Positions 1 to 64,000 of a DNA stretch of 64,000 bases are shown one piece after another (positions within the stretch are counted from its first letter, which is position 1; each line of letters starts with the position of its first letter). Below the pieces are notes generated by a model, which made no database searches, was not told the origin of the DNA, and was given only the letters and a program-made list of their open reading frames with translations. Source of the stretch: Paraphysomonas bandaiensis (Eukaryota; Protista; Chrysophyceae); the NCBI GenBank assembly GCA_965644295.1, contig CBFFRP010000149.1, positions 62,001 through 126,000 on the forward strand, read 5' to 3'. The translations under genes and the position numbers were made by a program.

Positions 1-2207
1 GAAAAGGCTCTCCATGCATACAGAAGCATTCAAAGATGTTTCCATCTGTATTGCCTGCAAAAGTACCCCAACGACCTGTATGAGAGGCGGGAGATGGCAA
101 CCTGTCTGGGATGTGCTACAGTGAGTGAAGGATATTGGGAACTGATACAAAACAGTACGAAGAGTAGGATCCACAGCTGCCGCAGGAATATCTGAACTTT
201 TGAATTCTTTATCATAATCCCACAAGCAAACCTACAGATAAAACTACTTCATCAATACAATAAAAAAAGCAAAGAAATTCACGTACGTATTCTCCAAGTG
301 CCCATAAAGCAAAGTGTCGCAGACTAAGAAGACCCTGGTGATGCGAGACGTGGGGAAGAGAACAATGTGATGTATGCAAGTCTTTGGAATATTTACTACG
401 AGATAGCGGTGCGGAGTGCCAGAGAGTCCCGTCAGCAGCACCAATAAGAGAGCGCAAGATAGTTTCCCGGGCATGGCGGTGCTCACCATACTCGTAGAGT
501 TTCTGCCACACCTGGATAAGCACCCCTGCAGCATTCCCCCCATCTGTAACAAAACACCTGACAGCTTCCTCGGCGCACGCTAGAGCCATCCCTAGCAATT
601 CTTCTGAGTAAAATGGTGATGCAGTCACTCTTCCAAACACGTGATTCACTAAATGCTCGGCGAGATCCTCCCCAATAGCAGGTGTCGCTACAATCATCTG
701 CTCTCGAAGCCAATCCCAGAGTCCACAATGGAGCGACACACGCCCTCTGTTGTCGGGCATAATCCACAAAAGTGCTTTCAGCACTTCGCTTCTTGCGTGA
801 GGAAGGTACACACGGGACTGAAGGAATTCCCTGCATAATTGAGCCAACCTTGTACCCAGAGGACGGACTAAGTTCTCAAGGCGCGTTTCTTCTTCCGCGG
901 CACTGCTCTCATCCAAATGGTCATTAATAGGCCGCAGTGTCATATACCGTCCAATACGAATACTTGCTCGACATAAGGGAAAGAGACTAATCTCTCCAAA
1001 ACCAATCGGAATAGTAGCCTCCTGCTGACCTGCTGGTAATGATTGATTCGCAGCAGCAGCCTCATTTCCCGCCTCCTCCGTTACTGGGACAAAGAGTTTA
1101 CTTAGATGTGGGAGGATAGAGTTCACCAGTCGGGAAACTAGTTCCGGACCGCCAATACTTGCAAGGGCTGCACGGAAGGAATCTCCTGCGAAGTTATGGA
1201 GCATGAGACGCATTAATAAGCATGCAAGTGGGGTGAGCACGAAGGTGCAGTTGGTCTGGCGCAGACGTACCTTGTGGAATTTCCGTTAGTACTCGGATGC
1301 ACTCCACACGAATCTTTAAGCGATTGTCTTCAAGCATCTTAAATAAAAATTTCAGCGTCTCCTCTATAGGTCTTTTGGTAGTTATGTTAGCATCTTTATC
1401 GGCTTCTGTGGAGATTATGAAGGCTTTACAAGCTTCCATGAGGTAAACACAACTCATAACATCGCTACAGTGTCTCCAGTCTTTTAAACTGGAAATAAAG
1501 TACTCTCCAATCTCATAGGAATGAGATTCCAACGATGACTTAAGAAGATAGAATGAGTGTCGCGCGAGCTGAATATGGGGAGATCGACAGCCTGTGAGGA
1601 TAACATGTATTGAGTGCGGGGGTGGACACCGACGAATCCGACGAAGTGAAGAAAACAACGCCGTCCAGAAATGAAGGCGATTCTCAAACTCTTCATTAGC
1701 TTTCTTTTGACCTAAAAATTTTTTTTCCTTCTCAGGGTACTTGAGAGTTTTTATAGTAGTTATTAGCGTCGCCTCTACAAGGTCCTCGCTTTGGCAAGCA
1801 AACACAATCCGGGCTAATAACCTCCAGGCCATACATAGTCTACTACCAGTGGCCTGTTTAATTTCAAACAATAGGTGCTGAATTAATTCCGTCGATATCT
1901 TGCTCATAGCCCCGGCGTTACAAGTGTTGCTCACCATATCACTTAACAGGAAATAACTAGTGCGAACTATCTTTTTATCTATATCCAGTGCTGATGTATC
2001 CTTTATCGCACTCAAAAGAGCGCGTGCAAGGCCATCATTATGGCCCTGGTTTGGACCACTGTATACAGATAACTCACGTAGGAGAGTTAACAGATGTTTT
2101 CCATTCTTTATCTTGGCATTAAGTTTACTTGTAATTTCTTGTGCTAATTCCACATAAGGAGTGGAGTTCTTCATATGTTGCTCGAGGTACATGTTGGGTT
2201 GAGCCAT
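1..2207 (-). CDS. Adaptin-like alpha-solenoid coat subunit, probably TSET/TPLATE complex subunit TSAUCER (TASH3-like); multi-exon, 3' end runs off the window
   Basis: ORFs 1194..2207 and 212..1240 are joined by a GT-AG intron at ~1187-1270, with further introns near 335-395 and 205-290. The N-terminal PYVELAQEI...LRELSVYS...LARALL...DKKIVRTSYFLL resembles the TASH3 N-terminus as I recall it, and an adaptin-type ALWALGE motif is present. Confidence 0.55.
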
Positions 2208-2805
2208 GGTGCAGTTTGGAGGAATATGATGCAGTGATTTAGGAGATATGGGTGTGATTAGACTGCAGAGGTAGTGTATAGAGATAGATGGGTTAATAAA
2301 ATGTTGGCATAGATATACATACTCTCACGGTGCAGTAATATATGCTGTATACCTATACACCAGATGTACAGCAGGAGAATATGATGTTGTACTCCTGCAT
2401 TAACTGCAGAAGTACCTCTATATTATTAAGGTGTAGGAATTCCCATATATGCACCCACCTGTACCCAGGAATCCTAATACATAGGTACCCTGTCGTATAC
2501 CGGTATACTACGTCGTATATACAGCAGTACATATGTACAGCAGTACATACAGTATCCAGCCCAATCTGTGTTGCTACTACGTAACATTTCTATTATTTGC
2601 TTCGCAATTACATATAGACATACTGTACATATATACTCATATTACACTAACCTCTCGACCTGTACATAACATTGACCTCATCAATAAGATCATTCTCGAC
2701 TCAGTCAATATAAAGTGTTACGTCGAATGATCTGAGGTCAATCATTCGTATTTATTAAACGGATAATTTATTTCTTCTCACATCATTTTAAGGGGCTTAA
2801 CAGGA

Positions 2806-5800
2806 ATGGCGAACCCTGACACTGCCCTTAATCCGATAACACTGTTGTCTAGAACAGACACACAGACTTTCTCTCTGTATCATTCTTTTTTTCTTTTATC
2901 TATAGATGATAGTGTGGTAAATATTAATTTTAGAGTCCCGCCGTGGAGAGCCCGTATTGACGATGTGGAATCAGCGGTCAAATACTTTGTGACCGATACA
3001 TGTGCACCATGTGAAGATTGTTTTGGAACTTTTGTTATTACAACCTCTGATGGGTCACGATTTCATGCTGCTTGGAGGGGTTCTTCCCCATGTATGTTTG
3101 TGGCGGTAAGGATGACGATAAACCTACTCTCTGTATAACCAGTGTTGCAGGTATCTGTATTTCCGCTAATATCTTTCTCACGAAAAATATTTTCATTTCT
3201 AATGGACGAAGATTCGAATACCATCTCACCCGTTCTGAACACACTTTGCGAGTATCCAGTGATATCTCTTCCTCTTATGCGATATGATATACGCCTCAGC
3301 GGCGGCACACTGCCTCTAAATTTTAACGCAATTGGACTTGTGGATGACGAGGATATGAATTTGATTGCGCTGAAACTTTTAAATCCCCAAATGCTTGTGG
3401 AGACTTGGGAAGCCCTGCTGCTTGAGAACAAGGTGTTGGTCATATCGTCAGTTCCTGCAGTTGTGCCCTACTGCTGCGAATTTGTGAGACGTCTTGTGCT
3501 GCCACTAGTGGTGATCAACACATATGTCCCCTTCCTTCCAGATGAGCTTTTGAGCACGATAGAGGCGCCGTTCCCTTATCTAGTTGGAGCCCAATCGGAG
3601 GCGGTGTACCGCAACAGAGTGGATCTCTCTGATACCTTTGTAGTGGACCTGGACGCCCAAGTTGTCCGTCCCCCAAGTAACGGGTCCTATTCTACGGATC
3701 GGGCACCTGCGTCTATGAAGAGTCGAGTAGTTCAAGAAATTAACACCGTACTTCTAGAGCCTCTGGCAACATGGGCATGTCGGGCGCTCGATCCGGTGAT
3801 GAAGGATGATGGTGTCCATGTACAACAATTGGATAGGGAAGATTGTCTAGCGGCCCATCCGCATTCAAGTAGCCTTCAGAAGAAGTCTTCTGATTCTATT
3901 CTACAGTGCTTTATCCGACTAAATTTGTCCCTTTTTGGTGCTAGACACTGTGATGTGCGGGCGTTCTACCGCCGTTGCGAGAGACCATTTTCCAAATCGA
4001 AACACCATTTTAACCTACCAAAACATAAGGGCCCAGATGGGCGGGTGTCGTCCATGGGGTTCTCTCACCGTAGCGGGGTGATATGTGGGTGCATGCAGCT
4101 GCTAAATGAGAGAAAAGACATAGATGTTCTTCAGTTTCTCCCATGTTGGATAGAAATGGACACTGTCGTTTTTGCAGTTCACGAACATGCTGACGAGCTC
4201 CCCCTTATATTTGTGCTCATAAAGGATATCGTTGCTGTGTCGCCTTCTCCAGCAGAGCCAGAGGGACATGTGTTTGATATCCAAATCAAATCTCAGATGA
4301 CATACAGGTTTGCTGCCACAGACCCCGAGTCTAGACGGGAGTGGATAAGAGAGATCGAGAAGATTACCAGTGTATCGCAGGAGTTTCATGCGTCACCTCT
4401 GCCTGGAGCGTCGGGAGTACAGCACCAATTGTCGACCAACTCAGTTTTTTCGGATGACAATAGTGCCGCGGAGTCGTTGCAAGACGATCGATCAAAGTAT
4501 ACATCTGAAGACGAGTCTGATGCGCTTAGTATATTTCGGTCCAAAATAGTGCAGACCCAAATGGTGTCATTCTTTAAATCTAGAACAGAGTTTCATGAAT
4601 ATGAGTCTATTCTACAGGAGCACAGCATGTCTTTTGATGATCTCACTCTCGGTTCTATTGTGTTAGTTGATTCCGGGGATACTACAGAGGAGCCCACTCC
4701 ATCGACGGATACGATGGATTCATGTAGTTTAGATGAAAATGGAAAAAGTTGCGCAGAAAATCAACGATCTTGTATAGGCCGTAAAGGGTCATATATTCAA
4801 CCACCTTATGAACGAAACTCCAGCAAAGGTCCTTCAGACTTTGAGACCACAATGTGCAGCGATGCAGTTATTAAAAATATAAAATTGATATGGGGATTGT
4901 ATGTGAGCGGTGATTTAGTTACCACGATAGGTCCAGATATATCGAGATACTCTAGTCACCAGCAGGATACACGCCGAAATGGTGTTGCCATGCGGAAGTC
5001 GAATATTAACACGGAGTCGGCCTATTGGTTAGTACAGAATCCTATATGCCAGGCAGCATCTCTAGCATTTTTGGGGAGAGACCCCAGGGACTACCGCAGC
5101 TTTGAAGATAGGAAGAGCAGGATAAGTTTATTGGACCAATCTGAGAACGTGGAGAAGCAATCATCTAACTGGAGTCCGTTAAGTAGTCTTTTGCGACCGT
5201 TCCAGAATAAAGATGACACGGTATGCATATGATGCTCGAAGACGTATTATAATTAAGTAAGTTTTACTTTTATTTGTGTTTCGTAAACAGGAGTCTACAT
5301 CAAGAAGTGCGGCAATTAAAGACGAGCTGAATGTTGCAATAAAAGAAGAGTTGTTACTACGTCACGCTGCAGGCGAGCTACTTCAGCGCATCGCCGCTAC
5401 CCATCGACAGTGTGAGGCAGACCTACGGAAACTGTTAGTGCAAACAAAAATGAGGAATGTTGCTGATGTGATGGATGTCAATTGCACTCTAAGTGAAGGT
5501 CGGAAAGAGGCGGTGATTAAAATTAACATCGACCTGGTTGCAAGACTGTCAGTTGGAAAGCAAGGCGAGGGTCCTCCCAACAGTAGTCGGAACAGCTGTT
5601 TAAACAAGTCTTGGAGCGAAGTGATGTCTAGATGGACAGGCGGAATAATCAGTCCCCCATGTATGTCTCGTCAGTCATCCGGCGATATCTCTGTTGGAAA
5701 GCCACATACGCCAGAAATAAAGCACCAGGACTTTTTCTTCTGTATGCCGTCTGTCGATGGATGTGATGAAGTGAACATGAGGCGATCTATGGTTCGAATG

Positions 5801-7971
5801 GATAGTTGTACAGCGGATTCCATGTGCAGTGTTGAGGATACTGATTTCTCTGTACTCTCACCCTTAGACACCTCACATGTCGGCACTACCAAAAAGGTTG
5901 TCTATATATCACCTGAGGCAGATGGCATACGACGTCAAATCAGGAGGGTTATATCTGGACATCTCCGTACATGTCTAACAGAGGATGCCCCGGACCAGAA
6001 CCAAGTCCTTGTGCCTGTGCTAAGTGCGATGAAGGGTTACGTATGTGGACGACTGACGGGCGGGGAGAAGGAGGCTATTGGGGCGTATTCCGTAGGAGCC
6101 CTCGGTGACCAAGTGAGGATTATGCGCTGTTTGGTGGACGTATTCATTGGCTACACACGACCGAAAAAAACGGCTGTGGAACTTGATACAGTTGCTGCAG
6201 ATCTTTGTGACACCAAGGATTCAGAACTCTCAGGAGCAGACGCTGCTAATATCACCACAGAAGAGGAGTTTCGCAATTGCCCCAATGAACCCTCTCTTCC
6301 AAGGGAAGCTGGCATGCTGCTCACAAGCTCTCAGGTAGAGCATTTTTTGTGCTCATCAGTGGAGGCCGGCGAGATGATTGGCCTACAGGCTGTGCGGTTT
6401 TTGACGGAGCTCATGCATAGATGCCTCACGCGTCGGATGGCCGAAAGGATAGTTGAACAAACAACAAACTTGCCCATACAGTCATTTCAAGAAAATGTGT
6501 TGTCGGAGTTTAAACGCGAGGTTGCATTTGGAATATATAGTAGAAAGAGGTATGTATGACGCTGATATTACAATGATTTGCCCAACACGTTTTATGTGTA
6601 GAGTATCATTGTCGAATATGCAACCATCGTTTATTTGGGTAAATGCCGCACTTACTAAGAAGTCAGAAGTTCTCAATGAGGTGGTGATGTGCACGATGTC
6701 AGCATCTAAGGTATACATTTTGCTGTGAGCAAATCTGCATGTCCTTCATTGTTGTAATGTTGTGTATTGTGTTCGTATTCCCAGCCCTGTGAGCTGTCCA
6801 TTCAGCTGCTGAATTCACTTCGCGAAATGTTGAGAGCTTCACGACCTGAAAGCCAGGATAATATGGAAGGCGAGCCCTCCCCGCTCAGTGCCATGAACCA
6901 CCTCGCTGGACTTCACCGGGTGTGTGATTAAACTTCGTGGATTAAACACACTTCTAACCATACTTTAGTTGAATCTTACAGATAAGCAGCGTGAAGCACT
7001 TTGTACTTCATCAGCATTTCGTTCGTTTGAAGTGCAGAGCTGTCAACTTCAGGTTCATGTTATTATCAATCGTACGTACCTTTGCTGACGTATAGAACGT
7101 TTGTAGATGGTGGATATCGTGTCGATGGATGACAATACGAAGACTGTCTTCTTTAGCAATATGTTTAATGTGATTACTGGTACGTGGGTGTGTGCACATA
7201 GACATTGTGGTTAGCTTGTTTGCTAACACTGTTTGTGTCACAGTGCATGGTCTCATCGTAAGAGGATACACAGGCAACGGATTTTATGACAAATGTAATT
7301 TCATGCGCACGACCAAGTACAATATTAATGGACAGATATTCAATCTCTTAGAGGTATGTACTTTATTTACCAGTGTATACTGATTATTTACATATGGACT
7401 GGTACAGATCGAGCACACGATATTAAGAGCACAATCATCTTCTCCGAACTCAATAGTGGGACCTTTCATTCACGTTTCAGAGCGTAGTCCTAAAGTTGCA
7501 TTTGCATTGAAGAAACCAATGTGCGTAGTAGTATAAATGTTGAGATTTTACGTATCTAAGTGAGTATTTCATAGGCCACTGGTGACCTTCACACTCTTCC
7601 AAGCGGCTGTATCATCGCCCCCACTCACTACCCTTTGGGACCCCAGCTCTGTTGAGTCGGAACTCAAGCGCGCAGCGGCAGCATATCTGCACTCCCATGC
7701 ACGGGTTGACAGGTATCGGTTAAGAGTGATATATATGCTTCAGCTGTTAACTGACATTGACCACAGTAAAACACGGACACTCCTGCTGCCTGAAGTTTTC
7801 AAGTGGTATTGGCGTGACTTCGGTGGCTCGAAAAAAGCTGTGCTCAATACTGTTCTGCTCCTAATTGGGCGCGACAGCAAGCTATATGATGACATCACCA
7901 AATATGTTGATCAAACAAAGCCTAGAATTTCCCATATTCCCTACGATTGGACATTGGTGCTGCTTATGTAA
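2806..7971 (+). CDS. DENN domain (Rab GEF) + PH domain + C-terminal DUF547 protein; multi-exon, start uncertain
   Basis: DENN core WEALLLENKVLVISS...YVPFLPDELLSTIEAPFPYLVG; PH-like FDIQIKSQMTYRFAATDPESRREWIREI; DUF547-like HGLIVRGY...MRTTKYNINGQIFNLLE|IEHTILRA and LLPEVFKWYWRDFG. ORFs 2806-3138, 3142-5232, 5276-6559 and 7582-7971 are co-oriented and linkable by short GT-AG introns. Confidence 0.75.
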
Positions 7972-8387
7972 ATAGGTCAAGATAGATGAATATGTGTTGT
8001 GCGAAAATTTAGAATAAAATGATATACTATGCTGAAATCTCACATCGCCTAGAATCTCGAGATGTTTGATTGACGGGTGTAATGAGTAACTCTAACGTTA
8101 CATGATACATGTAACGATAATTTCTGGAATAGACGAAACTATGCTACAGTTGACTTGAAGCAGAAGTGTTTACCTGGGGTAGTTTCAGATGAAAAGTATT
8201 CTAGCTCAAGACAGTGGAGTTATGTCAGATGTGTACGTGCTACATATATGTACTTAATCGTCAATTATTGAAATTGAAATAATTGAAATTTGGACAGGAA
8301 ACACAACTACAATTGACTACAACAATACAACCCACTTCAATTAATTGAAATATTTTAAATACCATCGATTTGATATTGGCAAGGTAG

Positions 8388-8880
8388 TCGTGAATTGCTG
8401 ATTATTAGCAACCGGCGTGTAAGGGTCAGAACTAATATAGCATTTCAATAATATAACTAACTAGTGTTTATACCTCTGATATCCTACTATATTCAACGCT
8501 ACGAAAGCACCAAGGTGCAACTACTTTCGCTCTATCACTCAAAGCAAACGCAGTGGGGAAGCAGAATGTTGATATACCTGATATCTGCTGACTTCAGGAT
8601 TTTTGAGTTCTTGAGGTAAATATCCCGGATGCTTGACTTCAACAGGCAGCCCAAAACCCCGACTGTCGTTGAGGTGGGCCCGTTCCCGGATGCCTGTTTA
8701 TTCGTCAAGTCCCAAGGACGTCTACAGATGTGAGGCTTATTTGTGTCTTTTGTATCACACCAGCATTTGGCTATGAGTGGGCATAGCAATATCTGCTGAC
8801 ACTATATATAAGCGGTTCACGATAGTGTCCCGGAGAAATATATATCAGGTACTTAACCACTGAACACCACGAAAAAGTGC
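8388..8880 (-). mobile_element. SINE-like dispersed repeat, copy 1
   Basis: Reverse complement of the unit at 32085-32549 and 38370-38746: GCATCCGGG sub-repeats, GCACCTTGGTGC core, 3' end ACGCC...TTGCTAATAATCAG. Confidence 0.65.
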
Positions 8881-8989
8881 AAGGCCGTCTTTGTTGAGAG
8901 ACTTGCACTAATCGGAGTGCGTATTTTCGTTGTAATTTATATTTCCGTGTGTGTAGAATCTTATATATATATATATATATATTATATAT

Positions 8990-10800
8990 TGAATGTCTGA
9001 TTATTTAGCAATAGGCGTTGAAAGCCTGCACCAATTAGTGGCTAGAAGAATGCTAGTCATACTAGTTAGACTACTACCCGTAACTAATCAATACAAACTC
9101 TTTTATCCTACTATTTAACGCTACAGAAGCTGCTTGTGCGTCGCCGCAAGCACCAAGGTGCAACCACTTCCGTTCTTAGTGTGTGTTATGAGGCTCGCCA
9201 TGATCGTGTGTCCTGGGACTCACCGGCGCGTGTGATCTGGAGGTCTCCTCTTGGGATGAGACTCCACTCGCTATATGATAGATAGCCTTATGTACCTCAC
9301 GGGGACTGACTTATTAGCCTTATGGCAGTTAGGGGAAACAGTAATATGCCCTTCTGAGATTGGCGATCTGGTGGCCTTCCTTTAGGCATTGTTCCAAGTG
9401 GCTCGGAGGTATGTGGATGAAGGTCTTGCAAAAGGTTATGGCCTACTGTGAAGAAGCGACGAAATCGGCTCTTTTGCTGTCTTAGCCAGCGGTAGAGAAC
9501 ACATGCAAGAGGGTGTATAGCTGTACAGGGGTGGGATGTGAGGGTCATCCGGTGTGTCCAGCTACAGGGAGTCGAGAGGGAGTGTGATGGTGCAAGAGAG
9601 GCAACATCTGATTGAGGGGAGTGAGACTGCGCAACAGAACAAGAGTCACTGAGGTCGAGTACTCTGATAGCCCTATGCACGAGATGATCGTGATGATGAT
9701 GATGGTCTGGAGGAGACACTCGGACGTCCTCAGCTGCCCTTGTTAGTGTCTGTGTTGGTGCAGGGGGGTACAGGCTGAGGCATAGAGTATGTGTGTAAGG
9801 AAGATGACGGCAAGGTATCAGAGACGAAGGGAGGGGAGATAGTTTGTCCGGGGGTTTTCTAGGAGGAGGTAGAGTGTACTGTGTGTGTGTATGACACTGC
9901 AGTGGTGTTATGAGTGTGTTGGACAGAGAGAGAGAGCTGGTGATGTGTCCAGCAGTACAGGTAGACAGGTACAAGTACATGGTGATGTGTCCAACAGTAC
10001 AGGTAGACAGGTACATGGACATGGTGATGTGTCCAGCAGTACAAGTAGACAGGTACATGGACATGGTGATGTGTCCAACAGTACAGGTATACAGGTACAT
10101 GGACATGGTGATGTGTCCAACAGTACAGGTATACAGGTACATGGACATGGTGATGTGTCCAACAGCAGTAGAGGTATACACGGAATGGTATACATCCTGT
10201 AGGACACAGTAGTACAGTAGTCGAGTATACCGTATGCGGAATACAGTGTCTATCCAATGAGATGGATGGGCTGTGGGGGTGATAGGTGAACAGGGTGAGG
10301 GGGTAGCCTGCTGGGTGGATGGACCACAGACAAACCATGTTGGGTTGGGTTGAGTGGGCGGCAGAAGGCAGCCCTGTTGCACAGTTGAGAGGGATCGAGA
10401 GTATTCAGTGATTGCATAGGGGGTCCATGGGGGTCGTTTTCGTGAGCCTGCTCGCACGAGCCATGTTCTGAGAGGTTGTAGCCGTAGAAAGCGATGGGTG
10501 AGACGAAGTTGTCTGCTGAGGGGATAGCACATAGGTGCGGTCAGCGCTGCATTGGTGCAGGCACGTGGTTTAACTGAAGTAGTTGAGTAGGGTGAAGGTT
10601 GCAAGGCCAGGCAGGGGGGCTTGGAGCGTGTACAACATGGTGTGACAGGTAATTTGTCGGAAGCGTGGTGGTCAACAAAATGCAGCAGTAAGGGAGTGTA
10701 AAAGGCCCTGGGCACACTGATGTGACTCAGCCACGGTCTCAATAGAGACATTGGGCTTGGAGCTGGTTAATAGGGTGAAACTTTATGTTGGACTGTATTT
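8990..10800 (-). mobile_element. Degenerate 3' part of a non-LTR (LINE-like) retrotransposon interrupted by a minisatellite
   Basis: C-rich minus strand encoding ...MPKGRPPD (~9385-9363), then the shared tail core GTGGTTGCACCTTGGTGCTTGCGGCGACGCACAAGCAGC, terminus CGCCTATTGCTAAATAATCAGACATTCA and a (TA)n run at 8962-8989. The 5' boundary is approximate. Confidence 0.55.
9939..10180. repeat. 42-bp minisatellite, about 5.7 copies
   Basis: Unit GGTGATGTGTCCARCAGTACAGGTAKACAGGTACATGGACAT starts at 9939, 9981, 10023, 10065, 10107 and 10149. Confidence 0.95.
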
Positions 10801-10917
10801 GCCATCGTAGGGCAGAGAATTTTTTTGTGTAGAATCTTGGTAGAGTATATATTTTAATTATGCGGCTTTTAAGTAAACAATAAAAAGTTAATATTGTTCT
10901 ATATTGCAAAAAATATG

Positions 10918-11309
10918 GTCACAGAAGATATTGTTCTGCCCGTTCACTGATAAGTGTCGCTTGTGTACTTAGTGTACTTAGACGTCCTTGGGCCTTGACG
11001 AATAAAAACAGGCATCCGGGAATGGCCCCACCTGAAGGGCATCCGGGATATTGGGCTGCTTGCTGAATTCAAATATCTGGAAATGGGCCCACCTCAAAGG
11101 CATCCGGGGTCAAGCATCCGGGCTCTTCACCTTAATGACAAAAAGAGTAAAAATGGTTGTACCTTGGTACTTGCGGTGACGTACAAGCAGCTTTCGTAGC
11201 GCGCCAAATAGTAGGATATCAGAGTTAAGCACTAGTTAGTTAAAAAATATTTTTACGGCATTTGTTCTGACTCTTACACACCTATTGCTAATACTCAGAC
11301 ATTTACTAT
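10918..11309 (+). mobile_element. SINE-like dispersed repeat, copy 2
   Basis: AGATATTGTTCTGCCC...GGCATCCGGG repeats...ACCTTGGTACTTGCGGTGACGTACAAGCAGC...CCTATTGCTAATACTCAGACATTTACTA. Confidence 0.65.
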
Positions 11310-11942
11310 TTCCATAACAATGCTTGTATTCATATTAATGCAATGCAAATGTTATCCCATGTTTAACGTAGATATAAATTTTAAAACTTTGGTGTGTGTA
11401 CAGCTAACACATTGTAATGCAATATATTGTAATCTAGCTTCCCAAAAAAATATGGGTACTGGTGTCAAGAATAAATATTACAGCATTTAAATATATTGTT
11501 CTGGATGACGAAACGCATTAATAGGACTATGTTTGAATGAATCAAATCCGTAGAGTATCAAAATTTCCATTTGACACTATAGTAAAAGCCGTTGCTTCAA
11601 TTATGTGTGATACCAAAGAGAATATTAGGTATGTAAAAGCAACATACCAGCAAAAGATCAGTGCCAATTGATGGAACTTATACTCTAAAATTATGATGCA
11701 TCAGTAGAGCTTAAAAGCTCTACCACAGCGCATAATTTCACCTGATGAAGAGGTTGCTACACAGCTCTGTAACACTTCAGACTCTTATTCTTCATTTCAT
11801 TACAGAAAAGCTGCAACATATGACGTCTTACTGGTCAATGTATGAGCACACATGTGCACAAATATAAACAAACCACAAACTCTAAATAACTATCCAACGG
11901 CATAAGTAAGACAACACTGCGCTACTGCACTTGTATCATTCA

Positions 11943-14819
11943 TCAATACATGTTGGCAAGTACTTGCATACTACTAAGAACGGTGTTTTTTCTCTTGATG
12001 CGCTCTACTTGACTCGACTTCACGGATTTCTCGAACATATTTCGTGGTACAGCAGTTCTCGCTGCAGAGCATGCAGCGAGTGTAGGAAGAGGAGGTGGGC
12101 TGGTATATGGCATATATGCTCTCTCTAGTTCCATAAGATGTTCTGCAGTCAATTCAGCGCCTTGTACTTTGTTTTTAGTGGGTTTCAGCGTGGATGTTCG
12201 AGAGTTCGCTGTTGATGTGACAGTGCCTCTTGAAGTGCCAGCCTTCGACTTTGTAGTCGACATCGAAACAACTGCACCACCATCACGTAAAGCGGGAACA
12301 CTATCAATACGCAATTTACTGTCCATCCGCTGACAAGGGTCGAGCAACTTGTACAAAATGATTATATCAACATCAGGAGTTCTCAACTTCCGCTGAGCGG
12401 CGGGTAGTCCAGGAAAAAAAACAGACAACATTTTTGACAACGAAAAAGAAGAGAGGACAGATTTCATTCCAGCGCGAAAATAGTACCCACAAAAACCCTC
12501 CGAGCACGATGCCGCCACACCAATACGTTCACGCCACTTAGTGAGCTTTGTCTTTTCTAGAGGTGGAGGTTGAAGTGGAGGTGGAGGGGCTTCTTCACCA
12601 TCATTACTTTCAGGTTCTCCACGCAGAACAGGTTCAGGATCAAGTATAATGCAATCAGAAGCCTTCACGAAAGTGTAGTCCAAACGGTTTCCGGGGACTC
12701 CAGATGTAAGGGAAATTCGACCTAAAAGCTCAGCACCGTCAGCGTCATAGACAACCACTTTGCCGTTGGACACATGAACCACAACTATTGAAACACCTCG
12801 AATAGGCCATATTTTGACAATTTCATCGCCAGGAATAAAGTCGATGCGAGAATCAACAAGTTCCGCATTCAAACAAGATTGCGCAGATGCAATAGGTGAT
12901 GTAACAGCTGGTACATCGAGGTTGCTACATGGCATAACTGCGTGGAGTTTATAGAAGCACAAGACACCTGACGTGTCTCCAGACACTAAAAAATGAGACT
13001 GAGTGCCTGTAACAAAGCACAATGAAGTGATGGCACTACTATGCTTCGCAGGGGCGCTCAAAAATTGCATAGTTTTTAGATCCCAGAGTGTAACCAGACC
13101 ATCTTCCTGACCAATGCAAACGATTGTTTTATGTTCGTCCATCTCCACTGCAGTGATTTCACTCGACAGCGTCCAGTGGTGTAGTAACTCTATAACAGGT
13201 GGTATATCACATGGCTGGTTGTTATTTCGTTCTTCAGTCTCATCTTTTACATCGGGCAATTTCCCGCTCCGCATCCCAAATATAAACCACGCCTTCACAT
13301 CCTCAAGGAATAAACACATGCCATTTTGATACCGCCTTCTGAACTTCTCGTCGTGGTTCAGCTCAGCTTGATCAAGACCCCTGTGCTGATTTGCCTGAAG
13401 AAGATTCCCAGTAGAGGTAGAAGGATTCACAGGTGGGGTTAGTACTGGCTTATAACCGTCGTCCCACTGAAGCTCTGACTGAAATGGAAAGATATGCGCT
13501 GATAGGACCCGAGTGGAATTTGTAAATATTTTTTCCCACTTCGATTTCAATTTTAACGGCATTTGTGAGAGCACCTGATCCTTCATATTCCATTCGCAAA
13601 GTGGAGGTACTACTGGTTGAGACTTTTTAGTCTCTTCATCCCCTTCATGATCCTCGTATTCGTGATGCTCTTCAATATCTGTCATACGCTTTGCAAAAGG
13701 ATCCTCTCTGCAATTGATTGCTGGAAACTTATAGAGAGATACTAGAATTCCATGTGATATGATCAAAGCACGACCATCAGATGAAAGCTCTACTTGAATG
13801 TCATCATTTTCAAGTAAACATTCAAAAGAATGTATGAATTTACACTCCAAATCTTGAGAACTGTTCCCAGATACTTCCACAAGAGACACACTGCATTTGA
13901 AGGGCTCCGCCGCAGGCGTCTCCGGCTCAGGCATTGGAACAGGTGCCTTTCCCTTGCCAGCTTTTTTGGCCGCTGCTTTAGCTTGCTTTTCTCTCTCAGC
14001 AACAACTTCTGGGTCTTCTTGAGGTATTTCTTGGCGTTGTATTTTCAGCACCGCTACACGACATGCGTACTCTGGGGGGACGACAGTAGAGGCGTTCGAC
14101 ATATAAACACGCAAGTAAGCCGGTTCTGATTCCTCTGGGAACACTTGAAGTGTCTGCACAGACTTTCCACTAGACACACTGGACACCACAAACGATCCAG
14201 CAGTATTAATTGAATAAACAAATTTCCCACCACTTGTCATGGCCGCTACGTTCTTAGACTTTTCTTTCTCACTCGAAGGGAAACATTCATTATCAAGATT
14301 ACGATTGCGGCGGACGACTGTGTTGCGACCTGGGATTTCCTCATGAACCTCGGGGTGTTTGCGTAAAATTTCCAGCCATGCGCTGTCAATTATCTCCATC
14401 TGTAGAATAGGTAAACTCAATAGTATTAGCACAACATAAAGTTCTACCTCTAATATTTTAGATATCATTCTGTACGGCTGAGGTAGAGGATCGGAAAACT
14501 GGTCTGGATCAAGATGATCACTTGGCAAACCCACATCAAGAGTTTTCATTAGTTTATGATACTCTATTTCACCATTCGAAGCAAGAAATCGGCGATCAAT
14601 AAAGTCGTACTCTTTCGGGTCTAATTGGACATTGAAATCATCAAGTGCCTCGACAAGTGATTTCAACGGTATGGTTCCTTTGTATACTTTACCAGACAAG
14701 TGCTCAAGCAAGTCTCTAATTGAATTAGCTTCTCGAATTTTGGACTGAATGGAAGCAACTAAAGCTTGTCCTCCAGGTAGCTTCTTGATTAGAGTTGATC
14801 CTTTGGTGTCGTCAAACAT
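11943..14819 (-). CDS. WDR93: WD repeat protein 93-like (CFAP297) with degenerate N-terminal EF-hand pair
   Basis: LPQPYRMISKIL...IIDSAW motif typical of WDR93; WD40 repeats (IGQEDGLVTLWD, LVSGDTSGVLCFY). The ORF reads through a probable 48-nt in-frame intron at 14400-14447. Confidence 0.7.
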   Translation of the reverse strand: MFDDTKGSTLIKKLPGGQALVASIQSKIREANSIRDLLEHLSGKVYKGTIPLKSLVEALDDFNVQLDPKEYDFIDRRFLASNGEIEYHKLMKTLDVGLPSDHLDPDQFSDPLPQPYRMISKILEVELYVVLILLSLPILQMEIIDSAWLEILRKHPEVHEEIPGRNTVVRRNRNLDNECFPSSEKEKSKNVAAMTSGGKFVYSINTAGSFVVSSVSSGKSVQTLQVFPEESEPAYLRVYMSNASTVVPPEYACRVAVLKIQRQEIPQEDPEVVAEREKQAKAAAKKAGKGKAPVPMPEPETPAAEPFKCSVSLVEVSGNSSQDLECKFIHSFECLLENDDIQVELSSDGRALIISHGILVSLYKFPAINCREDPFAKRMTDIEEHHEYEDHEGDEETKKSQPVVPPLCEWNMKDQVLSQMPLKLKSKWEKIFTNSTRVLSAHIFPFQSELQWDDGYKPVLTPPVNPSTSTGNLLQANQHRGLDQAELNHDEKFRRRYQNGMCLFLEDVKAWFIFGMRSGKLPDVKDETEERNNNQPCDIPPVIELLHHWTLSSEITAVEMDEHKTIVCIGQEDGLVTLWDLKTMQFLSAPAKHSSAITSLCFVTGTQSHFLVSGDTSGVLCFYKLHAVMPCSNLDVPAVTSPIASAQSCLNAELVDSRIDFIPGDEIVKIWPIRGVSIVVVHVSNGKVVVYDADGAELLGRISLTSGVPGNRLDYTFVKASDCIILDPEPVLRGEPESNDGEEAPPPPLQPPPLEKTKLTKWRERIGVAASCSEGFCGYYFRAGMKSVLSSFSLSKMLSVFFPGLPAAQRKLRTPDVDIIILYKLLDPCQRMDSKLRIDSVPALRDGGAVVSMSTTKSKAGTSRGTVTSTANSRTSTLKPTKNKVQGAELTAEHLMELERAYMPYTSPPPLPTLAACSAARTAVPRNMFEKSVKSSQVERIKRKNTVLSSMQVLANMY

Positions 14820-15466
14820 TATCGTACACCCAAATATGGAATACAGTTAAAGATTAGTTTCAATTCTTTGTCAATTAAGTACACAGTTGTAGTTGTAAAT
14901 ATCACGCTTGTAATTCTACAATGATGACAGCAGTGGTGACAAATATCTAGATCAGTGTATCTCTATATCAACTATTAATTAATCAACAGCATAGTCTCAA
15001 CACGTCTGCTCATATGCTCAATCTACTTGCTTCTTATCCTGTCGAAGTATCGCTATTCAAGTGACAGGGACTTTAATAGCATTCATCTTCTACACAATCC
15101 TCCATATGAATTAAACACATACACACATTCCATACACACTGCATCACTCAGTGTATAACTGCCTGTATAATATATGTGTATGTACAGTATTATATCAACC
15201 GTATGGCTAGAATACAGTGGGATTTTAATATATTATTATATTTTTACACTTTTATCACACACTTCTCCTAGTTTTCTCGAAAATCAGTGTTTTCGAAGAT
15301 TCTGTTTCTAGATTCTCCGGTATTGTGTTTGGCGTATCCTGGAAATATCTGGATATAGCATGCAGGTATATCATGCCATAGTATGGTATATGAACAGCAG
15401 AACCCGCACTCACAGCAACACAAAACACTGAGCATCTATCAAGATCAGTAACTGCCGTATATAATT

Positions 15467-16363
15467 ATGACTGATTTTAATTTCAGTGTGTCGACTTGTC
15501 CGTGTTGTATCCCCAGCACTATAGTCGCTGTCGTATTTCTTTGTTGGATATTCACTAAATCATGTAACCTCATTGCACAGTGTTTCTTGTCTAATAGTTC
15601 AGTTGTTACAAAAGGACTCAAGTGTCTTTTATACATAACAAATATTCTTGTTGTATTAGTTGCTATATTTATGGGTGCGCTTATTTCGTCAAGCTCTGCA
15701 CGAGATTCATTTTTTGCCTTCCTTTGCTCTAAAATGACTCAAAGTCCCGATCTTGACCCCATGCGATGTGGGCTAGTTGGGAATATTAGCGGTCGCGTAT
15801 TGGAGTTCGGATTTGGACCTGGTACGAACTTTAGATGTTGGAAGAATGCTGCCATCACTGAGTGGGTAGGTGTTGATCCGAACACACATTTCGCGGATAC
15901 TGTAGCGACACAAAAGCTTGAGCGAAACTTAACATTCCCGTCAAGTGTAGTGTGGCTAAAAGGTGAAAACGTTGATGTTGAACCTGGAAGTTTTGATGTC
16001 GTTGTTGCCACCCATACCTTGTGTTCGGTTACTGACGTAGGTCAGGTACTGCGTCAAATATCACGCGCACTTAAACCAGGGGGTACATTTTATTTTATGG
16101 AGCACGTTGCTGCACCAAAGGGTTCTACGCTACGATATGTGCAGCAATTGCTGTCGCCGTTCTTCTCAGTTATTGGTAATGGTTGCCAATTTCGGGAGTT
16201 GTGGAAAGATATCAGTGCTAGCAACTTTGAATCTGGCCTTGAGACTTTTGATATTGTGCTAGATCATGTAGAGGCGCCAATTAAGTTGCCACCTCTTGTG
16301 CCCCATATTGTAGGTACTGCAAAGAAGCATCTCAATATCCAGTCGGAGTGTGAATCTGGATGA
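15467..16363 (+). CDS. Membrane-anchored class I SAM-dependent methyltransferase, METTL7/TMT1-like
   Basis: VLEFGFGPGTNF motif I, GVDPN, SFDVVVATHTLCSV, LKPGGTFYFMEHV; hydrophobic N-terminal segments. Confidence 0.85.
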   Translation: MTDFNFSVSTCPCCIPSTIVAVVFLCWIFTKSCNLIAQCFLSNSSVVTKGLKCLLYITNILVVLVAIFMGALISSSSARDSFFAFLCSKMTQSPDLDPMRCGLVGNISGRVLEFGFGPGTNFRCWKNAAITEWVGVDPNTHFADTVATQKLERNLTFPSSVVWLKGENVDVEPGSFDVVVATHTLCSVTDVGQVLRQISRALKPGGTFYFMEHVAAPKGSTLRYVQQLLSPFFSVIGNGCQFRELWKDISASNFESGLETFDIVLDHVEAPIKLPPLVPHIVGTAKKHLNIQSECESG

Positions 16364-17721
16364 CATTAGTGCTTCAGTGACTTCTGATTGTACCCATCAT
16401 TGTAGGAGGCAACTGTTTCATCTAGAATGTCGTGCAACTATATACCACAATACTAACCTAAGTATGATGTTAAGTGCTCATAGTGACTTTTGAAGTTTTC
16501 GTTGGAATCATAGTCATATAGCTGCAAGTGATACTACGCAGCATTACACAAGTGTAGGTCGGATCTGTTTGTTCTTATCTTCTTTTGACGACTGTATAAT
16601 GCGTAACATTACTCGCAGAAGAAGACAACTTTTCAACCAATCATCGCGCGTTTACTGATAAATATGCAATTCGAAGTATAATGTAAAGTGAAGAGTACTA
16701 TAGCAAAATTAGGTATGACAAGGTTCGTAGTAGGATGTTAGGGATTTCTATATGATTATTTCTGGAAGTAGAAAACTAGCCATTTATGGCTGGGAAACCA
16801 CTTCTAGAATTAGCTATGGGGATATAGGTAGAAGGATATGTATATAGCAGAAGTAAGAAGTTGAAAAGTCTAGGACTTAAAGAGTAAGAAAAGAAAAGCG
16901 TTGGGTGCTGTAGGAAGACTATTTCTACCCTACATCACCTGTGCACATGGACAGTGATGATAAGACCACATATATAAAAGTCTTATCCCCATTTTGTCTC
17001 AAAAAATGCTTTTTTTTGACCTGATTTGGGCTCAACAGGGCGCTCATATCAGCACCGGGCAAATATAGACATTCAACTTCAATATTCGGTTGAACAGAAG
17101 CTCACTTCTATCTTTATTATAATATTGACAGTCGAATGTACGTGATTTTATTATAGTACACAATTATAGAGAAACCACAATCATGAGCCAAATATCAAGA
17201 GCAGATCATCTAACACTCCAGGTTATATTCCATCCTTCGACTGCTGTATAAGATCACAACGATGTCAGTGCAAGTGATCTGTCTTCATATCCAGGACTTC
17301 GAAACAATTTCAAGAATATTACAGGAGAGTTTAAGTACCATATCTGATGCTATATAGGTGGTTAGGAGCAGTGGCACCCAGTTCTTTCAGGGCTTGAGCC
17401 ATATCATGCTTCTCAGGATATTGTGTGTCCCATATCATACACACATCATTCGATCAGGTGCACTTGCAGAAGTTAAGCCTGCTGTATATGAATGTGATGA
17501 TGATGCTAATCAAGGCAATATGAAGCCTCTCTGTCATCTTCAACTGTTTACATTTATCATCACACTTACAGTATACAACATATCATTCATTTGAAACTAT
17601 ATGAGTTCTCATTTGTGTTATTAATTTAATCAAGGAACATCTATTTCTTAATACAGCAAGCATGCTACAAATTGCAATACAATCTAATATTAACTTTTCA
17701 ACGTCATGAGGATTAGCTACA

Positions 17722-17841
17722 ATTTAACCTAGGGATAAGGAGTATCGTCCCTTGTCTAAATTTTAAAACTCGGGCTTTTCGCCCTCGTTTTAAAATTTTG
17801 AGCGCGGGACGATATAGCCTCCTTATTGCCCGTGGTTAAAT
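17722..17841. mobile_element. 120-bp hairpin (foldback) MITE-like element
   Basis: Arms ATTTAACC..GGGATAAGGAG..TATCGTCCC..TTTTAAAAC and GTTTTAAAA..GGGACGATA..CTCCTTATTGCCC..GGTTAAAT are reverse complements. Confidence 0.75.
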
Positions 17842-17852
17842 ATAACTATATT

Positions 17853-18310
17853 GTTAGCAATAGGGGTCAATGGTCAATAATCAGCACCAGGTAAGTAGCT
17901 AGATGAAAACTAGTCAAGCTAAATAGATTTTTACCTGTAACTAACTAGTGCAAATTTTCATATCCTACTATGTAACGCTACGAAAGCTGTTTGTGCGTCG
18001 CCGCAAGCACCAAGGTGCGACTACTTCCGTTTTGTATGTGAGGGAGAAGCTCTCTATAGATGAGTCCTTGAAGTGCAGATGGGGTTATTCAAGGGGGCGT
18101 CCATTAGGGTAGGGGTCTGCAGGACTTTGTGGAGGCACAGGTGTCTGAATTAGTGAGTCGAGTGTTCCCAACCTGAGAGACGTGGGCGACGGGGTAGATT
18201 GGGATTCCGATGTGTCTTGAGATGGCGTGGGGCGCGAGTTGGGTCTAGGGAGAAGGAATAGCAGACGGAGGCGGTGTCGTGGCATCTCCGCTGGTGCCAT
18301 GTGTGGGGTA
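17853..18310 (-). mobile_element. 5'-truncated LINE-like 3' fragment
   Basis: ORF remnant ending PYPNGRPLE*, followed by the shared tail core (reverse complement at ~17985-18025). The 3' UTR matches 51220-51420. Confidence 0.6.
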
Positions 18311-18750
18311 AGTTAGGATGATAAGACCAGCAATTTTAGTCATTATGGCGAGGCTTAATCACCCGTAGTCGTTACAGTACTATTAAAAAGAAGTATCCAT
18401 GACATGGTATTCTCTAAATCAAAGCCAATCAGAAGCGTGGTGTTATAGTTTGTAATAATAGAAATCATGAATACGTGTCGTGCTCAACGAGACTTTTTAT
18501 TATAATTGTGGCAAAGACGTACAATTCCTTGCCTAATCCAACTCCATGCCAAGATTTACGTAACACAAAAAGGCTAAGTATTCGGAAGAAAAGTGGCTGC
18601 TAAGCTTGATCCCCCAAAGAAGCATTGTAGCTTGATTGCCACAGAGTAACACTCACACATTAACGTTATATATAGACATATTTATAGCCTGAAATCGTGG
18701 CAGAAAATCTGACATTCACAGAGCTATATTTTAAAAAATCGTAAATTGTA

Positions 18751-21700
18751 CTAGACTCTGTTCGTTGCCTCCAATGAGTGTATTACAGTCACCAGCTGCT
18801 CTGATGAGACAGGCTTATGTATTACAGTACTTGCGCCATGTTCCAGAAAATAAGCTGTATCTGCTTTTAATACATTTCCAGTCAATCCAATTATTGGTAT
18901 AGTATATCCTTTTTCACGTAATATTTTAGCTGCTGTTGGTCCATTCATTCTAGGCATCTGGCCATCAACATGGGTTAATTTAAGCAAACATCATATAACA
19001 CAAAAATTACCTCGTAATCCATTACAATCGCATCAATAGTATCTGGGTTCTCGATAACTTTACTAATGCATTCTTCCCCATCAACTGCTTCCAGGCAAGT
19101 GTAGTTTGCTTGTCGCAACAACCGGCACACCACTTTGCGGCACATCGCAGAGTCATCAACCACAATTACATTTCTGGGAGAAAATGAAGTGTCCAATGCA
19201 CACTCAGAACGATAAGACTCTAACATCAACTTCGGAGTGGGTGGGATTGACACGCATTCTGTTCCCTGTATAGCCATTGTAACAGGTGTTGTAGGAGAAT
19301 CCCTTGGGAAAAACACTGGTAACTCGACAACAAACGAAGTGCCACACCCCTCTCCAGCAGAGCTACACGATATGGTGCCATGATGATGCTCAACAATGCT
19401 TTTAGCAATCCAAAGCCCAAGCCCAGAGCCTTGACCGGCCTGTGTACACATAATAAACACCTATCGATGCAGTAACAATGCATTGCCACACTATTATACC
19501 TGTAGTTTATTGGTTTTAAACTGCCAGCCTTCCTTGAATACATTGTCTATATTTTCTTGAGATAGTCCAACACCGGAATCTCTCACCGTTATTACAACTG
19601 AACCTTCCGCGATATGTGTACCTTGGTACTGGGACGCTACTTCGTTGACATGAGGGAGTCCATCGCGATTCCATTTCACTGAAATATATATATATGAGAC
19701 CGTATTTACAATAACGAAGTTTCATAGAAGTCTGGTTGCGCCATTAAAAATCAACAAAACCATATAGTACCTGAAACATCCACAGAACCGCCTGCTTTGG
19801 TAAACTTTAGAGCGTTAGATATTAGATTGCGAATAACTTGTCGAAGTTTACTGTCATCACCATGTATACATAGTGCCATCATTCTCGTGCTGGGTGATAC
19901 GCTTTGTAAACTCGAGCTATCATGGGCCGAGAATGATTTAGCAGAAGCACTCAAGTCACTTTCTTTACGCAATGCTTCTCTTACGGCATTATTTAACTCC
20001 TCCGACATACGGCTGTGCCTCCTAATTTCACAGTCCTTCTCGTCAGACGTTTCTGTATCGAAAGTTAAGGTTACTCCGGCCTCCACAGCTTGAATCTCAA
20101 ATAATCTTGTTGTAGTGAGCATTAGTTCCATCACATTCAGAATCTCCAAGTTCATATCAATATTACCAAACTTAATTCGATCGTATTGAAGTAAGTCATT
20201 GAGGATCAATACCGCAGCATCAGTACTGCCACCAATGTTTTCCAATAGAGCAGAAAAATCATCCAATTTCTCACGGGACACTTGAATTGGTCTATCTACA
20301 TTTGCTACGGTTCGTCGATCATCAACAGCAGTAACATTGGCTGGAAGAAGAGATTGTATCTCGCGAGCTACTAATTTAATGCCTAAACTGACTGTAGTGA
20401 GGGGAGTTCTCATTTCTGCATAGAGTATGTATCAGAGAAATTCAACATATAATATGTATTGGTACAAGGACTTACCGTGACTAATATAACGAACAAAATT
20501 CCTCTTGGCCTCATCATTCTCGAGGGTGCGCTTCGTGACTACCACGTCGTACCCCACAAACTGCACCATGCATGCTATTATCACAGCTACTGTTATCGCA
20601 GAAGTATAAATTGGACCATTCCCGTGGAACACTTTCGAGTAGGTTTCATCTCGGTATATGGTAACGGTGTATGTAAAGTCAATATTGTCGAAGAAAGAAA
20701 CAGGAAACTTCACTCTGTCTTCTTTATATTGCTTCTCTATTTTGCACCCAGATTCAATGTATACAGCTCTTCCATCTACAAATGTAAAGCAGTATTCACT
20801 CCTCTCATCATTCAAAACAACATGCAGACCCTCAGTGGATTCGAACACAGATTTGGTTAGCATTTCATCCCAATTAAACAGAGCAGATACAGAGCCCACA
20901 TGAATATATTCCTGGCCACCTAAGGTAATAATAATACTTGAAGAAGCTACATCCGGTTCTAAATCACTGAAATTTGTGATCGGTAACATCACAGGGTGAT
21001 GTATAAAACTTGCGGGACGAAATTCCACATCTTCCACGAGGTGAATTACTCGAGAGATACCCATGCATTCTTGAGCTATTACTGACATCTCTGTGCCTTC
21101 CATACTACCATCATACCTACGAATACATTCGAATATCGGATCAATAGCGTCAATGCGGTCCTGATCGGAGTATATATTAAACAGGAGAGCTCCTCTATTG
21201 ACTGTCGGATTCTTGATCTGAACGATTGGCAGAATTAAATCATTCTCCCCATAAGAATAGGGTTCAGTCACTGTGTACACTTTATTCGTAGACTCGTTTA
21301 CAGCAAATATGCCTTGTTGACGAATGCTCTCAGCAAGGTCCGGAAACCCTGAGGCGGAGTAAAAGTCACTGGTATACTTGATAAATGACGGAATCTGTCG
21401 GGGATGTATTTTCACTTCGTGATTGCATCCACGTATATCTGCCATTGTTATCAACGAGTTCACAAATCTATCATACACCTCAATATCGACAGTGCAATTC
21501 GGCCACGATGCTGTGGTTGGACAACTTGTCTTCAACAAAGACTCCATGCTATTCAACGCTGATTGCTTGGTTGCAAAGCCCTCTTTACAGTACCGCTTCA
21601 TGTGGTCGGTCAAGGACTTGAAGGACAACTTCTCAACTTTGTCTTCATCTGCTCTCATGAGTGTGTATGAGAAATACCCTCCAATCGCAGCGGTGGCAAA

Positions 21701-21796
21701 CAAACAGCACATCAGTGTCAACCTCAATAGATTTAAGCTGTGGTCGAAATTGGCTTTGCCTCCTAGAGGCCCCAAAGGAGTTACTTTCAATGACAT
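18751..21796 (-). CDS. Hybrid sensor histidine kinase (TM - CHASE-like sensor - TM - HisKA - HATPase - REC), copy A, 5 exons
   Basis: H-box FVRYISH|EMRTPL across intron 1, N-box NLISNALKFT, G1 VRDSGVGL, G2 GSGLGLWIAKSIVEHHHG, receiver VVDDS...MDYE|MPRMNG...HKPV. Confidence 0.92.
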
Positions 21797-22239
21797 ATAG
21801 TTCTCGATGAAATGATTGGAAATATATGAATGATAACTGTATATATGATTTGTTTTAATGTGTTTAATGTTATGTGTACAGGGGATGGCCTACTCCTGTT
21901 CGTGCGTTCCAGTCGCATTGGTATATTGCCTTGAGAATAATGAGGGAAATAGAGAGTCCTCGAAAATCTCATCGTTATGGTAGCAAAACAGTGATTGGGG
22001 AATGGCCTCATCTCTAATCGTCTGCATTCATTATATATGGTCACATTGTACATCCCTCCTCCCCAAACCCCTCTGCCGACTATACAGCAAATGGGACGAA
22101 AATATCCTCAAGATTTGTACAGAGTTTTCCCACAAAAAAAAACATGAATGAAAATGTGTTAGTAATTTTTATACTATTTTTCAAAAAGTGGTGTTTTTTT
22201 ACTTTCCACACCGTATTTATCCCCCAATTCGACTCTTTT

Positions 22240-22375
22240 CATGAATTTTTCGTCATTTCAAATGATTTTCCAAGACAATGGACACAATGCGGTGTGGTGT
22301 GTACCATCATGGCGTAAATAATACAGTCGAGTCCTATTCAGTATTTCGGTTTGCCTGCTTGATCTGCATGTTGAT
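22240..22375. repeat. Left copy of the 136-bp direct duplication flanking the Copia element (putative long TSD)
   Basis: CATGAATTTTTCG...CTGCATGTTGAT is identical to 27474-27609 and abuts the 5' LTR exactly. Confidence 0.9.
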
Positions 22376-22731
22376 CGTAGAGCTAAATGATGATTCGGTA
22401 TAGAAGTCTTCGAGTGATGGAAATGAAAGTCAACGTGCACATTCGTTTTTGTTACAGTGATTATGTTTTCAGTCATTGTACATGTGTGACTCTGTAGGAT
22501 ACGAGTGAGAGTGTACAGTAGAACATGATCAGCTGTAGTATTATTGTGTTGTAGGGAGACACCATAATTTCCTATCACTAACGATTTCTGTAGTATTTGC
22601 AAAGAGACTTGTCTTTTGCCTACCTGTAGTGTAGTTTGAACGGAGGACAACGGGCGAACTGGATCCGTGAGTGTTTGATTGATCTGTAGTATCAGTGTTG
22701 TATTTTCGATCCAAGTACGTATTTCTCTTCG
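22376..22731 (+). repeat. 5' LTR (356 bp, CGTAGAG...CTCTTCG)
   Basis: Identical by eye to 27118-27473. Boundaries are fixed by divergence of flanking bases: gat|CG vs gtg|CG, and CG|tga vs CG|cat. Confidence 0.95.
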
Positions 22732-22746
22732 TGATAGGAAATTATG
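22731..22746 (+). promoter_or_regulatory. Putative self-priming primer-binding site
   Basis: GTGATAGGAAATTATG is the exact reverse complement of CATAATTTCCTATCAC at 22563-22578 inside the LTR (27305-27320 in the 3' LTR). It does not begin with the TGG expected for a tRNA 3'-CCA primer. Confidence 0.8.
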
Positions 22747-25700
22747 AAGAAGTCGAGCAACGAGAAGCTCAAGAAGTTTAGGAACAAGGCGTTGGACCAG
22801 CGGTCCAGGGGCCAAGGGGCAGAGGCATTGACCCCAACGGTGCCGATTCTGAAGTATGGGACGAACACCAACCTGGCGGTATTTAAGCAGAAGCTCACAG
22901 TGGCCGCCATGATGCTATTTGGTGACCTAGCGAGGCTCGTGGAGACCGATGAGTATTATGAACCACCCAAGATAAAGATTGAGGACTACGATCTCGATAA
23001 TGACCCCCACGGTCTGAACCTGGAAGAACTTAAGGATGCGAGAAAGACACGCCAAAGGAAGATTGACCAAATGCGTGACAACCGATCAGCTTTCTATGCG
23101 TTCATGTATGACAGACTGAGCAACGAGTCCGTGGACGCGATTAAGCAATTGGAGGAATACGAAGAGATTAACTCCTCCAAGGACCCTCTACTGTTGTGGC
23201 TTGCCATCAAGCAGACTCACAAAACAGCGACGAACTCCAATGTAGGGACCATCATGCGTGCAGAAACGAGAAAGAAGTACCAAGACGTGCGTCAGGGTCC
23301 ATTTGAGAGTATCGTGGCCTATAAGGAGCGTTTCGATTTTCTTTTGGAAGCGTACAATGATATGGAGAATCCGAAGATGGAAGAAGAAGATATAGCTATG
23401 GACTTCTTCAGGGGTCTGGACGACACCAGATATGAGGAGTTTAAGACCAGTTTTATGAATGACTTAATGATGGGGACACAGAAGCCACCCAAGCACGTGA
23501 ACGAGATCTACACTAAAGCTTCGAAGTATATCACCCCGAAGAGAGGAGCGAAACCAAATGGTGGTGTTGCGTTTGTGAGCAGGAAGGACACCTCGACTAA
23601 ACAACAGCGTCGCACAGGTGATGCTGATGACAAGACGAAGTCGAATGGGACCGACGAGTCGAAAGGAAGCGTGCGAAAGCATAGAGGCCCTATTGTATGT
23701 TGGGGTTGTGGAAAGACTGGACACAAGCTAAACCAGTGTCAAGAGAACGTCGAACCAGAGGAGAAACAATGCTCAGTGACTATGCAGAATGCGTTCACAT
23801 CGGGAGGAGAGCGTTTCGAATGGTACGAAGTTCTACTAGACAATCAGGCGGATGTGTCCGTTGTGCACCCGTGGCTACTGACAGATGTGAGACCTGCCGA
23901 TCGTAAGTGTAAAGTAGCTGGCTTGTCTGGTCACGCAGTAGAACTGCCCAATGTGGGAGAGCTGCCACAATTTTTCACATGTAAAACTGCCGACAACCTA
24001 CGAGTCAGTGTGTTGTGCCAAGCTGATGTCGAAGATCTGTACCCTATTGTGTATGAGCCAGGAGTGTCATACACGGTGTGTCTACCTAATAGAGAGCTAG
24101 TGTTCTACAGACGGAACAAAATGTATATAGCTGATATGAGGGATTGGGTGACACAAGGCAGGGTAAATATTACGACAACAAGAATGAAAGAACAAGAATA
24201 CACTAAAAGCGAAGTGGTGAGAGCTCGGAGGGCGCTGGAACTTGTACGGAACGCGGGTTTCGACTCAGAGCAGGGAGCCATGAACCTTGTGAGCGACGGA
24301 AATGTAACAGACGTGCCGTTGACGGCGCAAGACGTGAGGCGAGCTTTCGACATATACGGGAAGCCTTATGAAGCGGTTAGGGGGAAGACCACTAAACGTA
24401 AGAGCGGTAGGCAGTACGTGGACGTGGGAATCAAAGCAGATCAGCCCAAGCCGCAACGTTTGTATACCGATATATTCAGTGTGAGAAAACAACCGTTCCT
24501 GATAACACTGTCCGAGCCACTGGGGTTGACTCTTGTATCTCCGGTAGCTAGTGAGAAGACTGATGATCTAGGTCTAGCTTTTCAGGAGCAAGTATCTCTA
24601 CTAAGAAGTCATGGTTTCGCACCAACTGTAGCCTATCTGGATCCGCAGCCTGGTTTCCAACCCCTCAGAGGACAGATTACAGGGGTGGAAGTAGATGTGT
24701 GTGGAGCAGGGGATCACATGGACAAGGTAGATCTCAAGATCCGGAGACTGAAAGAGACTATTAGATCTGTGCAGGCAGGATTACCCTGGTCACTGCCTGA
24801 TAACATGGTCAGAGATCTGGTGAAGTACTCAAACAGTCGCCTAAATATCAGAAGGCCGTCTACAGGCACATCCATAGTAGCGCCACGAGTAGCGTTCACT
24901 GGGAGAAAGCCTAACTACCGAAAGGAACTAGAGCTAGCATTTGGTGACTACGTGGAGTGCTACAACCCAAAGGTGCGAAGCAACGATGCCGAGCAAAGTC
25001 ACACTGAGCCGTGTATTGCATTGTACCCTACTGGAAATGCCAACGGTAGCTGGTTTTTTATGAATGCGAAGACACACAAGCGAGTGAGAAGGACACACTG
25101 GGTGAAAATGAAGACAACACAGCTCATAATTGATGCGATGAATCAGATGGCGAAGATGGGTGATACGACTAGGAAGAGTCAGATTCCGAACCCACTCCTA
25201 CAGTCGATAGAAGCAGAAGAGCAGCAGAAAGGCGAAGACATGAAGGAGAGTACGCCAGAGGACGTTAAACAGACTCCAGTTGCAGAAACAATAGTGGAAG
25301 ATGTATCTACTACTGTGGTTGATGTAGAGCATAGTGGAGACCCACTAGGAGATGACGGTGATAATGAAGGTGAAGTGCCAGAACTTGTTGATGAGGAGCT
25401 GGATGACGATGTCCCAACTATGAAGTCCGGCAGCAGCATTACAAGCAGTGACGAGACAGGCGTTGAGAACGACAGGTCGCCGGATGCGAAGTCGAAACCA
25501 GTAGAGTACAGGGCCTTTCACACGAGTGCGATGAAGGGACTGCGTGAGTATGGTCCACCGGCATATAACGCTATCATATCGGAACTGAAACAACTTTTGC
25601 ATGACAAGAAGGCTATGCGTCCAGTACACCGCAAGGACTTATCGGCAACACAGTTGAAGAGAGCTATTCGATCTCTGATGTTTCTCAAGACTAAGTATGA

Positions 25701-27132
25701 TGGCTTAGGGCGCTTCGAAAAGATAAAAGCAAGACTGGTAGCTAATGGCGCACAACAAGATAGGAAGGTGTACGTAGACACATCGTCACCAACAGCAGCG
25801 ATGCAATCGATTATGATGTGTCTGGCGATAGCTGCTAAAGAGGGACGTCACATAGGTACCATGGATATAGGAGGCGCTTACCTGAACGCCGAGATGTCTG
25901 GCGAAGAAGTCATAATGGAATTAGAGCCAATGTTAACGACGATATTGAAGAAAGTGGCTCCTGAAGTATCACCGTATGTTGATGAGACTGGTAAACTACT
26001 AGTGCGGCTGGACAAGGCGCTATACGGGTGCATCCAGAGTGCGAAACTCTGGTACAACACGCTTACAGGATATTTGAGAAGTTTGGGATTCGAGCACAAC
26101 GCGGTCGACCCATGTGTAATGAACAAAGTAGCTGGCGGGCGAAAGTGTACAGTGGTGATATTCGTGGATGACATACTGGTCATGTCAAGCCATAAGGGCG
26201 ACTACCTAGAGTTGCTTAAGAAACTGAAAGAGAAGTTTGGGGATGTAAAGCACGACGATGGGAAAGATCTGTCATATCTCGGAATGCACATTAGAGCAGA
26301 GGGAGATAAGGTGACAGTGTCCATGAGATCGTACATCGAGAATTTTCTACGAGAACACGGAGTGACAGGAACTGCTACATCACCTGCTACAGCTACTCTA
26401 TTTAAGAACACCATGGACAAACCCACTAGTAAGAGTGATAGAAGGAAGTTTCACAAGATGGTGGCTCAGTTGCTGTACCTGGCCAAAAGGGTTAGACCAG
26501 ACATACTGCTTGCAGTCGCTTACCTTAGCACGAGAGTCAAGAATCCGACGCATGCTGACATGGAGAAACTTGGCAGGGTGACCCGCTACCTGAACGCGAC
26601 TAAGGGGCAGGACTTGTTGCTGTGCATTGGAAAGAATCTTACCGTTACTGGATACGTCGATGCGGCATTTGGGACTCATGACGATGGAAAGGGTCATTCG
26701 GGTCTGGTCGTAAAGGTGGGGGATGCAACAGTACTCTGCAAATCGTCGAAACAGCGCATTGTGACACGTGACTCGACGGAATCAGAGTTGGTAGGTCTAT
26801 CAGATATGTTAATGATGATTGTGCAATGTGCAGAATTCATAAAGGAACAAGGATACAGTATTGACGCACCTAGAGTGTTGCAAGACAATACCTCGACTCT
26901 ATCTCTTGTAACGAAAGGCGGAGGCAAATATCGTACAAAATACCTGCGTGTGAGGCGTGAATTCATCAAGGAAAGGGCAGATGAAGGAAGCATTCAATTG
27001 GAGTACTTACCCACAAAGATGATGTTGGCTGATGCATTGACGAAGCCCCTCCAAGGTACTCTGTACAAGTTTATGACATGTGGTATCGTGGGAAACAATA
27101 CACATGCCACAGGGGTGCGTAGAGCTAAATGA
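22744..27132 (+). CDS. Copia gag-pol polyprotein (1462 aa)
   Basis: Zn knuckle CWGCGKTGHKLNQC; protease VLLDNQADVSV; integrase LYTDIF / YLDPQ / HMDKVDLKIRRLKE; RT KARLVANG, MDIGGAYLNA, KALYGCIQSAKLWY, IFVDDIL; RNase H YVDAAF, STESELV, QDNTS, ADALTKPL. No stops or frameshifts. Confidence 0.97.
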   Translation: MKKSSNEKLKKFRNKALDQRSRGQGAEALTPTVPILKYGTNTNLAVFKQKLTVAAMMLFGDLARLVETDEYYEPPKIKIEDYDLDNDPHGLNLEELKDARKTRQRKIDQMRDNRSAFYAFMYDRLSNESVDAIKQLEEYEEINSSKDPLLLWLAIKQTHKTATNSNVGTIMRAETRKKYQDVRQGPFESIVAYKERFDFLLEAYNDMENPKMEEEDIAMDFFRGLDDTRYEEFKTSFMNDLMMGTQKPPKHVNEIYTKASKYITPKRGAKPNGGVAFVSRKDTSTKQQRRTGDADDKTKSNGTDESKGSVRKHRGPIVCWGCGKTGHKLNQCQENVEPEEKQCSVTMQNAFTSGGERFEWYEVLLDNQADVSVVHPWLLTDVRPADRKCKVAGLSGHAVELPNVGELPQFFTCKTADNLRVSVLCQADVEDLYPIVYEPGVSYTVCLPNRELVFYRRNKMYIADMRDWVTQGRVNITTTRMKEQEYTKSEVVRARRALELVRNAGFDSEQGAMNLVSDGNVTDVPLTAQDVRRAFDIYGKPYEAVRGKTTKRKSGRQYVDVGIKADQPKPQRLYTDIFSVRKQPFLITLSEPLGLTLVSPVASEKTDDLGLAFQEQVSLLRSHGFAPTVAYLDPQPGFQPLRGQITGVEVDVCGAGDHMDKVDLKIRRLKETIRSVQAGLPWSLPDNMVRDLVKYSNSRLNIRRPSTGTSIVAPRVAFTGRKPNYRKELELAFGDYVECYNPKVRSNDAEQSHTEPCIALYPTGNANGSWFFMNAKTHKRVRRTHWVKMKTTQLIIDAMNQMAKMGDTTRKSQIPNPLLQSIEAEEQQKGEDMKESTPEDVKQTPVAETIVEDVSTTVVDVEHSGDPLGDDGDNEGEVPELVDEELDDDVPTMKSGSSITSSDETGVENDRSPDAKSKPVEYRAFHTSAMKGLREYGPPAYNAIISELKQLLHDKKAMRPVHRKDLSATQLKRAIRSLMFLKTKYDGLGRFEKIKARLVANGAQQDRKVYVDTSSPTAAMQSIMMCLAIAAKEGRHIGTMDIGGAYLNAEMSGEEVIMELEPMLTTILKKVAPEVSPYVDETGKLLVRLDKALYGCIQSAKLWYNTLTGYLRSLGFEHNAVDPCVMNKVAGGRKCTVVIFVDDILVMSSHKGDYLELLKKLKEKFGDVKHDDGKDLSYLGMHIRAEGDKVTVSMRSYIENFLREHGVTGTATSPATATLFKNTMDKPTSKSDRRKFHKMVAQLLYLAKRVRPDILLAVAYLSTRVKNPTHADMEKLGRVTRYLNATKGQDLLLCIGKNLTVTGYVDAAFGTHDDGKGHSGLVVKVGDATVLCKSSKQRIVTRDSTESELVGLSDMLMMIVQCAEFIKEQGYSIDAPRVLQDNTSTLSLVTKGGGKYRTKYLRVRREFIKERADEGSIQLEYLPTKMMLADALTKPLQGTLYKFMTCGIVGNNTHATGVRRAK

Positions 27133-27473
27133 TGATTCGGTATAGAAGTCTTCGAGTGATGGAAATGAAAGTCAACGTGCACATTCGTTTTTGTTACAGT
27201 GATTATGTTTTCAGTCATTGTACATGTGTGACTCTGTAGGATACGAGTGAGAGTGTACAGTAGAACATGATCAGCTGTAGTATTATTGTGTTGTAGGGAG
27301 ACACCATAATTTCCTATCACTAACGATTTCTGTAGTATTTGCAAAGAGACTTGTCTTTTGCCTACCTGTAGTGTAGTTTGAACGGAGGACAACGGGCGAA
27401 CTGGATCCGTGAGTGTTTGATTGATCTGTAGTATCAGTGTTGTATTTTCGATCCAAGTACGTATTTCTCTTCG
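27118..27473 (+). repeat. 3' LTR, preceded by a short purine-rich tract AGGGGTG (27111-27117)
   Basis: Identical to the 5' LTR; the polyprotein stop codon (27130-27132) lies inside it. Confidence 0.95.
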
Positions 27474-27609
27474 CATGAATTTTTCGTCATTTCAAATGAT
27501 TTTCCAAGACAATGGACACAATGCGGTGTGGTGTGTACCATCATGGCGTAAATAATACAGTCGAGTCCTATTCAGTATTTCGGTTTGCCTGCTTGATCTG
27601 CATGTTGAT
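27474..27609. repeat. Right copy of the 136-bp direct duplication (putative long TSD)
   Basis: Identical to 22240-22375 and abuts the 3' LTR exactly. Confidence 0.9.
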
Positions 27610-27943
27610 GTTATGTGGAAGTATGTCGCAGTTTCAGTTCTTCTCATTTAAAGGGGCAGCACTGAGAATCTCTGCGCTATAGCACATAAATATATAGTCC
27701 GTAGTGGTGATACTAGTGGGGCAGGTTGTTCATTACAGTAAAACCTTTTACCTCATTCTCTATAAACGACTGCGTATCGTGATCTGAATCAGTGATTGAA
27801 TTCTGTTTAAAGATCAACAAGATACACACTCGTCATACATACCCACACATCACAGTAACATATCTATACATTCAAATGAACCGATAGAAAGTGATCATTG
27901 ATTATAAAAATCACAACAGAAGTCTTCAAATACTAAAGAGACA

Positions 27944-30900
27944 ATGACGAAAGTAACTCCTTTGGGGCCTCTGGGAGGCAAAGCCAATTTCGACCACAGC
28001 TTAAATCTATTGAGGTTGACACTGATGTGCTGTTTGTTTGCCACCGCTGCGGTTGGAGGGTATTTCTCATACACACTCATGAGAGCAGATGAAGACAAAG
28101 TTGAGAAGTTGTCCTTCAAGTCCTTGACCGACCATATGAAACGGTATTGCAAAGAGGGCTTTGCAGAGAAGCTATCAGCGTTGAATAGCATACAGTCTTT
28201 GTTGAAGACAAGTTGTCCAACCACAGCATCGTGGCCGAATTGCACTGTCGATATTGAGGAGTATGATAGATTTGTGAACTCGTTGATAACAATGGCAGAT
28301 ATACGTGGATGCAATCACGAAGTGAAAATACATCCCCGACAGATTCCGTCATTTATCAAGTATACCAGTGACTTTTACTCCGCCTCAGGGTTTCCGGACC
28401 TTGCTGAGAGCATTCGTCAACAAGGCATATTTGCTGTAAACCAGTCTACGAATAAAGTGTACACAGTGACTGAACCCTATTCTTATGGGGAGAATGATTT
28501 AATTCTGCCAATCGTTCAGATCAACAATCCGTCAGTCAATAGAGGAGCTCTCCTGTTTAATATATACTCCGATCAGGACCGCATTGACGCTATTGATCCG
28601 ATATTCGAATGTATTCGTAGGTATGATGGTAGTATGGAAGGCACAGAGATGTCAGTAATAGCCCAAGAATGCACGGGTATGTCTCGAGTAATTCACCTCG
28701 TGGAAGATGTGGAATTTCGTCCCGCTATTTTTTTACTTCACCCTGTGATGTTACCAATCACAAATTTCAGTGATTTAGAACCTGATGTAGCTTCTTCAAG
28801 TATTATTATTACCTTAGGTGACCAGGAATATATTCATGTGGGCTCTATAACTGCTCTGTTTAATTGGGATGAAATGCTAACCAAATCTGTGTTCGAATCC
28901 ACTGAGGGTCTGCATGTTGTTTTGAATGATGAGAGGAATGAATACTGCTTTACATTTGTAGATGGAAGAGCTGTATACGCTGAATCTGGGTGCAAAATAG
29001 AGAAGCAATATAAAGAAGACAGAGTGAAGTTTCCTGTTTCTTTCCTCGACAATATTGACTTTACATACACCGTTACCATATACCGAGATGAAACCTACTC
29101 GAAAGTGTTCCACGGGAATGGTCCAATTTATACTTCTGCGATAACAGTAGCTGTGATAATAGCATGCATGGTGCAGTTTGTGGGGTACGACGTGGTAGTC
29201 ACGAAGCGCACCCTCGAGAATGATGAGGCCAAGAGGAATTTTGTTCGTTATATTAGTCACGGTAAGTCCTTGTACCAATACATATTATATGTTGAATTTC
29301 TCTGATACATACTCTATGCAGAAATGAGAACTCCCCTCACTACAGTCAGTTTAGGCATTAAATTAGTAGCTCGCGAGATACAATCTCTTCTTCCAGGCAA
29401 TGCTACAGCTATTGATGATCGACGAACCGTAGCAAATGTGGATAGACCAATTCAAGTGTCCCGTGATAAATTGGATGATTTTTCTGCTCTATTGGAAAAC
29501 ATTGGTGGCAGTACTGATGCTGCGGTATTGATCCTCAATGACTTACTTCAATACGATCGAATTAAGTTTGGCAATATTGATATGAACTTCGAGATTCTGA
29601 ATGTGATGGAACTAATGCTCACTACAACAAGATTATTTGAGATTCAAGCTGTGGAGGCCGGAGTATCCTTAACTTTCGATACAGAAACGTCTGACGAGAA
29701 GGACTGTGAAATTAGGAGGCACAGCAATATGTCGGAAGAGTTAAATAATGCCGTAAGAGAAGCAATGCGTAAAGAAAGTGACTTGAGTGCTTCTGCTAAA
29801 TCATTCTCGGCCCATGATAGCTCGAGTTTACAAAGCGTATCACCCAGCACGAGAATGATGGCACTATGTATACATGGTGATGACAGTAAACTTCGACAAG
29901 TTATTCGCAATCTAATATCTAACGCTCTAAAGTTTACCAAAGCAGGCGGTTTTGTGGATGTTTCAGGTACTATATGGTTTTGTTGATTTTTAATGGCGCA
30001 ACCAGACTTCTATGAAACTTCGTTATTGTAAATACGGTCTCATATATATATATATTTCAGTGAAATGGAATCGCGATGGACTCCCTCATGTCAACGAAGT
30101 AGTGTCCCAGTACCAAGGTACACATATCGCGGAAGGTTCAGTTGTAATAACGGTGAGAGATTCCGGTGTTGGACTATCTCAAGAAAATATAGACAATGTA
30201 TTCAAGGAAGGCTGGCAGTTTAAAACCAATAAACTACAGGTATAATAGTGTGGCAATGCATTGTTACTGCATCGATAGGTGTTTATTATGTGTACACAGG
30301 CCGGTCAAGGCTCTGGGCTAGGGCTTTGGATTGCTAAAAGCATTGTTGAGCATCATCATGGCACCATATCGTGTAGCTCTGCTGGAGAGGGGTGTGGCAC
30401 TTCGTTTGTTGTCGAGTTACCAGTGTTTGTTCCTGTTGTTTCTTCTACTCCTTCTACTAAAAAGTTAGAATACTTTCCTTTTACCGCACCTAATCGTTCT
30501 GAACGGTGTCTGCAATCTACATCGCCACTTTTGAAAACAGTTCTTGTGGTTGATGACTCCGCTATGTGCCGCAAAGTGGTCTGTCGACTGTTGCAAGGAG
30601 TTGGTGTTACATGCCTGGAAGCAGTTGATGGGGAAGAATGCATTAGTAAAGTTATCGAGAACTCAGATACTATTGATGCGATCGTAATGGATTACGAGGT
30701 AATTTTTATGTTATATGATGTTTGTTTAAGTTAACCTATGTGTTGATGGCCAGATGCCTAGAATGAATGGACCAACAGCAGCTAAAATATTACGTGAAAA
30801 AGGATATACTATACCAATAATTGGATTGACTGGAAATGTATTAAAAGCAGATACAGCTTATTTTTTGGAACATGGCGCAAGTGCAGTTATGCATAAGCCT

Positions 30901-30960
30901 GTTTCCCTTGAACAATTAATGTCTGTTATTGGATCCGCAACTGCAGAACTTAACGTTTAG
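27944..30960 (+). CDS. Hybrid sensor histidine kinase, copy B; exons 27944-29261, 29322-29966, 30061-30239, 30300-30698, 30754-30960
   Basis: Same H, N, G1, G2 and REC motifs as copy A. GT-AG introns join the ORFs in frame. Inverted paralogue of 18751-21796. Confidence 0.92.
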
Positions 30961-31598
30961 TGGTCTCAAGAGTAATGCATGGAATCGGGTGCTGTAGTGG
31001 TCTTGAGTTTTTTTTATGAATATATGCATGTTTCATTTTTGTATGTAAACATTAAGTTTATTGTATTGTTCACACAATAGAAAAAACAGGTGTATAGTAT
31101 CATGTGATATTCGTTAATGTACTTCAGTTTTGCCATTATAGTAGGGAATGCTTTCCTCGTTACATTCGCAATCCTCCTATGCATCTCTTCGAGTTACGTA
31201 ATGCACATTAACCCTTTTCAATAGTAGAATACTTAATGCAAGTATGTATCGTAACAGATGCCCTTAGTTTCACTATTTAAATTGAGTACACCACAAGTCA
31301 ATGACTTCTTGATTCTTGAAGAATAAAAAATCTGGCGAATGCATTACGGTTATCTGAAAAATGACATTATCTGTCAATATTGTTGAGTTCTGAGGTATGC
31401 TGTGATATATATTGTAGTATTGTACAATTGAAGTAAGTTCATAGTGTGAAATTGGTGAATAAACTCATAGTTATAACGGGTAAATATATAGTTACAAAGG
31501 AAGTAAATTCAGTTAAAGATGTGTGACAAAGTAAAATTTAGGAGTGACTGGTGATATACATGTTTCTGAGAACAGATGCTCAGTAAATGTTGCATGAA

Positions 31599-31966
31599 TA
31601 GTGAATGTCTTATTATCAGCAATAGGCGTGTAAAAGTCAGAACTAATGTAGCAAAACAAGGAAACTAAAACTAGTACCTAACTTTGATATCCTACTATTT
31701 TTTTATCACTACGAAAGCTGCTTGTGCGTCACCGCAAGCACCAAGGTGAAACCACTTTCGCTCTATCATTCAAAGCATAGTGAGCAAGCAGAATGTTGAT
31801 ATATACCTGACATCTGCTAACTTCAGGACTTTAGAGTCTTTAAGGTAAACAGCCCGGATGCTTGACTTCAACAGAGGCAACCCAATACCCCGGATGCCTG
31901 TTTATTCGTTTATTCGTCAAGGCTCAAAGACGTTTACACAAGCAATTGGTTATGAGTGGGCAGAAC
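31599..31966 (-). mobile_element. SINE-like dispersed repeat, copy 3
   Basis: TAGTGAATGTCTTATTATCAGCAATAGGCGTGTAAAAGTCAGAAC...GCTGCTTGTGCGTCACCGCAAGCACCAAGGTG...CCCGGATGC; inverted relative to copy 4. Confidence 0.65.
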
Positions 31967-32084
31967 GTACACGTAAACTTTAACCTGGCTTTGTTGCGAA
32001 AAATGTACTTTAAATAAGAATTGTAACTACGAATTACTCTGAACACGTTAGATGTAACACACTCGTCAAAGTCGGACTCGGACC

Positions 32085-32549
32085 TCTTCGTGGTGTTCTG
32101 GGGGATAAGTACTGTTCTCCAGCAAACTAACATAAGCCGCGTATATATAGTCAGCAGATATTGTTCTGCCCACTTATAGGAAAATGCTTGTGTAGCACAA
32201 GAGTCACTACTATAGGTGTCACTTGTGTAGATGTCTTTGGGCCTTGGCGAATAAACAGGCATTCGGGAATGGGCCCACCTCAAGGGCATCCGGGGTATTG
32301 GGCTGCCAGCTGAAGTCAAGCATCCGGGCTGGTTCACCTTAAAGTCTCTAAAGTCCTGAAGTTAGCAGATATCACATACTGCTAGCTCACTGCATTTGCT
32401 TTGAGTGATAGTGTTTGCACCTTGGTGCTTCAGGTGACGCAGAAGCAGCTTTCGTAGCATTAGATAGTAGGATATCAGAGTTAAGCATTGAATAGTTAAA
32501 TTAGTTCTGACTCTTACACGCCTATTAGAAATAATAAGGCATTTACTAC
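32085..32549 (+). mobile_element. SINE-like dispersed repeat, copy 4
   Basis: Same unit on the plus strand, ending ACACGCCTATTAGAAATAATAAGGCATTTACTA. Confidence 0.65.
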
Positions 32550-32984
32550 TGTGTGAGTCAGTTTCTGTTAAAGAGAGTAACACACTGAGAGCTGGAGGAG
32601 GTGGACTATTCAAATCTGTAATGGTCTAAAGTGGCAGTAGAAATTGTTAATATACACTGGCTGTGCCCCTGTTATACTTAGTAGTTACAATTTACCTCAA
32701 AGTAAACCCCAACGTAAACCTAGTAGTTGTAGTGTAGACACTATAATACAATTAATACAACTCTGTTATCCTATTGTATATTATCTAAATATTATAATAA
32801 GGTATATTTTGAGGTAAGCAAGTATTTCCATAGAATTTCATTCTTACCCTCAAAGTAAACCCCCAGAAGATCGATTGTAAAATACTATACAATATAAAAA
32901 CAATGATCGACGTTTATTAAACATCGAATGATGAAACAAGGTGATGTAAGTAGACTGATGACAGAGATATATTATATTTACTGT

Positions 32985-33725
32985 CACATGCACGCCTCCC
33001 CCATCCCTGGTTTCACACCGCCATAAACTAGCAAAAGCCGCATGGAATCCACACACACCCCAGGTTGAGCGCTACTGAACCGGCCACATTACTGCCACAC
33101 AACTGGCCGACGCATTCGGACGCCACATATCCAGTTCACTGCCCGAACATCAGTTCCACGCCCTCGAAAAATCCGTAACCTCTATCCTGCTTCCCCAATA
33201 TGATGGAGGGCTCCGCATGCTTCGAAACAGAGGACTCAGACACCACAACACACAGACACGGCACCAATAACACCGATTACGACCCCACCACACTCACAGC
33301 AACGCCAGTCACAGGATACTCACCCGACACCTAAAATACTCCAACTACTCGAAGTGACATCCACCCCAAGAATTCTATCCTCTGCAAGAGTCCAAACCTG
33401 ACAGAAACAAGCGCCACCACTCCGGAAACAACTCCTCCTTACTTGTGGCCGAAATCCCACCTCGACAACCAGCACCATCTCCACCACCGACTTACGCTCA
33501 AATATACACCCATGATACAGGCCCGCCAGACACACTGCCCAAAGGCAGACCCCCCGACTAACCTCACTACAAGGGATGGTTGCACCATGGTGCTCGCAGC
33601 GATGCACAAACAGTCCCGAGACGGCTGCCCGCCACTAGTAGTACATAGTGAGCCCAGTTTAGTCAGCCTATAGTTATAATACTAGTTTCTGTACCCAACC
33701 GTTCTCATGTAATAACCAGACTTTC
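32985..33725 (+). mobile_element. Degenerate LINE-like 3' fragment
   Basis: C/A-rich broken ORF (...AAWNPHTPQVERY*TG...) ending DTLPKGRPPD* at ~33561, then GGATGGTTGCACCATGGTGCTCGCAGCGATGCACAAACAG, a variant of the shared tail core. Confidence 0.6.
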
Positions 33726-34363
33726 TTATATTATATTTACTGTGGTAAAACTCAAATATTATATTTACTGTGGTAAATATATATGCAGCTATTATATATA
33801 TGCCAAAGGATCAAGCACAAGTTAATAAAATGATAAACAAAGACCTTAGATCATCAGTTAATAAAGCCAAACAAGACGTAAGCAAGCACACAGAAATTAA
33901 ACGTAAACAAGTGGCCAAGAAAATAAATACAGAGGCCACGAAAGCCAAGAAGAAGATTAAGGGAAAGATCAAATAATTTGAAGGAAATAATAATTTTGAT
34001 ATAAAAATTTATATATGTAATGATTAATTTTTATAGAAACTATACGGTTTTAGATTCGGATTTAGATATAACGGAATATGCTCCATGCTTTCATATAAAA
34101 AGACGTGTGTAATAAAATTAGAATCAGATTCAGAGACAGAACTTGTATATAAACTCAGAGTTACATATGAACCCGAGCGATTTTCAAATAAAAATTATAA
34201 AGGTAAAAAAGAAAAAGATAAAAGTTTTACTTGTGTTTTTACATTAGTTATCGCTAATTCAGAAAGTGCGAAGGTATTTCATTAAACCAAACTATAATTA
34301 CACTTTTAAGTAAGTAGTCAAATACCCAGGTCAAAAAGTGTTAAAGCATAATTACTTTCCACG

Positions 34364-35560
34364 TTATTTAGATTTCAAAAATGTCATACCAAAATCGTTG
34401 CTCTCAGAACATCCTTCATCATTGCATTTATACTTTTCAATATCTATTCCATGCTTCGCTAATAAGCATTCCAATACAACAGTGCGGTGGTGGGAATACA
34501 AACGTTTGCCTCCACCGTTTCCATGCCACACAACTGGGTCAGATGCCATAGAACTAATGATAGGGTACGCAGGCGAGTTTCTGGTATTATTGGGATTTCG
34601 CCTTATGGCGCATGAGTCTGCGTCCACATATATACCACTCCGTCGAGTGACCATCGGAGTTATATCCGAGCAGTGAAAATTGAAATCATGCGATACGTTG
34701 GTGACTAACTTATCAGATGTTCTGCATACATATGGGCTCTTGCTTCCTGGTCTGAACTGAGGATCAAACACTTGATAAGTTCCAAACAGCGTTTGCCGTA
34801 TATCCAGTGCAACGATTTGAGGTCTTTCCAGTGAATACACTGCAACAGCATACTGGTCGTCAAATTTGGACTGGCCCGTGTGTGTGGTAATGAAATACAT
34901 GGCACTAGAAGTTGTAATATTCTCAAGCATTTGGACAATGGCCGCAAGGGATCCCATGATAGCTCCGGAGTTTACGAAAACACTATACGCCGGTGGAGTA
35001 TTCGCATACATTGTGTAGACATCACTTTCACTGCAATACCTACCAAGCCAGCAGTTGGTCTCCGTGGCCACAACTAACTCTTTCCCATTTCTTGCCTCGT
35101 CATATTTTCTCCATACGTCATGCACAGTTGGATTCGTCCACAATGTGTCACTGTCTATAAGAATTACATGAGCATCATTAACGTTTCGGCCTGCCCGTGT
35201 CTCTTCTGTCTTAACTGCATTAACAGCTGCTAAATAACTTAATGGTTTCGCTAAAAATTTAGTTGTACTTCTACATAAGAGAAATAAATTACATCACATC
35301 ACACTCAATGAACTGAACTGAACTTACTTCGAATCCCATCGAGCTTGTAGAATATTAACACGAACATTATGATCTGATCGTAACTGTGTCAGTGATTGAT
35401 TCCATACATTCATATAACGCCAAAACTTTATCCCTATTCTACTTTCAACACAAAATATATATAATCTTCTAGGGTCACTCTGTGCAGCAGAAATATCATG
35501 GAAACTTACTAGATTTAATAATAAAATCAATAGAGCGGCACCACTAGAATACAGTCGCAT
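34364..35560 (-). CDS. PLOD-type (GT-A fold) glycosyltransferase-like secreted or type II protein, 2 exons
   Basis: N-terminal signal/anchor; intron 35271-35327 joins the exons in frame; motifs ILIDSDTL (DxD), VVATETNCW, FVNSGAIMG, FDDQY, VALDIRQTLF. Confidence 0.7.
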
Positions 35561-35766
35561 ATTGAGATGTTAATACCACCAGCTCAATATATTAGAGTGG
35601 GGAAATGGATCAAAGCATGAGCCATATTCAACTGATCAGTTCATACATATAGCTACTGCTGTATGCGTATGTGTGTCAGTTAATCAGTTTAATCAGTGCC
35701 AGAAAATGTATATAATTTATTATGATATTATATATAACAAATTAAGAGCTCTGAAATAAGTCGATA

Positions 35767-35838
35767 TCCCGATTAGTCCAGTGGTTAGGATATAGCCCTC
35801 TCAAGGCTGAGACCCGGGTTCAATTCCCGGATCGGGAA
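35767..35838 (+). tRNA. tRNA-Glu (CTC)
   Basis: 72 nt; acceptor stem TCCCGAT/ATCGGGA; D arm TAGTCCAGTGGTTAGGATA; anticodon loop CT-CTC-AA; T arm CCGGGTTCAATTCCCGG; downstream T7 terminator. Confidence 0.96.
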
Positions 35839-36210
35839 ACCTTTTTTGATGTCGTTTTTGATAAAATCTAGATATTTTTTGCACCACCAAAAAATCATAT
35901 TTCACCCTGAAAAAATGCTTTATACTGATATGAATGATAGAATTAATCCATCTTTTCCACCGTTAAAAGTTGTTTTCATGAAATCCAGAGTCACCCTTTT
36001 GAAGTTTCTCTGGATTTCCCTATGACACACAACCCCTTGTATATAAAGGACAACTCGACATACGTACGAAGGATAAGTTTTAAGGTTCAAGATCAGAAAA
36101 AGGTAAAAACCGAGAAAAATGGCATCCCAACTGGAGATGTTCTTAACAAGTTAATTTAGTAGATTGTTCATTTATATATACCTTTTTTACCGACTTATCA
36201 TAAGTCCTCA

Positions 36211-36282
36211 TCCCGATTAGTCCAGTGGTTAGGATATGGCCCTTTCAAGGCTGAGACCCGGGTTCAATTCCCGGATCGGGAA
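36211..36282 (+). tRNA. tRNA-Glu (TTC)
   Basis: Same body as 35767-35838 with anticodon loop CT-TTC-AA; downstream T7 terminator. Confidence 0.96.
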
Positions 36283-36539
36283 AACTTTTTTTGTAAATTT
36301 ACTTCTGTTTTTTTTTGCTGTTGTGGAGTAACGTTGCGCCTATGTATACACAGCAGTATATGTATATGTATATTATGTATGGTGTTTTACGTACAGCAGA
36401 GTGTCTATGGAACAATATGTACATTACACAAGCTCATCTAACCAGCACAACATGTCACTAAGTTTTAATGTAATTTTCTAATTCTTCAAATGCACTAGTA
36501 ACAGGCCTTGATATTGTATATTAATCTGACGTGTGGGGT

Positions 36540-37986
36540 ATGGCGTACATGTATGTTCAGCGTCTGCTGGTTGTTTTATGGATGGCCTCACTGTGTGCGG
36601 GCGGTATGTTGATTTTTTGTCATTTCTTTGTCGATTTATTTGATTCTGGTGTAGATTTTGTGTATGTAGACTTCAATGAGACGACTGGACTAGTATTCAA
36701 TGGTGACGCAGGAACAACTGTCTGCAGGGACGATCCCTTGGTATGATACACTACATGTATGCCTTATGACAACAATAATATTGACTCAACAGCTACGATA
36801 TGGTGATATACAAGGAAAAGCAGATCTATTTGATGAAGGAGGATCATCTGTTGAGCGTGGGGAGACCACGGATCTCACTTTCGAGAGTACTGTCGAGACC
36901 AATTTGGCAATATACAATGAGGAAATTGAGAAGTACCTATCGGGTTTTTTGCATAGAGGCTCCACTGTCACATCTCCGGAGAGTTGTAAAGGGCGTATTC
37001 GTTTGACCCCCTCAGGTCCACACAAGGCAGGGTCCATATGGTACCGCGACGATGTGCCCGTGAACAACGGTTTCGACACATATTTCACCTTCCAGATATC
37101 CGACCACTCTAAGGAGTGCACAGTCCACAAAGATCAGTATTTTACTCAGCAGCATCATCGTACATGTTCAGTACGTGGTGGAGATGGATTTGCTTTCGTT
37201 ATTCAGAATGGGCCTGACAATACAGCTGCGCTTGGGGAGAATGGCGGACAGATGGGTTTCGGAGGACTCGAAAACTCCCTTGCTATCGCCTTTGATACAT
37301 GGCAGAACCCAGGGGATGACCTATTTGGGGTGGATCATGTTAGTTTTCAGTCTAGAGGTAGAAGTGCTCCTAATGACGGCTTGGATGCTGGATTGTTGGG
37401 CATCCCGCGAGTAGCGGAGTTGGCCGACGGGGATGTACATTTGGTGCGGATCACATACTTCAGTGACTTGCGAGCAGAGTATCTAGACTACCTGGTGGCT
37501 TCAGAGAGCATTATCCCGTATCTACTGGATAATGGTGAGCAAAAACGTATCGGTACACTTGTCGTATTCATTGACAAGGGTGTGGAGACAGGAACGCCAT
37601 TAATGGCCATGCCCATAAACCTCTCCCTACTTTTAGACCTACCCACAGATAAGGCATTTGTAGGCTTCACGAGTTCTACTGGCCGTTTTTTTGAAAAACA
37701 CGATCTTCTGAGTTGGTACTTCTGTAACGAGGAACCTTGCATCAAGGACCATAAGCTCGAATTCGATTACCATCAGGAGTCCAAGTGGTATTCTGGTGCA
37801 GTGCTGCGACAGGCGCTTCAGGGTGAGGGGTATGGTGGCGGTATGAACTCGGAGGGATTTCCGTCCCGTCATTCTAGTCCGGACACTGATCCTTGGGAGA
37901 AACCAATGGAGCACTTCGCTTCTGGCAGGCATCACGGATTGTCCTCACAGGGGGCTCAACAGGTGCCCCCCGCTACCCTTTACTAA
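36540..37986 (+). CDS. Secreted legume-type (L-type) lectin domain protein, 3 exons
   Basis: Signal peptide; DFNETTGLVFNGDA; RIRLTPS...AGSIWY...GFDTYFTFQI; GGDGFAFVIQ; SLAIAFDT; AFVGFTSSTG...HDLLSWYF. Introns at 36604-36654 and ~36741-36792. Confidence 0.85.
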
Positions 37987-38369
37987 GCTTGAGTGCTTGT
38001 CCCCAGTCATTGGTACATGTACTTCCAATTCCAACAAAACACAAGCCTTTCTAGATTTTTGTGGTATATTTTCGTACTACTTAAACGGAGAGACCCAAGT
38101 GTATATATTTTGGTGCTATTGTGGTGTTTTATTAGTGTTTAGAAGTAGGCAAAACTACAGAATCTCATGACGTACACCCTTGGGGATAGTTGTGAAGACT
38201 TTACTACTACTGTTGTTCTTTATGTTGTCAACCACGAATAATCAGTCAATTATTTTAAAGCAAAATGTAATATTTTTTAATCACTGTAATGCCTGATACG
38301 ATAACTCCAAGCAACAATGGCGGCACACTAATCGTACTATTACACAGATAACTAACTTGGCCTAAAAAT

Positions 38370-38746
38370 TAAATACTTCTCCGGGAAACTAAAGTTAGCC
38401 GCATATATCATAGTCAGCAGATAACGTTCTGCCCACTCATAGCCAAATGCTTTCGTAGCACAAGAGTCACTAATATAAGTGTCACTTGTGTACGTCTCTG
38501 GGCCTTGACGATTAAACAGGCATCCGGGAATTGGGCTGCCAGCTGAAGTCAAGCATCCGGGCTGTTCACCTTAAGGACAGAAAGCGAATGTGGTTTCACC
38601 TTGGTGCTTGCGGTGACGCACAAGAAGTAGCTTTTGTAGAGCAAAAAGTAGTAGGATATGAGAGTTAAGCACTAGTTAGTTAAATTGTGTTGCTACATTA
38701 GTTCTGACTCTTACACGCCTATTGCTAATAATCAGGCATTCACTAT
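38370..38746 (+). mobile_element. SINE-like dispersed repeat, copy 5
   Basis: TAGTCAGCAGATAACGTTCTGCCC...CACCTTGGTGCTTGCGGTGACGCACAAG...CGCCTATTGCTAATAATCAGGCATTCACTA. Confidence 0.65.
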
Positions 38747-39049
38747 TACATGTGATGTGGAATACAAAAGCGCTAGTCGCACAATATAATAGCTACTTCA
38801 TTTTCTGGGAACACAAATTCAAATATTGTTTATCCATTGCCATTTTGGAAACTGACGTGCCGTAAGACAAGTAGAGTAACTACTAAGTACACATTTAATA
38901 AACTTGCGAAAACATTCTAGTTGTTCATTTCCATTCTTATTAGTTGTATTTCGACTAGGCGATACAACATTACAGTACTATTAAATTTTAGTTTATTCAA
39001 AATATATGACAAGTTAAATTAAGACTGTATGACCTGCTTATACCGATTT

Positions 39050-39131
39050 CACTAGTATGTCTAGCATTCTTCTAGCCACTAATTGATGCAAGGTCTCAAC
39101 GCCTATTGCTAAATAATCAGACATTCACTAT
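39050..39131 (+). mobile_element. Extreme 3' tip of the LINE-like family (heavily 5'-truncated)
   Basis: CTAGCATTCTTCTAGCCACTAATTG...CAACGCCTATTGCTAAATAATCAGACATTCA matches the reverse complement of 8990-9066. Confidence 0.7.
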
Positions 39132-39386
39132 ACCGATTTCCATAACTAACTGATATATATCACACCTTTTGAAGTGTTCAACAATAGAATATGTATGACA
39201 CCCGCTTGATATAATAAATACGCAGATTTTAAAGTAGTTTCAAATTAGTGTTGTAGCGTCTCCTATGGTTGAAGACTAATATACAACAATTCGGCAGATG
39301 GATATATTTTACTACGATTTTACCAGAGTTACAAGGTGACAATCAAAGTACCACCACGGAAAAGTGTTATTCCAGCAAGTAACAAA

Positions 39387-41210
39387 CTAGAACTTAAAAT
39401 CTTTATGTCTCTTTGACACAGGTCCACTTTCAGCTCTGCGCTTACGTTTAACCCGTGGGTCATTCCTATCATCATCATAATCATCTCTGTGCTGCGACTC
39501 CAGTTGTGACTCATAAGTGTCCTTGAGAGTGTCCTGTTGGCCCAATTCGTGAATCTCATTCTCCAGTTGGTCAGGGTTGATGGAAACTTGAACATCTCCT
39601 CTGCCCGGGAGAACATAAGTTTTGTCTGAGCCGTAAATCTGCCCGCTCGCCGTGCTGCGTTTCTCTTGAACTACATGGTAAAGCTCTCTAGATGTGCCGA
39701 TGTCAGGTGTTTCTGTGCCCCCCTCTCGTTTGCGCAGGTCGATAACAGTGTCCGGTGTCTCCATACCAGAAGTCACTGAGCTGGTACCAGATATTGTGAG
39801 CGGAGTGTCCATACCGCTAGTGTCTCTCTCCCTACCCCGCGGGACACGCTCCTCTTCTTCCTCCTCGTCACTTTCTTCCTCACTTTCCTCCTCACTTTCA
39901 CTGCTCTCTGCACCGAGCTCACCCCAGTGAGAGCGATCCACACTCTCCAATACGCTCTTGTCTTCCTTCTCATAAGTGCCGAACACATCCCCATACAGTG
40001 GGCGCCCATACTCGTCAACTGGGGGTTTTCCCCAACCACCTGGATGGTATCCGTATGATGCACCCTCCGGGATAGGTGCATTCAACCCTACAGGAACAAG
40101 ATGACATGTAAGTGCACAACCGGACGATTCAGAGTACAGTGCATGCAGCTAGAAGCAAGTATTGACATACCGGGAATACGGAGGTGAGGATAAGATGGAG
40201 GTGGACCATATCTCTGCATGTTAATCAGCCACGGTGGTGGGGCATTTTCAAGCGTCCCAAGAGCCGCCACGAGCTCCTCTGACAATATACCAGGCTTCTT
40301 TTCTTTCATATCAACCTACACACACCAAATAAAAAACTCATATACATGATCCGGCATCAAATTCGACACACAGCCCATTATAGGCGCTTCACATAGATAC
40401 TGCGTAATGTCATACCTCGAATTCCTTTCCTTCGTAATACAGGTCACCATGTGCAGACATCTTCGGCTTTGTCTGATACTTAAAGAAGGCATCATGCAGG
40501 ACCTGATAGTCAATGTCTATTTTTCCCATCTTAGGAGTAAGCTTATCCCTCGCCTTCTGTTTGCTCTTCTTGAGAAGTTCAGACTCGAGGACGGACTCTC
40601 TAATTTTCGCGATACCGGTGTCAGCTATAAAATCCGGAAGTTGAAAGGGAGGCTTTTCAATACCACGCTTGCCTTGAAGGTACTTGCGCTTATGACACCA
40701 ATGTCTGGGCACAGGAACAGTGTTTCGATATGCCTTCAAGTATACCAGAAGACGAGGATCACTGGAAGTGACATCATGGGCTTCAACCACATCAGGTCGT
40801 TGAACAAGCTGCTTCAACTCTGCGACACTCAACCGACTCATCAATCTTTTTTTCTTCTTTGACAATTTCTTCGTTGTACTAACTTCCTCTGGTTGGGTTA
40901 CAACCACATCTTCCTCCTTTTCTTTTCCTTCATGAGCGGGAGTATCCTCAGCAGTGTCTTTAGTCAGCTCCTCTGCATTGGCAAATTTAGCAAATATATC
41001 TTTAAACTGAGCAAGAACGGGATCCTCTGCAGCCATTGCCTCTACATCCGCTGAGACATATTCCACCTCTACACCACTCTCATTAGGAGTAGAATTGGAT
41101 GTATCGGGTGTGGGGTCGGGTTTAGTTTTTTCATCTGTATGAGAGAGTTTTTTCTTCTGGCGACGCTTCTCATTCTTAGTGAGACGACGAGACGGTGGAT
41201 TGCTCGCCAT
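39387..41210 (-). CDS. SF3B2: Splicing factor 3B subunit 2 (SAP145/Cus1), 3 exons
   Basis: LSVAELKQLVQRPDVVEAHDVT, VPVPRHWCHKRKYLQGKRG, GDLYYEGKEFE, PPPWLINMQRYGPPPSYP, GWGKPPVDEYGRPLYGDVFG, C-terminal KDFKF; introns 40316-40415 and 40088-40170. Confidence 0.97.
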
Positions 41211-41878
41211 TTTATGGCTCAGTATGTAAGAAATGATTGAAAGTTTGGTATGTCTATAGTTTACTTCATGTAGACATGCACTGATTGCACAAACGCTTTA
41301 GGTGTCAAGTATACACAGTACCACAATGCCACAGATATGTGCAGTGTATATACGATACAGTATACATTGCAAGAGGTGTATACCGCTGTATAGGCACACG
41401 TGTGTATGTATGAGACTTGTCTTGTATTCTGTCCACTACAACATGTATTTTGAAAGATGTCATTGATACAGGACTGTATATACCTGTATTATGCACAACT
41501 ACGTTGTATATGTGTGGGGTTGAGACAGATTTGTGGCCATCACCTATCTATGTGTCACCAAATCTGTCGTACAAAAATTCCGGTAATGAGATTTTCCTTC
41601 TACAAAAAATAGCCAATTTCAACAGATTTTGAATGGAATATATCAAATATATCAAATTTCTCCAATATTTTACCACTTCTACTGTCATATAGAGATTGTG
41701 AATAAAACTGAAATTTCTGTTCAGGATACTCTCAGTGCTATAAGCTGTTGTTGCATGAGAGTACTCTATACACATACACATATATACACTACACACACAT
41801 CTCCCATCTCGAATACTTGTCTCCTTCTTTGCATTGTAGAGGCATTAACAGTACGTGCTGTTATTTTGAATCAGAAAT

Positions 41879-42405
41879 ATGGGGTTTCTTGCTTCTTTGA
41901 GAAGATTTGGATTGCGTTACAGAGAACGCGTTAAGAGAGTGTGGTTTTATAAGAATTGGCGTGCGAGTAGTTTGAAGAAGCGCGAAGCGCGATTGAAATA
42001 TTATGGTATGCATATACCAGATATAATATGCAATATAATTCATTTTATTTTATTAGGTCTCAATGCAGATGACATCAGGATAGAGTATCCTCATGTTCAG
42101 GTAGCTCTCGAGAGATTGAGCCCTGAGGAGAAGTTGGCAAGGTGAAACCCTTTATCGAGTTTATAAAATTGTAATAACGGGAGATAATGTAATTAGAGAG
42201 CGCCGCATTCTTCGGGCTTTTGATTTATCCGCAAAGAAGAAGGGCATGCCAGAGGATCAGCAGTTTGATCCTTACGCGAATGTATGTTATTAGTATATAC
42301 GGTTGATCTGAGTAATTGTTCTAATTTACGTAGCGCTATTTGCAAGACCTCGTAAAGGATGCTAAGGAGGAGCAGAATATAAGAAAGGCTATCAACCACT
42401 ATTAG
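41879..42405 (+). CDS. QCR7: Cytochrome b-c1 complex subunit 7, 4 exons
   Basis: Spliced LKYYG|LNADDIRIEYPHVQVALERLSPEEKLAR|ERRILRAFDLSAKKKGMPEDQQFDPY..|YLQDLVKDAKEEQNIR matches the UQCRB pattern. Confidence 0.85.
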
Positions 42406-43014
42406 ATCTTGTTGAATGGAGATGGTACCATACAGCATAGCTATTCACTGCTATATGCAATGGTTCGCGAATACTTGTCAATCTTGGCATCACATAGTGC
42501 GTGCTCTTGTATAACGAATGCAAAAAAATAATGTGATTCTTTGCTTACTGTTATCGTGGTGCTGTATTATACAAACTATAGAGTAGTACACTTTGTGTAT
42601 GTAGATCTGTAGATCTAGGGTTCTGGTAGACTGATTGTACGGCATGGTAGTGTCAGGGTCATTGTTGCGAGCCCGAGCTACGGAATAGAATAGATAGAAA
42701 AATCATAATATCCACATCCAGGAAAAGTATGACCTTTCCTTAGGGAATGTACACGTAGCTTGATATCATTCTTGACACCTATGTATTCCTGTGGACCCCT
42801 ACCAGTGTCGTGCTTCCGTTTTCCATGTCGCCCGAATTTAACTCTCTGGAACAAGGGCTTGAAAGACTAGCTTACTGGTTTGTGTCCTTATTGCTATATA
42901 TAGAACTGATACAAATTTATTTGCTGGTAGTTATTTCTTGTAATAAGAATATATCATGCTAATCAACTTCTGTCCTTCAACTTCTACCGTATAACATTTT
43001 ATCTCATTTGTGTA

Positions 43015-43360
43015 TCATAGTATGATTGTACGGTGTCACTTTTAAACCTACTAAATTTCCTTTGTTTCTACTAAACTGAAAAGTGCCACCTTTTCCTACT
43101 AAATTTTTGAGATGTTTCTTCTAAACTAAAAATGGCGTTTGAACTGTATTGAAGTTTAGTAGAGTCGATATAATTTTCAACTTAGTAGAAATGTATCCTA
43201 AACTTAGTAGGCTCAGCTGCCATTTATAGTTTAGTTTAGTTTAGTTTAGTAGGAACATCTACAAAATTTAGTAGGAACGTAACAAATGACACTTTTTAGT
43301 TTTGTAGGAACGTCGGATAAATATTGTAGGGACAAATATATTTCCGTATGATCGTATGGT
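43015..43360. mobile_element. MITE-like foldback element with CTACTAAA/TTTAGTAG subterminal repeats
   Basis: The left arm carries repeated CTACTAAA and the right arm repeated TTTAGTAG; the ends TATGATTGTACGG / CCGTATGATCGTA are imperfect inverted repeats. Confidence 0.65.
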
Positions 43361-44089
43361 TAATGCTTGTACAGAAATTTCCGTAGCTCTTGGAGATATG
43401 AAGCAACAATTAGCTGGTACTATGCTGATAATACGACACATTCAAACTGACACTTCTTTTGGTTATTATAAACAGTAGTCAAGAAGACAGTGCATACTCA
43501 ACGACATAATATAGTAATGTAAGAGCTTTAAGATGAGCAGGTCCGGAAAGTTTTCGTAGAGCATACCGAGAGATGTGTCCTGTCAAATGTTTTAGTAATA
43601 CTGTTGTACTACTGTATTATATCTTAAATTGTCGTGGAAGTATTGTGCTTTGAGTATAATAGTTAAGATTATCATGTTTATGACTACGTAAGTGTATAAT
43701 AATTATAGTAGTGAGACAGAAATATAATTTATTGACCATATAAGATCGTGATATTATATTTAAGATTGTATGAAAATGATTGGTAGTTGAGACAGCATGA
43801 ATTAGGCAAATGACAACAAAATCATAATAATTTACTAATTTATATTTCAAGAATGGAGTGTATGTCAAAGTTCAGTTAAAAACCATCCAATTATGTCAAA
43901 ACTTGACATACTATACAAGTATCTACTGTGTTTCCCTAGATATTCATGATACTTGAGTGTTTGTTTCATAGAATTCATTGATAATACAGTACTATACGTT
44001 TTGTTTATTTTAGTTTTAGCTACACCATGTATTGCATTAGTTAAATACTACTATTGCTATTGCGATATAATATATGGAGAAACTAGTAC

Positions 44090-44700
44090 AAACGTAGTGA
44101 CATGATTCGGTTCAACAATACTATTGCGTCTATTTGATTTTGAATATATTTGATGAAACATTATTTAGTTTATTTAATAATTATTCATCATTAAATATTT
44201 GTTATTCCTCCATCTCTGATTATTAAACAATAATTTATTCTGTTTACTCATGTTATTAAATATTGTTTGCTTGATTCATAGTTATCATATTATGCTGTTT
44301 TAAAGTCAGTTGTAAAAACAACAGTTTGTTCACTTTATATTTAGAAATATTATTATTGATATTTGAACACTTCCTGAAATTTTTGTATTTGTTTCATTAC
44401 AAGAATATTGTTGCTTTTATTTTGGTATTTTTGATATCTTTTTTAAAATTATCTGTCATTGCTGTCGTTTGTATTGAACCATCATTAAGTTTTAGTGTTC
44501 CTTCTCCATATAAATATACTGATATATTAACATAAGATTTCCACACATTCTATCTCTACTCTTTTGTATGTATAACTAGTTAAATCAATATCAACTATCC
44601 TATCTTTTATATTTGTATAGTCCAATGGATTAAACACACTGTTTTGTGTTTTGGGTAAATGTTCATCATATATTAATACTATAATATTATGATATTATTT
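44090..44700 (-). pseudogene. Possible decayed viral (Polinton-like virus/virophage-type) fibre gene fragment
   Basis: Very AT-rich broken frames give SVFNPLDY, KLNDGSIQTTAMT and LNNVSSNI/QNQID, motifs I associate with PLV or phage fibre proteins; recognised from memory only. Confidence 0.35.
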
Positions 44701-44961
44701 AATGTGGACAATAACAAATTTTCTTATAACATGTATACGCCATGAAGGTCTATCATTAATATTGCTAATCACTGCAATCTGATATTACACATTTTCTGCA
44801 CTCTTCACCCAACCAGTTTTATATTTCTTTCTCTATGACATACGTTTTCAATGTGGCTCATACTACATTTAAAATATTCTACAATCACATCATTGTTAAT
44901 AAGATTTACCACATAAAATAAGATAAGTTGAAACTACTATGTCAAGAAAAAAATTTTAATT

Positions 44962-45969
44962 CTACTTATTTTTGTTTTTGATACGTTTAAGATCAGATTT
45001 ACTAGATATAGCAGTCCCCATCCAGTAATCTATTGAATCAATAGATGTGCCATAATTGCAATCAAAATGTGCATGATGCAGCTGATGGAAAGAGTCGCCA
45101 CTCCCAGGGAAGGTGAATCCATCATGTCCAAGCCAAGCTCCCACAGCGCAGTCAATAATGCAAGCGAGAACAATAGAAGGGTGGCAACCAAAGGGCACGG
45201 CGATGAAACATGCGGAATAGTATAAAGTAGACTCGACAGGATGCATGCTGGTACCGCTGAAGGCAGTTGGATTGTAACTCTTGTGATGTAAGCTGTGCAC
45301 ATGAGTGTAAAGAATTTTCCCCAGGTCCGGTATGAAACTCGTTCTCCAGGGATGCATTACTCTATGCACAAGGTAGAAGTGGGGAACCCTCCAGTGTGTG
45401 ATGAACAGCACCCACAAAATATTGCCCACGGACCACGATAGATTACTGAACCGCGGGAATAAAGAATTACAGTATGCGTAACAGCAGAAACATTCAATTA
45501 AGGAAGCAGTACAGGTCGCACTAGTGGTCCATAAGGCATCGTGTATAAACTGACTCCTACTAGGATAGGAAGGGTTTATCTTATATGGGCTGAGTTTATC
45601 TTTTAGGGGACTAAAATATAGAAACCAATCCCAAAATCCACATATAACCCAAGTGGCGAGCACATTACGCAAAACAATTGGTAAGGTCCAGGACAGAGAC
45701 CACTCCTCAGCACCACCGAATGCAGGGTATATACCCCTTGGTTGAATGACTGGAGATATAACGTATATAGCAATATAGGACATTATAAAAGCTCTCACAG
45801 CTCCCAAAGCTACAGAGACATGGTCTAACAGACTTAAGTATGGGGGAGTATCCGCTGTAGTTGATGGAGATCTATCTTTCACTCCATCAGGTAGTTTTAT
45901 AGCTTCAATTATATTATAAACAGGCCATAGTATAGACGAATAGAATGGTGGGTCCATGTTATTGTCCAC
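44962..45969 (-). CDS. Fatty acid hydroxylase/sterol desaturase family protein (start uncertain)
   Basis: His boxes HFYLVHRVMH, VHSLHHKS and FHQLHHAHFDCNYG; several TM segments. Confidence 0.9.
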   Translation of the reverse strand: MDNNMDPPFYSSILWPVYNIIEAIKLPDGVKDRSPSTTADTPPYLSLLDHVSVALGAVRAFIMSYIAIYVISPVIQPRGIYPAFGGAEEWSLSWTLPIVLRNVLATWVICGFWDWFLYFSPLKDKLSPYKINPSYPSRSQFIHDALWTTSATCTASLIECFCCYAYCNSLFPRFSNLSWSVGNILWVLFITHWRVPHFYLVHRVMHPWRTSFIPDLGKILYTHVHSLHHKSYNPTAFSGTSMHPVESTLYYSACFIAVPFGCHPSIVLACIIDCAVGAWLGHDGFTFPGSGDSFHQLHHAHFDCNYGTSIDSIDYWMGTAISSKSDLKRIKNKNK

Positions 45970-47275
45970 ACCTAATACACCCGATGCTTGACTATATTCC
46001 TATGGAAAACACGCAACTGGTGCCAATGGAGGCTAACAGCAGCAGTATGGGCAGTACAGTCTCGCTGTCAAATGAATGAGATGTACGTGTGTATGATACG
46101 ATTGTCTCTACTTAACCACGTATACAGCAGTATACATGTATACCACTGGTACACCTGGTATGTGTATATCCATACCAACAAACAAGTACAGCAGTATTTT
46201 GTCAGTATTCCTTATGATAGAACGGCCGGTTTGCCCCTTTTTGCCGGTTGGTGTTGATGAGCTCTACTTCACTGTCCCATATTCAATATTCAGCATCCTC
46301 CCATGTATGCATGATACAGAGCCATACATCTCTTTCAATTTCATAGTTCACGCTCTCTATAGTATATATAAAATATGTGCAAGGTAAATAACTGATATCG
46401 TACCACAAATGTCGATTAGCTTTCAGAAACAATATTATATCAAGTGTAGTAGGATGCATACCTTTGGGAAGAATTAAGCTAATAAGTTTAGTTGCGCTGA
46501 AAAGGCGTTCACATGTATTGGAAGTACTTTTATCAAGTCTTATATAAGGGAAGTGAAATCAGAATTCTGTCCAGCAGTAGAAATCATATCAGTCACTACA
46601 TCTGGTAAGGCTTTCTTGAAACAGGATCTCTTGAAAGCATTCATTGTCCAGGCACCTCTTCTTATCATTATGACATATATGATATATATATTGTATATTA
46701 TATGATGAGAAGTGTACATGTATAGAGAGTAGTGCAGAGCGAGTGATACCTAAACACCACAAAAAAACATTAAATATTAAATATAGACTTTTCTTCTTTT
46801 TCCGGATATTTTCGTACATGGACTTATACCTTATACTGTACATCGTACTATTAAGAAGCTTTCGTTTTACAATATATTGATGGTCATATATTGTGAGCTA
46901 CCTTAATAGCAACAATATCGATGGAATTTTTGGCCGGTCCACCAATAAATACGTTTTACAATATATTGAAATTCAATTTATTGTTCCCTAGCCCTGGTCG
47001 TTGCAAGTATAAATGAACAACTTACTTCAACCTAAGCCTACTATGTTGGTGACTAACACTGTATTATGATGTGTATTACATCTGCACCATATACTAATTA
47101 TTCAAAATGTACCAAGAATCGCTGAACACATTTAGACCAGAGAATATACTAATTATAGTAGTAATATTAGCAATAGCTTATATACATAGGTAACTCCTAA
47201 CCCGGGGGCTAAAAATACACATTATTCTTTCTCAATTCTATAACATGAAGATAATCACTGAAGTAAAGCCGATAT

Positions 47276-48199
47276 TTAAATACTATCTTTTTTGAAATCG
47301 GTGTGTGTCAAATTATATTTATATTGAAGGTAGTCGCCATATAACACGGGGTCATATGACGCGGGATTCTCGTCTGAAATAAATTGTGGCATACATTCCA
47401 CGAGTGCACATCTGTTGGGTTCATAAAAGAATGCCATGCTGTACCTATCTCTTTCAGACGAATCGATGACTACTCTGTGAACTGTAGACCTGAATTTATT
47501 GTTCGTCATACGTTGAAGACAGTCACCAAGGTTGACAATAAGGTAATTAGCATCAGGAGGTGGTACAGCACTCCATTTCCCATCGTAGTATATTTCCAGA
47601 CCAGGGACCCCATTGGTGGCTAGAATCGTAAGAAAACCGTAATCAGAGTGTGGCCCAGTCCCGAACACTCCTTCAGATGGACACGATGGCTGTCTGCCGT
47701 ATTTGATTAGACGTAGAATAGCAGTTGGGTTCGTACAATGAGATTCCAGGACTTCTACAGGTAGATCCAAGGCAGCAGTAAGTAGCTGCATGAGCTTGGT
47801 AGAAAGTGATGTACATTCCTCATGATATCGTAGCATTATCGATTTCCAATCCCCAAGTGAAGGATGAGTAGGCCACACATTCTTGTGCTCTGGATTTACA
47901 ACATCCGCATCCTCATTTGTGATGTAATAACCTTCCTTCGTATCACCACAAGACTGCGAATCAGGGCATACAGTCTCATCTTGAAACGACGTATACCCCA
48001 AATTTGCTTCATTGCACAAACTAAGACGTTTCACTGGGTCAGGGAGACTGAAAAATGCCTCAGATGCAGCTAGAGCACTTTGAACTTCTGTTAAACCGTG
48101 ATTACATAAATAGAAAAATCCAACGCTCTCACAAGCATCTTTCAATTGGCTTACTGCATTCAGGTCATCGCGTAAATCAACAACTGGTAAAGTTGTCAT
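47276..48199 (-). CDS. 2-oxoglutarate/Fe(II) dioxygenase, isopenicillin N synthase-like (DIOX_N + 2OG-FeII_Oxy)
   Basis: LPVVDL...ACESVGFFYLCNHG; HSDYGFLTIL; NLGDCLQRMTN; STVHRV; RYSMAFF. Confidence 0.93.
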   Translation of the reverse strand: MTTLPVVDLRDDLNAVSQLKDACESVGFFYLCNHGLTEVQSALAASEAFFSLPDPVKRLSLCNEANLGYTSFQDETVCPDSQSCGDTKEGYYITNEDADVVNPEHKNVWPTHPSLGDWKSIMLRYHEECTSLSTKLMQLLTAALDLPVEVLESHCTNPTAILRLIKYGRQPSCPSEGVFGTGPHSDYGFLTILATNGVPGLEIYYDGKWSAVPPPDANYLIVNLGDCLQRMTNNKFRSTVHRVVIDSSERDRYSMAFFYEPNRCALVECMPQFISDENPASYDPVLYGDYLQYKYNLTHTDFKKDSI

Positions 48200-48248
48200 T
48201 GCAGAAGGGTAGATACTCTCCACTCACTGCATACCTACCATGACATAG

Positions 48249-48942
48249 GTATGTATGTATATGTATGTATGTATGTATGTATGGATGTATGTATGTATGT
48301 ATGTATGTATGTATGTATGTATGTATGTATGTATGTATGTATGTATGTATGTATGTATGTATGTATGTATGTATGTATGTATGTATGTATGTATGTATGT
48401 ATGTATGTATGTATGTATGTATGTATGTATGTATGTATGTATGTATGTATGTATGTATGTATGTATGTATGTATGTATGTATGTATGTATGTATGTATGT
48501 ATGTATGTATGTATGTATGTATGTATGTATGTATGTATGTATGTATGTATGTATGTATGTATGTATGTATGTATGTATGTATGTATGTATGTATGTATGT
48601 ATGTATGTATGTATGTATGTATGTATGTATGTATGTATGTATGTATGTATGTATGTATGTATGTATGTATGTATGTATGTATGTATGTATGTATGTATGT
48701 ATGTATGTATGTATGTATGTATGTATGTATGTATGTATGTATGTATGTATGTATGTATGTATGTATGTATGTATGTATGTATGTATGTATGTATGTATGT
48801 ATGTATGTATGTATGTATGTATGTATGTATGTATGTATGTATGTATGTATGTATGTATGTATGTATGTATGTATGTATGTATGTATGTATGTATGTATGT
48901 ATGTATGTATGTATGTATGTATGTATGTATGTATGTATGTAT
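48249..48942. repeat. (ATGT)n tetranucleotide microsatellite, about 690 bp
   Basis: Near-perfect ATGT array with about two interruptions at the left end. Confidence 0.99.
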
Positions 48943-49136
48943 ATTCAGTTTTTCTTGTTGGAACATTATTTGTGTCCGTTAAAAAATTGTGTCAATGTCG
49001 GTTTTATTTCAGTTATTGTTGTACATATACAGATGTATGTATGTAAATCTCAGTTCTCATTTTAACGACGTTTTATATTCACCACATTATTGTTGATCAA
49101 GGAAACCGTCGTATATATTAGCCTTCACCTTACAGG

Positions 49137-50687
49137 ATGAGTACAGTACTTGATCGACCAGCCCCTTATGGGGTAAGAGCAATTCGTCATTTAAAGAAGA
49201 CGAGTAGTTCCACAAGGGTCACACCTAGACCTTGTATGAAACGTCAGCATGCAATCAACAAGGCATACGACTACTTTTTAAAAGAAGTTGATCCAATAGT
49301 TGGCGACTGCATAACGTTTTTATTATGTGTGCAACCTGACAATGTTCCTAAAGTTATGTTGGAGTACCTGTCTCAGAGAAAAAAAGGAGAGAAGCCATCG
49401 TTTTGTATTGACAAACCGGGAAAGACATCTAAAGCCCAAAGATTATTTTTGGCAACTCAAATTAGCCCCGTTTTAACTAAAGTTGTGAATCGTATAGCAA
49501 CATCTCGACCAGAAAATGTGTTGGACTTTATGTGCACAGAAATAGAGCAGATCATAAAAGAACAAAGTATATCATGTGAAGTGTGCGATGATAGAGGAAG
49601 TGAGGTGGATACGCCTTCTCGGAAAGCGAAATCACCATCTAGTGCGTTAGAAATTCCTTCTGCAGGTGGTAACTTACCTGCCCATGTGGACTCAACAACT
49701 GGCTTGCCTCCTGCGACTGTTCCTAAGGGACCCCCCAGGAACATTCAGATTATAATGTTAGGAGCTGGAGGAGCTGGCAAAACTTCGTTCGTCAATTCTT
49801 TACAAGGAAATTTTGATCCCTCAATTAAAGCCACAATAGGTTTTAGACCAACAAGTATGATGATGGGTGATGATACAAAGGTGAAATTCTATGACCTTGG
49901 TGGAAGCAAAAAAATCCGTAGCATATGGCCTGAGTACTTCCACGATGTTCATGGTATTGTGTATATTATCGATGCTACTTTGAGGGAAGGTCCTGAAGCC
50001 GAGGACAGTGTTAAGTTATTCCAGGAAACAATTCGAAACCCAATGCTGTCTGGGAAGCCGGTTCTTATCGTTGCGAACAAGCAGGATGTGAATGGTGCAA
50101 TGACATCTGTTGAAATTGTCAGTATGTATGGCACAAGCGGAATCCCTCGACTGCATATCGGAGAAATCAGTTGCAACCCTCATAAGAATGTGGCTATGGA
50201 TGGCCCTGAGGTGGAAAATCTTGAGGCGGATCCGAAGCAAGAAGAATCTCTCGAATGGCTGTTGAAGACAGTGCAAGAGAACTACGACGAGATCAACTCC
50301 AAAGTTACAGACGACAGTAAGAAGAAACAGGAGGCTGAAGCGGCCAAAAGAATGCAGAGAGAGCGTAAGGTTTTGCGCACCAAAATTTTATGCGCATTCC
50401 CAGATAAGGTTGATAAATCGTTTCTCACTCCCGATATGCCAACCGAACCTGAAGATGTCTTTACACAAGAGGAGGGGATCAAATTCTTGGCTGCTGAGAT
50501 CGGAGAAGAAGTTGAGGCACTTTCCCCCGAAGCACTTGAGGTCGCTGCTATGATAGGGTATCAGCGTCTTGCACTACAGATGGTTGGCGCTCTCAAGGCA
50601 CCGATATCAAAGAAAAAGACCCCCATGTCTTGGACTGATATTAGAAAAATTGTCAAGGAACTTCGACAAGAATTAGGACTTCAATAA
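49137..50687 (+). CDS. ARL13B: ARL13B-like ciliary GTPase with two N-terminal Dpy-30/RIIa-like docking motifs
   Basis: GAGGAGKTS, TIGF, YDLGGSKKIRSIWPEYFHDVHG (no catalytic Gln, as in ARL13), ANKQD, followed by a coiled coil. Confidence 0.75.
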   Translation: MSTVLDRPAPYGVRAIRHLKKTSSSTRVTPRPCMKRQHAINKAYDYFLKEVDPIVGDCITFLLCVQPDNVPKVMLEYLSQRKKGEKPSFCIDKPGKTSKAQRLFLATQISPVLTKVVNRIATSRPENVLDFMCTEIEQIIKEQSISCEVCDDRGSEVDTPSRKAKSPSSALEIPSAGGNLPAHVDSTTGLPPATVPKGPPRNIQIIMLGAGGAGKTSFVNSLQGNFDPSIKATIGFRPTSMMMGDDTKVKFYDLGGSKKIRSIWPEYFHDVHGIVYIIDATLREGPEAEDSVKLFQETIRNPMLSGKPVLIVANKQDVNGAMTSVEIVSMYGTSGIPRLHIGEISCNPHKNVAMDGPEVENLEADPKQEESLEWLLKTVQENYDEINSKVTDDSKKKQEAEAAKRMQRERKVLRTKILCAFPDKVDKSFLTPDMPTEPEDVFTQEEGIKFLAAEIGEEVEALSPEALEVAAMIGYQRLALQMVGALKAPISKKKTPMSWTDIRKIVKELRQELGLQ

Positions 50688-51219
50688 CTATCGACATTAT
50701 TCTTTTGATATTATTCTCGTATAGACATTATATATTGGTTGATATTTGTATTTGGCGGAAATTAGTACAGTGTCTTGCACGATAAGAGTAATCAGTAGCT
50801 AATATGCCAGATTATTTGCAGCTTTTTCAGATCATAAAAGCCTATAACTCATAGCCCTGCTTCGCATCATATTTCTTAGCAATGAATTCAATGTCAGACT
50901 ATTGGTACGGTAATAGGGCGATGTTTGTTGTCATATATCATATAGAGACAATATATCATATAGTGTTATGTATATAGTATATAGAATATGCCGTCATCTA
51001 CAAATCTACAAACAATATTTATTTCATCAATATTTCGTTGTACTTGACTGATATAATACACCTAGTTTAAGTGAAAAATATACTCACAGTAATACTAGAT
51101 AATTTGGTAATACACATCAATCAGCATAGTTATAAAACCCGAAATTCTCCAGGTTTGTTTATCGAATATGCATGTCGTTCTAATTCCTTCTCTTCATTCT
51201 ATTGGCATGGTATTGTCCG

Positions 51220-51420
51220 CAGAGAGCCTCTCCCTTACACAAGAACGGAAGTGGTTGCACCTTGGTGCTTGCGGCGACGCACAAGCAGCTTCTGTAGCGT
51301 TAAATAGTAGGAAATTAGAATTTACACTAGTTAGTTACTGGTAGAGGTCGATCGAGCTTGACTAGTCTTCATCTAACTACTTATCTGGTTTCGATTCTTG
51401 ACTCCTACTGCTAATAATAA
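51220..51420 (+). mobile_element. LINE-like 3' UTR fragment
   Basis: AAGAACGGAAGTGGTTGCACCTTGGTGCTTGCGGCGACGCACAAGCAGCTTCTGTAGCGTTAAATAGTAGGA matches the reverse complement of 9106-9177. Confidence 0.7.
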
Positions 51421-51750
51421 AACTTTTGTCCTTCTACTTTAATAGTCAACTAGACTTGCAAACCTCACAGGTCCACGAACTTCACACATAATTCAGTACA
51501 ATCATAATACAAACAAAAAAGATTAAGCTGCTTACTTCAGAGTTTTGAGCCAGCATAGTGGTGATTTCTACAATATTGTGGCACCATCATATAGCACGAA
51601 ATCCAAATTACAATTAATAAAAACACTAGAAACAATGCTCGATTACATGCTACTACACAATTACAAGTTAGCAAACACTTTGTGAAGTATCCATATCATT
51701 ATCTCCCTCATATCAAATAAAAGGCATTAAATTGGTACACATAGTACTCC

Positions 51751-52653
51751 TCACCAGGGATCAATAGTTGGCATTGCACACGTCAAAATATTGTCTGCTT
51801 TATTTTGAACTATAGAGTAGTGGCAAGGCCCGAGGTGCTTCAAACACCTGTGTGCGCACTCCCGTGTCTCCCCTCTCCACAGCTCCATTACTAGTACTTT
51901 CCGTGTCCCGCCTGTCACAGGTTGGACACAATGATACTTATGCGATGGGAAAACGAGCACATCTCCTTTATTGAACTCGTAACTCTGCAGTGCCCCGTCA
52001 CTTTCCAGGGTGGTGAACTCACCCCCTTCATACTCAGTTCTGTCAGAGCACATCACATCGACAGTGACAAGACTACCCTGATCGAAGTGCTGGTCATTTG
52101 CAAGCGAACCATTCTCTTCAACCTTGTGGAGCTCTACAACCCGAACTCGAATGTCTGATTTATCTCCATTAAGAAGACCCCATTCTTCCTCAGAATCAGC
52201 TGAGAGAGCTGTCTCTATCAATCGATCCACCAATTTTGAGTGCGAACGTTGGAACAAACCGTCTGTGTTCAGATAATAAGTCGACCAGGGGCCATCTGGA
52301 GTCTTAAAGCCGTTACCATCTCTTCGACTGTGATACATTAATACATTACAACTAATCATGATATTAAGATTAATATAAAACCTTGTCCCCAATACGCTTT
52401 TGTGAGTTTTCTGAAAACGAAGAACATCATCGATATCTCCATCAGAAAACAACTTGGGAGATCGATGAACTTTAAACTTTTGTGCAGTCTTGAGACATGG
52501 CAGCTCAGCGTTTATTTTCAATTGTTTTTCATTTTCAATAGAGAGATCTGTATTATTTGTTCGTACATTAATTGCTGTTGTATAGAGGTAGACTGCAGCA
52601 GTTGATACTGCCATGGATGCTGCATATGCCCCTCGTACCGTTTCGCTGAACAT
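51751..52653 (-). CDS. 2OG-Fe(II) oxygenase, prolyl-4-hydroxylase/PKHD-like
   Basis: HFDQGSLVTV, YEGGEF, GDVLVFPSHKYHCVQPVTGGTRKVLV; probable 54-nt in-frame intron at 52328-52381. Confidence 0.85.
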   Translation of the reverse strand: MFSETVRGAYAASMAVSTAAVYLYTTAINVRTNNTDLSIENEKQLKINAELPCLKTAQKFKVHRSPKLFSDGDIDDVLRFQKTHKSVLGTRFYINLNIMISCNVLMYHSRRDGNGFKTPDGPWSTYYLNTDGLFQRSHSKLVDRLIETALSADSEEEWGLLNGDKSDIRVRVVELHKVEENGSLANDQHFDQGSLVTVDVMCSDRTEYEGGEFTTLESDGALQSYEFNKGDVLVFPSHKYHCVQPVTGGTRKVLVMELWRGETRECAHRCLKHLGPCHYSIVQNKADNILTCAMPTIDPW

Positions 52654-53758
52654 TTTGGTGGTGATTAGTAGTTAAAATGCGTGTATATCGTTTAACTAAT
52701 CCATATATATATACAGTCATATGTAGCGTAGAGTTTGGTTAATACATACACTGTACACTCAGCATCAGTCGTATCTATCCTCAACTGTGGTGGAAGGTTT
52801 ATCTTCCAGAAATACTTGTAGCCGGAAAAATATTGTACACGGATGGCTGCCCGGAAGTGTAAGTGTGCAATCATTCCGTACTCCCGGTTAATTTTTCAGT
52901 TTGCTGATTACTTGAGATACAAATATCAGTATTTTTTGTCCAAGGTGTACACATCTAGATATCCGGTATTTGCTGAATAACAAGTTAAAATTGGCTATTT
53001 ATAGTGGAAAAATACCATATTTTATTACGAATGTAATCATGATCCACAGAATTCAATGAGGGGAGGAAAGAAGAGTATGATATGGACGTGCAGTTTGATG
53101 TATAGATTACTATGTGAAGTAAGAAGAATTATGAGTGAATGATCTGAACATAAAGACATTCACTATTGTGTGTTCCTTGCACAGAGATACATGTAGGATA
53201 GACATAAGCTGTAGAGAGGGCTTCATGAACGACTTTTCACTCGAGAAAGAGAACAGTTCTGAACTGCATAGTGACTATTAGTTTACTGCTCATAAAGCTG
53301 AATATTATATTGAAGCTACCGTAGTGTACAAGCAAAAGTTATTCTCAGTACAAGTGTCCCATTCCGAGGGCATGCTGTAGTTGAAGTGACAATAAATTTG
53401 TGCGATACTTTCATGATTACGAGTTATGCGAAAGAGGGAGAGAGCTAAAATTGTCTTATTTGAATCTACACTAGGCGTGTAAGATGTTAGTTGCTGTCTA
53501 TACCCCTGTCGTGAAGCACCATGAGAAACCTACAGTACAGACCAATATCACCCTTGAATCATTGTTGTAGATGTGAATATAAATTATTATTCTCTCAACC
53601 TTTATTACAACCCAAGTGCTATACTGTTAACCTGCAAGAAGCAGTTTTACGTATACCTAAAAAACGCAGAGTAAAATTTAGAATAGCAACTACTCGATGT
53701 TGCCGGGAATAGCATATCAATGATATTGGTGGGTTCAATAAACTGAAAGTGAAATAAA

Positions 53759-53842
53759 CATCATTCTGGTTAGCTCTATTATTAATAAGTACTTGGTTTT
53801 CATCATTCTGGTTAGCCCTATTATTAATAAGTACTTGATTTT
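53759..53842. repeat. 42-bp tandem duplication
   Basis: CATCATTCTGGTTAGCYCTATTATTAATAAGTACTTGRTTTT, two copies. Confidence 0.9.
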
Positions 53843-54383
53843 GATAAGTTATACTATTATACGTGACACTGTGTTTAGTTTAAAAATATGTGCGACGACG
53901 AAGTTCTAACAACCACATCTTCAAAAAATGCAGGAGTAATAGTAGAGTATATCAATCACATCACAATAAGTGAAATTGGCTACAGCTATAATCGCTTATT
54001 AAAATTTATCCATTATGCATGTTTATAGTTATAATGTGTTGATAAAAATGAATCCTTTACGTTCTATGATTTACGGAGAAAATACGTTCTCCTAGTCGAA
54101 GTGAAGTGAGTTTATGGAATAGCTGATCAATATAAGACTTCTTTACATGAAACATAGTCGATGCTTTACCATAAAAGGTAACTGTTTAAATGTGGGGATA
54201 CTAGATAGGCTAGGTGATCGATTTGCTATGAATTAAGCTTGCTATTTTTGACAGCAACCAGACCATGTGTGTTCTGGACATGCATATTAATTAGAAAATC
54301 ACAAGAACACGTTTACTATGACTATGTGGATGTATCGTTAATATAGTAGTGAAGGTACATGAACTCCAGATTCAATTAATTGA

Positions 54384-54935
54384 CTAAGGTTCTTCCGAAT
54401 CAATGTCAATTGGAAGAGTAACAGAGAGGACTTGTTTTTTAGAATCGAATTTAGCCTCGCCTCTATCAGGGTAAACATTGACAGGTAAGTAGGTAAAGAG
54501 CCTGTGAGTTCTCGACTCAGCTTTGATCCTATTTTTCGTGACATCCAAATCTAGCTCACGCATACTAGAATTGGGGAAGTGAATCTTTACAACGACATGG
54601 GTACAGTCGAATGAACCAGGAGTTTTATCACCGAGACCAAAATACGTATCTTCCGTCCCTACTGATTGCTTGTATCTAAACTCATACTGAGGCGTTGGTA
54701 GCGAACTTGTGGTGGTTAGAGCCAATAGTGCATCCTCAGTCGGAATCTCATCATCAGTCCATATGTCCTTACTCGTAGCCTCTTTCTTCTTCGCACCAGA
54801 AACAATCGTAGTATTATTTAACGCCATAGGGGCAACCGTTTCTGGCTGGGAAGAATGTTCATTTTGCGCATCACGACTCTCTTGCAGTAAATTAGACAAC
54901 GATGTGATACCTTCAGTTCCACTTAAAAAGTCCAT
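54384..54935 (-). CDS. DNAAF6: Dynein axonemal assembly factor 6 (PIH1D3/twister)
   Basis: KDIWTDDEIP, PQYEFRYKQSVGTEDTYFGLGDKTPGS and a C-terminal CS domain ending AKFDSKKQVLSVTLPI. Confidence 0.9.
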   Translation of the reverse strand: MDFLSGTEGITSLSNLLQESRDAQNEHSSQPETVAPMALNNTTIVSGAKKKEATSKDIWTDDEIPTEDALLALTTTSSLPTPQYEFRYKQSVGTEDTYFGLGDKTPGSFDCTHVVVKIHFPNSSMRELDLDVTKNRIKAESRTHRLFTYLPVNVYPDRGEAKFDSKKQVLSVTLPIDIDSEEP

Positions 54936-55402
54936 ACTATACAATTAGTCTCTACGCTGAATTCAGCCTCCGTATATATTAGAAGATATGATGGCGTGTA
55001 ATTAGCAGTACAGTAGTTTCAATGAACTGTTGAATTGCTTTTAATTCTAGTGTTTAATGCGTTACTTCTATGAGGAGTTAGACACTGCCTTGTATGCTTC
55101 AATCATACATAAACTACAGTACAGAGTACAACTCTTTTTGAAGAAGGGCTGGTGTGGTACAGTCGGTATACAGAGTATACTCTACATTGTTACAATAACT
55201 CAGAATTTCTGTAGAAATGTCCATAATAAACAAGCAGAAACCCAACTAAATGCTAAAAATCTCTACTATTCTACATACCTGCATATCTCTATGACATTCT
55301 GATGTACGATTATTCATAAGGTTCCTCACATTATACTCATACAGTACCATTCATGTGTCTCGGGTCATAAAGGCTAATAATCATTTTGTACTATTAGCCT
55401 CC

Positions 55403-58021
55403 ATGCCTTCAAAACGTAAACTATCGAAAAAAGGGTGTGATTATGATTCCGATGAAGAGTATGTTGATGAACGAGTTGTTCGTAGAGGGCCAGTCAAAAG
55501 AAAACAACCTGGAAGAAAAGTATCTCGTACAACAACAACAACAGCAACAACATCAACAGTAGCTGTTGAACAAGGAATTGATGGTGCAGAGGAAGTTGGA
55601 TGCTTGGATTTTTCTTATTTAAAACTGAAAAAGGATCATGCATCAAGACCCATATGGATTACACCGAATGGAGTCATCATTTTAGAAGCATTTTCGCCGA
55701 TATATCAACAGGCATACGATTTTCTAGTGGCTATTGCAGAGCCTGTTGCGAGACCAGAAAGTGTGCATCGATATATGCTGACTCCATTGTCTTTGTATGC
55801 AGCTGTTGCTGTTTCCATCAACACTGAATCCATCATCGAAGTGTTAAACCGCTTATGCAAGACGGAAGTCCCGGAGAGTGTTGTGCGTTTTATTCGAGAT
55901 TCCACCTCCACTTTTGGCAAAGCAAAGCTTGTCTTGAAGGATAATATATATCATGTAGAATCTGCTTTCCCAGATGTGCTGCGGGAACTACTAAAACACC
56001 CAACCATCGCATCATCTCGTCAATTTGACGGGGAAAACACAGGAGCAACCGAGGGATTTTCTACCTCGGTTGCTCCTAAGGAGATGGAGTCGAATTTGAG
56101 TTATGCGAAAATCGGCGCTGAATTGACCGCAGGAGGCGCATTGGGTCTAGATGAGGATGGCGATGATATGTCCGAGGGAACTATGAGCCGCACTGATGGA
56201 CACACTCTTCACAGTGTCTCATTCATGGTCAAGCGAGAGTTAGTACAGGAGGTGAAGCGTTGCGCACAGGAAATGAATTACCCCCTTATGGAAGAATATG
56301 ACTTCAGAAACGATTCGCGGAACCCGAGCCTGATCGCAGACCTCAAACCCTCCACAAGAATCAGGGTAAGTTGCAGCTTCAGAGACTATCCGATTGGCAC
56401 TGTCATATATTGCCTGTCTGTTAGATACTACTCTCAATGTTTATGGATCGTAATGTTTAACGGCAACATGTGCAGACTTACCAAGAGAAATCTTTGTCCA
56501 AGATGTTCGGAAACGGCCGGGCAAGGTCTGGTATCGTGGTGCTTCCATGTGGAGCGGGAAAGAGTCTGACTGGAGTCACTGCAGCATGCACTGTAAAGAA
56601 GTCTACAATGATATTGTGCATTAACAACGTCAGTGTAAAGCAATGGAAGGAACAATTTACACAGTGGACAACTATTGATGTAAGTGCCCCGTAGGCGACG
56701 TATTTCGTATGTTCACACGTATCCAGGAGAGTCGCATATGCCTCTTTACAGCCCAGCACAAGGAGCAGCTCCCGCCTCCTACCGATGCTTGTGTGGTGCT
56801 CACTACATATACAATGCTCTGTTATTCGGGTCAGAGGGCTGAAGCTGCTATGCCAATTGTAGAAGCCATAAAGGGACGGGAGTGGGGCCTCATGATACTA
56901 GACGAGGTGCACGTAGCCCCAGCGAGCAAGTTCCGGACGGTTCTTAATCTTGTCAATGCCCACTGCAAGCTCGGCCTTACTGCAACGCTTGTGCGAGAAG
57001 ATGACCTTATTGGTCATCTAAATTTTTTAATTGGGCCCAAGCTATATGAAGCTAACTGGATGGACTTAACGCAACAAGGTTACTTGGCCAATGTCCAATG
57101 TTGCGAGGTGTGGTGCCCTATGACAGCGGAATTTTATCGAGAGTATTTAGATCCAGAGCTGTCCATTCGTAAACAAAAACTTATGTATATTTTAAATCCG
57201 CGGAAATTTCGTGCTTGTCAATACTTGGTGAATCACCATGTGGATAGAGGAGATAAAGTGATTCTATTTTCTGACGATGTGGTTGCGCTAAAGATATATT
57301 GTGACACGTTGGGATGCGCTTTTATATATGGTGAGACCACCGAAGATGAGCGACGGAAATACCTTAACGGATTTAAGAAGCTGAAGGAGATGAACGTTAT
57401 AGGGCTCAGTAAGGTGATTTGAATCCGCTGTATTCTATTGTGTGTTCTAACTGTGCCGTGATGTAGGTCGGAGATACTGCTCTGGATATCCCAGAAGCGA
57501 ATGTTATCATCCAAGTGTCTTCTCACTTTGGTGCCAGACGACAAGAGGCTCAGAGGCTCGGACGTATACTCCGACCCAAGGCAAGCCAGCTTGCAGGTCA
57601 TGTTACAACAGGTTTTAATGCGTTTTTCTACACCCTGGTCAGCACCGATACAAGGGAAATGTACTTCAGCACGAAGCGACAGCAATATCTCGTGGATCAA
57701 GGTTATACATTTAAGGTAGTACAAGATCTGGTGGAGATAGCTGACCGAGAGGCAACTGTTTTGCAGTCAAAGGATGCTGAAATGACGATGCTCAACAAAA
57801 TACTCACTCTGGATAGGGATCAGGTTTTAGCTGGTTTAGAGGAGAGAGAGGACAAAGCTATCGCTGCAACTGGAGAGTATGAGGGACAGTACACTCTCAA
57901 CAAAGGTGCGACCAGACGTACATCTACTCTTAGTGCACTTTCAGGAGCAGATGGAGCGTCTTATATTGAATATGACGCAGGCACATCGCGACGTAGCATT
58001 TTATCCAATTTTAACCGTTAG
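55403..58021 (+). CDS. ERCC3: TFIIH DNA helicase/translocase XPB, 4 exons
   Basis: [91 protein letters not shown]. Confidence 0.98.
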
Positions 58022-58683
58022 TTAGAAACTGTACTGTAAATTCTTATGTAACGGAGAAATAATGAGAATATAATTTGTCTTGTGGTGTGTATGATGCACT
58101 CGTTATATATCGAGAACATATACTCTTTAGTACACGTCTTTTCTTAAATTTTTCCATTCCAAGAATCATTATCACATAGAACTATGCCTTAACAGATTAA
58201 TTATGTAACATTAGTTTAAGAAATATTTACGTAGTACTGCCTAGTGGTACAATAAACTTAGAATTGTGTTCATTATACCCCCACAATTAAATGCATATCG
58301 AGTTAGTGTTGAGGTGTTATAAGTATAAGTGATAATTGAAATCAGGACAGAAAAATACACTTTACGTTGAATATTGAAAATCCATATTATACTACTTATT
58401 TGATAATATTCATAAGAATCGTAACCCAGAAACGCTATATAGGACTTGTATTTTACAATTCCACTTCCCAAATATCCACAATAACTGAGAACAAATACAT
58501 TGCTCATAACATTTTTGTTATCAACATTAACTGTGCACATTTATACTGCTAACTAGCTATACCATCAAGAAATGGGTCTACGTCGTATAACATGTACATA
58601 CAGCATAAAGATTGCAACGAAGAGTAAATAGGAAGTTGACATATAAGAAAATATGCTTTCTGAATATCTGAAACCGCAAACCG

Positions 58684-60256
58684 CTATTCATACAGGGCCT
58701 CTGCTTTCTTTTTCTGGTGCGCTGCAAGATTTTTCTTTACCTTTTGAAATGCCTGAGGCCGATCAGCAAGTGCCATTAACTTTTTAGAGTGATCCACTGC
58801 AGCCTTAACAAATGTCTTTGTGTTTCTTAAATCACATTCATTGAACGAATTCATGTGAGCCTCCTTGGCTAAGCTCTTGCCAATAGATACGCGCGAAGAG
58901 AGTAAAATATTGCGCACGAACAGTGAGGCTTCAGTTTCAGGCACTTGGCTCTTGATAAACTCATAGACAGTAGAGTGCTTGGCAAGTGTTCTGTTTGATC
59001 GCAATACCGCATAGAGATTAGCTGCGATGCCTGTCACGATCGCAGCACTGGCACTGGATCCTGTGAGAGTGCTCTGAATTCTATTAGACTCCCCAATAAA
59101 AGGGGTAGAAATAAACTCTCCGGGTGCATTGATATCAATACAATCTCCGAAATTGCTACCCTGGAGTTCCAAATCTGATCCCCGGGCAGTTGCAGCTGCT
59201 ATGATGGCATAGGGCGACTCTGCAGGGGAGTACGAGCAAGAAAAGGAGTCATGATCACCTACAGCGCCAACAACCAAAAGTGCTGCACAATTACACCGTC
59301 AGTTTGTTGCACGACAAGAAACAGTGTATATATATATTACCCTTTGAGATCGCGTAAAGCGCGTGTTTCAGAGCTCTGGAACGAGGCCCAGTAAGACTCA
59401 TACAAGCTAAAGCATTTAATGGGCCGTGAGTTTCCATCGCCTTTAAGTGGCGCCCTATGTCTCACGTAAGGTCCCGCAGATTAATATGAAATGTCCCTTA
59501 CCTAGTACATAATCAAGGCCGGCCAGAACGTCATCCGATCTACCCGTCCCGTCTGCAGCCAGAACTCGAACATCAACAAGATGAGAGCTTGGGCTGACGC
59601 CATATCCGAGACCTGCTACAGCCCCAGCAACCTGTGTGCCATGTCCGTGTGGGTCGGTCATCAGTGGGGTGGTCGTTACTGCGTCAAATCCAAACTCCAC
59701 TCTCCCCTCAAAGCACTCATGAGATGCCTGAATACCTGTGTCCAATATATACACCCTCTGGTGTCGAATCAGAGCCCACATATCTACTAGCATCGCATAT
59801 ACTTACAAAATCATCGTACGAGGGATCATAGTAATTATCTTGAAGAAAATCATTATAAGTCTCATACGTCATTGTACAAAACCCATTTTTTGATACAGAA
59901 GGGGACTCATCACGCAAAAATTGCGGGTGAAAAGGGATAGTATTAACAATGCCACTGGCTGCCTCCATCCTTACGACTGGCTCATAAAACTTCACTTCCG
60001 GGAATATCTCGTCGAGGACGTCCACCTGATCCTCAGGACATTGCAAACTATATCCAATAAAGTTCATTGTTGCTAAATGGTAATAAATATGTTTGATTTC
60101 TGTCACATCGATATATTTTTTTACTCTATTAATGTGTTCGTTGAGATACTCTGACACATTTCGTTCAGTAGATTTCAGTACAACAACAAACACTTCAGAT
60201 GATACACTATACAGATATATGGTTAATAATAACCATCTAATAGAGGTAAAATACAT
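58684..60256 (-). CDS. Secreted subtilisin-like (S8, proteinase K-type) protease with I9-like prodomain, 4 exons
   Basis: Signal peptide; VYILDTGI (Asp), HGHGTQVAG (His), LTGSSASAAIV (Ser region), SNFGDCIDINAPG. Confidence 0.85.
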
Positions 60257-60994
60257 GGTTGAATGTATAGAACTGTGTGTTCCACAGAGTGGAGTGAGTG
60301 ATAGCAGCTACTGCTTACTTTCAATCATATATGCTTGTATGTATTGCAAGATGATGCATCAAATATCGATTAGTTGCTTTTAATATAGTAAGAGCTGTTC
60401 TATAATGAGTGTATCGCCCCAAAATCTAGTTCTATATATACATACCTTAACCACCCCACACAGAACATACTGACATATACATACAGCAGTAGGACAGTAC
60501 GCAGAGGCCTGTATTCCATATTCCATCTACCCACAACCGTATCGGCAGTCAGGATCTTATGTTTCGGAATTAAATTGAAGCAAAACTCATCTATATTACT
60601 GTACTAGAACTACGGCTGAAATACACATAATTGTTGTCTCAATATATCAGGCATTTTTGAACAAAAACATACGAAGCATGCCGACACGACCGTACCACCC
60701 GACATGTACAGCAGTATATATTCTGGACTTGGTGTACAATGACTGCTCGAAATTTTTACTCTATTTTTACAGAAGGTTGCAATAGATATAAAAATACGTG
60801 ATTTTTATATTCAGCATGTGCTTAATATTGGCAGATGCCAATATATAGCAGTGTGTTGTACTGTACCTACAGAGTCAGTATGATATGAAGCAGATGTCCT
60901 TCCTGTGGTTTTAAAACAGAATTATATCCACAATCACATGATCACAATACACTAACACAACAATAAACATACTTTCACTATACTTTCTTTATTA

Positions 60995-63595
60995 ATGACT
61001 ACTACTTCAGGCTTTGACCATGAGTTTAAGTTCTGTTTAGTAGGACCATCTCGTGTAGGAAAAACATCGATACGTATACGAGCCACGGATGATATATTCT
61101 CAGAGTCATACTTGTCTACAGTAGGACCAGAGTTTGTTGAAATTGTATGAGGATCTATCATATCAATGCATATCTTACTTATTCACAGGTTAAAAATTAT
61201 GATTTAGCAAGAAAAGTTATTAAAGTAACGTTATGGGATGGGCCTGGTATAGAACACCCTCTGCCTGCACTTGACACACTAATAGAAGGTATAATTAGGG
61301 TCAGAGAAACATGCTACTGAGTCAAAGAAGAATGCTGTTATGAAGAACTGCCAGGTCTGGTACTTATCTACACTTTCATTGGAATCTAAATGAGCCTGTA
61401 GGGGGCCTTACTAGTTTTCGATCTTTCGAAAAGATCTTCTTTTGAAAAGGTATTTGGATATATTATAGAAGATAAATTATTTAATGAGCTTCAGATTGAA
61501 CACTATTGGTCTATGCTGATGGAAAAGTCTCCCAATGCACATGTCGTGCTTGTAGGTAGGGACTGTACATTTCGATGTTGGTGGCAGTAAACCCAAGCAG
61601 GTAATAAATCCGACCTTGTCGAAAACAGACATGTCAGCGAGGAGGATGCCTTGGGTCTATCTTCTAGGTACAACTGATTGATGAGTAAGTTCTGCGATCG
61701 TAAGGTTGACTGCAGGCTTTGCTGCGATTTGTATATTGAGATATCGGCTTTGACTGGGGCTGGAATTTCCGAAGGTGCGCACAGCACCACGAGATGGCCA
61801 GTGGTAACATTGTATTGTGTGTAGCCCTAGGATACTTGGAGCGTGCTTGTCTTGGTTCTGCAGCGGGTGCCGTTTCTCTCAGCTCAGCTGCGGTGTGTGC
61901 ATTCCCAGATATGTCCTTTATGCATCGACAGTACTGTAGATTGTTTTACTGCTATTGATACGAGCCAGTTAGCGTATTACAACTTTCAGTGATATCTTGT
62001 ACACTGATACATGCATTGATTTGGAATTCTGATCACACTGTTTTTACATCAGGTCAATAGTTTGAAGCAGGCCGAATCAACGAACTCTGACTGTAGCGTA
62101 GGACTGATTGAGAGAAAACAGCGGGAGAAATCTGTTGGGTCATTTAATAGTCTGAAGTCCTCTTCTGCGTCTGATGTGAGTGTGTGTATTTCTGAATTGA
62201 AAACGTATGACAAAGTATTGGTTGTATAGAAGAGCAGGAGTGTGTTAGGTCGTTGGTATCCTAGCCAAGAAGAGCGGGAGGCTTCACTGGAACAGATTAA
62301 GAGCGCCCTACGTGATGGAGTCCAGGTACTCGTTTACCCCCACGAAGGAGGGTCGCCAGAATACGCCACCCTGTTTATTGAACGCACAAATCGGCGTATT
62401 CTGTGGGAGAGAGAGTCTGGATCATTGGAAGGACTCTATATCAACGACCTCGCAGAAATACGGCCGCCAACTGAGAATGCGTACACTTTCGTGGTATGAA
62501 CTGCAAACTTTAAATGCGCTTGTCTATTCGAAAATCTTATGGTGTCATGAATAGAAAATGCGTGTTCCTCGTAGATGTGAAGGGAAAAATTGTTTGTTTA
62601 CTCTAATTGGAAGGTGAATACGCAACACTGAGATTACTTGGACCTGTTGGTGACGTAATTTCTAAAATTTTACAGTGAAAAGGCTGTTTCTCTTGGGGCG
62701 AATTCTGCTGATCAATGTAAATTTCTTGTTCGCGGACTGAAACTCATTGCCGAATGTGCCATTCCCTCTAATATAAAACATATACGTGGAAAAGAGCAAT
62801 GGACATTGGTGAGTTCAATACATGCACAACTACTCTGAGATACCATTGACTGGTATACAGGGACGGTTTATGATAATAAGAGGGGGACGCCTAACTAATG
62901 CGGATCTAGTGGGACTCGAAGAGTTCAAGGCTACTCTTAAGAGAGGAATAGACGTCATGGTTATTTCTAAAGGGGGAGGTAGGGATTTGTGCTTTGATGC
63001 CAGCTAACTATTTGAGTCGTCGTTTTTTTTGTATTTGCTGTTGGTAAAATAGTATTCTAATCTACCCAACATACGTCAGGTCGTCGGGATCCGAAAGTGC
63101 TATGGTTAGATTCGTCTGAGTCGCGTATTATGACAGCAACGTAAGTGTGTTCTATTTCACTGTCTGGTGTGTCTCTTCCTAACTATTCTCAGACATAAGT
63201 ACGATAAGGCGGACGGTCTATCATTTTTCAGTGGTCTTGCGGTGCGTTGTCAATGATTGTGTAAATAATAACTCATGGGGTTATAGAAATTATTGGGGTC
63301 CAATGACAAAGGGATAAACATGGATGATATATCAGGTAAGTACTTGGTCTTGATTTGTATTTCGCTTTTTGACTCCTGGTTGGTTCTCATAGAAATTCGT
63401 CCGGGCTTTCAAGCATACATGTTTTCCATTCAAGAACCTCCACCTCACCCAAAGGAGGAATCATTAGCAGTATCCATTATTGGTAGTGAATGCACTATAT
63501 CGATGCTCATGGCATCACCTCAGGTGCGAGACCTTTTTGTATCGCATTTTCAAGGGCTGCTTAAAACTATTCGTCCTACTGTATCTGTGTACTGA
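60995..63595 (+). CDS. Rab-like small GTPase fused to two PH-like domains; many short exons
   Basis: Manual splicing gives FKFCLVGPSRVGKTS, YLSTVGPEF, VTLWDGPG, LLVFDLSKRSSFE, V|GNKSDL and EISALTG. Two repeats of LxxG(V/I)xV...L...EIRP...(S/T)(L/I)IGSE...(L/F)VxxLxxL follow, resembling PLC-type PH domains. The exon model is approximate. Confidence 0.7.
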
Positions 63596-63744
63596 ATAAT
63601 GGTTCTTGTCAATGAGATGTGATATTCAATAGTTTATTTACGGCAGTTTTGTTAGACTTCCTCCACCTATGTATTGTGTAAATATGTGTCGAATTATTTC
63701 TTGAAAGCAGTGTCCAACATATAGCTTGTTGAAATTATAGTTAG

Positions 63745-63974
63745 CATCGGTGGGACGAATTCGGTACCTATAGGTCGCTCTACCTACCTATAGGTCCACC
63801 GCAAGTACCTAATAGGTACCTGCCTAATAGGTCCCACCTATAGTCATGCCTAATGACCCTACCTACAGGTAGGTGCCTAGCTGTCACCACCTATAGGTAT
63901 ACCTAGCTACCCTGCCTATAGGTGATAAGAGTTAGGTACCTACCTATAGGTACTCAGCGGGAGTCCCACCGATG
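63745..63974. mobile_element. MITE-like element with 12-bp TIRs and internal CCTATAGG repeats
   Basis: CATCGGTGGGAC (63745-63756) and GTCCCACCGATG (63963-63974) are perfect inverted repeats; the interior is built of ACCTATAGGT/CTACCT units. Confidence 0.75.
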
Positions 63975-64000
63975 TAAGAATCGAGTTTTAGAGTGCACCA

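Follow-up and report, generated by a model that had tools for sequence, protein, structure and literature searches.

A 136-bp duplication of target DNA flanks an intact Ty1/copia-type retrotransposon of a stramenopile protist

During normal integration, both ends of the cDNA attack opposite strands of the target 5 bp apart, within one intasome. Long target duplications are already documented from endogenous retroviruses (PMC5488345) and from experimental aberrant integrations (PMC5041404). Natural long target site duplications (TSDs) of HERV-K measure 111-450 bp (PMC5488345), and for HERV-K (HML-2) they are attributed, through the citation of Mamedov et al. 2004 in PMC5488345, to both LTRs and proviruses. 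In one-ended integration, one end of the inserted DNA is normal and the other is ‘often, but not always, truncated’, and the host DNA is duplicated over hundreds to thousands of bp (PMC5041404). Among the copia-type elements of diatoms, the CoDi groups include some families without TG/CA LTR ends, and display TSDs of about 5 bp (e.g. ACAAG) and recombination between copies (PMC2806351).

The window analysed here, a stretch of DNA of 64,000 nucleotides from what is probably a Paraphysomonas-like chrysophyte, contains one copy of an LTR retrotransposon family, in which the element is bounded on both sides by the same 136-bp segment, hereafter A, in the order A-LTR-ORF-LTR-A (22240-27609). This copy is most likely a rare faulty insertion, the two ends of which were joined separately.

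Structure of the duplication and of the element

The features of the copy are as follows.

22240..22375, + strand: left A, 136 bp of duplicated target DNA, its last base abutting the first base of the 5′ LTR
22376..22731, + strand: 5′ LTR, 356 bp, with termini CGTAGAG...CTCTTCG
22732..22743, + strand: 12-nt spacer from LTR to ATG, TGATAGGAAATT, a putative primer-binding site by its position only
22744..27132, + strand: single intact polyprotein ORF of 1462 aa, gag-protease-integrase-RT-RNase H, the Ty1/copia order
23695..23742, + strand: CCHC zinc knuckle of gag, aa 318-333, with a weak Pfam zf-CCHC match
24151..25179, + strand: integrase, about aa 470-812, assigned by fold match and a conserved D,D,E triad
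25660..26379, + strand: reverse transcriptase (RT), aa 973-1212, Pfam RVT_2, E 1.7e-30
26641..27048, + strand: putative RNase H region, about aa 1300-1435, judged by its position after the RT and by conserved acidic residues
27107..27117, + strand: polypurine-tract-like motif, CCACAGGGGTG, directly before the 3′ LTR, as read from the sequence
27118..27473, + strand: 3′ LTR, 356 bp, complete through the terminal CG, its end being that of the L001 copy
27474..27609, + strand: right A, its first base abutting the last base of the 3′ LTR

An earlier note on this DNA had described an exact 136-bp duplication flush with the LTRs, and this proved correct to the base: 22240-22375 equals 27474-27609 with 0/136 differences, and A is flush with the LTR at both junctions. 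The 5′ and 3′ LTRs are also identical (0/356 differences, 100% identity), and the two pairs, LTRs and A copies, are thus equally young. A perfect 136-bp repeat that stands in register with both LTR ends cannot have arisen by chance. The absence of a short TSD, likewise claimed in that note, holds at both possible levels of the copy: no 4-6 bp repeat is present either at the LTR edges, where TTGAT precedes the 5′ LTR and CATGA follows the 3′ LTR, or outside the A copies, where the 5 nt are CTTTT on the left and GTTAT on the right. Both LTR ends are intact, with neither truncation nor filler, and the 3′ boundary of the LTR is backed by the independent copy L001.

The copia-type RT, the domain order and the two LTRs are those of Ty1/copia elements (Pseudoviridae), whereas a short TSD and TG...CA termini are missing, the LTRs of this copy having CG...CG termini in place of the TG...CA usual for copia. 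TG...CA ends are a usual rather than a strictly defining feature of Ty1/copia, and CG...CG ends were also found in five related insertions (L002, L004 and L089-L091). Direct reading of the 12-nt spacer after the 5′ LTR revealed no TGG-type tRNA complement and no TGG start. The CCACAGGGGTG motif also precedes the 3′ LTR in L003, L005, L006 and L089, with variants CCACAGGGTCG in L002 and L090-L091, and TCACAGGGTCG in L004.

The RT is assigned with a score of 106.8 bits against a cutoff of 31.6. The zinc-knuckle residues C319, C322, H327 and C332 are invariant, and the gag CCHC profile matches retroviral nucleocapsids as well as Ty3 and copia capsids. Nothing in the integrase region matched Pfam up to E 10 or either of two PDB profile searches, and not one of the 1269 polyprotein homologues has a Pfam rve match. 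The AlphaFold2 model of the region (pLDDT 80, pTM 0.75) has PFV, MVV, RSV and HIV integrases as its top Foldseek matches (E about 1e-10, probability 1.0), and D576 and D633 of the triad are invariant and E671 near-invariant. The enzyme is accordingly predicted to have a standard retroviral-type DDE fold. In the putative RNase H region, for which no family match was obtained, D1306 is invariant and E1346, D1381 and D1430 are nearly so.

Origin of A and the target site

Locus L001, from another assembly, holds a copy of the same family (ORF 99-100% identical) with its 3′ flank only, in which the identical LTR end is followed by DNA unrelated to A. Further copies of A were found neither in the 64-kb window nor in any fetched locus. 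Because the 3′ flank of L001 differs and A occurs nowhere else, A is host target DNA that lies outside the element. This bears out the proposal of the earlier note that A was there before the insertion, and it answers the question posed there of whether A travels with every copy, since it is absent from the 3′ end of L001. The supporting argument drawn there from an inverted repeat overlapping left A did not survive: the 15-nt imperfect repeat (22089 / 22244) is real but at the level of chance, since an inverted match to the left flank that was at least as good arose in 121 of 500 shuffled versions of A.

A reading of A as part of the element, in the form of split terminal repeats like those of DIRS or Ngaro, or of an extended LTR, has only the A-LTR...LTR-A symmetry to recommend it, and we give it practically no credence. 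The L001 3′ flank rules out both forms; moreover, the enzyme is a DDE integrase rather than a tyrosine recombinase, the RT belongs to RVT_2, and the order A-LTR...LTR-A is not producible by reverse transcription. A target that already carried A twice in tandem was also considered and is excluded, because a 5-bp TSD made there would have put A out of its flush register.

The surroundings of the copy comprise four features.

18782..21788, - strand: left arm of an inverted duplication of roughly 3 kb (98%), with one gene of a head-to-head paralogous pair
21797..22239: unique left flank, from the left paralogue's ATG (21796, minus strand) to A
27610..27943: unique right flank, from A to the right paralogue's ATG (27944)
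27949..30929, + strand: right arm of the same roughly 3-kb inverted duplication

The target site is therefore the divergent intergenic region between two head-to-head paralogues, and with one A the ATG-to-ATG interval before insertion comes to 913 bp. Exact look-ups of both flanking gene products for an empty allele gave no match, and a homologue search with the same products returned only proteins at 43-45% identity and no empty site. Because no empty allele was found, we infer the single A of the pre-insertion state.

The 7 nt immediately upstream of left A, CTCTTTT (22233-22239), match the LTR end CTCTTCG at 5/7 positions, with an estimated p of about 0.03 for this single comparison, a resemblance that the earlier note does not mention.

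Target duplications in related insertions

A metagenome scan yielded 80 relatives, nearly all on contigs of roughly 5 kb that end inside LTRs, and two viral_contigs scans with LTR-end patterns returned no more copies of the same family. One further locus of the family, L088, has three units in tandem but no flanks, and is possibly a cycle created by assembly. Neither the window nor the fetched loci contained anything that resembled human DNA. Among related families, an exact 5-bp TSD is present in all six ordinary insertions (L002, L004, L006, L089, L090 and L091), a norm that rests on relatives at 40-46% protein identity, no same-family insertion with both flanks having been recovered. The tally leaves aside four flanked loci (L027, L035, L081 and L085) that are distant and diverged, with TSDs that are not reliably callable, and L005, where the apparent 3′ LTR is followed by a Tc1/mariner insertion and then by the 5′ region of another copy. 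The 136-bp duplication of the window copy, flush with the element ends, is far longer than these 5-bp TSDs, and since the relatives show 5 bp in 6/6 cases, the long duplication is an exception rather than a rule of the lineage, and the failure to make a short TSD belongs to this insertion, not to its family.

Long flanking duplications were found in 2/8 full-length insertions examined, the second being L003, from an independent long-read assembly. Here the duplication measures ~390-392 bp, the 5′ LTR end is intact, and the 3′ LTR lacks its last 5 nt and has a 2-nt microhomology. L089, of the same family as L003, has a normal 5-bp TSD and is without the duplicated flank of L003. By analogy with the described cases, L003 appears to match one-ended integration completed by host repair. 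A 7-nt stretch at the left junction of L003 was considered as filler and rejected, as the same 7 nt recur 24 bp beyond the right copy; the recurrence implies that the L003 duplication is longer, with a 24-bp deletion in its left copy.

Of the flanking repeats that the earlier note proposed to survey, those of the six ordinary insertions measured 5 bp, and L003 provided another long duplication. The near-nucleosomal spacing read into the 136 bp finds no counterpart, since the sole other case is ~390 bp and there is no common spacing. The note had further offered an unusual intasome geometry, and the same idea can be extended to the lineage, such that a divergent integrase would routinely give long or variable duplications. 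Such a property would fit an integrase invisible to Pfam rve and PDB sequence searches, and the two long duplications among eight insertions; the exact 5-bp TSDs of the six ordinary insertions, the predicted standard retroviral-type fold with its D,D,E triad, and the unequal lengths of the two long duplications, one of them with a truncated end, all speak against it, so that we regard it as very improbable. A related reading, in which a lineage with CG...CG ends and a divergent integrase has an intrinsically high rate of uncoupled joining (2/8: 136 and ~390 bp), seems to us unlikely. If it were true, transposition of these elements would regularly give rise to long target duplications that are potentially reversible, and a duplicated promoter segment might aid the survival of insertions in compact intergenic regions.

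The existence of L003 also bears on whether the structure is an artefact of assembly, in which a misjoin at a heterozygous insertion created the second A or misplaced the element. The perfect identity of both repeat pairs would be equally expected from such an error, and the locus was judged from the assembly rather than from reads. Yet no logic of overlaps would put a flush A beside each of two complete LTR ends, and the same architecture recurs in an independent long-read assembly; an artefact is accordingly a highly unlikely explanation.

Mechanism of the insertion and comparison with known systems

The order A-LTR-ORF-LTR-A probably arose when a linear Ty1/copia-type cDNA underwent a single aberrant, uncoupled integration at a 136-bp target present in one copy. 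The right cDNA end would have joined the top strand at 22239|22240 (pre-insertion coordinates) and the left end the bottom strand at a point 136 bp to the right of it, the 5′-stagger polarity being the usual one, after which host polymerases would fill the two 136-nt single-stranded gaps and so create two copies of A, a step that would require unwinding or strand displacement. Because both LTR ends are complete, two ways of joining can be envisaged: the integrase may have joined both ends in two separate half-reactions, or it may have joined one end, with host end joining attaching the other without loss. We infer the enzyme responsible for each joint, as we do the origin in a single event. 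Uncoupled integration of the two ends had been put forward in the earlier note, and it is the best available explanation.

The main competing explanation, which that note did not consider and which yields the same structure, is an unequal crossover by homologous recombination between two copies of the family, each independently and normally integrated at one edge of A, with matching orientation, either on homologous chromosomes or on sister chromatids. The crossover product would read L-A-E-A-R and have two precise integrase junctions, and the pseudo-TSD would correspond to the interval between the two sites. With intact LTR ends and no filler, the junctions in the window bear no scar that would separate this from uncoupled integration; intact, flush LTR ends are what two normal junctions would leave. 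Recombination between elements also seems common in the lineage, as element-LTR-element tandem arrays are present in L005, L007, L048, L069 and L088; similar pseudo-TSD models have been discussed for HERV-K (PMC5488345), and recombination mediated by transposable elements has been reported in diatoms (PMC2806351). The crossover nevertheless demands two insertions of a low-copy family in the same orientation within 136 bp, followed by the exchange itself, with every step so recent that 356 + 136 bp still show 0 differences. The 64-kb window holds only one copy, there is no evidence of an insertion hotspot, and a crossover leaves the truncated 3′ LTR end of L003 unexplained. On balance we hold it to be unlikely.

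An integrase-independent capture, in which a full-length linear cDNA is ligated by non-homologous end joining into a break, we deem about equally unlikely, if not slightly more so. Here, opposite-strand nicks would leave 136-nt 5′ overhangs to be filled in. The truncated end and microhomology of L003 show host end joining acting on these cDNAs, there is a partial likeness (5/7 bases) between the LTR 3′ end and the target sequence directly before A, and a report by Moreau et al., which appears in the reference list of PMC2857682, may be counted on the same side. However, the window copy retains the terminal CG at both ends, and its junctions show neither loss nor filler nor any use of microhomology. 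Ends as clean as these would be unusual for two independent end-joining events; the LTR-like similarity, for its part, lies 2 nt off the joint and is only marginally significant.

Uncoupled integration, as the preferred reading, would make this copy a clean case, natural and very recent, of an LTR retrotransposon producing a long target duplication outside the vertebrate retroviruses, the element being intact and its family transcribed in a cultured protist. Together with L003, the window copy suggests that uncoupled integration is a general natural failure mode of retroviral-type integrases, beyond the effects of drugs or mutations. Annotation pipelines that require a TSD of 4-6 bp will misfile such copies as ‘recombinant, no TSD’, and homologous recombination between the 136-bp direct repeats could excise the element precisely, leaving what looks like an empty site. 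Thanks to the duplication, both genes flanking the 913-bp divergent promoter region still have an unbroken A on their own side, which may explain why the insertion has persisted.

Of the known systems, HERV-K resembles the window copy in that an LTR element is flanked by target duplications of about 100-450 bp instead of 5-6 bp, as rare exceptions in a family with normally short TSDs, and there too a recombination pseudo-TSD was discussed as the rival (PMC5488345). The HERV-K cases are vertebrate betaretrovirus-like proviruses, and PCR confirmed the pre-integration allele at two loci (PMC5488345), whereas the present element is of the Ty1/copia type, resides in a stramenopile protist and retains both LTRs and its ORF intact, its pre-insertion state being deduced. 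With regard to the aberrant integrations of HIV-1 and ASLV, L003 is an exact match to the described signature, and the window copy agrees with the ‘not truncated’ subset (PMC5041404). Those events were provoked in cultured cells through inhibition or mutation of integrase or through a defect in a viral DNA end (PMC5041404), in contrast to the window event, which was spontaneous and is inherited in a natural genome by an apparently intact element. Finally, the CoDi elements of diatoms share the copia-type RT, the CCHC gag, the single polyprotein ORF and the size of roughly 5 kb (PMC2806351), a likeness drawn from the literature rather than from RT placement, but the nearest named source of the window family is a transcriptome of Paraphysomonas, a chrysophyte and not a diatom.

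The duplication and its target site

The locus has the order A-LTR-ORF-LTR-A, where A is a 136-bp direct duplication around a Ty1/copia-type retrotransposon. Repeat finding and direct reading confirmed to the base that A lies flush with the LTR ends and that a short target-site duplication (TSD) is missing.

Features of the locus (window coordinates)
18782-21788 and 27949-30929: arms of an inverted duplication (~3 kb, 98% identity) with paralogous gene pairs
20432-21796 (-) and 19751-20413 (-): left-arm ORFs, paralogues of the right-arm ORFs
22240-22375: left A, identical to right A over 136 bp
22376-22731: 5' LTR, identical to the 3' LTR over 356 bp
22744-27132: intact single ORF of 1462 aa, between the LTRs
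24151-25179: putative integrase region (aa 470-812 of the ORF)
27118-27473: 3' LTR
27474-27609: right A
27944-29305 (+) and 29324-29986 (+): right-arm ORFs, paralogues of the left-arm ORFs

Zero bases separate either copy of A from its LTR end; the 5 nt adjoining the LTRs (TTGAT versus CATGA) do not match, nor do the 5 nt outside the two A copies. The long duplication is real and cleanly preserved, and A recurs neither elsewhere in the window nor in the loci fetched afterwards. The length of 143 nt at 99% given by repeat tools arises because the 7 nt of target just upstream of left A (CTCTTTT, 22233-22239) match the LTR 3' end (CTCTTCG, 27467-27473) at 5 of 7 positions, a likeness that we estimate to be only marginally unusual.

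A nearly identical copy in a different assembly (L001; ORF 99-100% identical to that of the window) shares the LTR 3' end (…CTCTTCG) and continues from there into unrelated sequence; therefore A is not carried by the element, in line with its earlier reading as target DNA. The 15-nt inverted repeat (22089/22244) previously pointed out at left A is present but unexceptional, an inverted match to the left flank at least as good arising in 121 of 500 shuffles of A. Two paralogous genes of the inverted duplication stand head to head, and the target lies in the spacer that separates them, 913 bp from ATG to ATG once the element and one A are taken out. The arms end a few bases upstream of the ATGs, with the retrotransposon in the spacer between them, and the 220-aa ORF of the duplication has a weak HATPase_c match.

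The remaining window holds compact eukaryotic genes, and no sequence of human appearance was noticed. A dispersed repeat family (77-93% identity, both orientations) bears no relation to the copia element and probably represents a different transposable element, or the terminal repeats of one. The window also has two tRNA-Glu genes (35756-35847 and 36200-36291; anticodons CTC and TTC) that form a 444-bp tandem pair with surroundings 93% identical. Tandem repeats of 42 bp (14 codons; 9880-10207) lie within a 484-aa ORF (9297-10751, minus strand) without a Pfam match, and a ~900-bp tandem array (48100-49065; 8-bp period with 12-bp steps) shows strong GC skew and spurious ORFs on both strands.

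Copies of the dispersed repeat
8384-9183
11006-11310
17873-18040
31597-32550
38410-38750
51241-51402

The element and its putative integrase

The ORF encodes a copia-type reverse transcriptase (RVT_2; Pfam E 1.7e-30, aa 973-1212) and a CCHC knuckle weakly matched by Pfam. Pfam detected no integrase in it, even at E up to 10, and PDB profile searches returned nucleocapsid and capsid relatives only; the integrase likewise escaped Pfam rve and PDB sequence profiles in all ~120 homologues among the matches listed. In an alignment of 23 homologues, D576 and D633 are invariant and E671 is near-invariant, and an AlphaFold2 model of aa 470-880 (pLDDT 80, pTM 0.75) matches the PFV, MVV, RSV and HIV integrases with E about 1e-10. 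Taken together, RVT_2, the conserved D/D/E and the integrase-like model place the element in the Ty1/copia order (gag, protease, integrase, RT, RNase H), with an integrase that is very divergent in sequence but confidently modelled as an ordinary retroviral-type enzyme. The conserved columns of this region show no HHCC zinc-finger signature. In the protease region (about 23830-23850, aa 364-370) the sole invariant Asp lies in LLD-N-Q-A, with variants D-Y-S, D-N-C, D-S-Q and D-P-Q in place of the canonical D-T/S-G, which means an atypical protease or a mistaken placement of it.

The LTR termini are CG...CG, rather than TG...CA, in the window element and in five relatives (L002, L004 and L089-L091), and CA...AG in a sixth, L006. 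A conserved CCACAGGGGTG tract, shared by relatives, directly precedes the 3' LTR, and what follows the 5' LTR is no tRNA primer-binding site of the TGG type. Proteins at least 90% identical to the ORF include a Paraphysomonas transcript (MMETSP1103, taxid 36769), ~99% identical over aligned blocks; the family is therefore transcribed, and its host is probably a chrysophyte resembling Paraphysomonas.

Flanking repeats of related insertions

Full-length relatives with both flanks were fetched from long contigs. All six ordinary insertions have an exact 5-bp TSD adjoining complete LTR ends, which leaves the unusual intasome geometry suggested in the earlier note, as a lineage-wide spacing, without support. 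One further long case, L003, did emerge.

TSDs of ordinary related insertions
L002: TTGGT
L004: TTGAA
L006: AGAAG
L089: GATGT
L090: GGATG
L091: ACTTT

L003, from an independent long-read assembly, encodes a protein 43% identical to that of the window and has identical 491-bp LTRs flanked by a direct duplication of, as aligned, 361 bp with 2 mismatches. L089 belongs to the same family and has a normal 5-bp TSD; next to it, the 3' LTR of L003 is short of its last 5 nt (CAACG), and 2 nt of microhomology mark the join of this truncated end to the duplicated segment. Seven nucleotides (2483-2489) separate the intact 5' LTR end from the left copy and reappear 24 bp past the right copy; the duplication therefore spans ~392 bp, its left copy has lost 24 bp, and the 5' junction is precise. 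The right copy has these 24 bp (region 8402-8432), and the copies differ at 2 more positions; error-prone repair synthesis or errors of the 8x long-read assembly may account for these differences. A normal end opposite a truncated one, with hundreds of bp of host DNA duplicated, is the signature described in the literature for one-ended retroviral integration finished by host enzymes (PMC5041404), and L003 carries it.

Origin of the duplication

Flush and complete ends, the foreignness of A to the element and the signature in L003 make a single uncoupled integration, as proposed earlier, the best reading of the window locus, and a moderately probable one. On this reading the two cDNA ends became attached to opposite strands of the target, 136 bp apart and in the normal 5'-stagger polarity, after which filling of the gaps duplicated A. 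Because both LTR ends are complete, either integrase made the two joints as separate half-reactions or one joint came from loss-free host joining. The near-nucleosomal spacing also proposed has no support, the two cases differing (136 bp versus about 390 bp).

In the serious rival, two normal insertions, one at each boundary of A, recombined by unequal crossover, which predicts exactly the observed sequence. Recombination among these elements seems common, with tandem element-LTR-element arrays in five loci: L005 (7386-9412), L007 (1-10347, from an NCBI genome assembly), L048, L069 and L088 (1-13985). However, crossover requires two same-orientation insertions of a low-copy family at most 136 bp apart, followed by the exchange, with zero divergence throughout, and it cannot account for L003. 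The array in L088 has three units, all from the family of the window element, with a period of 4742 bp, and may be an assembly cycle; the shared LTR of L005 is broken by a Tc1/mariner-type element (TA|CAGT..., DDE_3 gene 8073-9098). Two less likely rivals are an assembly artefact and capture at a staggered break without integrase. A pre-existing tandem A-A target is excluded, as a 5-bp TSD would put the repeats out of register.

The best explanation of the locus is a mishap of integration, rare but of a type already known, here in a protist copia element and with a counterpart in a scarred relative. Two of the eight insertions examined show such errors, and the lineage might make them at an unusually high rate. 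By RT type and domain order the element belongs to the Ty1/copia superfamily, whose usual short TSD is missing from this one insertion and whose usual TG...CA LTR ends are missing across its lineage. Among HERV-K (HML-2) elements, some LTRs and proviruses have TSDs of 111-450 bp, with pre-integration alleles verified for two (PMC5488345, citing Mamedov et al. 2004), and when the two ends are joined without coordination, retroviral integration sites are known to acquire duplications and deletions (PMC2857682, PMC5041404); the uncoupled integration favoured for the window would work alike.

Follow-up and report, generated by a model that had tools for sequence, protein, structure and literature searches.

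Self-priming of reverse transcription, in which the start of the element's own RNA serves as primer, has been demonstrated solely in fission-yeast Tf1 and is inferred elsewhere. In Tf1, the first 11 nt of the RNA pair with the primer-binding site (PBS) and RNase H cuts between nucleotides 11 and 12 (review PMC7175516). The same mode is predicted for the Tf1/sushi group, which includes Maggy, Skippy, Cft-1, sushi-ichi and Tcn1 (PMC6317226). For Copia elements the prediction comes from one plant survey, which extended it to the whole plant Ty1/copia TAR lineage (Neumann et al. 2019, PMC6317226) and which used as criterion a 5'-LTR complement of at least 10 bp to a stretch starting 0-5 bp after the LTR (PMC6317226). 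Self-priming had been proposed earlier for two plant Ty1/copia elements, Houba and Osr-1, according to the account of Capy 2005 given in that survey (PMC6317226). The Copia elements of the GalEa type carry a local palindromic hairpin, named the 'conserved hairpin site', for which their authors found no complement in the LTR (PMC5445492). Finally, the Copia-like CoDi elements of diatoms are about 5-8 kb long, generate short target-site duplications (TSDs; 4 bp for Blackbeard) and include some families devoid of TG/CA termini (Maumus et al. 2009, PMC2806351); the paper describing them is silent on priming (PMC2806351). Our literature search returned no report of self-priming in a stramenopile or protist Copia element, and none linking Paraphysomonas with retrotransposons. 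A previous sequence-only reading of the locus presented here knew of no described Copia example of self-priming. The novelty that this implied is not supported, since Houba and Osr-1 had been proposed and the TAR lineage predicted to prime in this way (PMC6317226). The present finding is thus a further lineage of an already predicted Copia priming mode and not a new category, with comparative support that is stronger than usual.

The element lies in a 64-kb stretch of Paraphysomonas bandaiensis DNA, which was analyzed as a whole and is referred to as the window. It is intact, about 5.1 kb in size, and is composed of two LTRs and a single ORF; all its features, as well as the repeats that flank it, are given on the + strand. 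The 5' LTR (22376-22731) and the 3' LTR (27118-27473) are 356 nt long and 100% identical. Their termini, which form a 6/7 terminal inverted repeat, are CG...CG instead of the TG...CA that is usual, if not universal, in Ty1/copia elements, and the LTRs of the relatives start with CGT or CAT after a CCACAGGGG(TG) tract. In the window copy, a polypurine-type plus-strand primer tract, CCACAGGGGTG (27107-27117), is found inside the ORF and adjoins the 3' LTR, and the same CCACAGGGG(TG) motif is found immediately before the 3' LTR of four related loci (L084, L085, L086 and L093).

The ORF (22744-27132) encodes a gag-PR-IN-RT-RH polyprotein of 1462 amino acids, its final 15 nt being located within the 3' LTR. 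A CCHC zinc knuckle with invariant C319, C322, H327 and C332 is present in the nucleocapsid part of Gag (amino acids 319-332, positions 23698-23739); it also matches HIV NC (E 7e-6), and zf-CCHC was detected in 29/31 relatives. An integrase catalytic core followed by an SH3-like C-terminal domain (amino acids 540-800, positions 24361-25143) is predicted on the basis of an AlphaFold model (AF2 pLDDT 86.6), which resembles retroviral integrases in Foldseek (E 1e-9, probability 1.0). The Pfam rve profile gave no integrase match in the window ORF or in any of the 31 relatives scanned, sequence profiles from the PDB likewise missed this domain, and no HHCC zinc finger was apparent by eye upstream of amino acids 540-800 in the alignment consensus. 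Downstream, a Copia-type reverse transcriptase (amino acids 973-1212, positions 25660-26379) was recognized by PF07727 RVT_2 (E 1.7e-30), and residues D1306, E1346 and D1381, kept across the alignment, form what we take to be the D/E/D pattern of RNase H-like domains.

By its RVT_2 reverse transcriptase and its gag-PR-IN-RT-RH order, the element is a Ty1/copia retrotransposon (Pseudoviridae). The Copia assignment made in the sequence-only reading is therefore confirmed, both by RVT_2 and by the integrase fold upstream of the reverse transcriptase. We did not observe the Gypsy-type arrangement, with a Gypsy-type reverse transcriptase and an integrase downstream of RT-RNase H, as the integrase at amino acids 540-800 precedes the reverse transcriptase at 973-1212. 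This order excludes membership of the Gypsy-type Tf1/sushi group. Together with the Copia-type reverse transcriptase, it also makes the priming trait described below independent of that group, in line with what had been claimed.

The window copy is a recent and intact insertion. Several indicators of activity were collected, namely the identical LTRs, the intact ORF, ORF differences biased towards synonymous changes and a peptide from a Paraphysomonas transcriptome. This peptide (transcriptome MMETSP1103, taxon Paraphysomonas, a chrysophyte stramenopile) falls, together with the ORF, into one protein cluster at 90% identity. Another family copy, L001, is 99.3% identical and was inserted elsewhere. 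Comparison of the two ORFs (window 22744-27132, L001 138-4526) revealed 28 nucleotide differences, 22 of which are synonymous, indicating that the copies diverged under selection for function, i.e. as actively replicating lineages. In two further loci of the same family, L089 and L090, the 5' LTR (positions 1200-1436, equivalent to 22497-22630 of the window) is devoid of about 134 nt between two CTGTAG repeats, of which the LTR has five, and this deletion takes out the primer segment. An intron was considered for this gap and rejected, the boundaries being unable to provide GT...AG and the gap being bordered by CTGTAG direct repeats. Head-to-tail arrays made of the internal region and one LTR were seen in a Tara scaffold (L083) and in GCA_040384245.1 (L094), with periods of 4742 and 4662 nt, respectively; they may be genuine tandem elements with shared LTRs, or else loops produced by the assembler.

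The insertion is bordered by a perfect direct repeat of 136 bp of host DNA, one copy of which (22240-22375) abuts the 5' LTR and the other, identical one (27474-27609) the 3' LTR. This repeat behaves like an oversized TSD, about 30 times the length of the 4-5 bp duplications of relatives, as found for L084 and L093. The short (4-6 bp) TSD of Ty1/copia elements is absent from the window copy; given the duplications of its relatives, the family appears typical and the window copy aberrant. The hypothesis that the 136 bp belong to a longer LTR was discarded, as the order is flank-LTR-internal-LTR-flank and the flank of L001 is unrelated. The repeat could possibly result from the joining of LTR ends 136 nt apart, from a crossover between two insertions 136 bp apart, or from an assembly artefact at a heterozygous insertion.

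With regard to its surroundings, the retrotransposon was inserted in the 6.2-kb spacer that separates the 5' ends of two head-to-head gene copies (454 and 453 amino acids, 96% amino-acid identity, weak match to a CHASE domain). These are held by a 2.8-kb inverted duplication (19002-21788 and 27949-30707, 97-98% complementary). The gene called on the left flank was on the strand opposite to the element in 5/6 resolved insertions, including those of the window, L084, L085, L089 and L093. Elements of this kind may favour gene 5' ends or divergent promoters, as far as a small sample and gene calls that are not eukaryote-aware can tell. The genes of the window are ordinary eukaryotic ones (DENN/PH, WD40, lectin, Arf-like GTPase). 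The window also contains a distinct family of dispersed repeats, of the foldback or long-TIR type, whose inverted arms are long and imperfect (8471-11227 and 31599-32548, with fragments at 17894-18040, 38410-38747 and 51250-51322); the 484-aa ORF enclosed by one of its copies had no Pfam match. A (GTAT)x174 microsatellite (48249-48942, 99% pure) makes spurious long ORFs on both strands.

The 5' LTR of the element contains a segment, 22563-22578, that is the exact reverse complement (16/16 nt) of positions 22731-22746. The latter, our predicted primer-binding site, reads GTGATAGGAAATTATG and is made of the last LTR base, the entire 12-nt leader and the gag ATG through its G. The former is the putative self-primer, taken as the first bases of the element RNA. 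The main observations of the sequence-only reading were thus reproduced: the perfect 16-nt complementarity, the location of the segment 188 nt into the LTR (it begins at base 188 of the identity-defined LTR), the gap of 12 nt between the 5' LTR and the gag ATG (22732-22743, with the ATG at 22744) and a pairing edge at the last LTR base, the 5' LTR ending at 22731. When up to 2 mismatches were allowed, the 16-mer was found at three places in the 64 kb, i.e. the binding site, the LTR segment and the second copy of this segment in the 3' LTR (27305-27320). Shuffled sequence is expected to give 0.07 matches, and no shuffle gave 3. Applied to the window, the published operational criterion (at least 10 nt, 0-5 nt after the LTR) yields 16/16 paired nucleotides from the last LTR base.

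To compare related elements, loci were gathered by a protein search, one metagenome scan (80 loci) and individual contig look-ups, and each locus whose ORF was intact was examined for complementarity between the stretch following the 5' LTR and the LTR. In 30 distinct elements, which share 27-64% protein identity with the window element, the same two places are perfectly complementary over 10-17 nt. One partner is found directly after U5 and the other inside the LTR, 62-186 nt upstream. The paired sequences are unrelated and unalignable between families and have A+T-richness as their only common trait, as exemplified by the binding-site side of L003 (GTAAAACTATATTA), L042 (CACAGATTGATTAAT) and L058 (ACTTGATATAGATTGT). 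The co-variation of the PBS and the LTR segment among related Copia families, which had been put forward as a check of self-priming, was therefore observed, the 30 elements remaining complementary with unrelated sequences. As a control, coding windows of the same loci were matched against the same targets; the longest match averaged 6.9 nt and never exceeded 12, the 99.9th percentile being 11.6. The signature recurs in independent assemblies from ENA, Tara, JGI and NCBI.

In a tree based on RT-RNase H, the 30 positive elements, which share ancestry and do not represent 30 independent trials, fall together to one side of a branch whose SH-aLRT support is 100%. Four signature-less elements (L071, L079, L080 and L081) are on the other side of this branch and form the outgroup; the 'LTR' of L079 is a whole-element tandem repeat, in which the priming site is unreadable. 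Where both LTRs were resolved (window, L005, L006, L084, L086 and L093), the site starts at -1 to +5 nt from the LTR end, in agreement with the operational criterion applied to plant elements, with 4 nt separating the identity-defined LTR end from the site in L086. The signature is present in L022 and L084, with a site relatively far from the ATG. The 3' LTR of L085 stops 5 nt past the primer segment, which we read as a truncation rather than as the true LTR end of the element, and no LTR sequence is included in locus L060.

These comparisons also bear on tRNA priming. A tRNA or half-tRNA site, for example one for the initiator-tRNA anticodon loop as in copia, Ty5 and Osser, was evaluated and rejected, and we regard it as very improbable. 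The self-primer segment begins with CATAA, to be compared with CAUAA, which we take to be the anticodon-loop sequence of the initiator tRNA. Half-tRNA priming is moreover common among Copia lineages (PMC6317226). However, this match spans 5 nt, comes from the gag ATG and is absent where the site stops short of the ATG. Whereas tRNA sites are conserved, no motif of tRNA type was common to the binding sites across the families of the 30 relatives. The two tRNA-Glu genes of the window, which were the only host tRNAs checked, match the site over just 4 nt. In view of the absence of a shared tRNA-like motif and of this 4-nt match, the 12 nt following the LTR do not appear to be a PBS of the tRNA type, in agreement with the earlier reading. 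The Rfam search of the window identified two tRNAs and nothing else. The two genes, tRNA-Glu(CTC) (35756-35847) and tRNA-Glu(TTC) (36200-36291), lie 444 bp apart and both sit in a 92-nt repeat that is 93% identical including flanks.

The 5' edge of the pairing on the LTR side was found to be a CA dinucleotide in 20/24 families (background 0.14, binomial P 6e-14), usually in the context T/C-C-A; in the window, this CA corresponds to 22563-22564. CA is the core of the Pol II initiator element, and by analogy the edge CA could represent an initiator. An abrupt stop of pairing at this dinucleotide is expected if no RNA exists upstream to pair, and we infer a putative transcription start near 22563. 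The ends of contigs were also considered as a proxy for the transcription start and discarded, most contigs being LTR-collapsed loops with their first 55-127 nt repeated at the end. The CA-edge statistic, together with the shuffle expectation of 0.07, the coding-window control and the recurrence in independent assemblies, refutes the explanation of the complementarity by chance or artefact, to which we give practically no credit.

When the RNA spanning 22563-22750 was folded (-52 kcal/mol, z -2.6), its 5' end and the binding site formed a 16-bp helix closing the minimum-energy structure, and the corresponding helix was present in the minimum-energy structure of 22/22 families tested. The same complementarity would be seen if the primer derived from the LTR but acted in trans, a short RNA released from a different family transcript then annealing to the site. 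Complementarity cannot tell cis from trans, and several near-identical copies exist. This alternative appears improbable to us in view of the fold, since a duplex that closes a stable local structure in all 22 families, over a distance that is short and varies rather little (62-186 nt), favours intramolecular pairing, as described for Tf1 (PMC7175516).

The helix includes the gag AUG in the window element, L002, L092 and L056. This makes a translational role plausible and leads to the main rival explanation, according to which the conserved leader structure formed by the helix has a different function (sequestering of the start codon, packaging or dimerisation) and a host RNA or some other mechanism primes. 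A conserved hairpin that replaces the PBS, with a role that is unknown, has indeed been described in the fungal GalEa Copia elements (PMC5445492). Nevertheless, in most families the helix stops short of the AUG. In the window it fills the 12-nt leader, leaving no room for another primer site, and the LTR end, whose position depends on where the minus strand starts, follows the 3' edge of the pairing. We thus consider it unlikely that the helix serves another job in place of priming, and the two roles are mutually compatible.

Close copies differ by matched changes. In the window copy, the site reads ...AGGAAA... and the segment ...TTTCCT..., while L001 and L083, which are 99.3% identical to it, both have ...AGAAAA... 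as site and ...TTTTCT... as segment. The same pair of matched changes separates L002 from L092, in a sister family. At a divergence of 0.66%, the chance of a complementary partner change is about 0.002. Judging from the way in which the PBS of tRNA-primed elements is inherited, plus-strand strong-stop DNA would copy the primer, so that the next cycle would transfer a change in the LTR segment to the binding site.

Taken together, the complement at the PBS position, its co-variation in 30 relatives and the lack of a conserved tRNA-like sequence support the Tf1-like self-priming proposed in the sequence-only reading, and we consider it likely, from the sequences at hand, that the members of this clade prime themselves in the manner of Tf1. 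In the model that we propose, transcription would start from the CA at 22563/22564. The first ~15-16 nt of the RNA would fold back over ~150 nt of R-U5 to pair with the stretch going from the last LTR base through the gag AUG. The RNase H of the element would then cleave the RNA where the paired segment ends on its 3' side, near 22577/22578, and the freed 3'-OH would be extended into U5, as a result of which the LTR would end exactly where the pairing begins. Finally, plus-strand strong-stop synthesis would copy the primer and rewrite the binding site of the daughter element. Through this rewriting, a single change in the LTR segment would become a matched, two-sided change within one cycle. 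Since the cap-proximal bases and the start codon are both contained in the helix, RNA in the folded state would probably be devoted to reverse transcription and open RNA to translation.

A broader scenario can be put forward more tentatively. In an old clade of protist Copia elements that is widespread in the environment, self-priming may have had an origin separate from those in Tf1/sushi and plant TAR, with the helix acting as a switch between translation and reverse transcription (through the AUG in some families) and with a site that is rewritten every cycle. Such rewriting would explain the matched two-sided changes among near-identical copies. As a whole, we view this scenario as conceivable, if somewhat doubtful.

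Our results suggest that tRNA-independent priming has evolved more than once and can persist for a long time. The clade represents an unusually clean comparative case, in which 30 divergent elements have perfect helices despite unrelated sequences, with matched changes between close copies and a CA edge. Such compact elements, with a leader of 12 nt and a primer helix that overlaps the start codon, are suited to testing the balance between translation and replication. On the practical side, LTR annotation pipelines that need a PBS of the tRNA type will miss or misclassify this clade, whose integrase also escapes Pfam rve.

Compared with Tf1 and Tf2 of Schizosaccharomyces pombe, the protist elements are alike in having, directly after the 5' LTR, a site that complements the start of their own RNA (here, the putative start), in the absence of a tRNA site, in a predicted R-U5 fold-back and in a primer presumably released by RNase H. 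They differ in several respects. Tf1 is a Ty3/gypsy chromovirus with the integrase after the reverse transcriptase, whereas the window element is a Ty1/copia element with the integrase before it. The duplex is 10-17 bp long in the protist clade versus 11 in Tf1, and that of the window includes the start codon. Tf1/Tf2 are the only self-primers shown experimentally, while the protist clade is known from sequence. Like the Tf1/sushi group, the protist clade displays self-complementarity at the PBS position as a trait common to the whole clade, but the members of the former are all Gypsy-type chromoviruses. The fungal GalEa elements are likewise Copia elements without a tRNA-type PBS and with a conserved structure at the PBS position; their hairpin is local, whereas the partner in the protist clade lies in the LTR, 62-186 nt upstream. 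The diatom CoDi elements, likened here by published description, share a stramenopile host, the Copia type, short TSDs and, in some families, ends other than TG/CA. The plant TAR lineage belongs to the same superfamily and carries the same in-silico signature. Its hosts are land plants, whereas the protist clade comes from a stramenopile protist and aquatic metagenomes. Beyond the evidence available for TAR, that for the protist clade comprises covariation across deep divergences, matched changes between copies that are nearly identical and a CA edge that is conserved.
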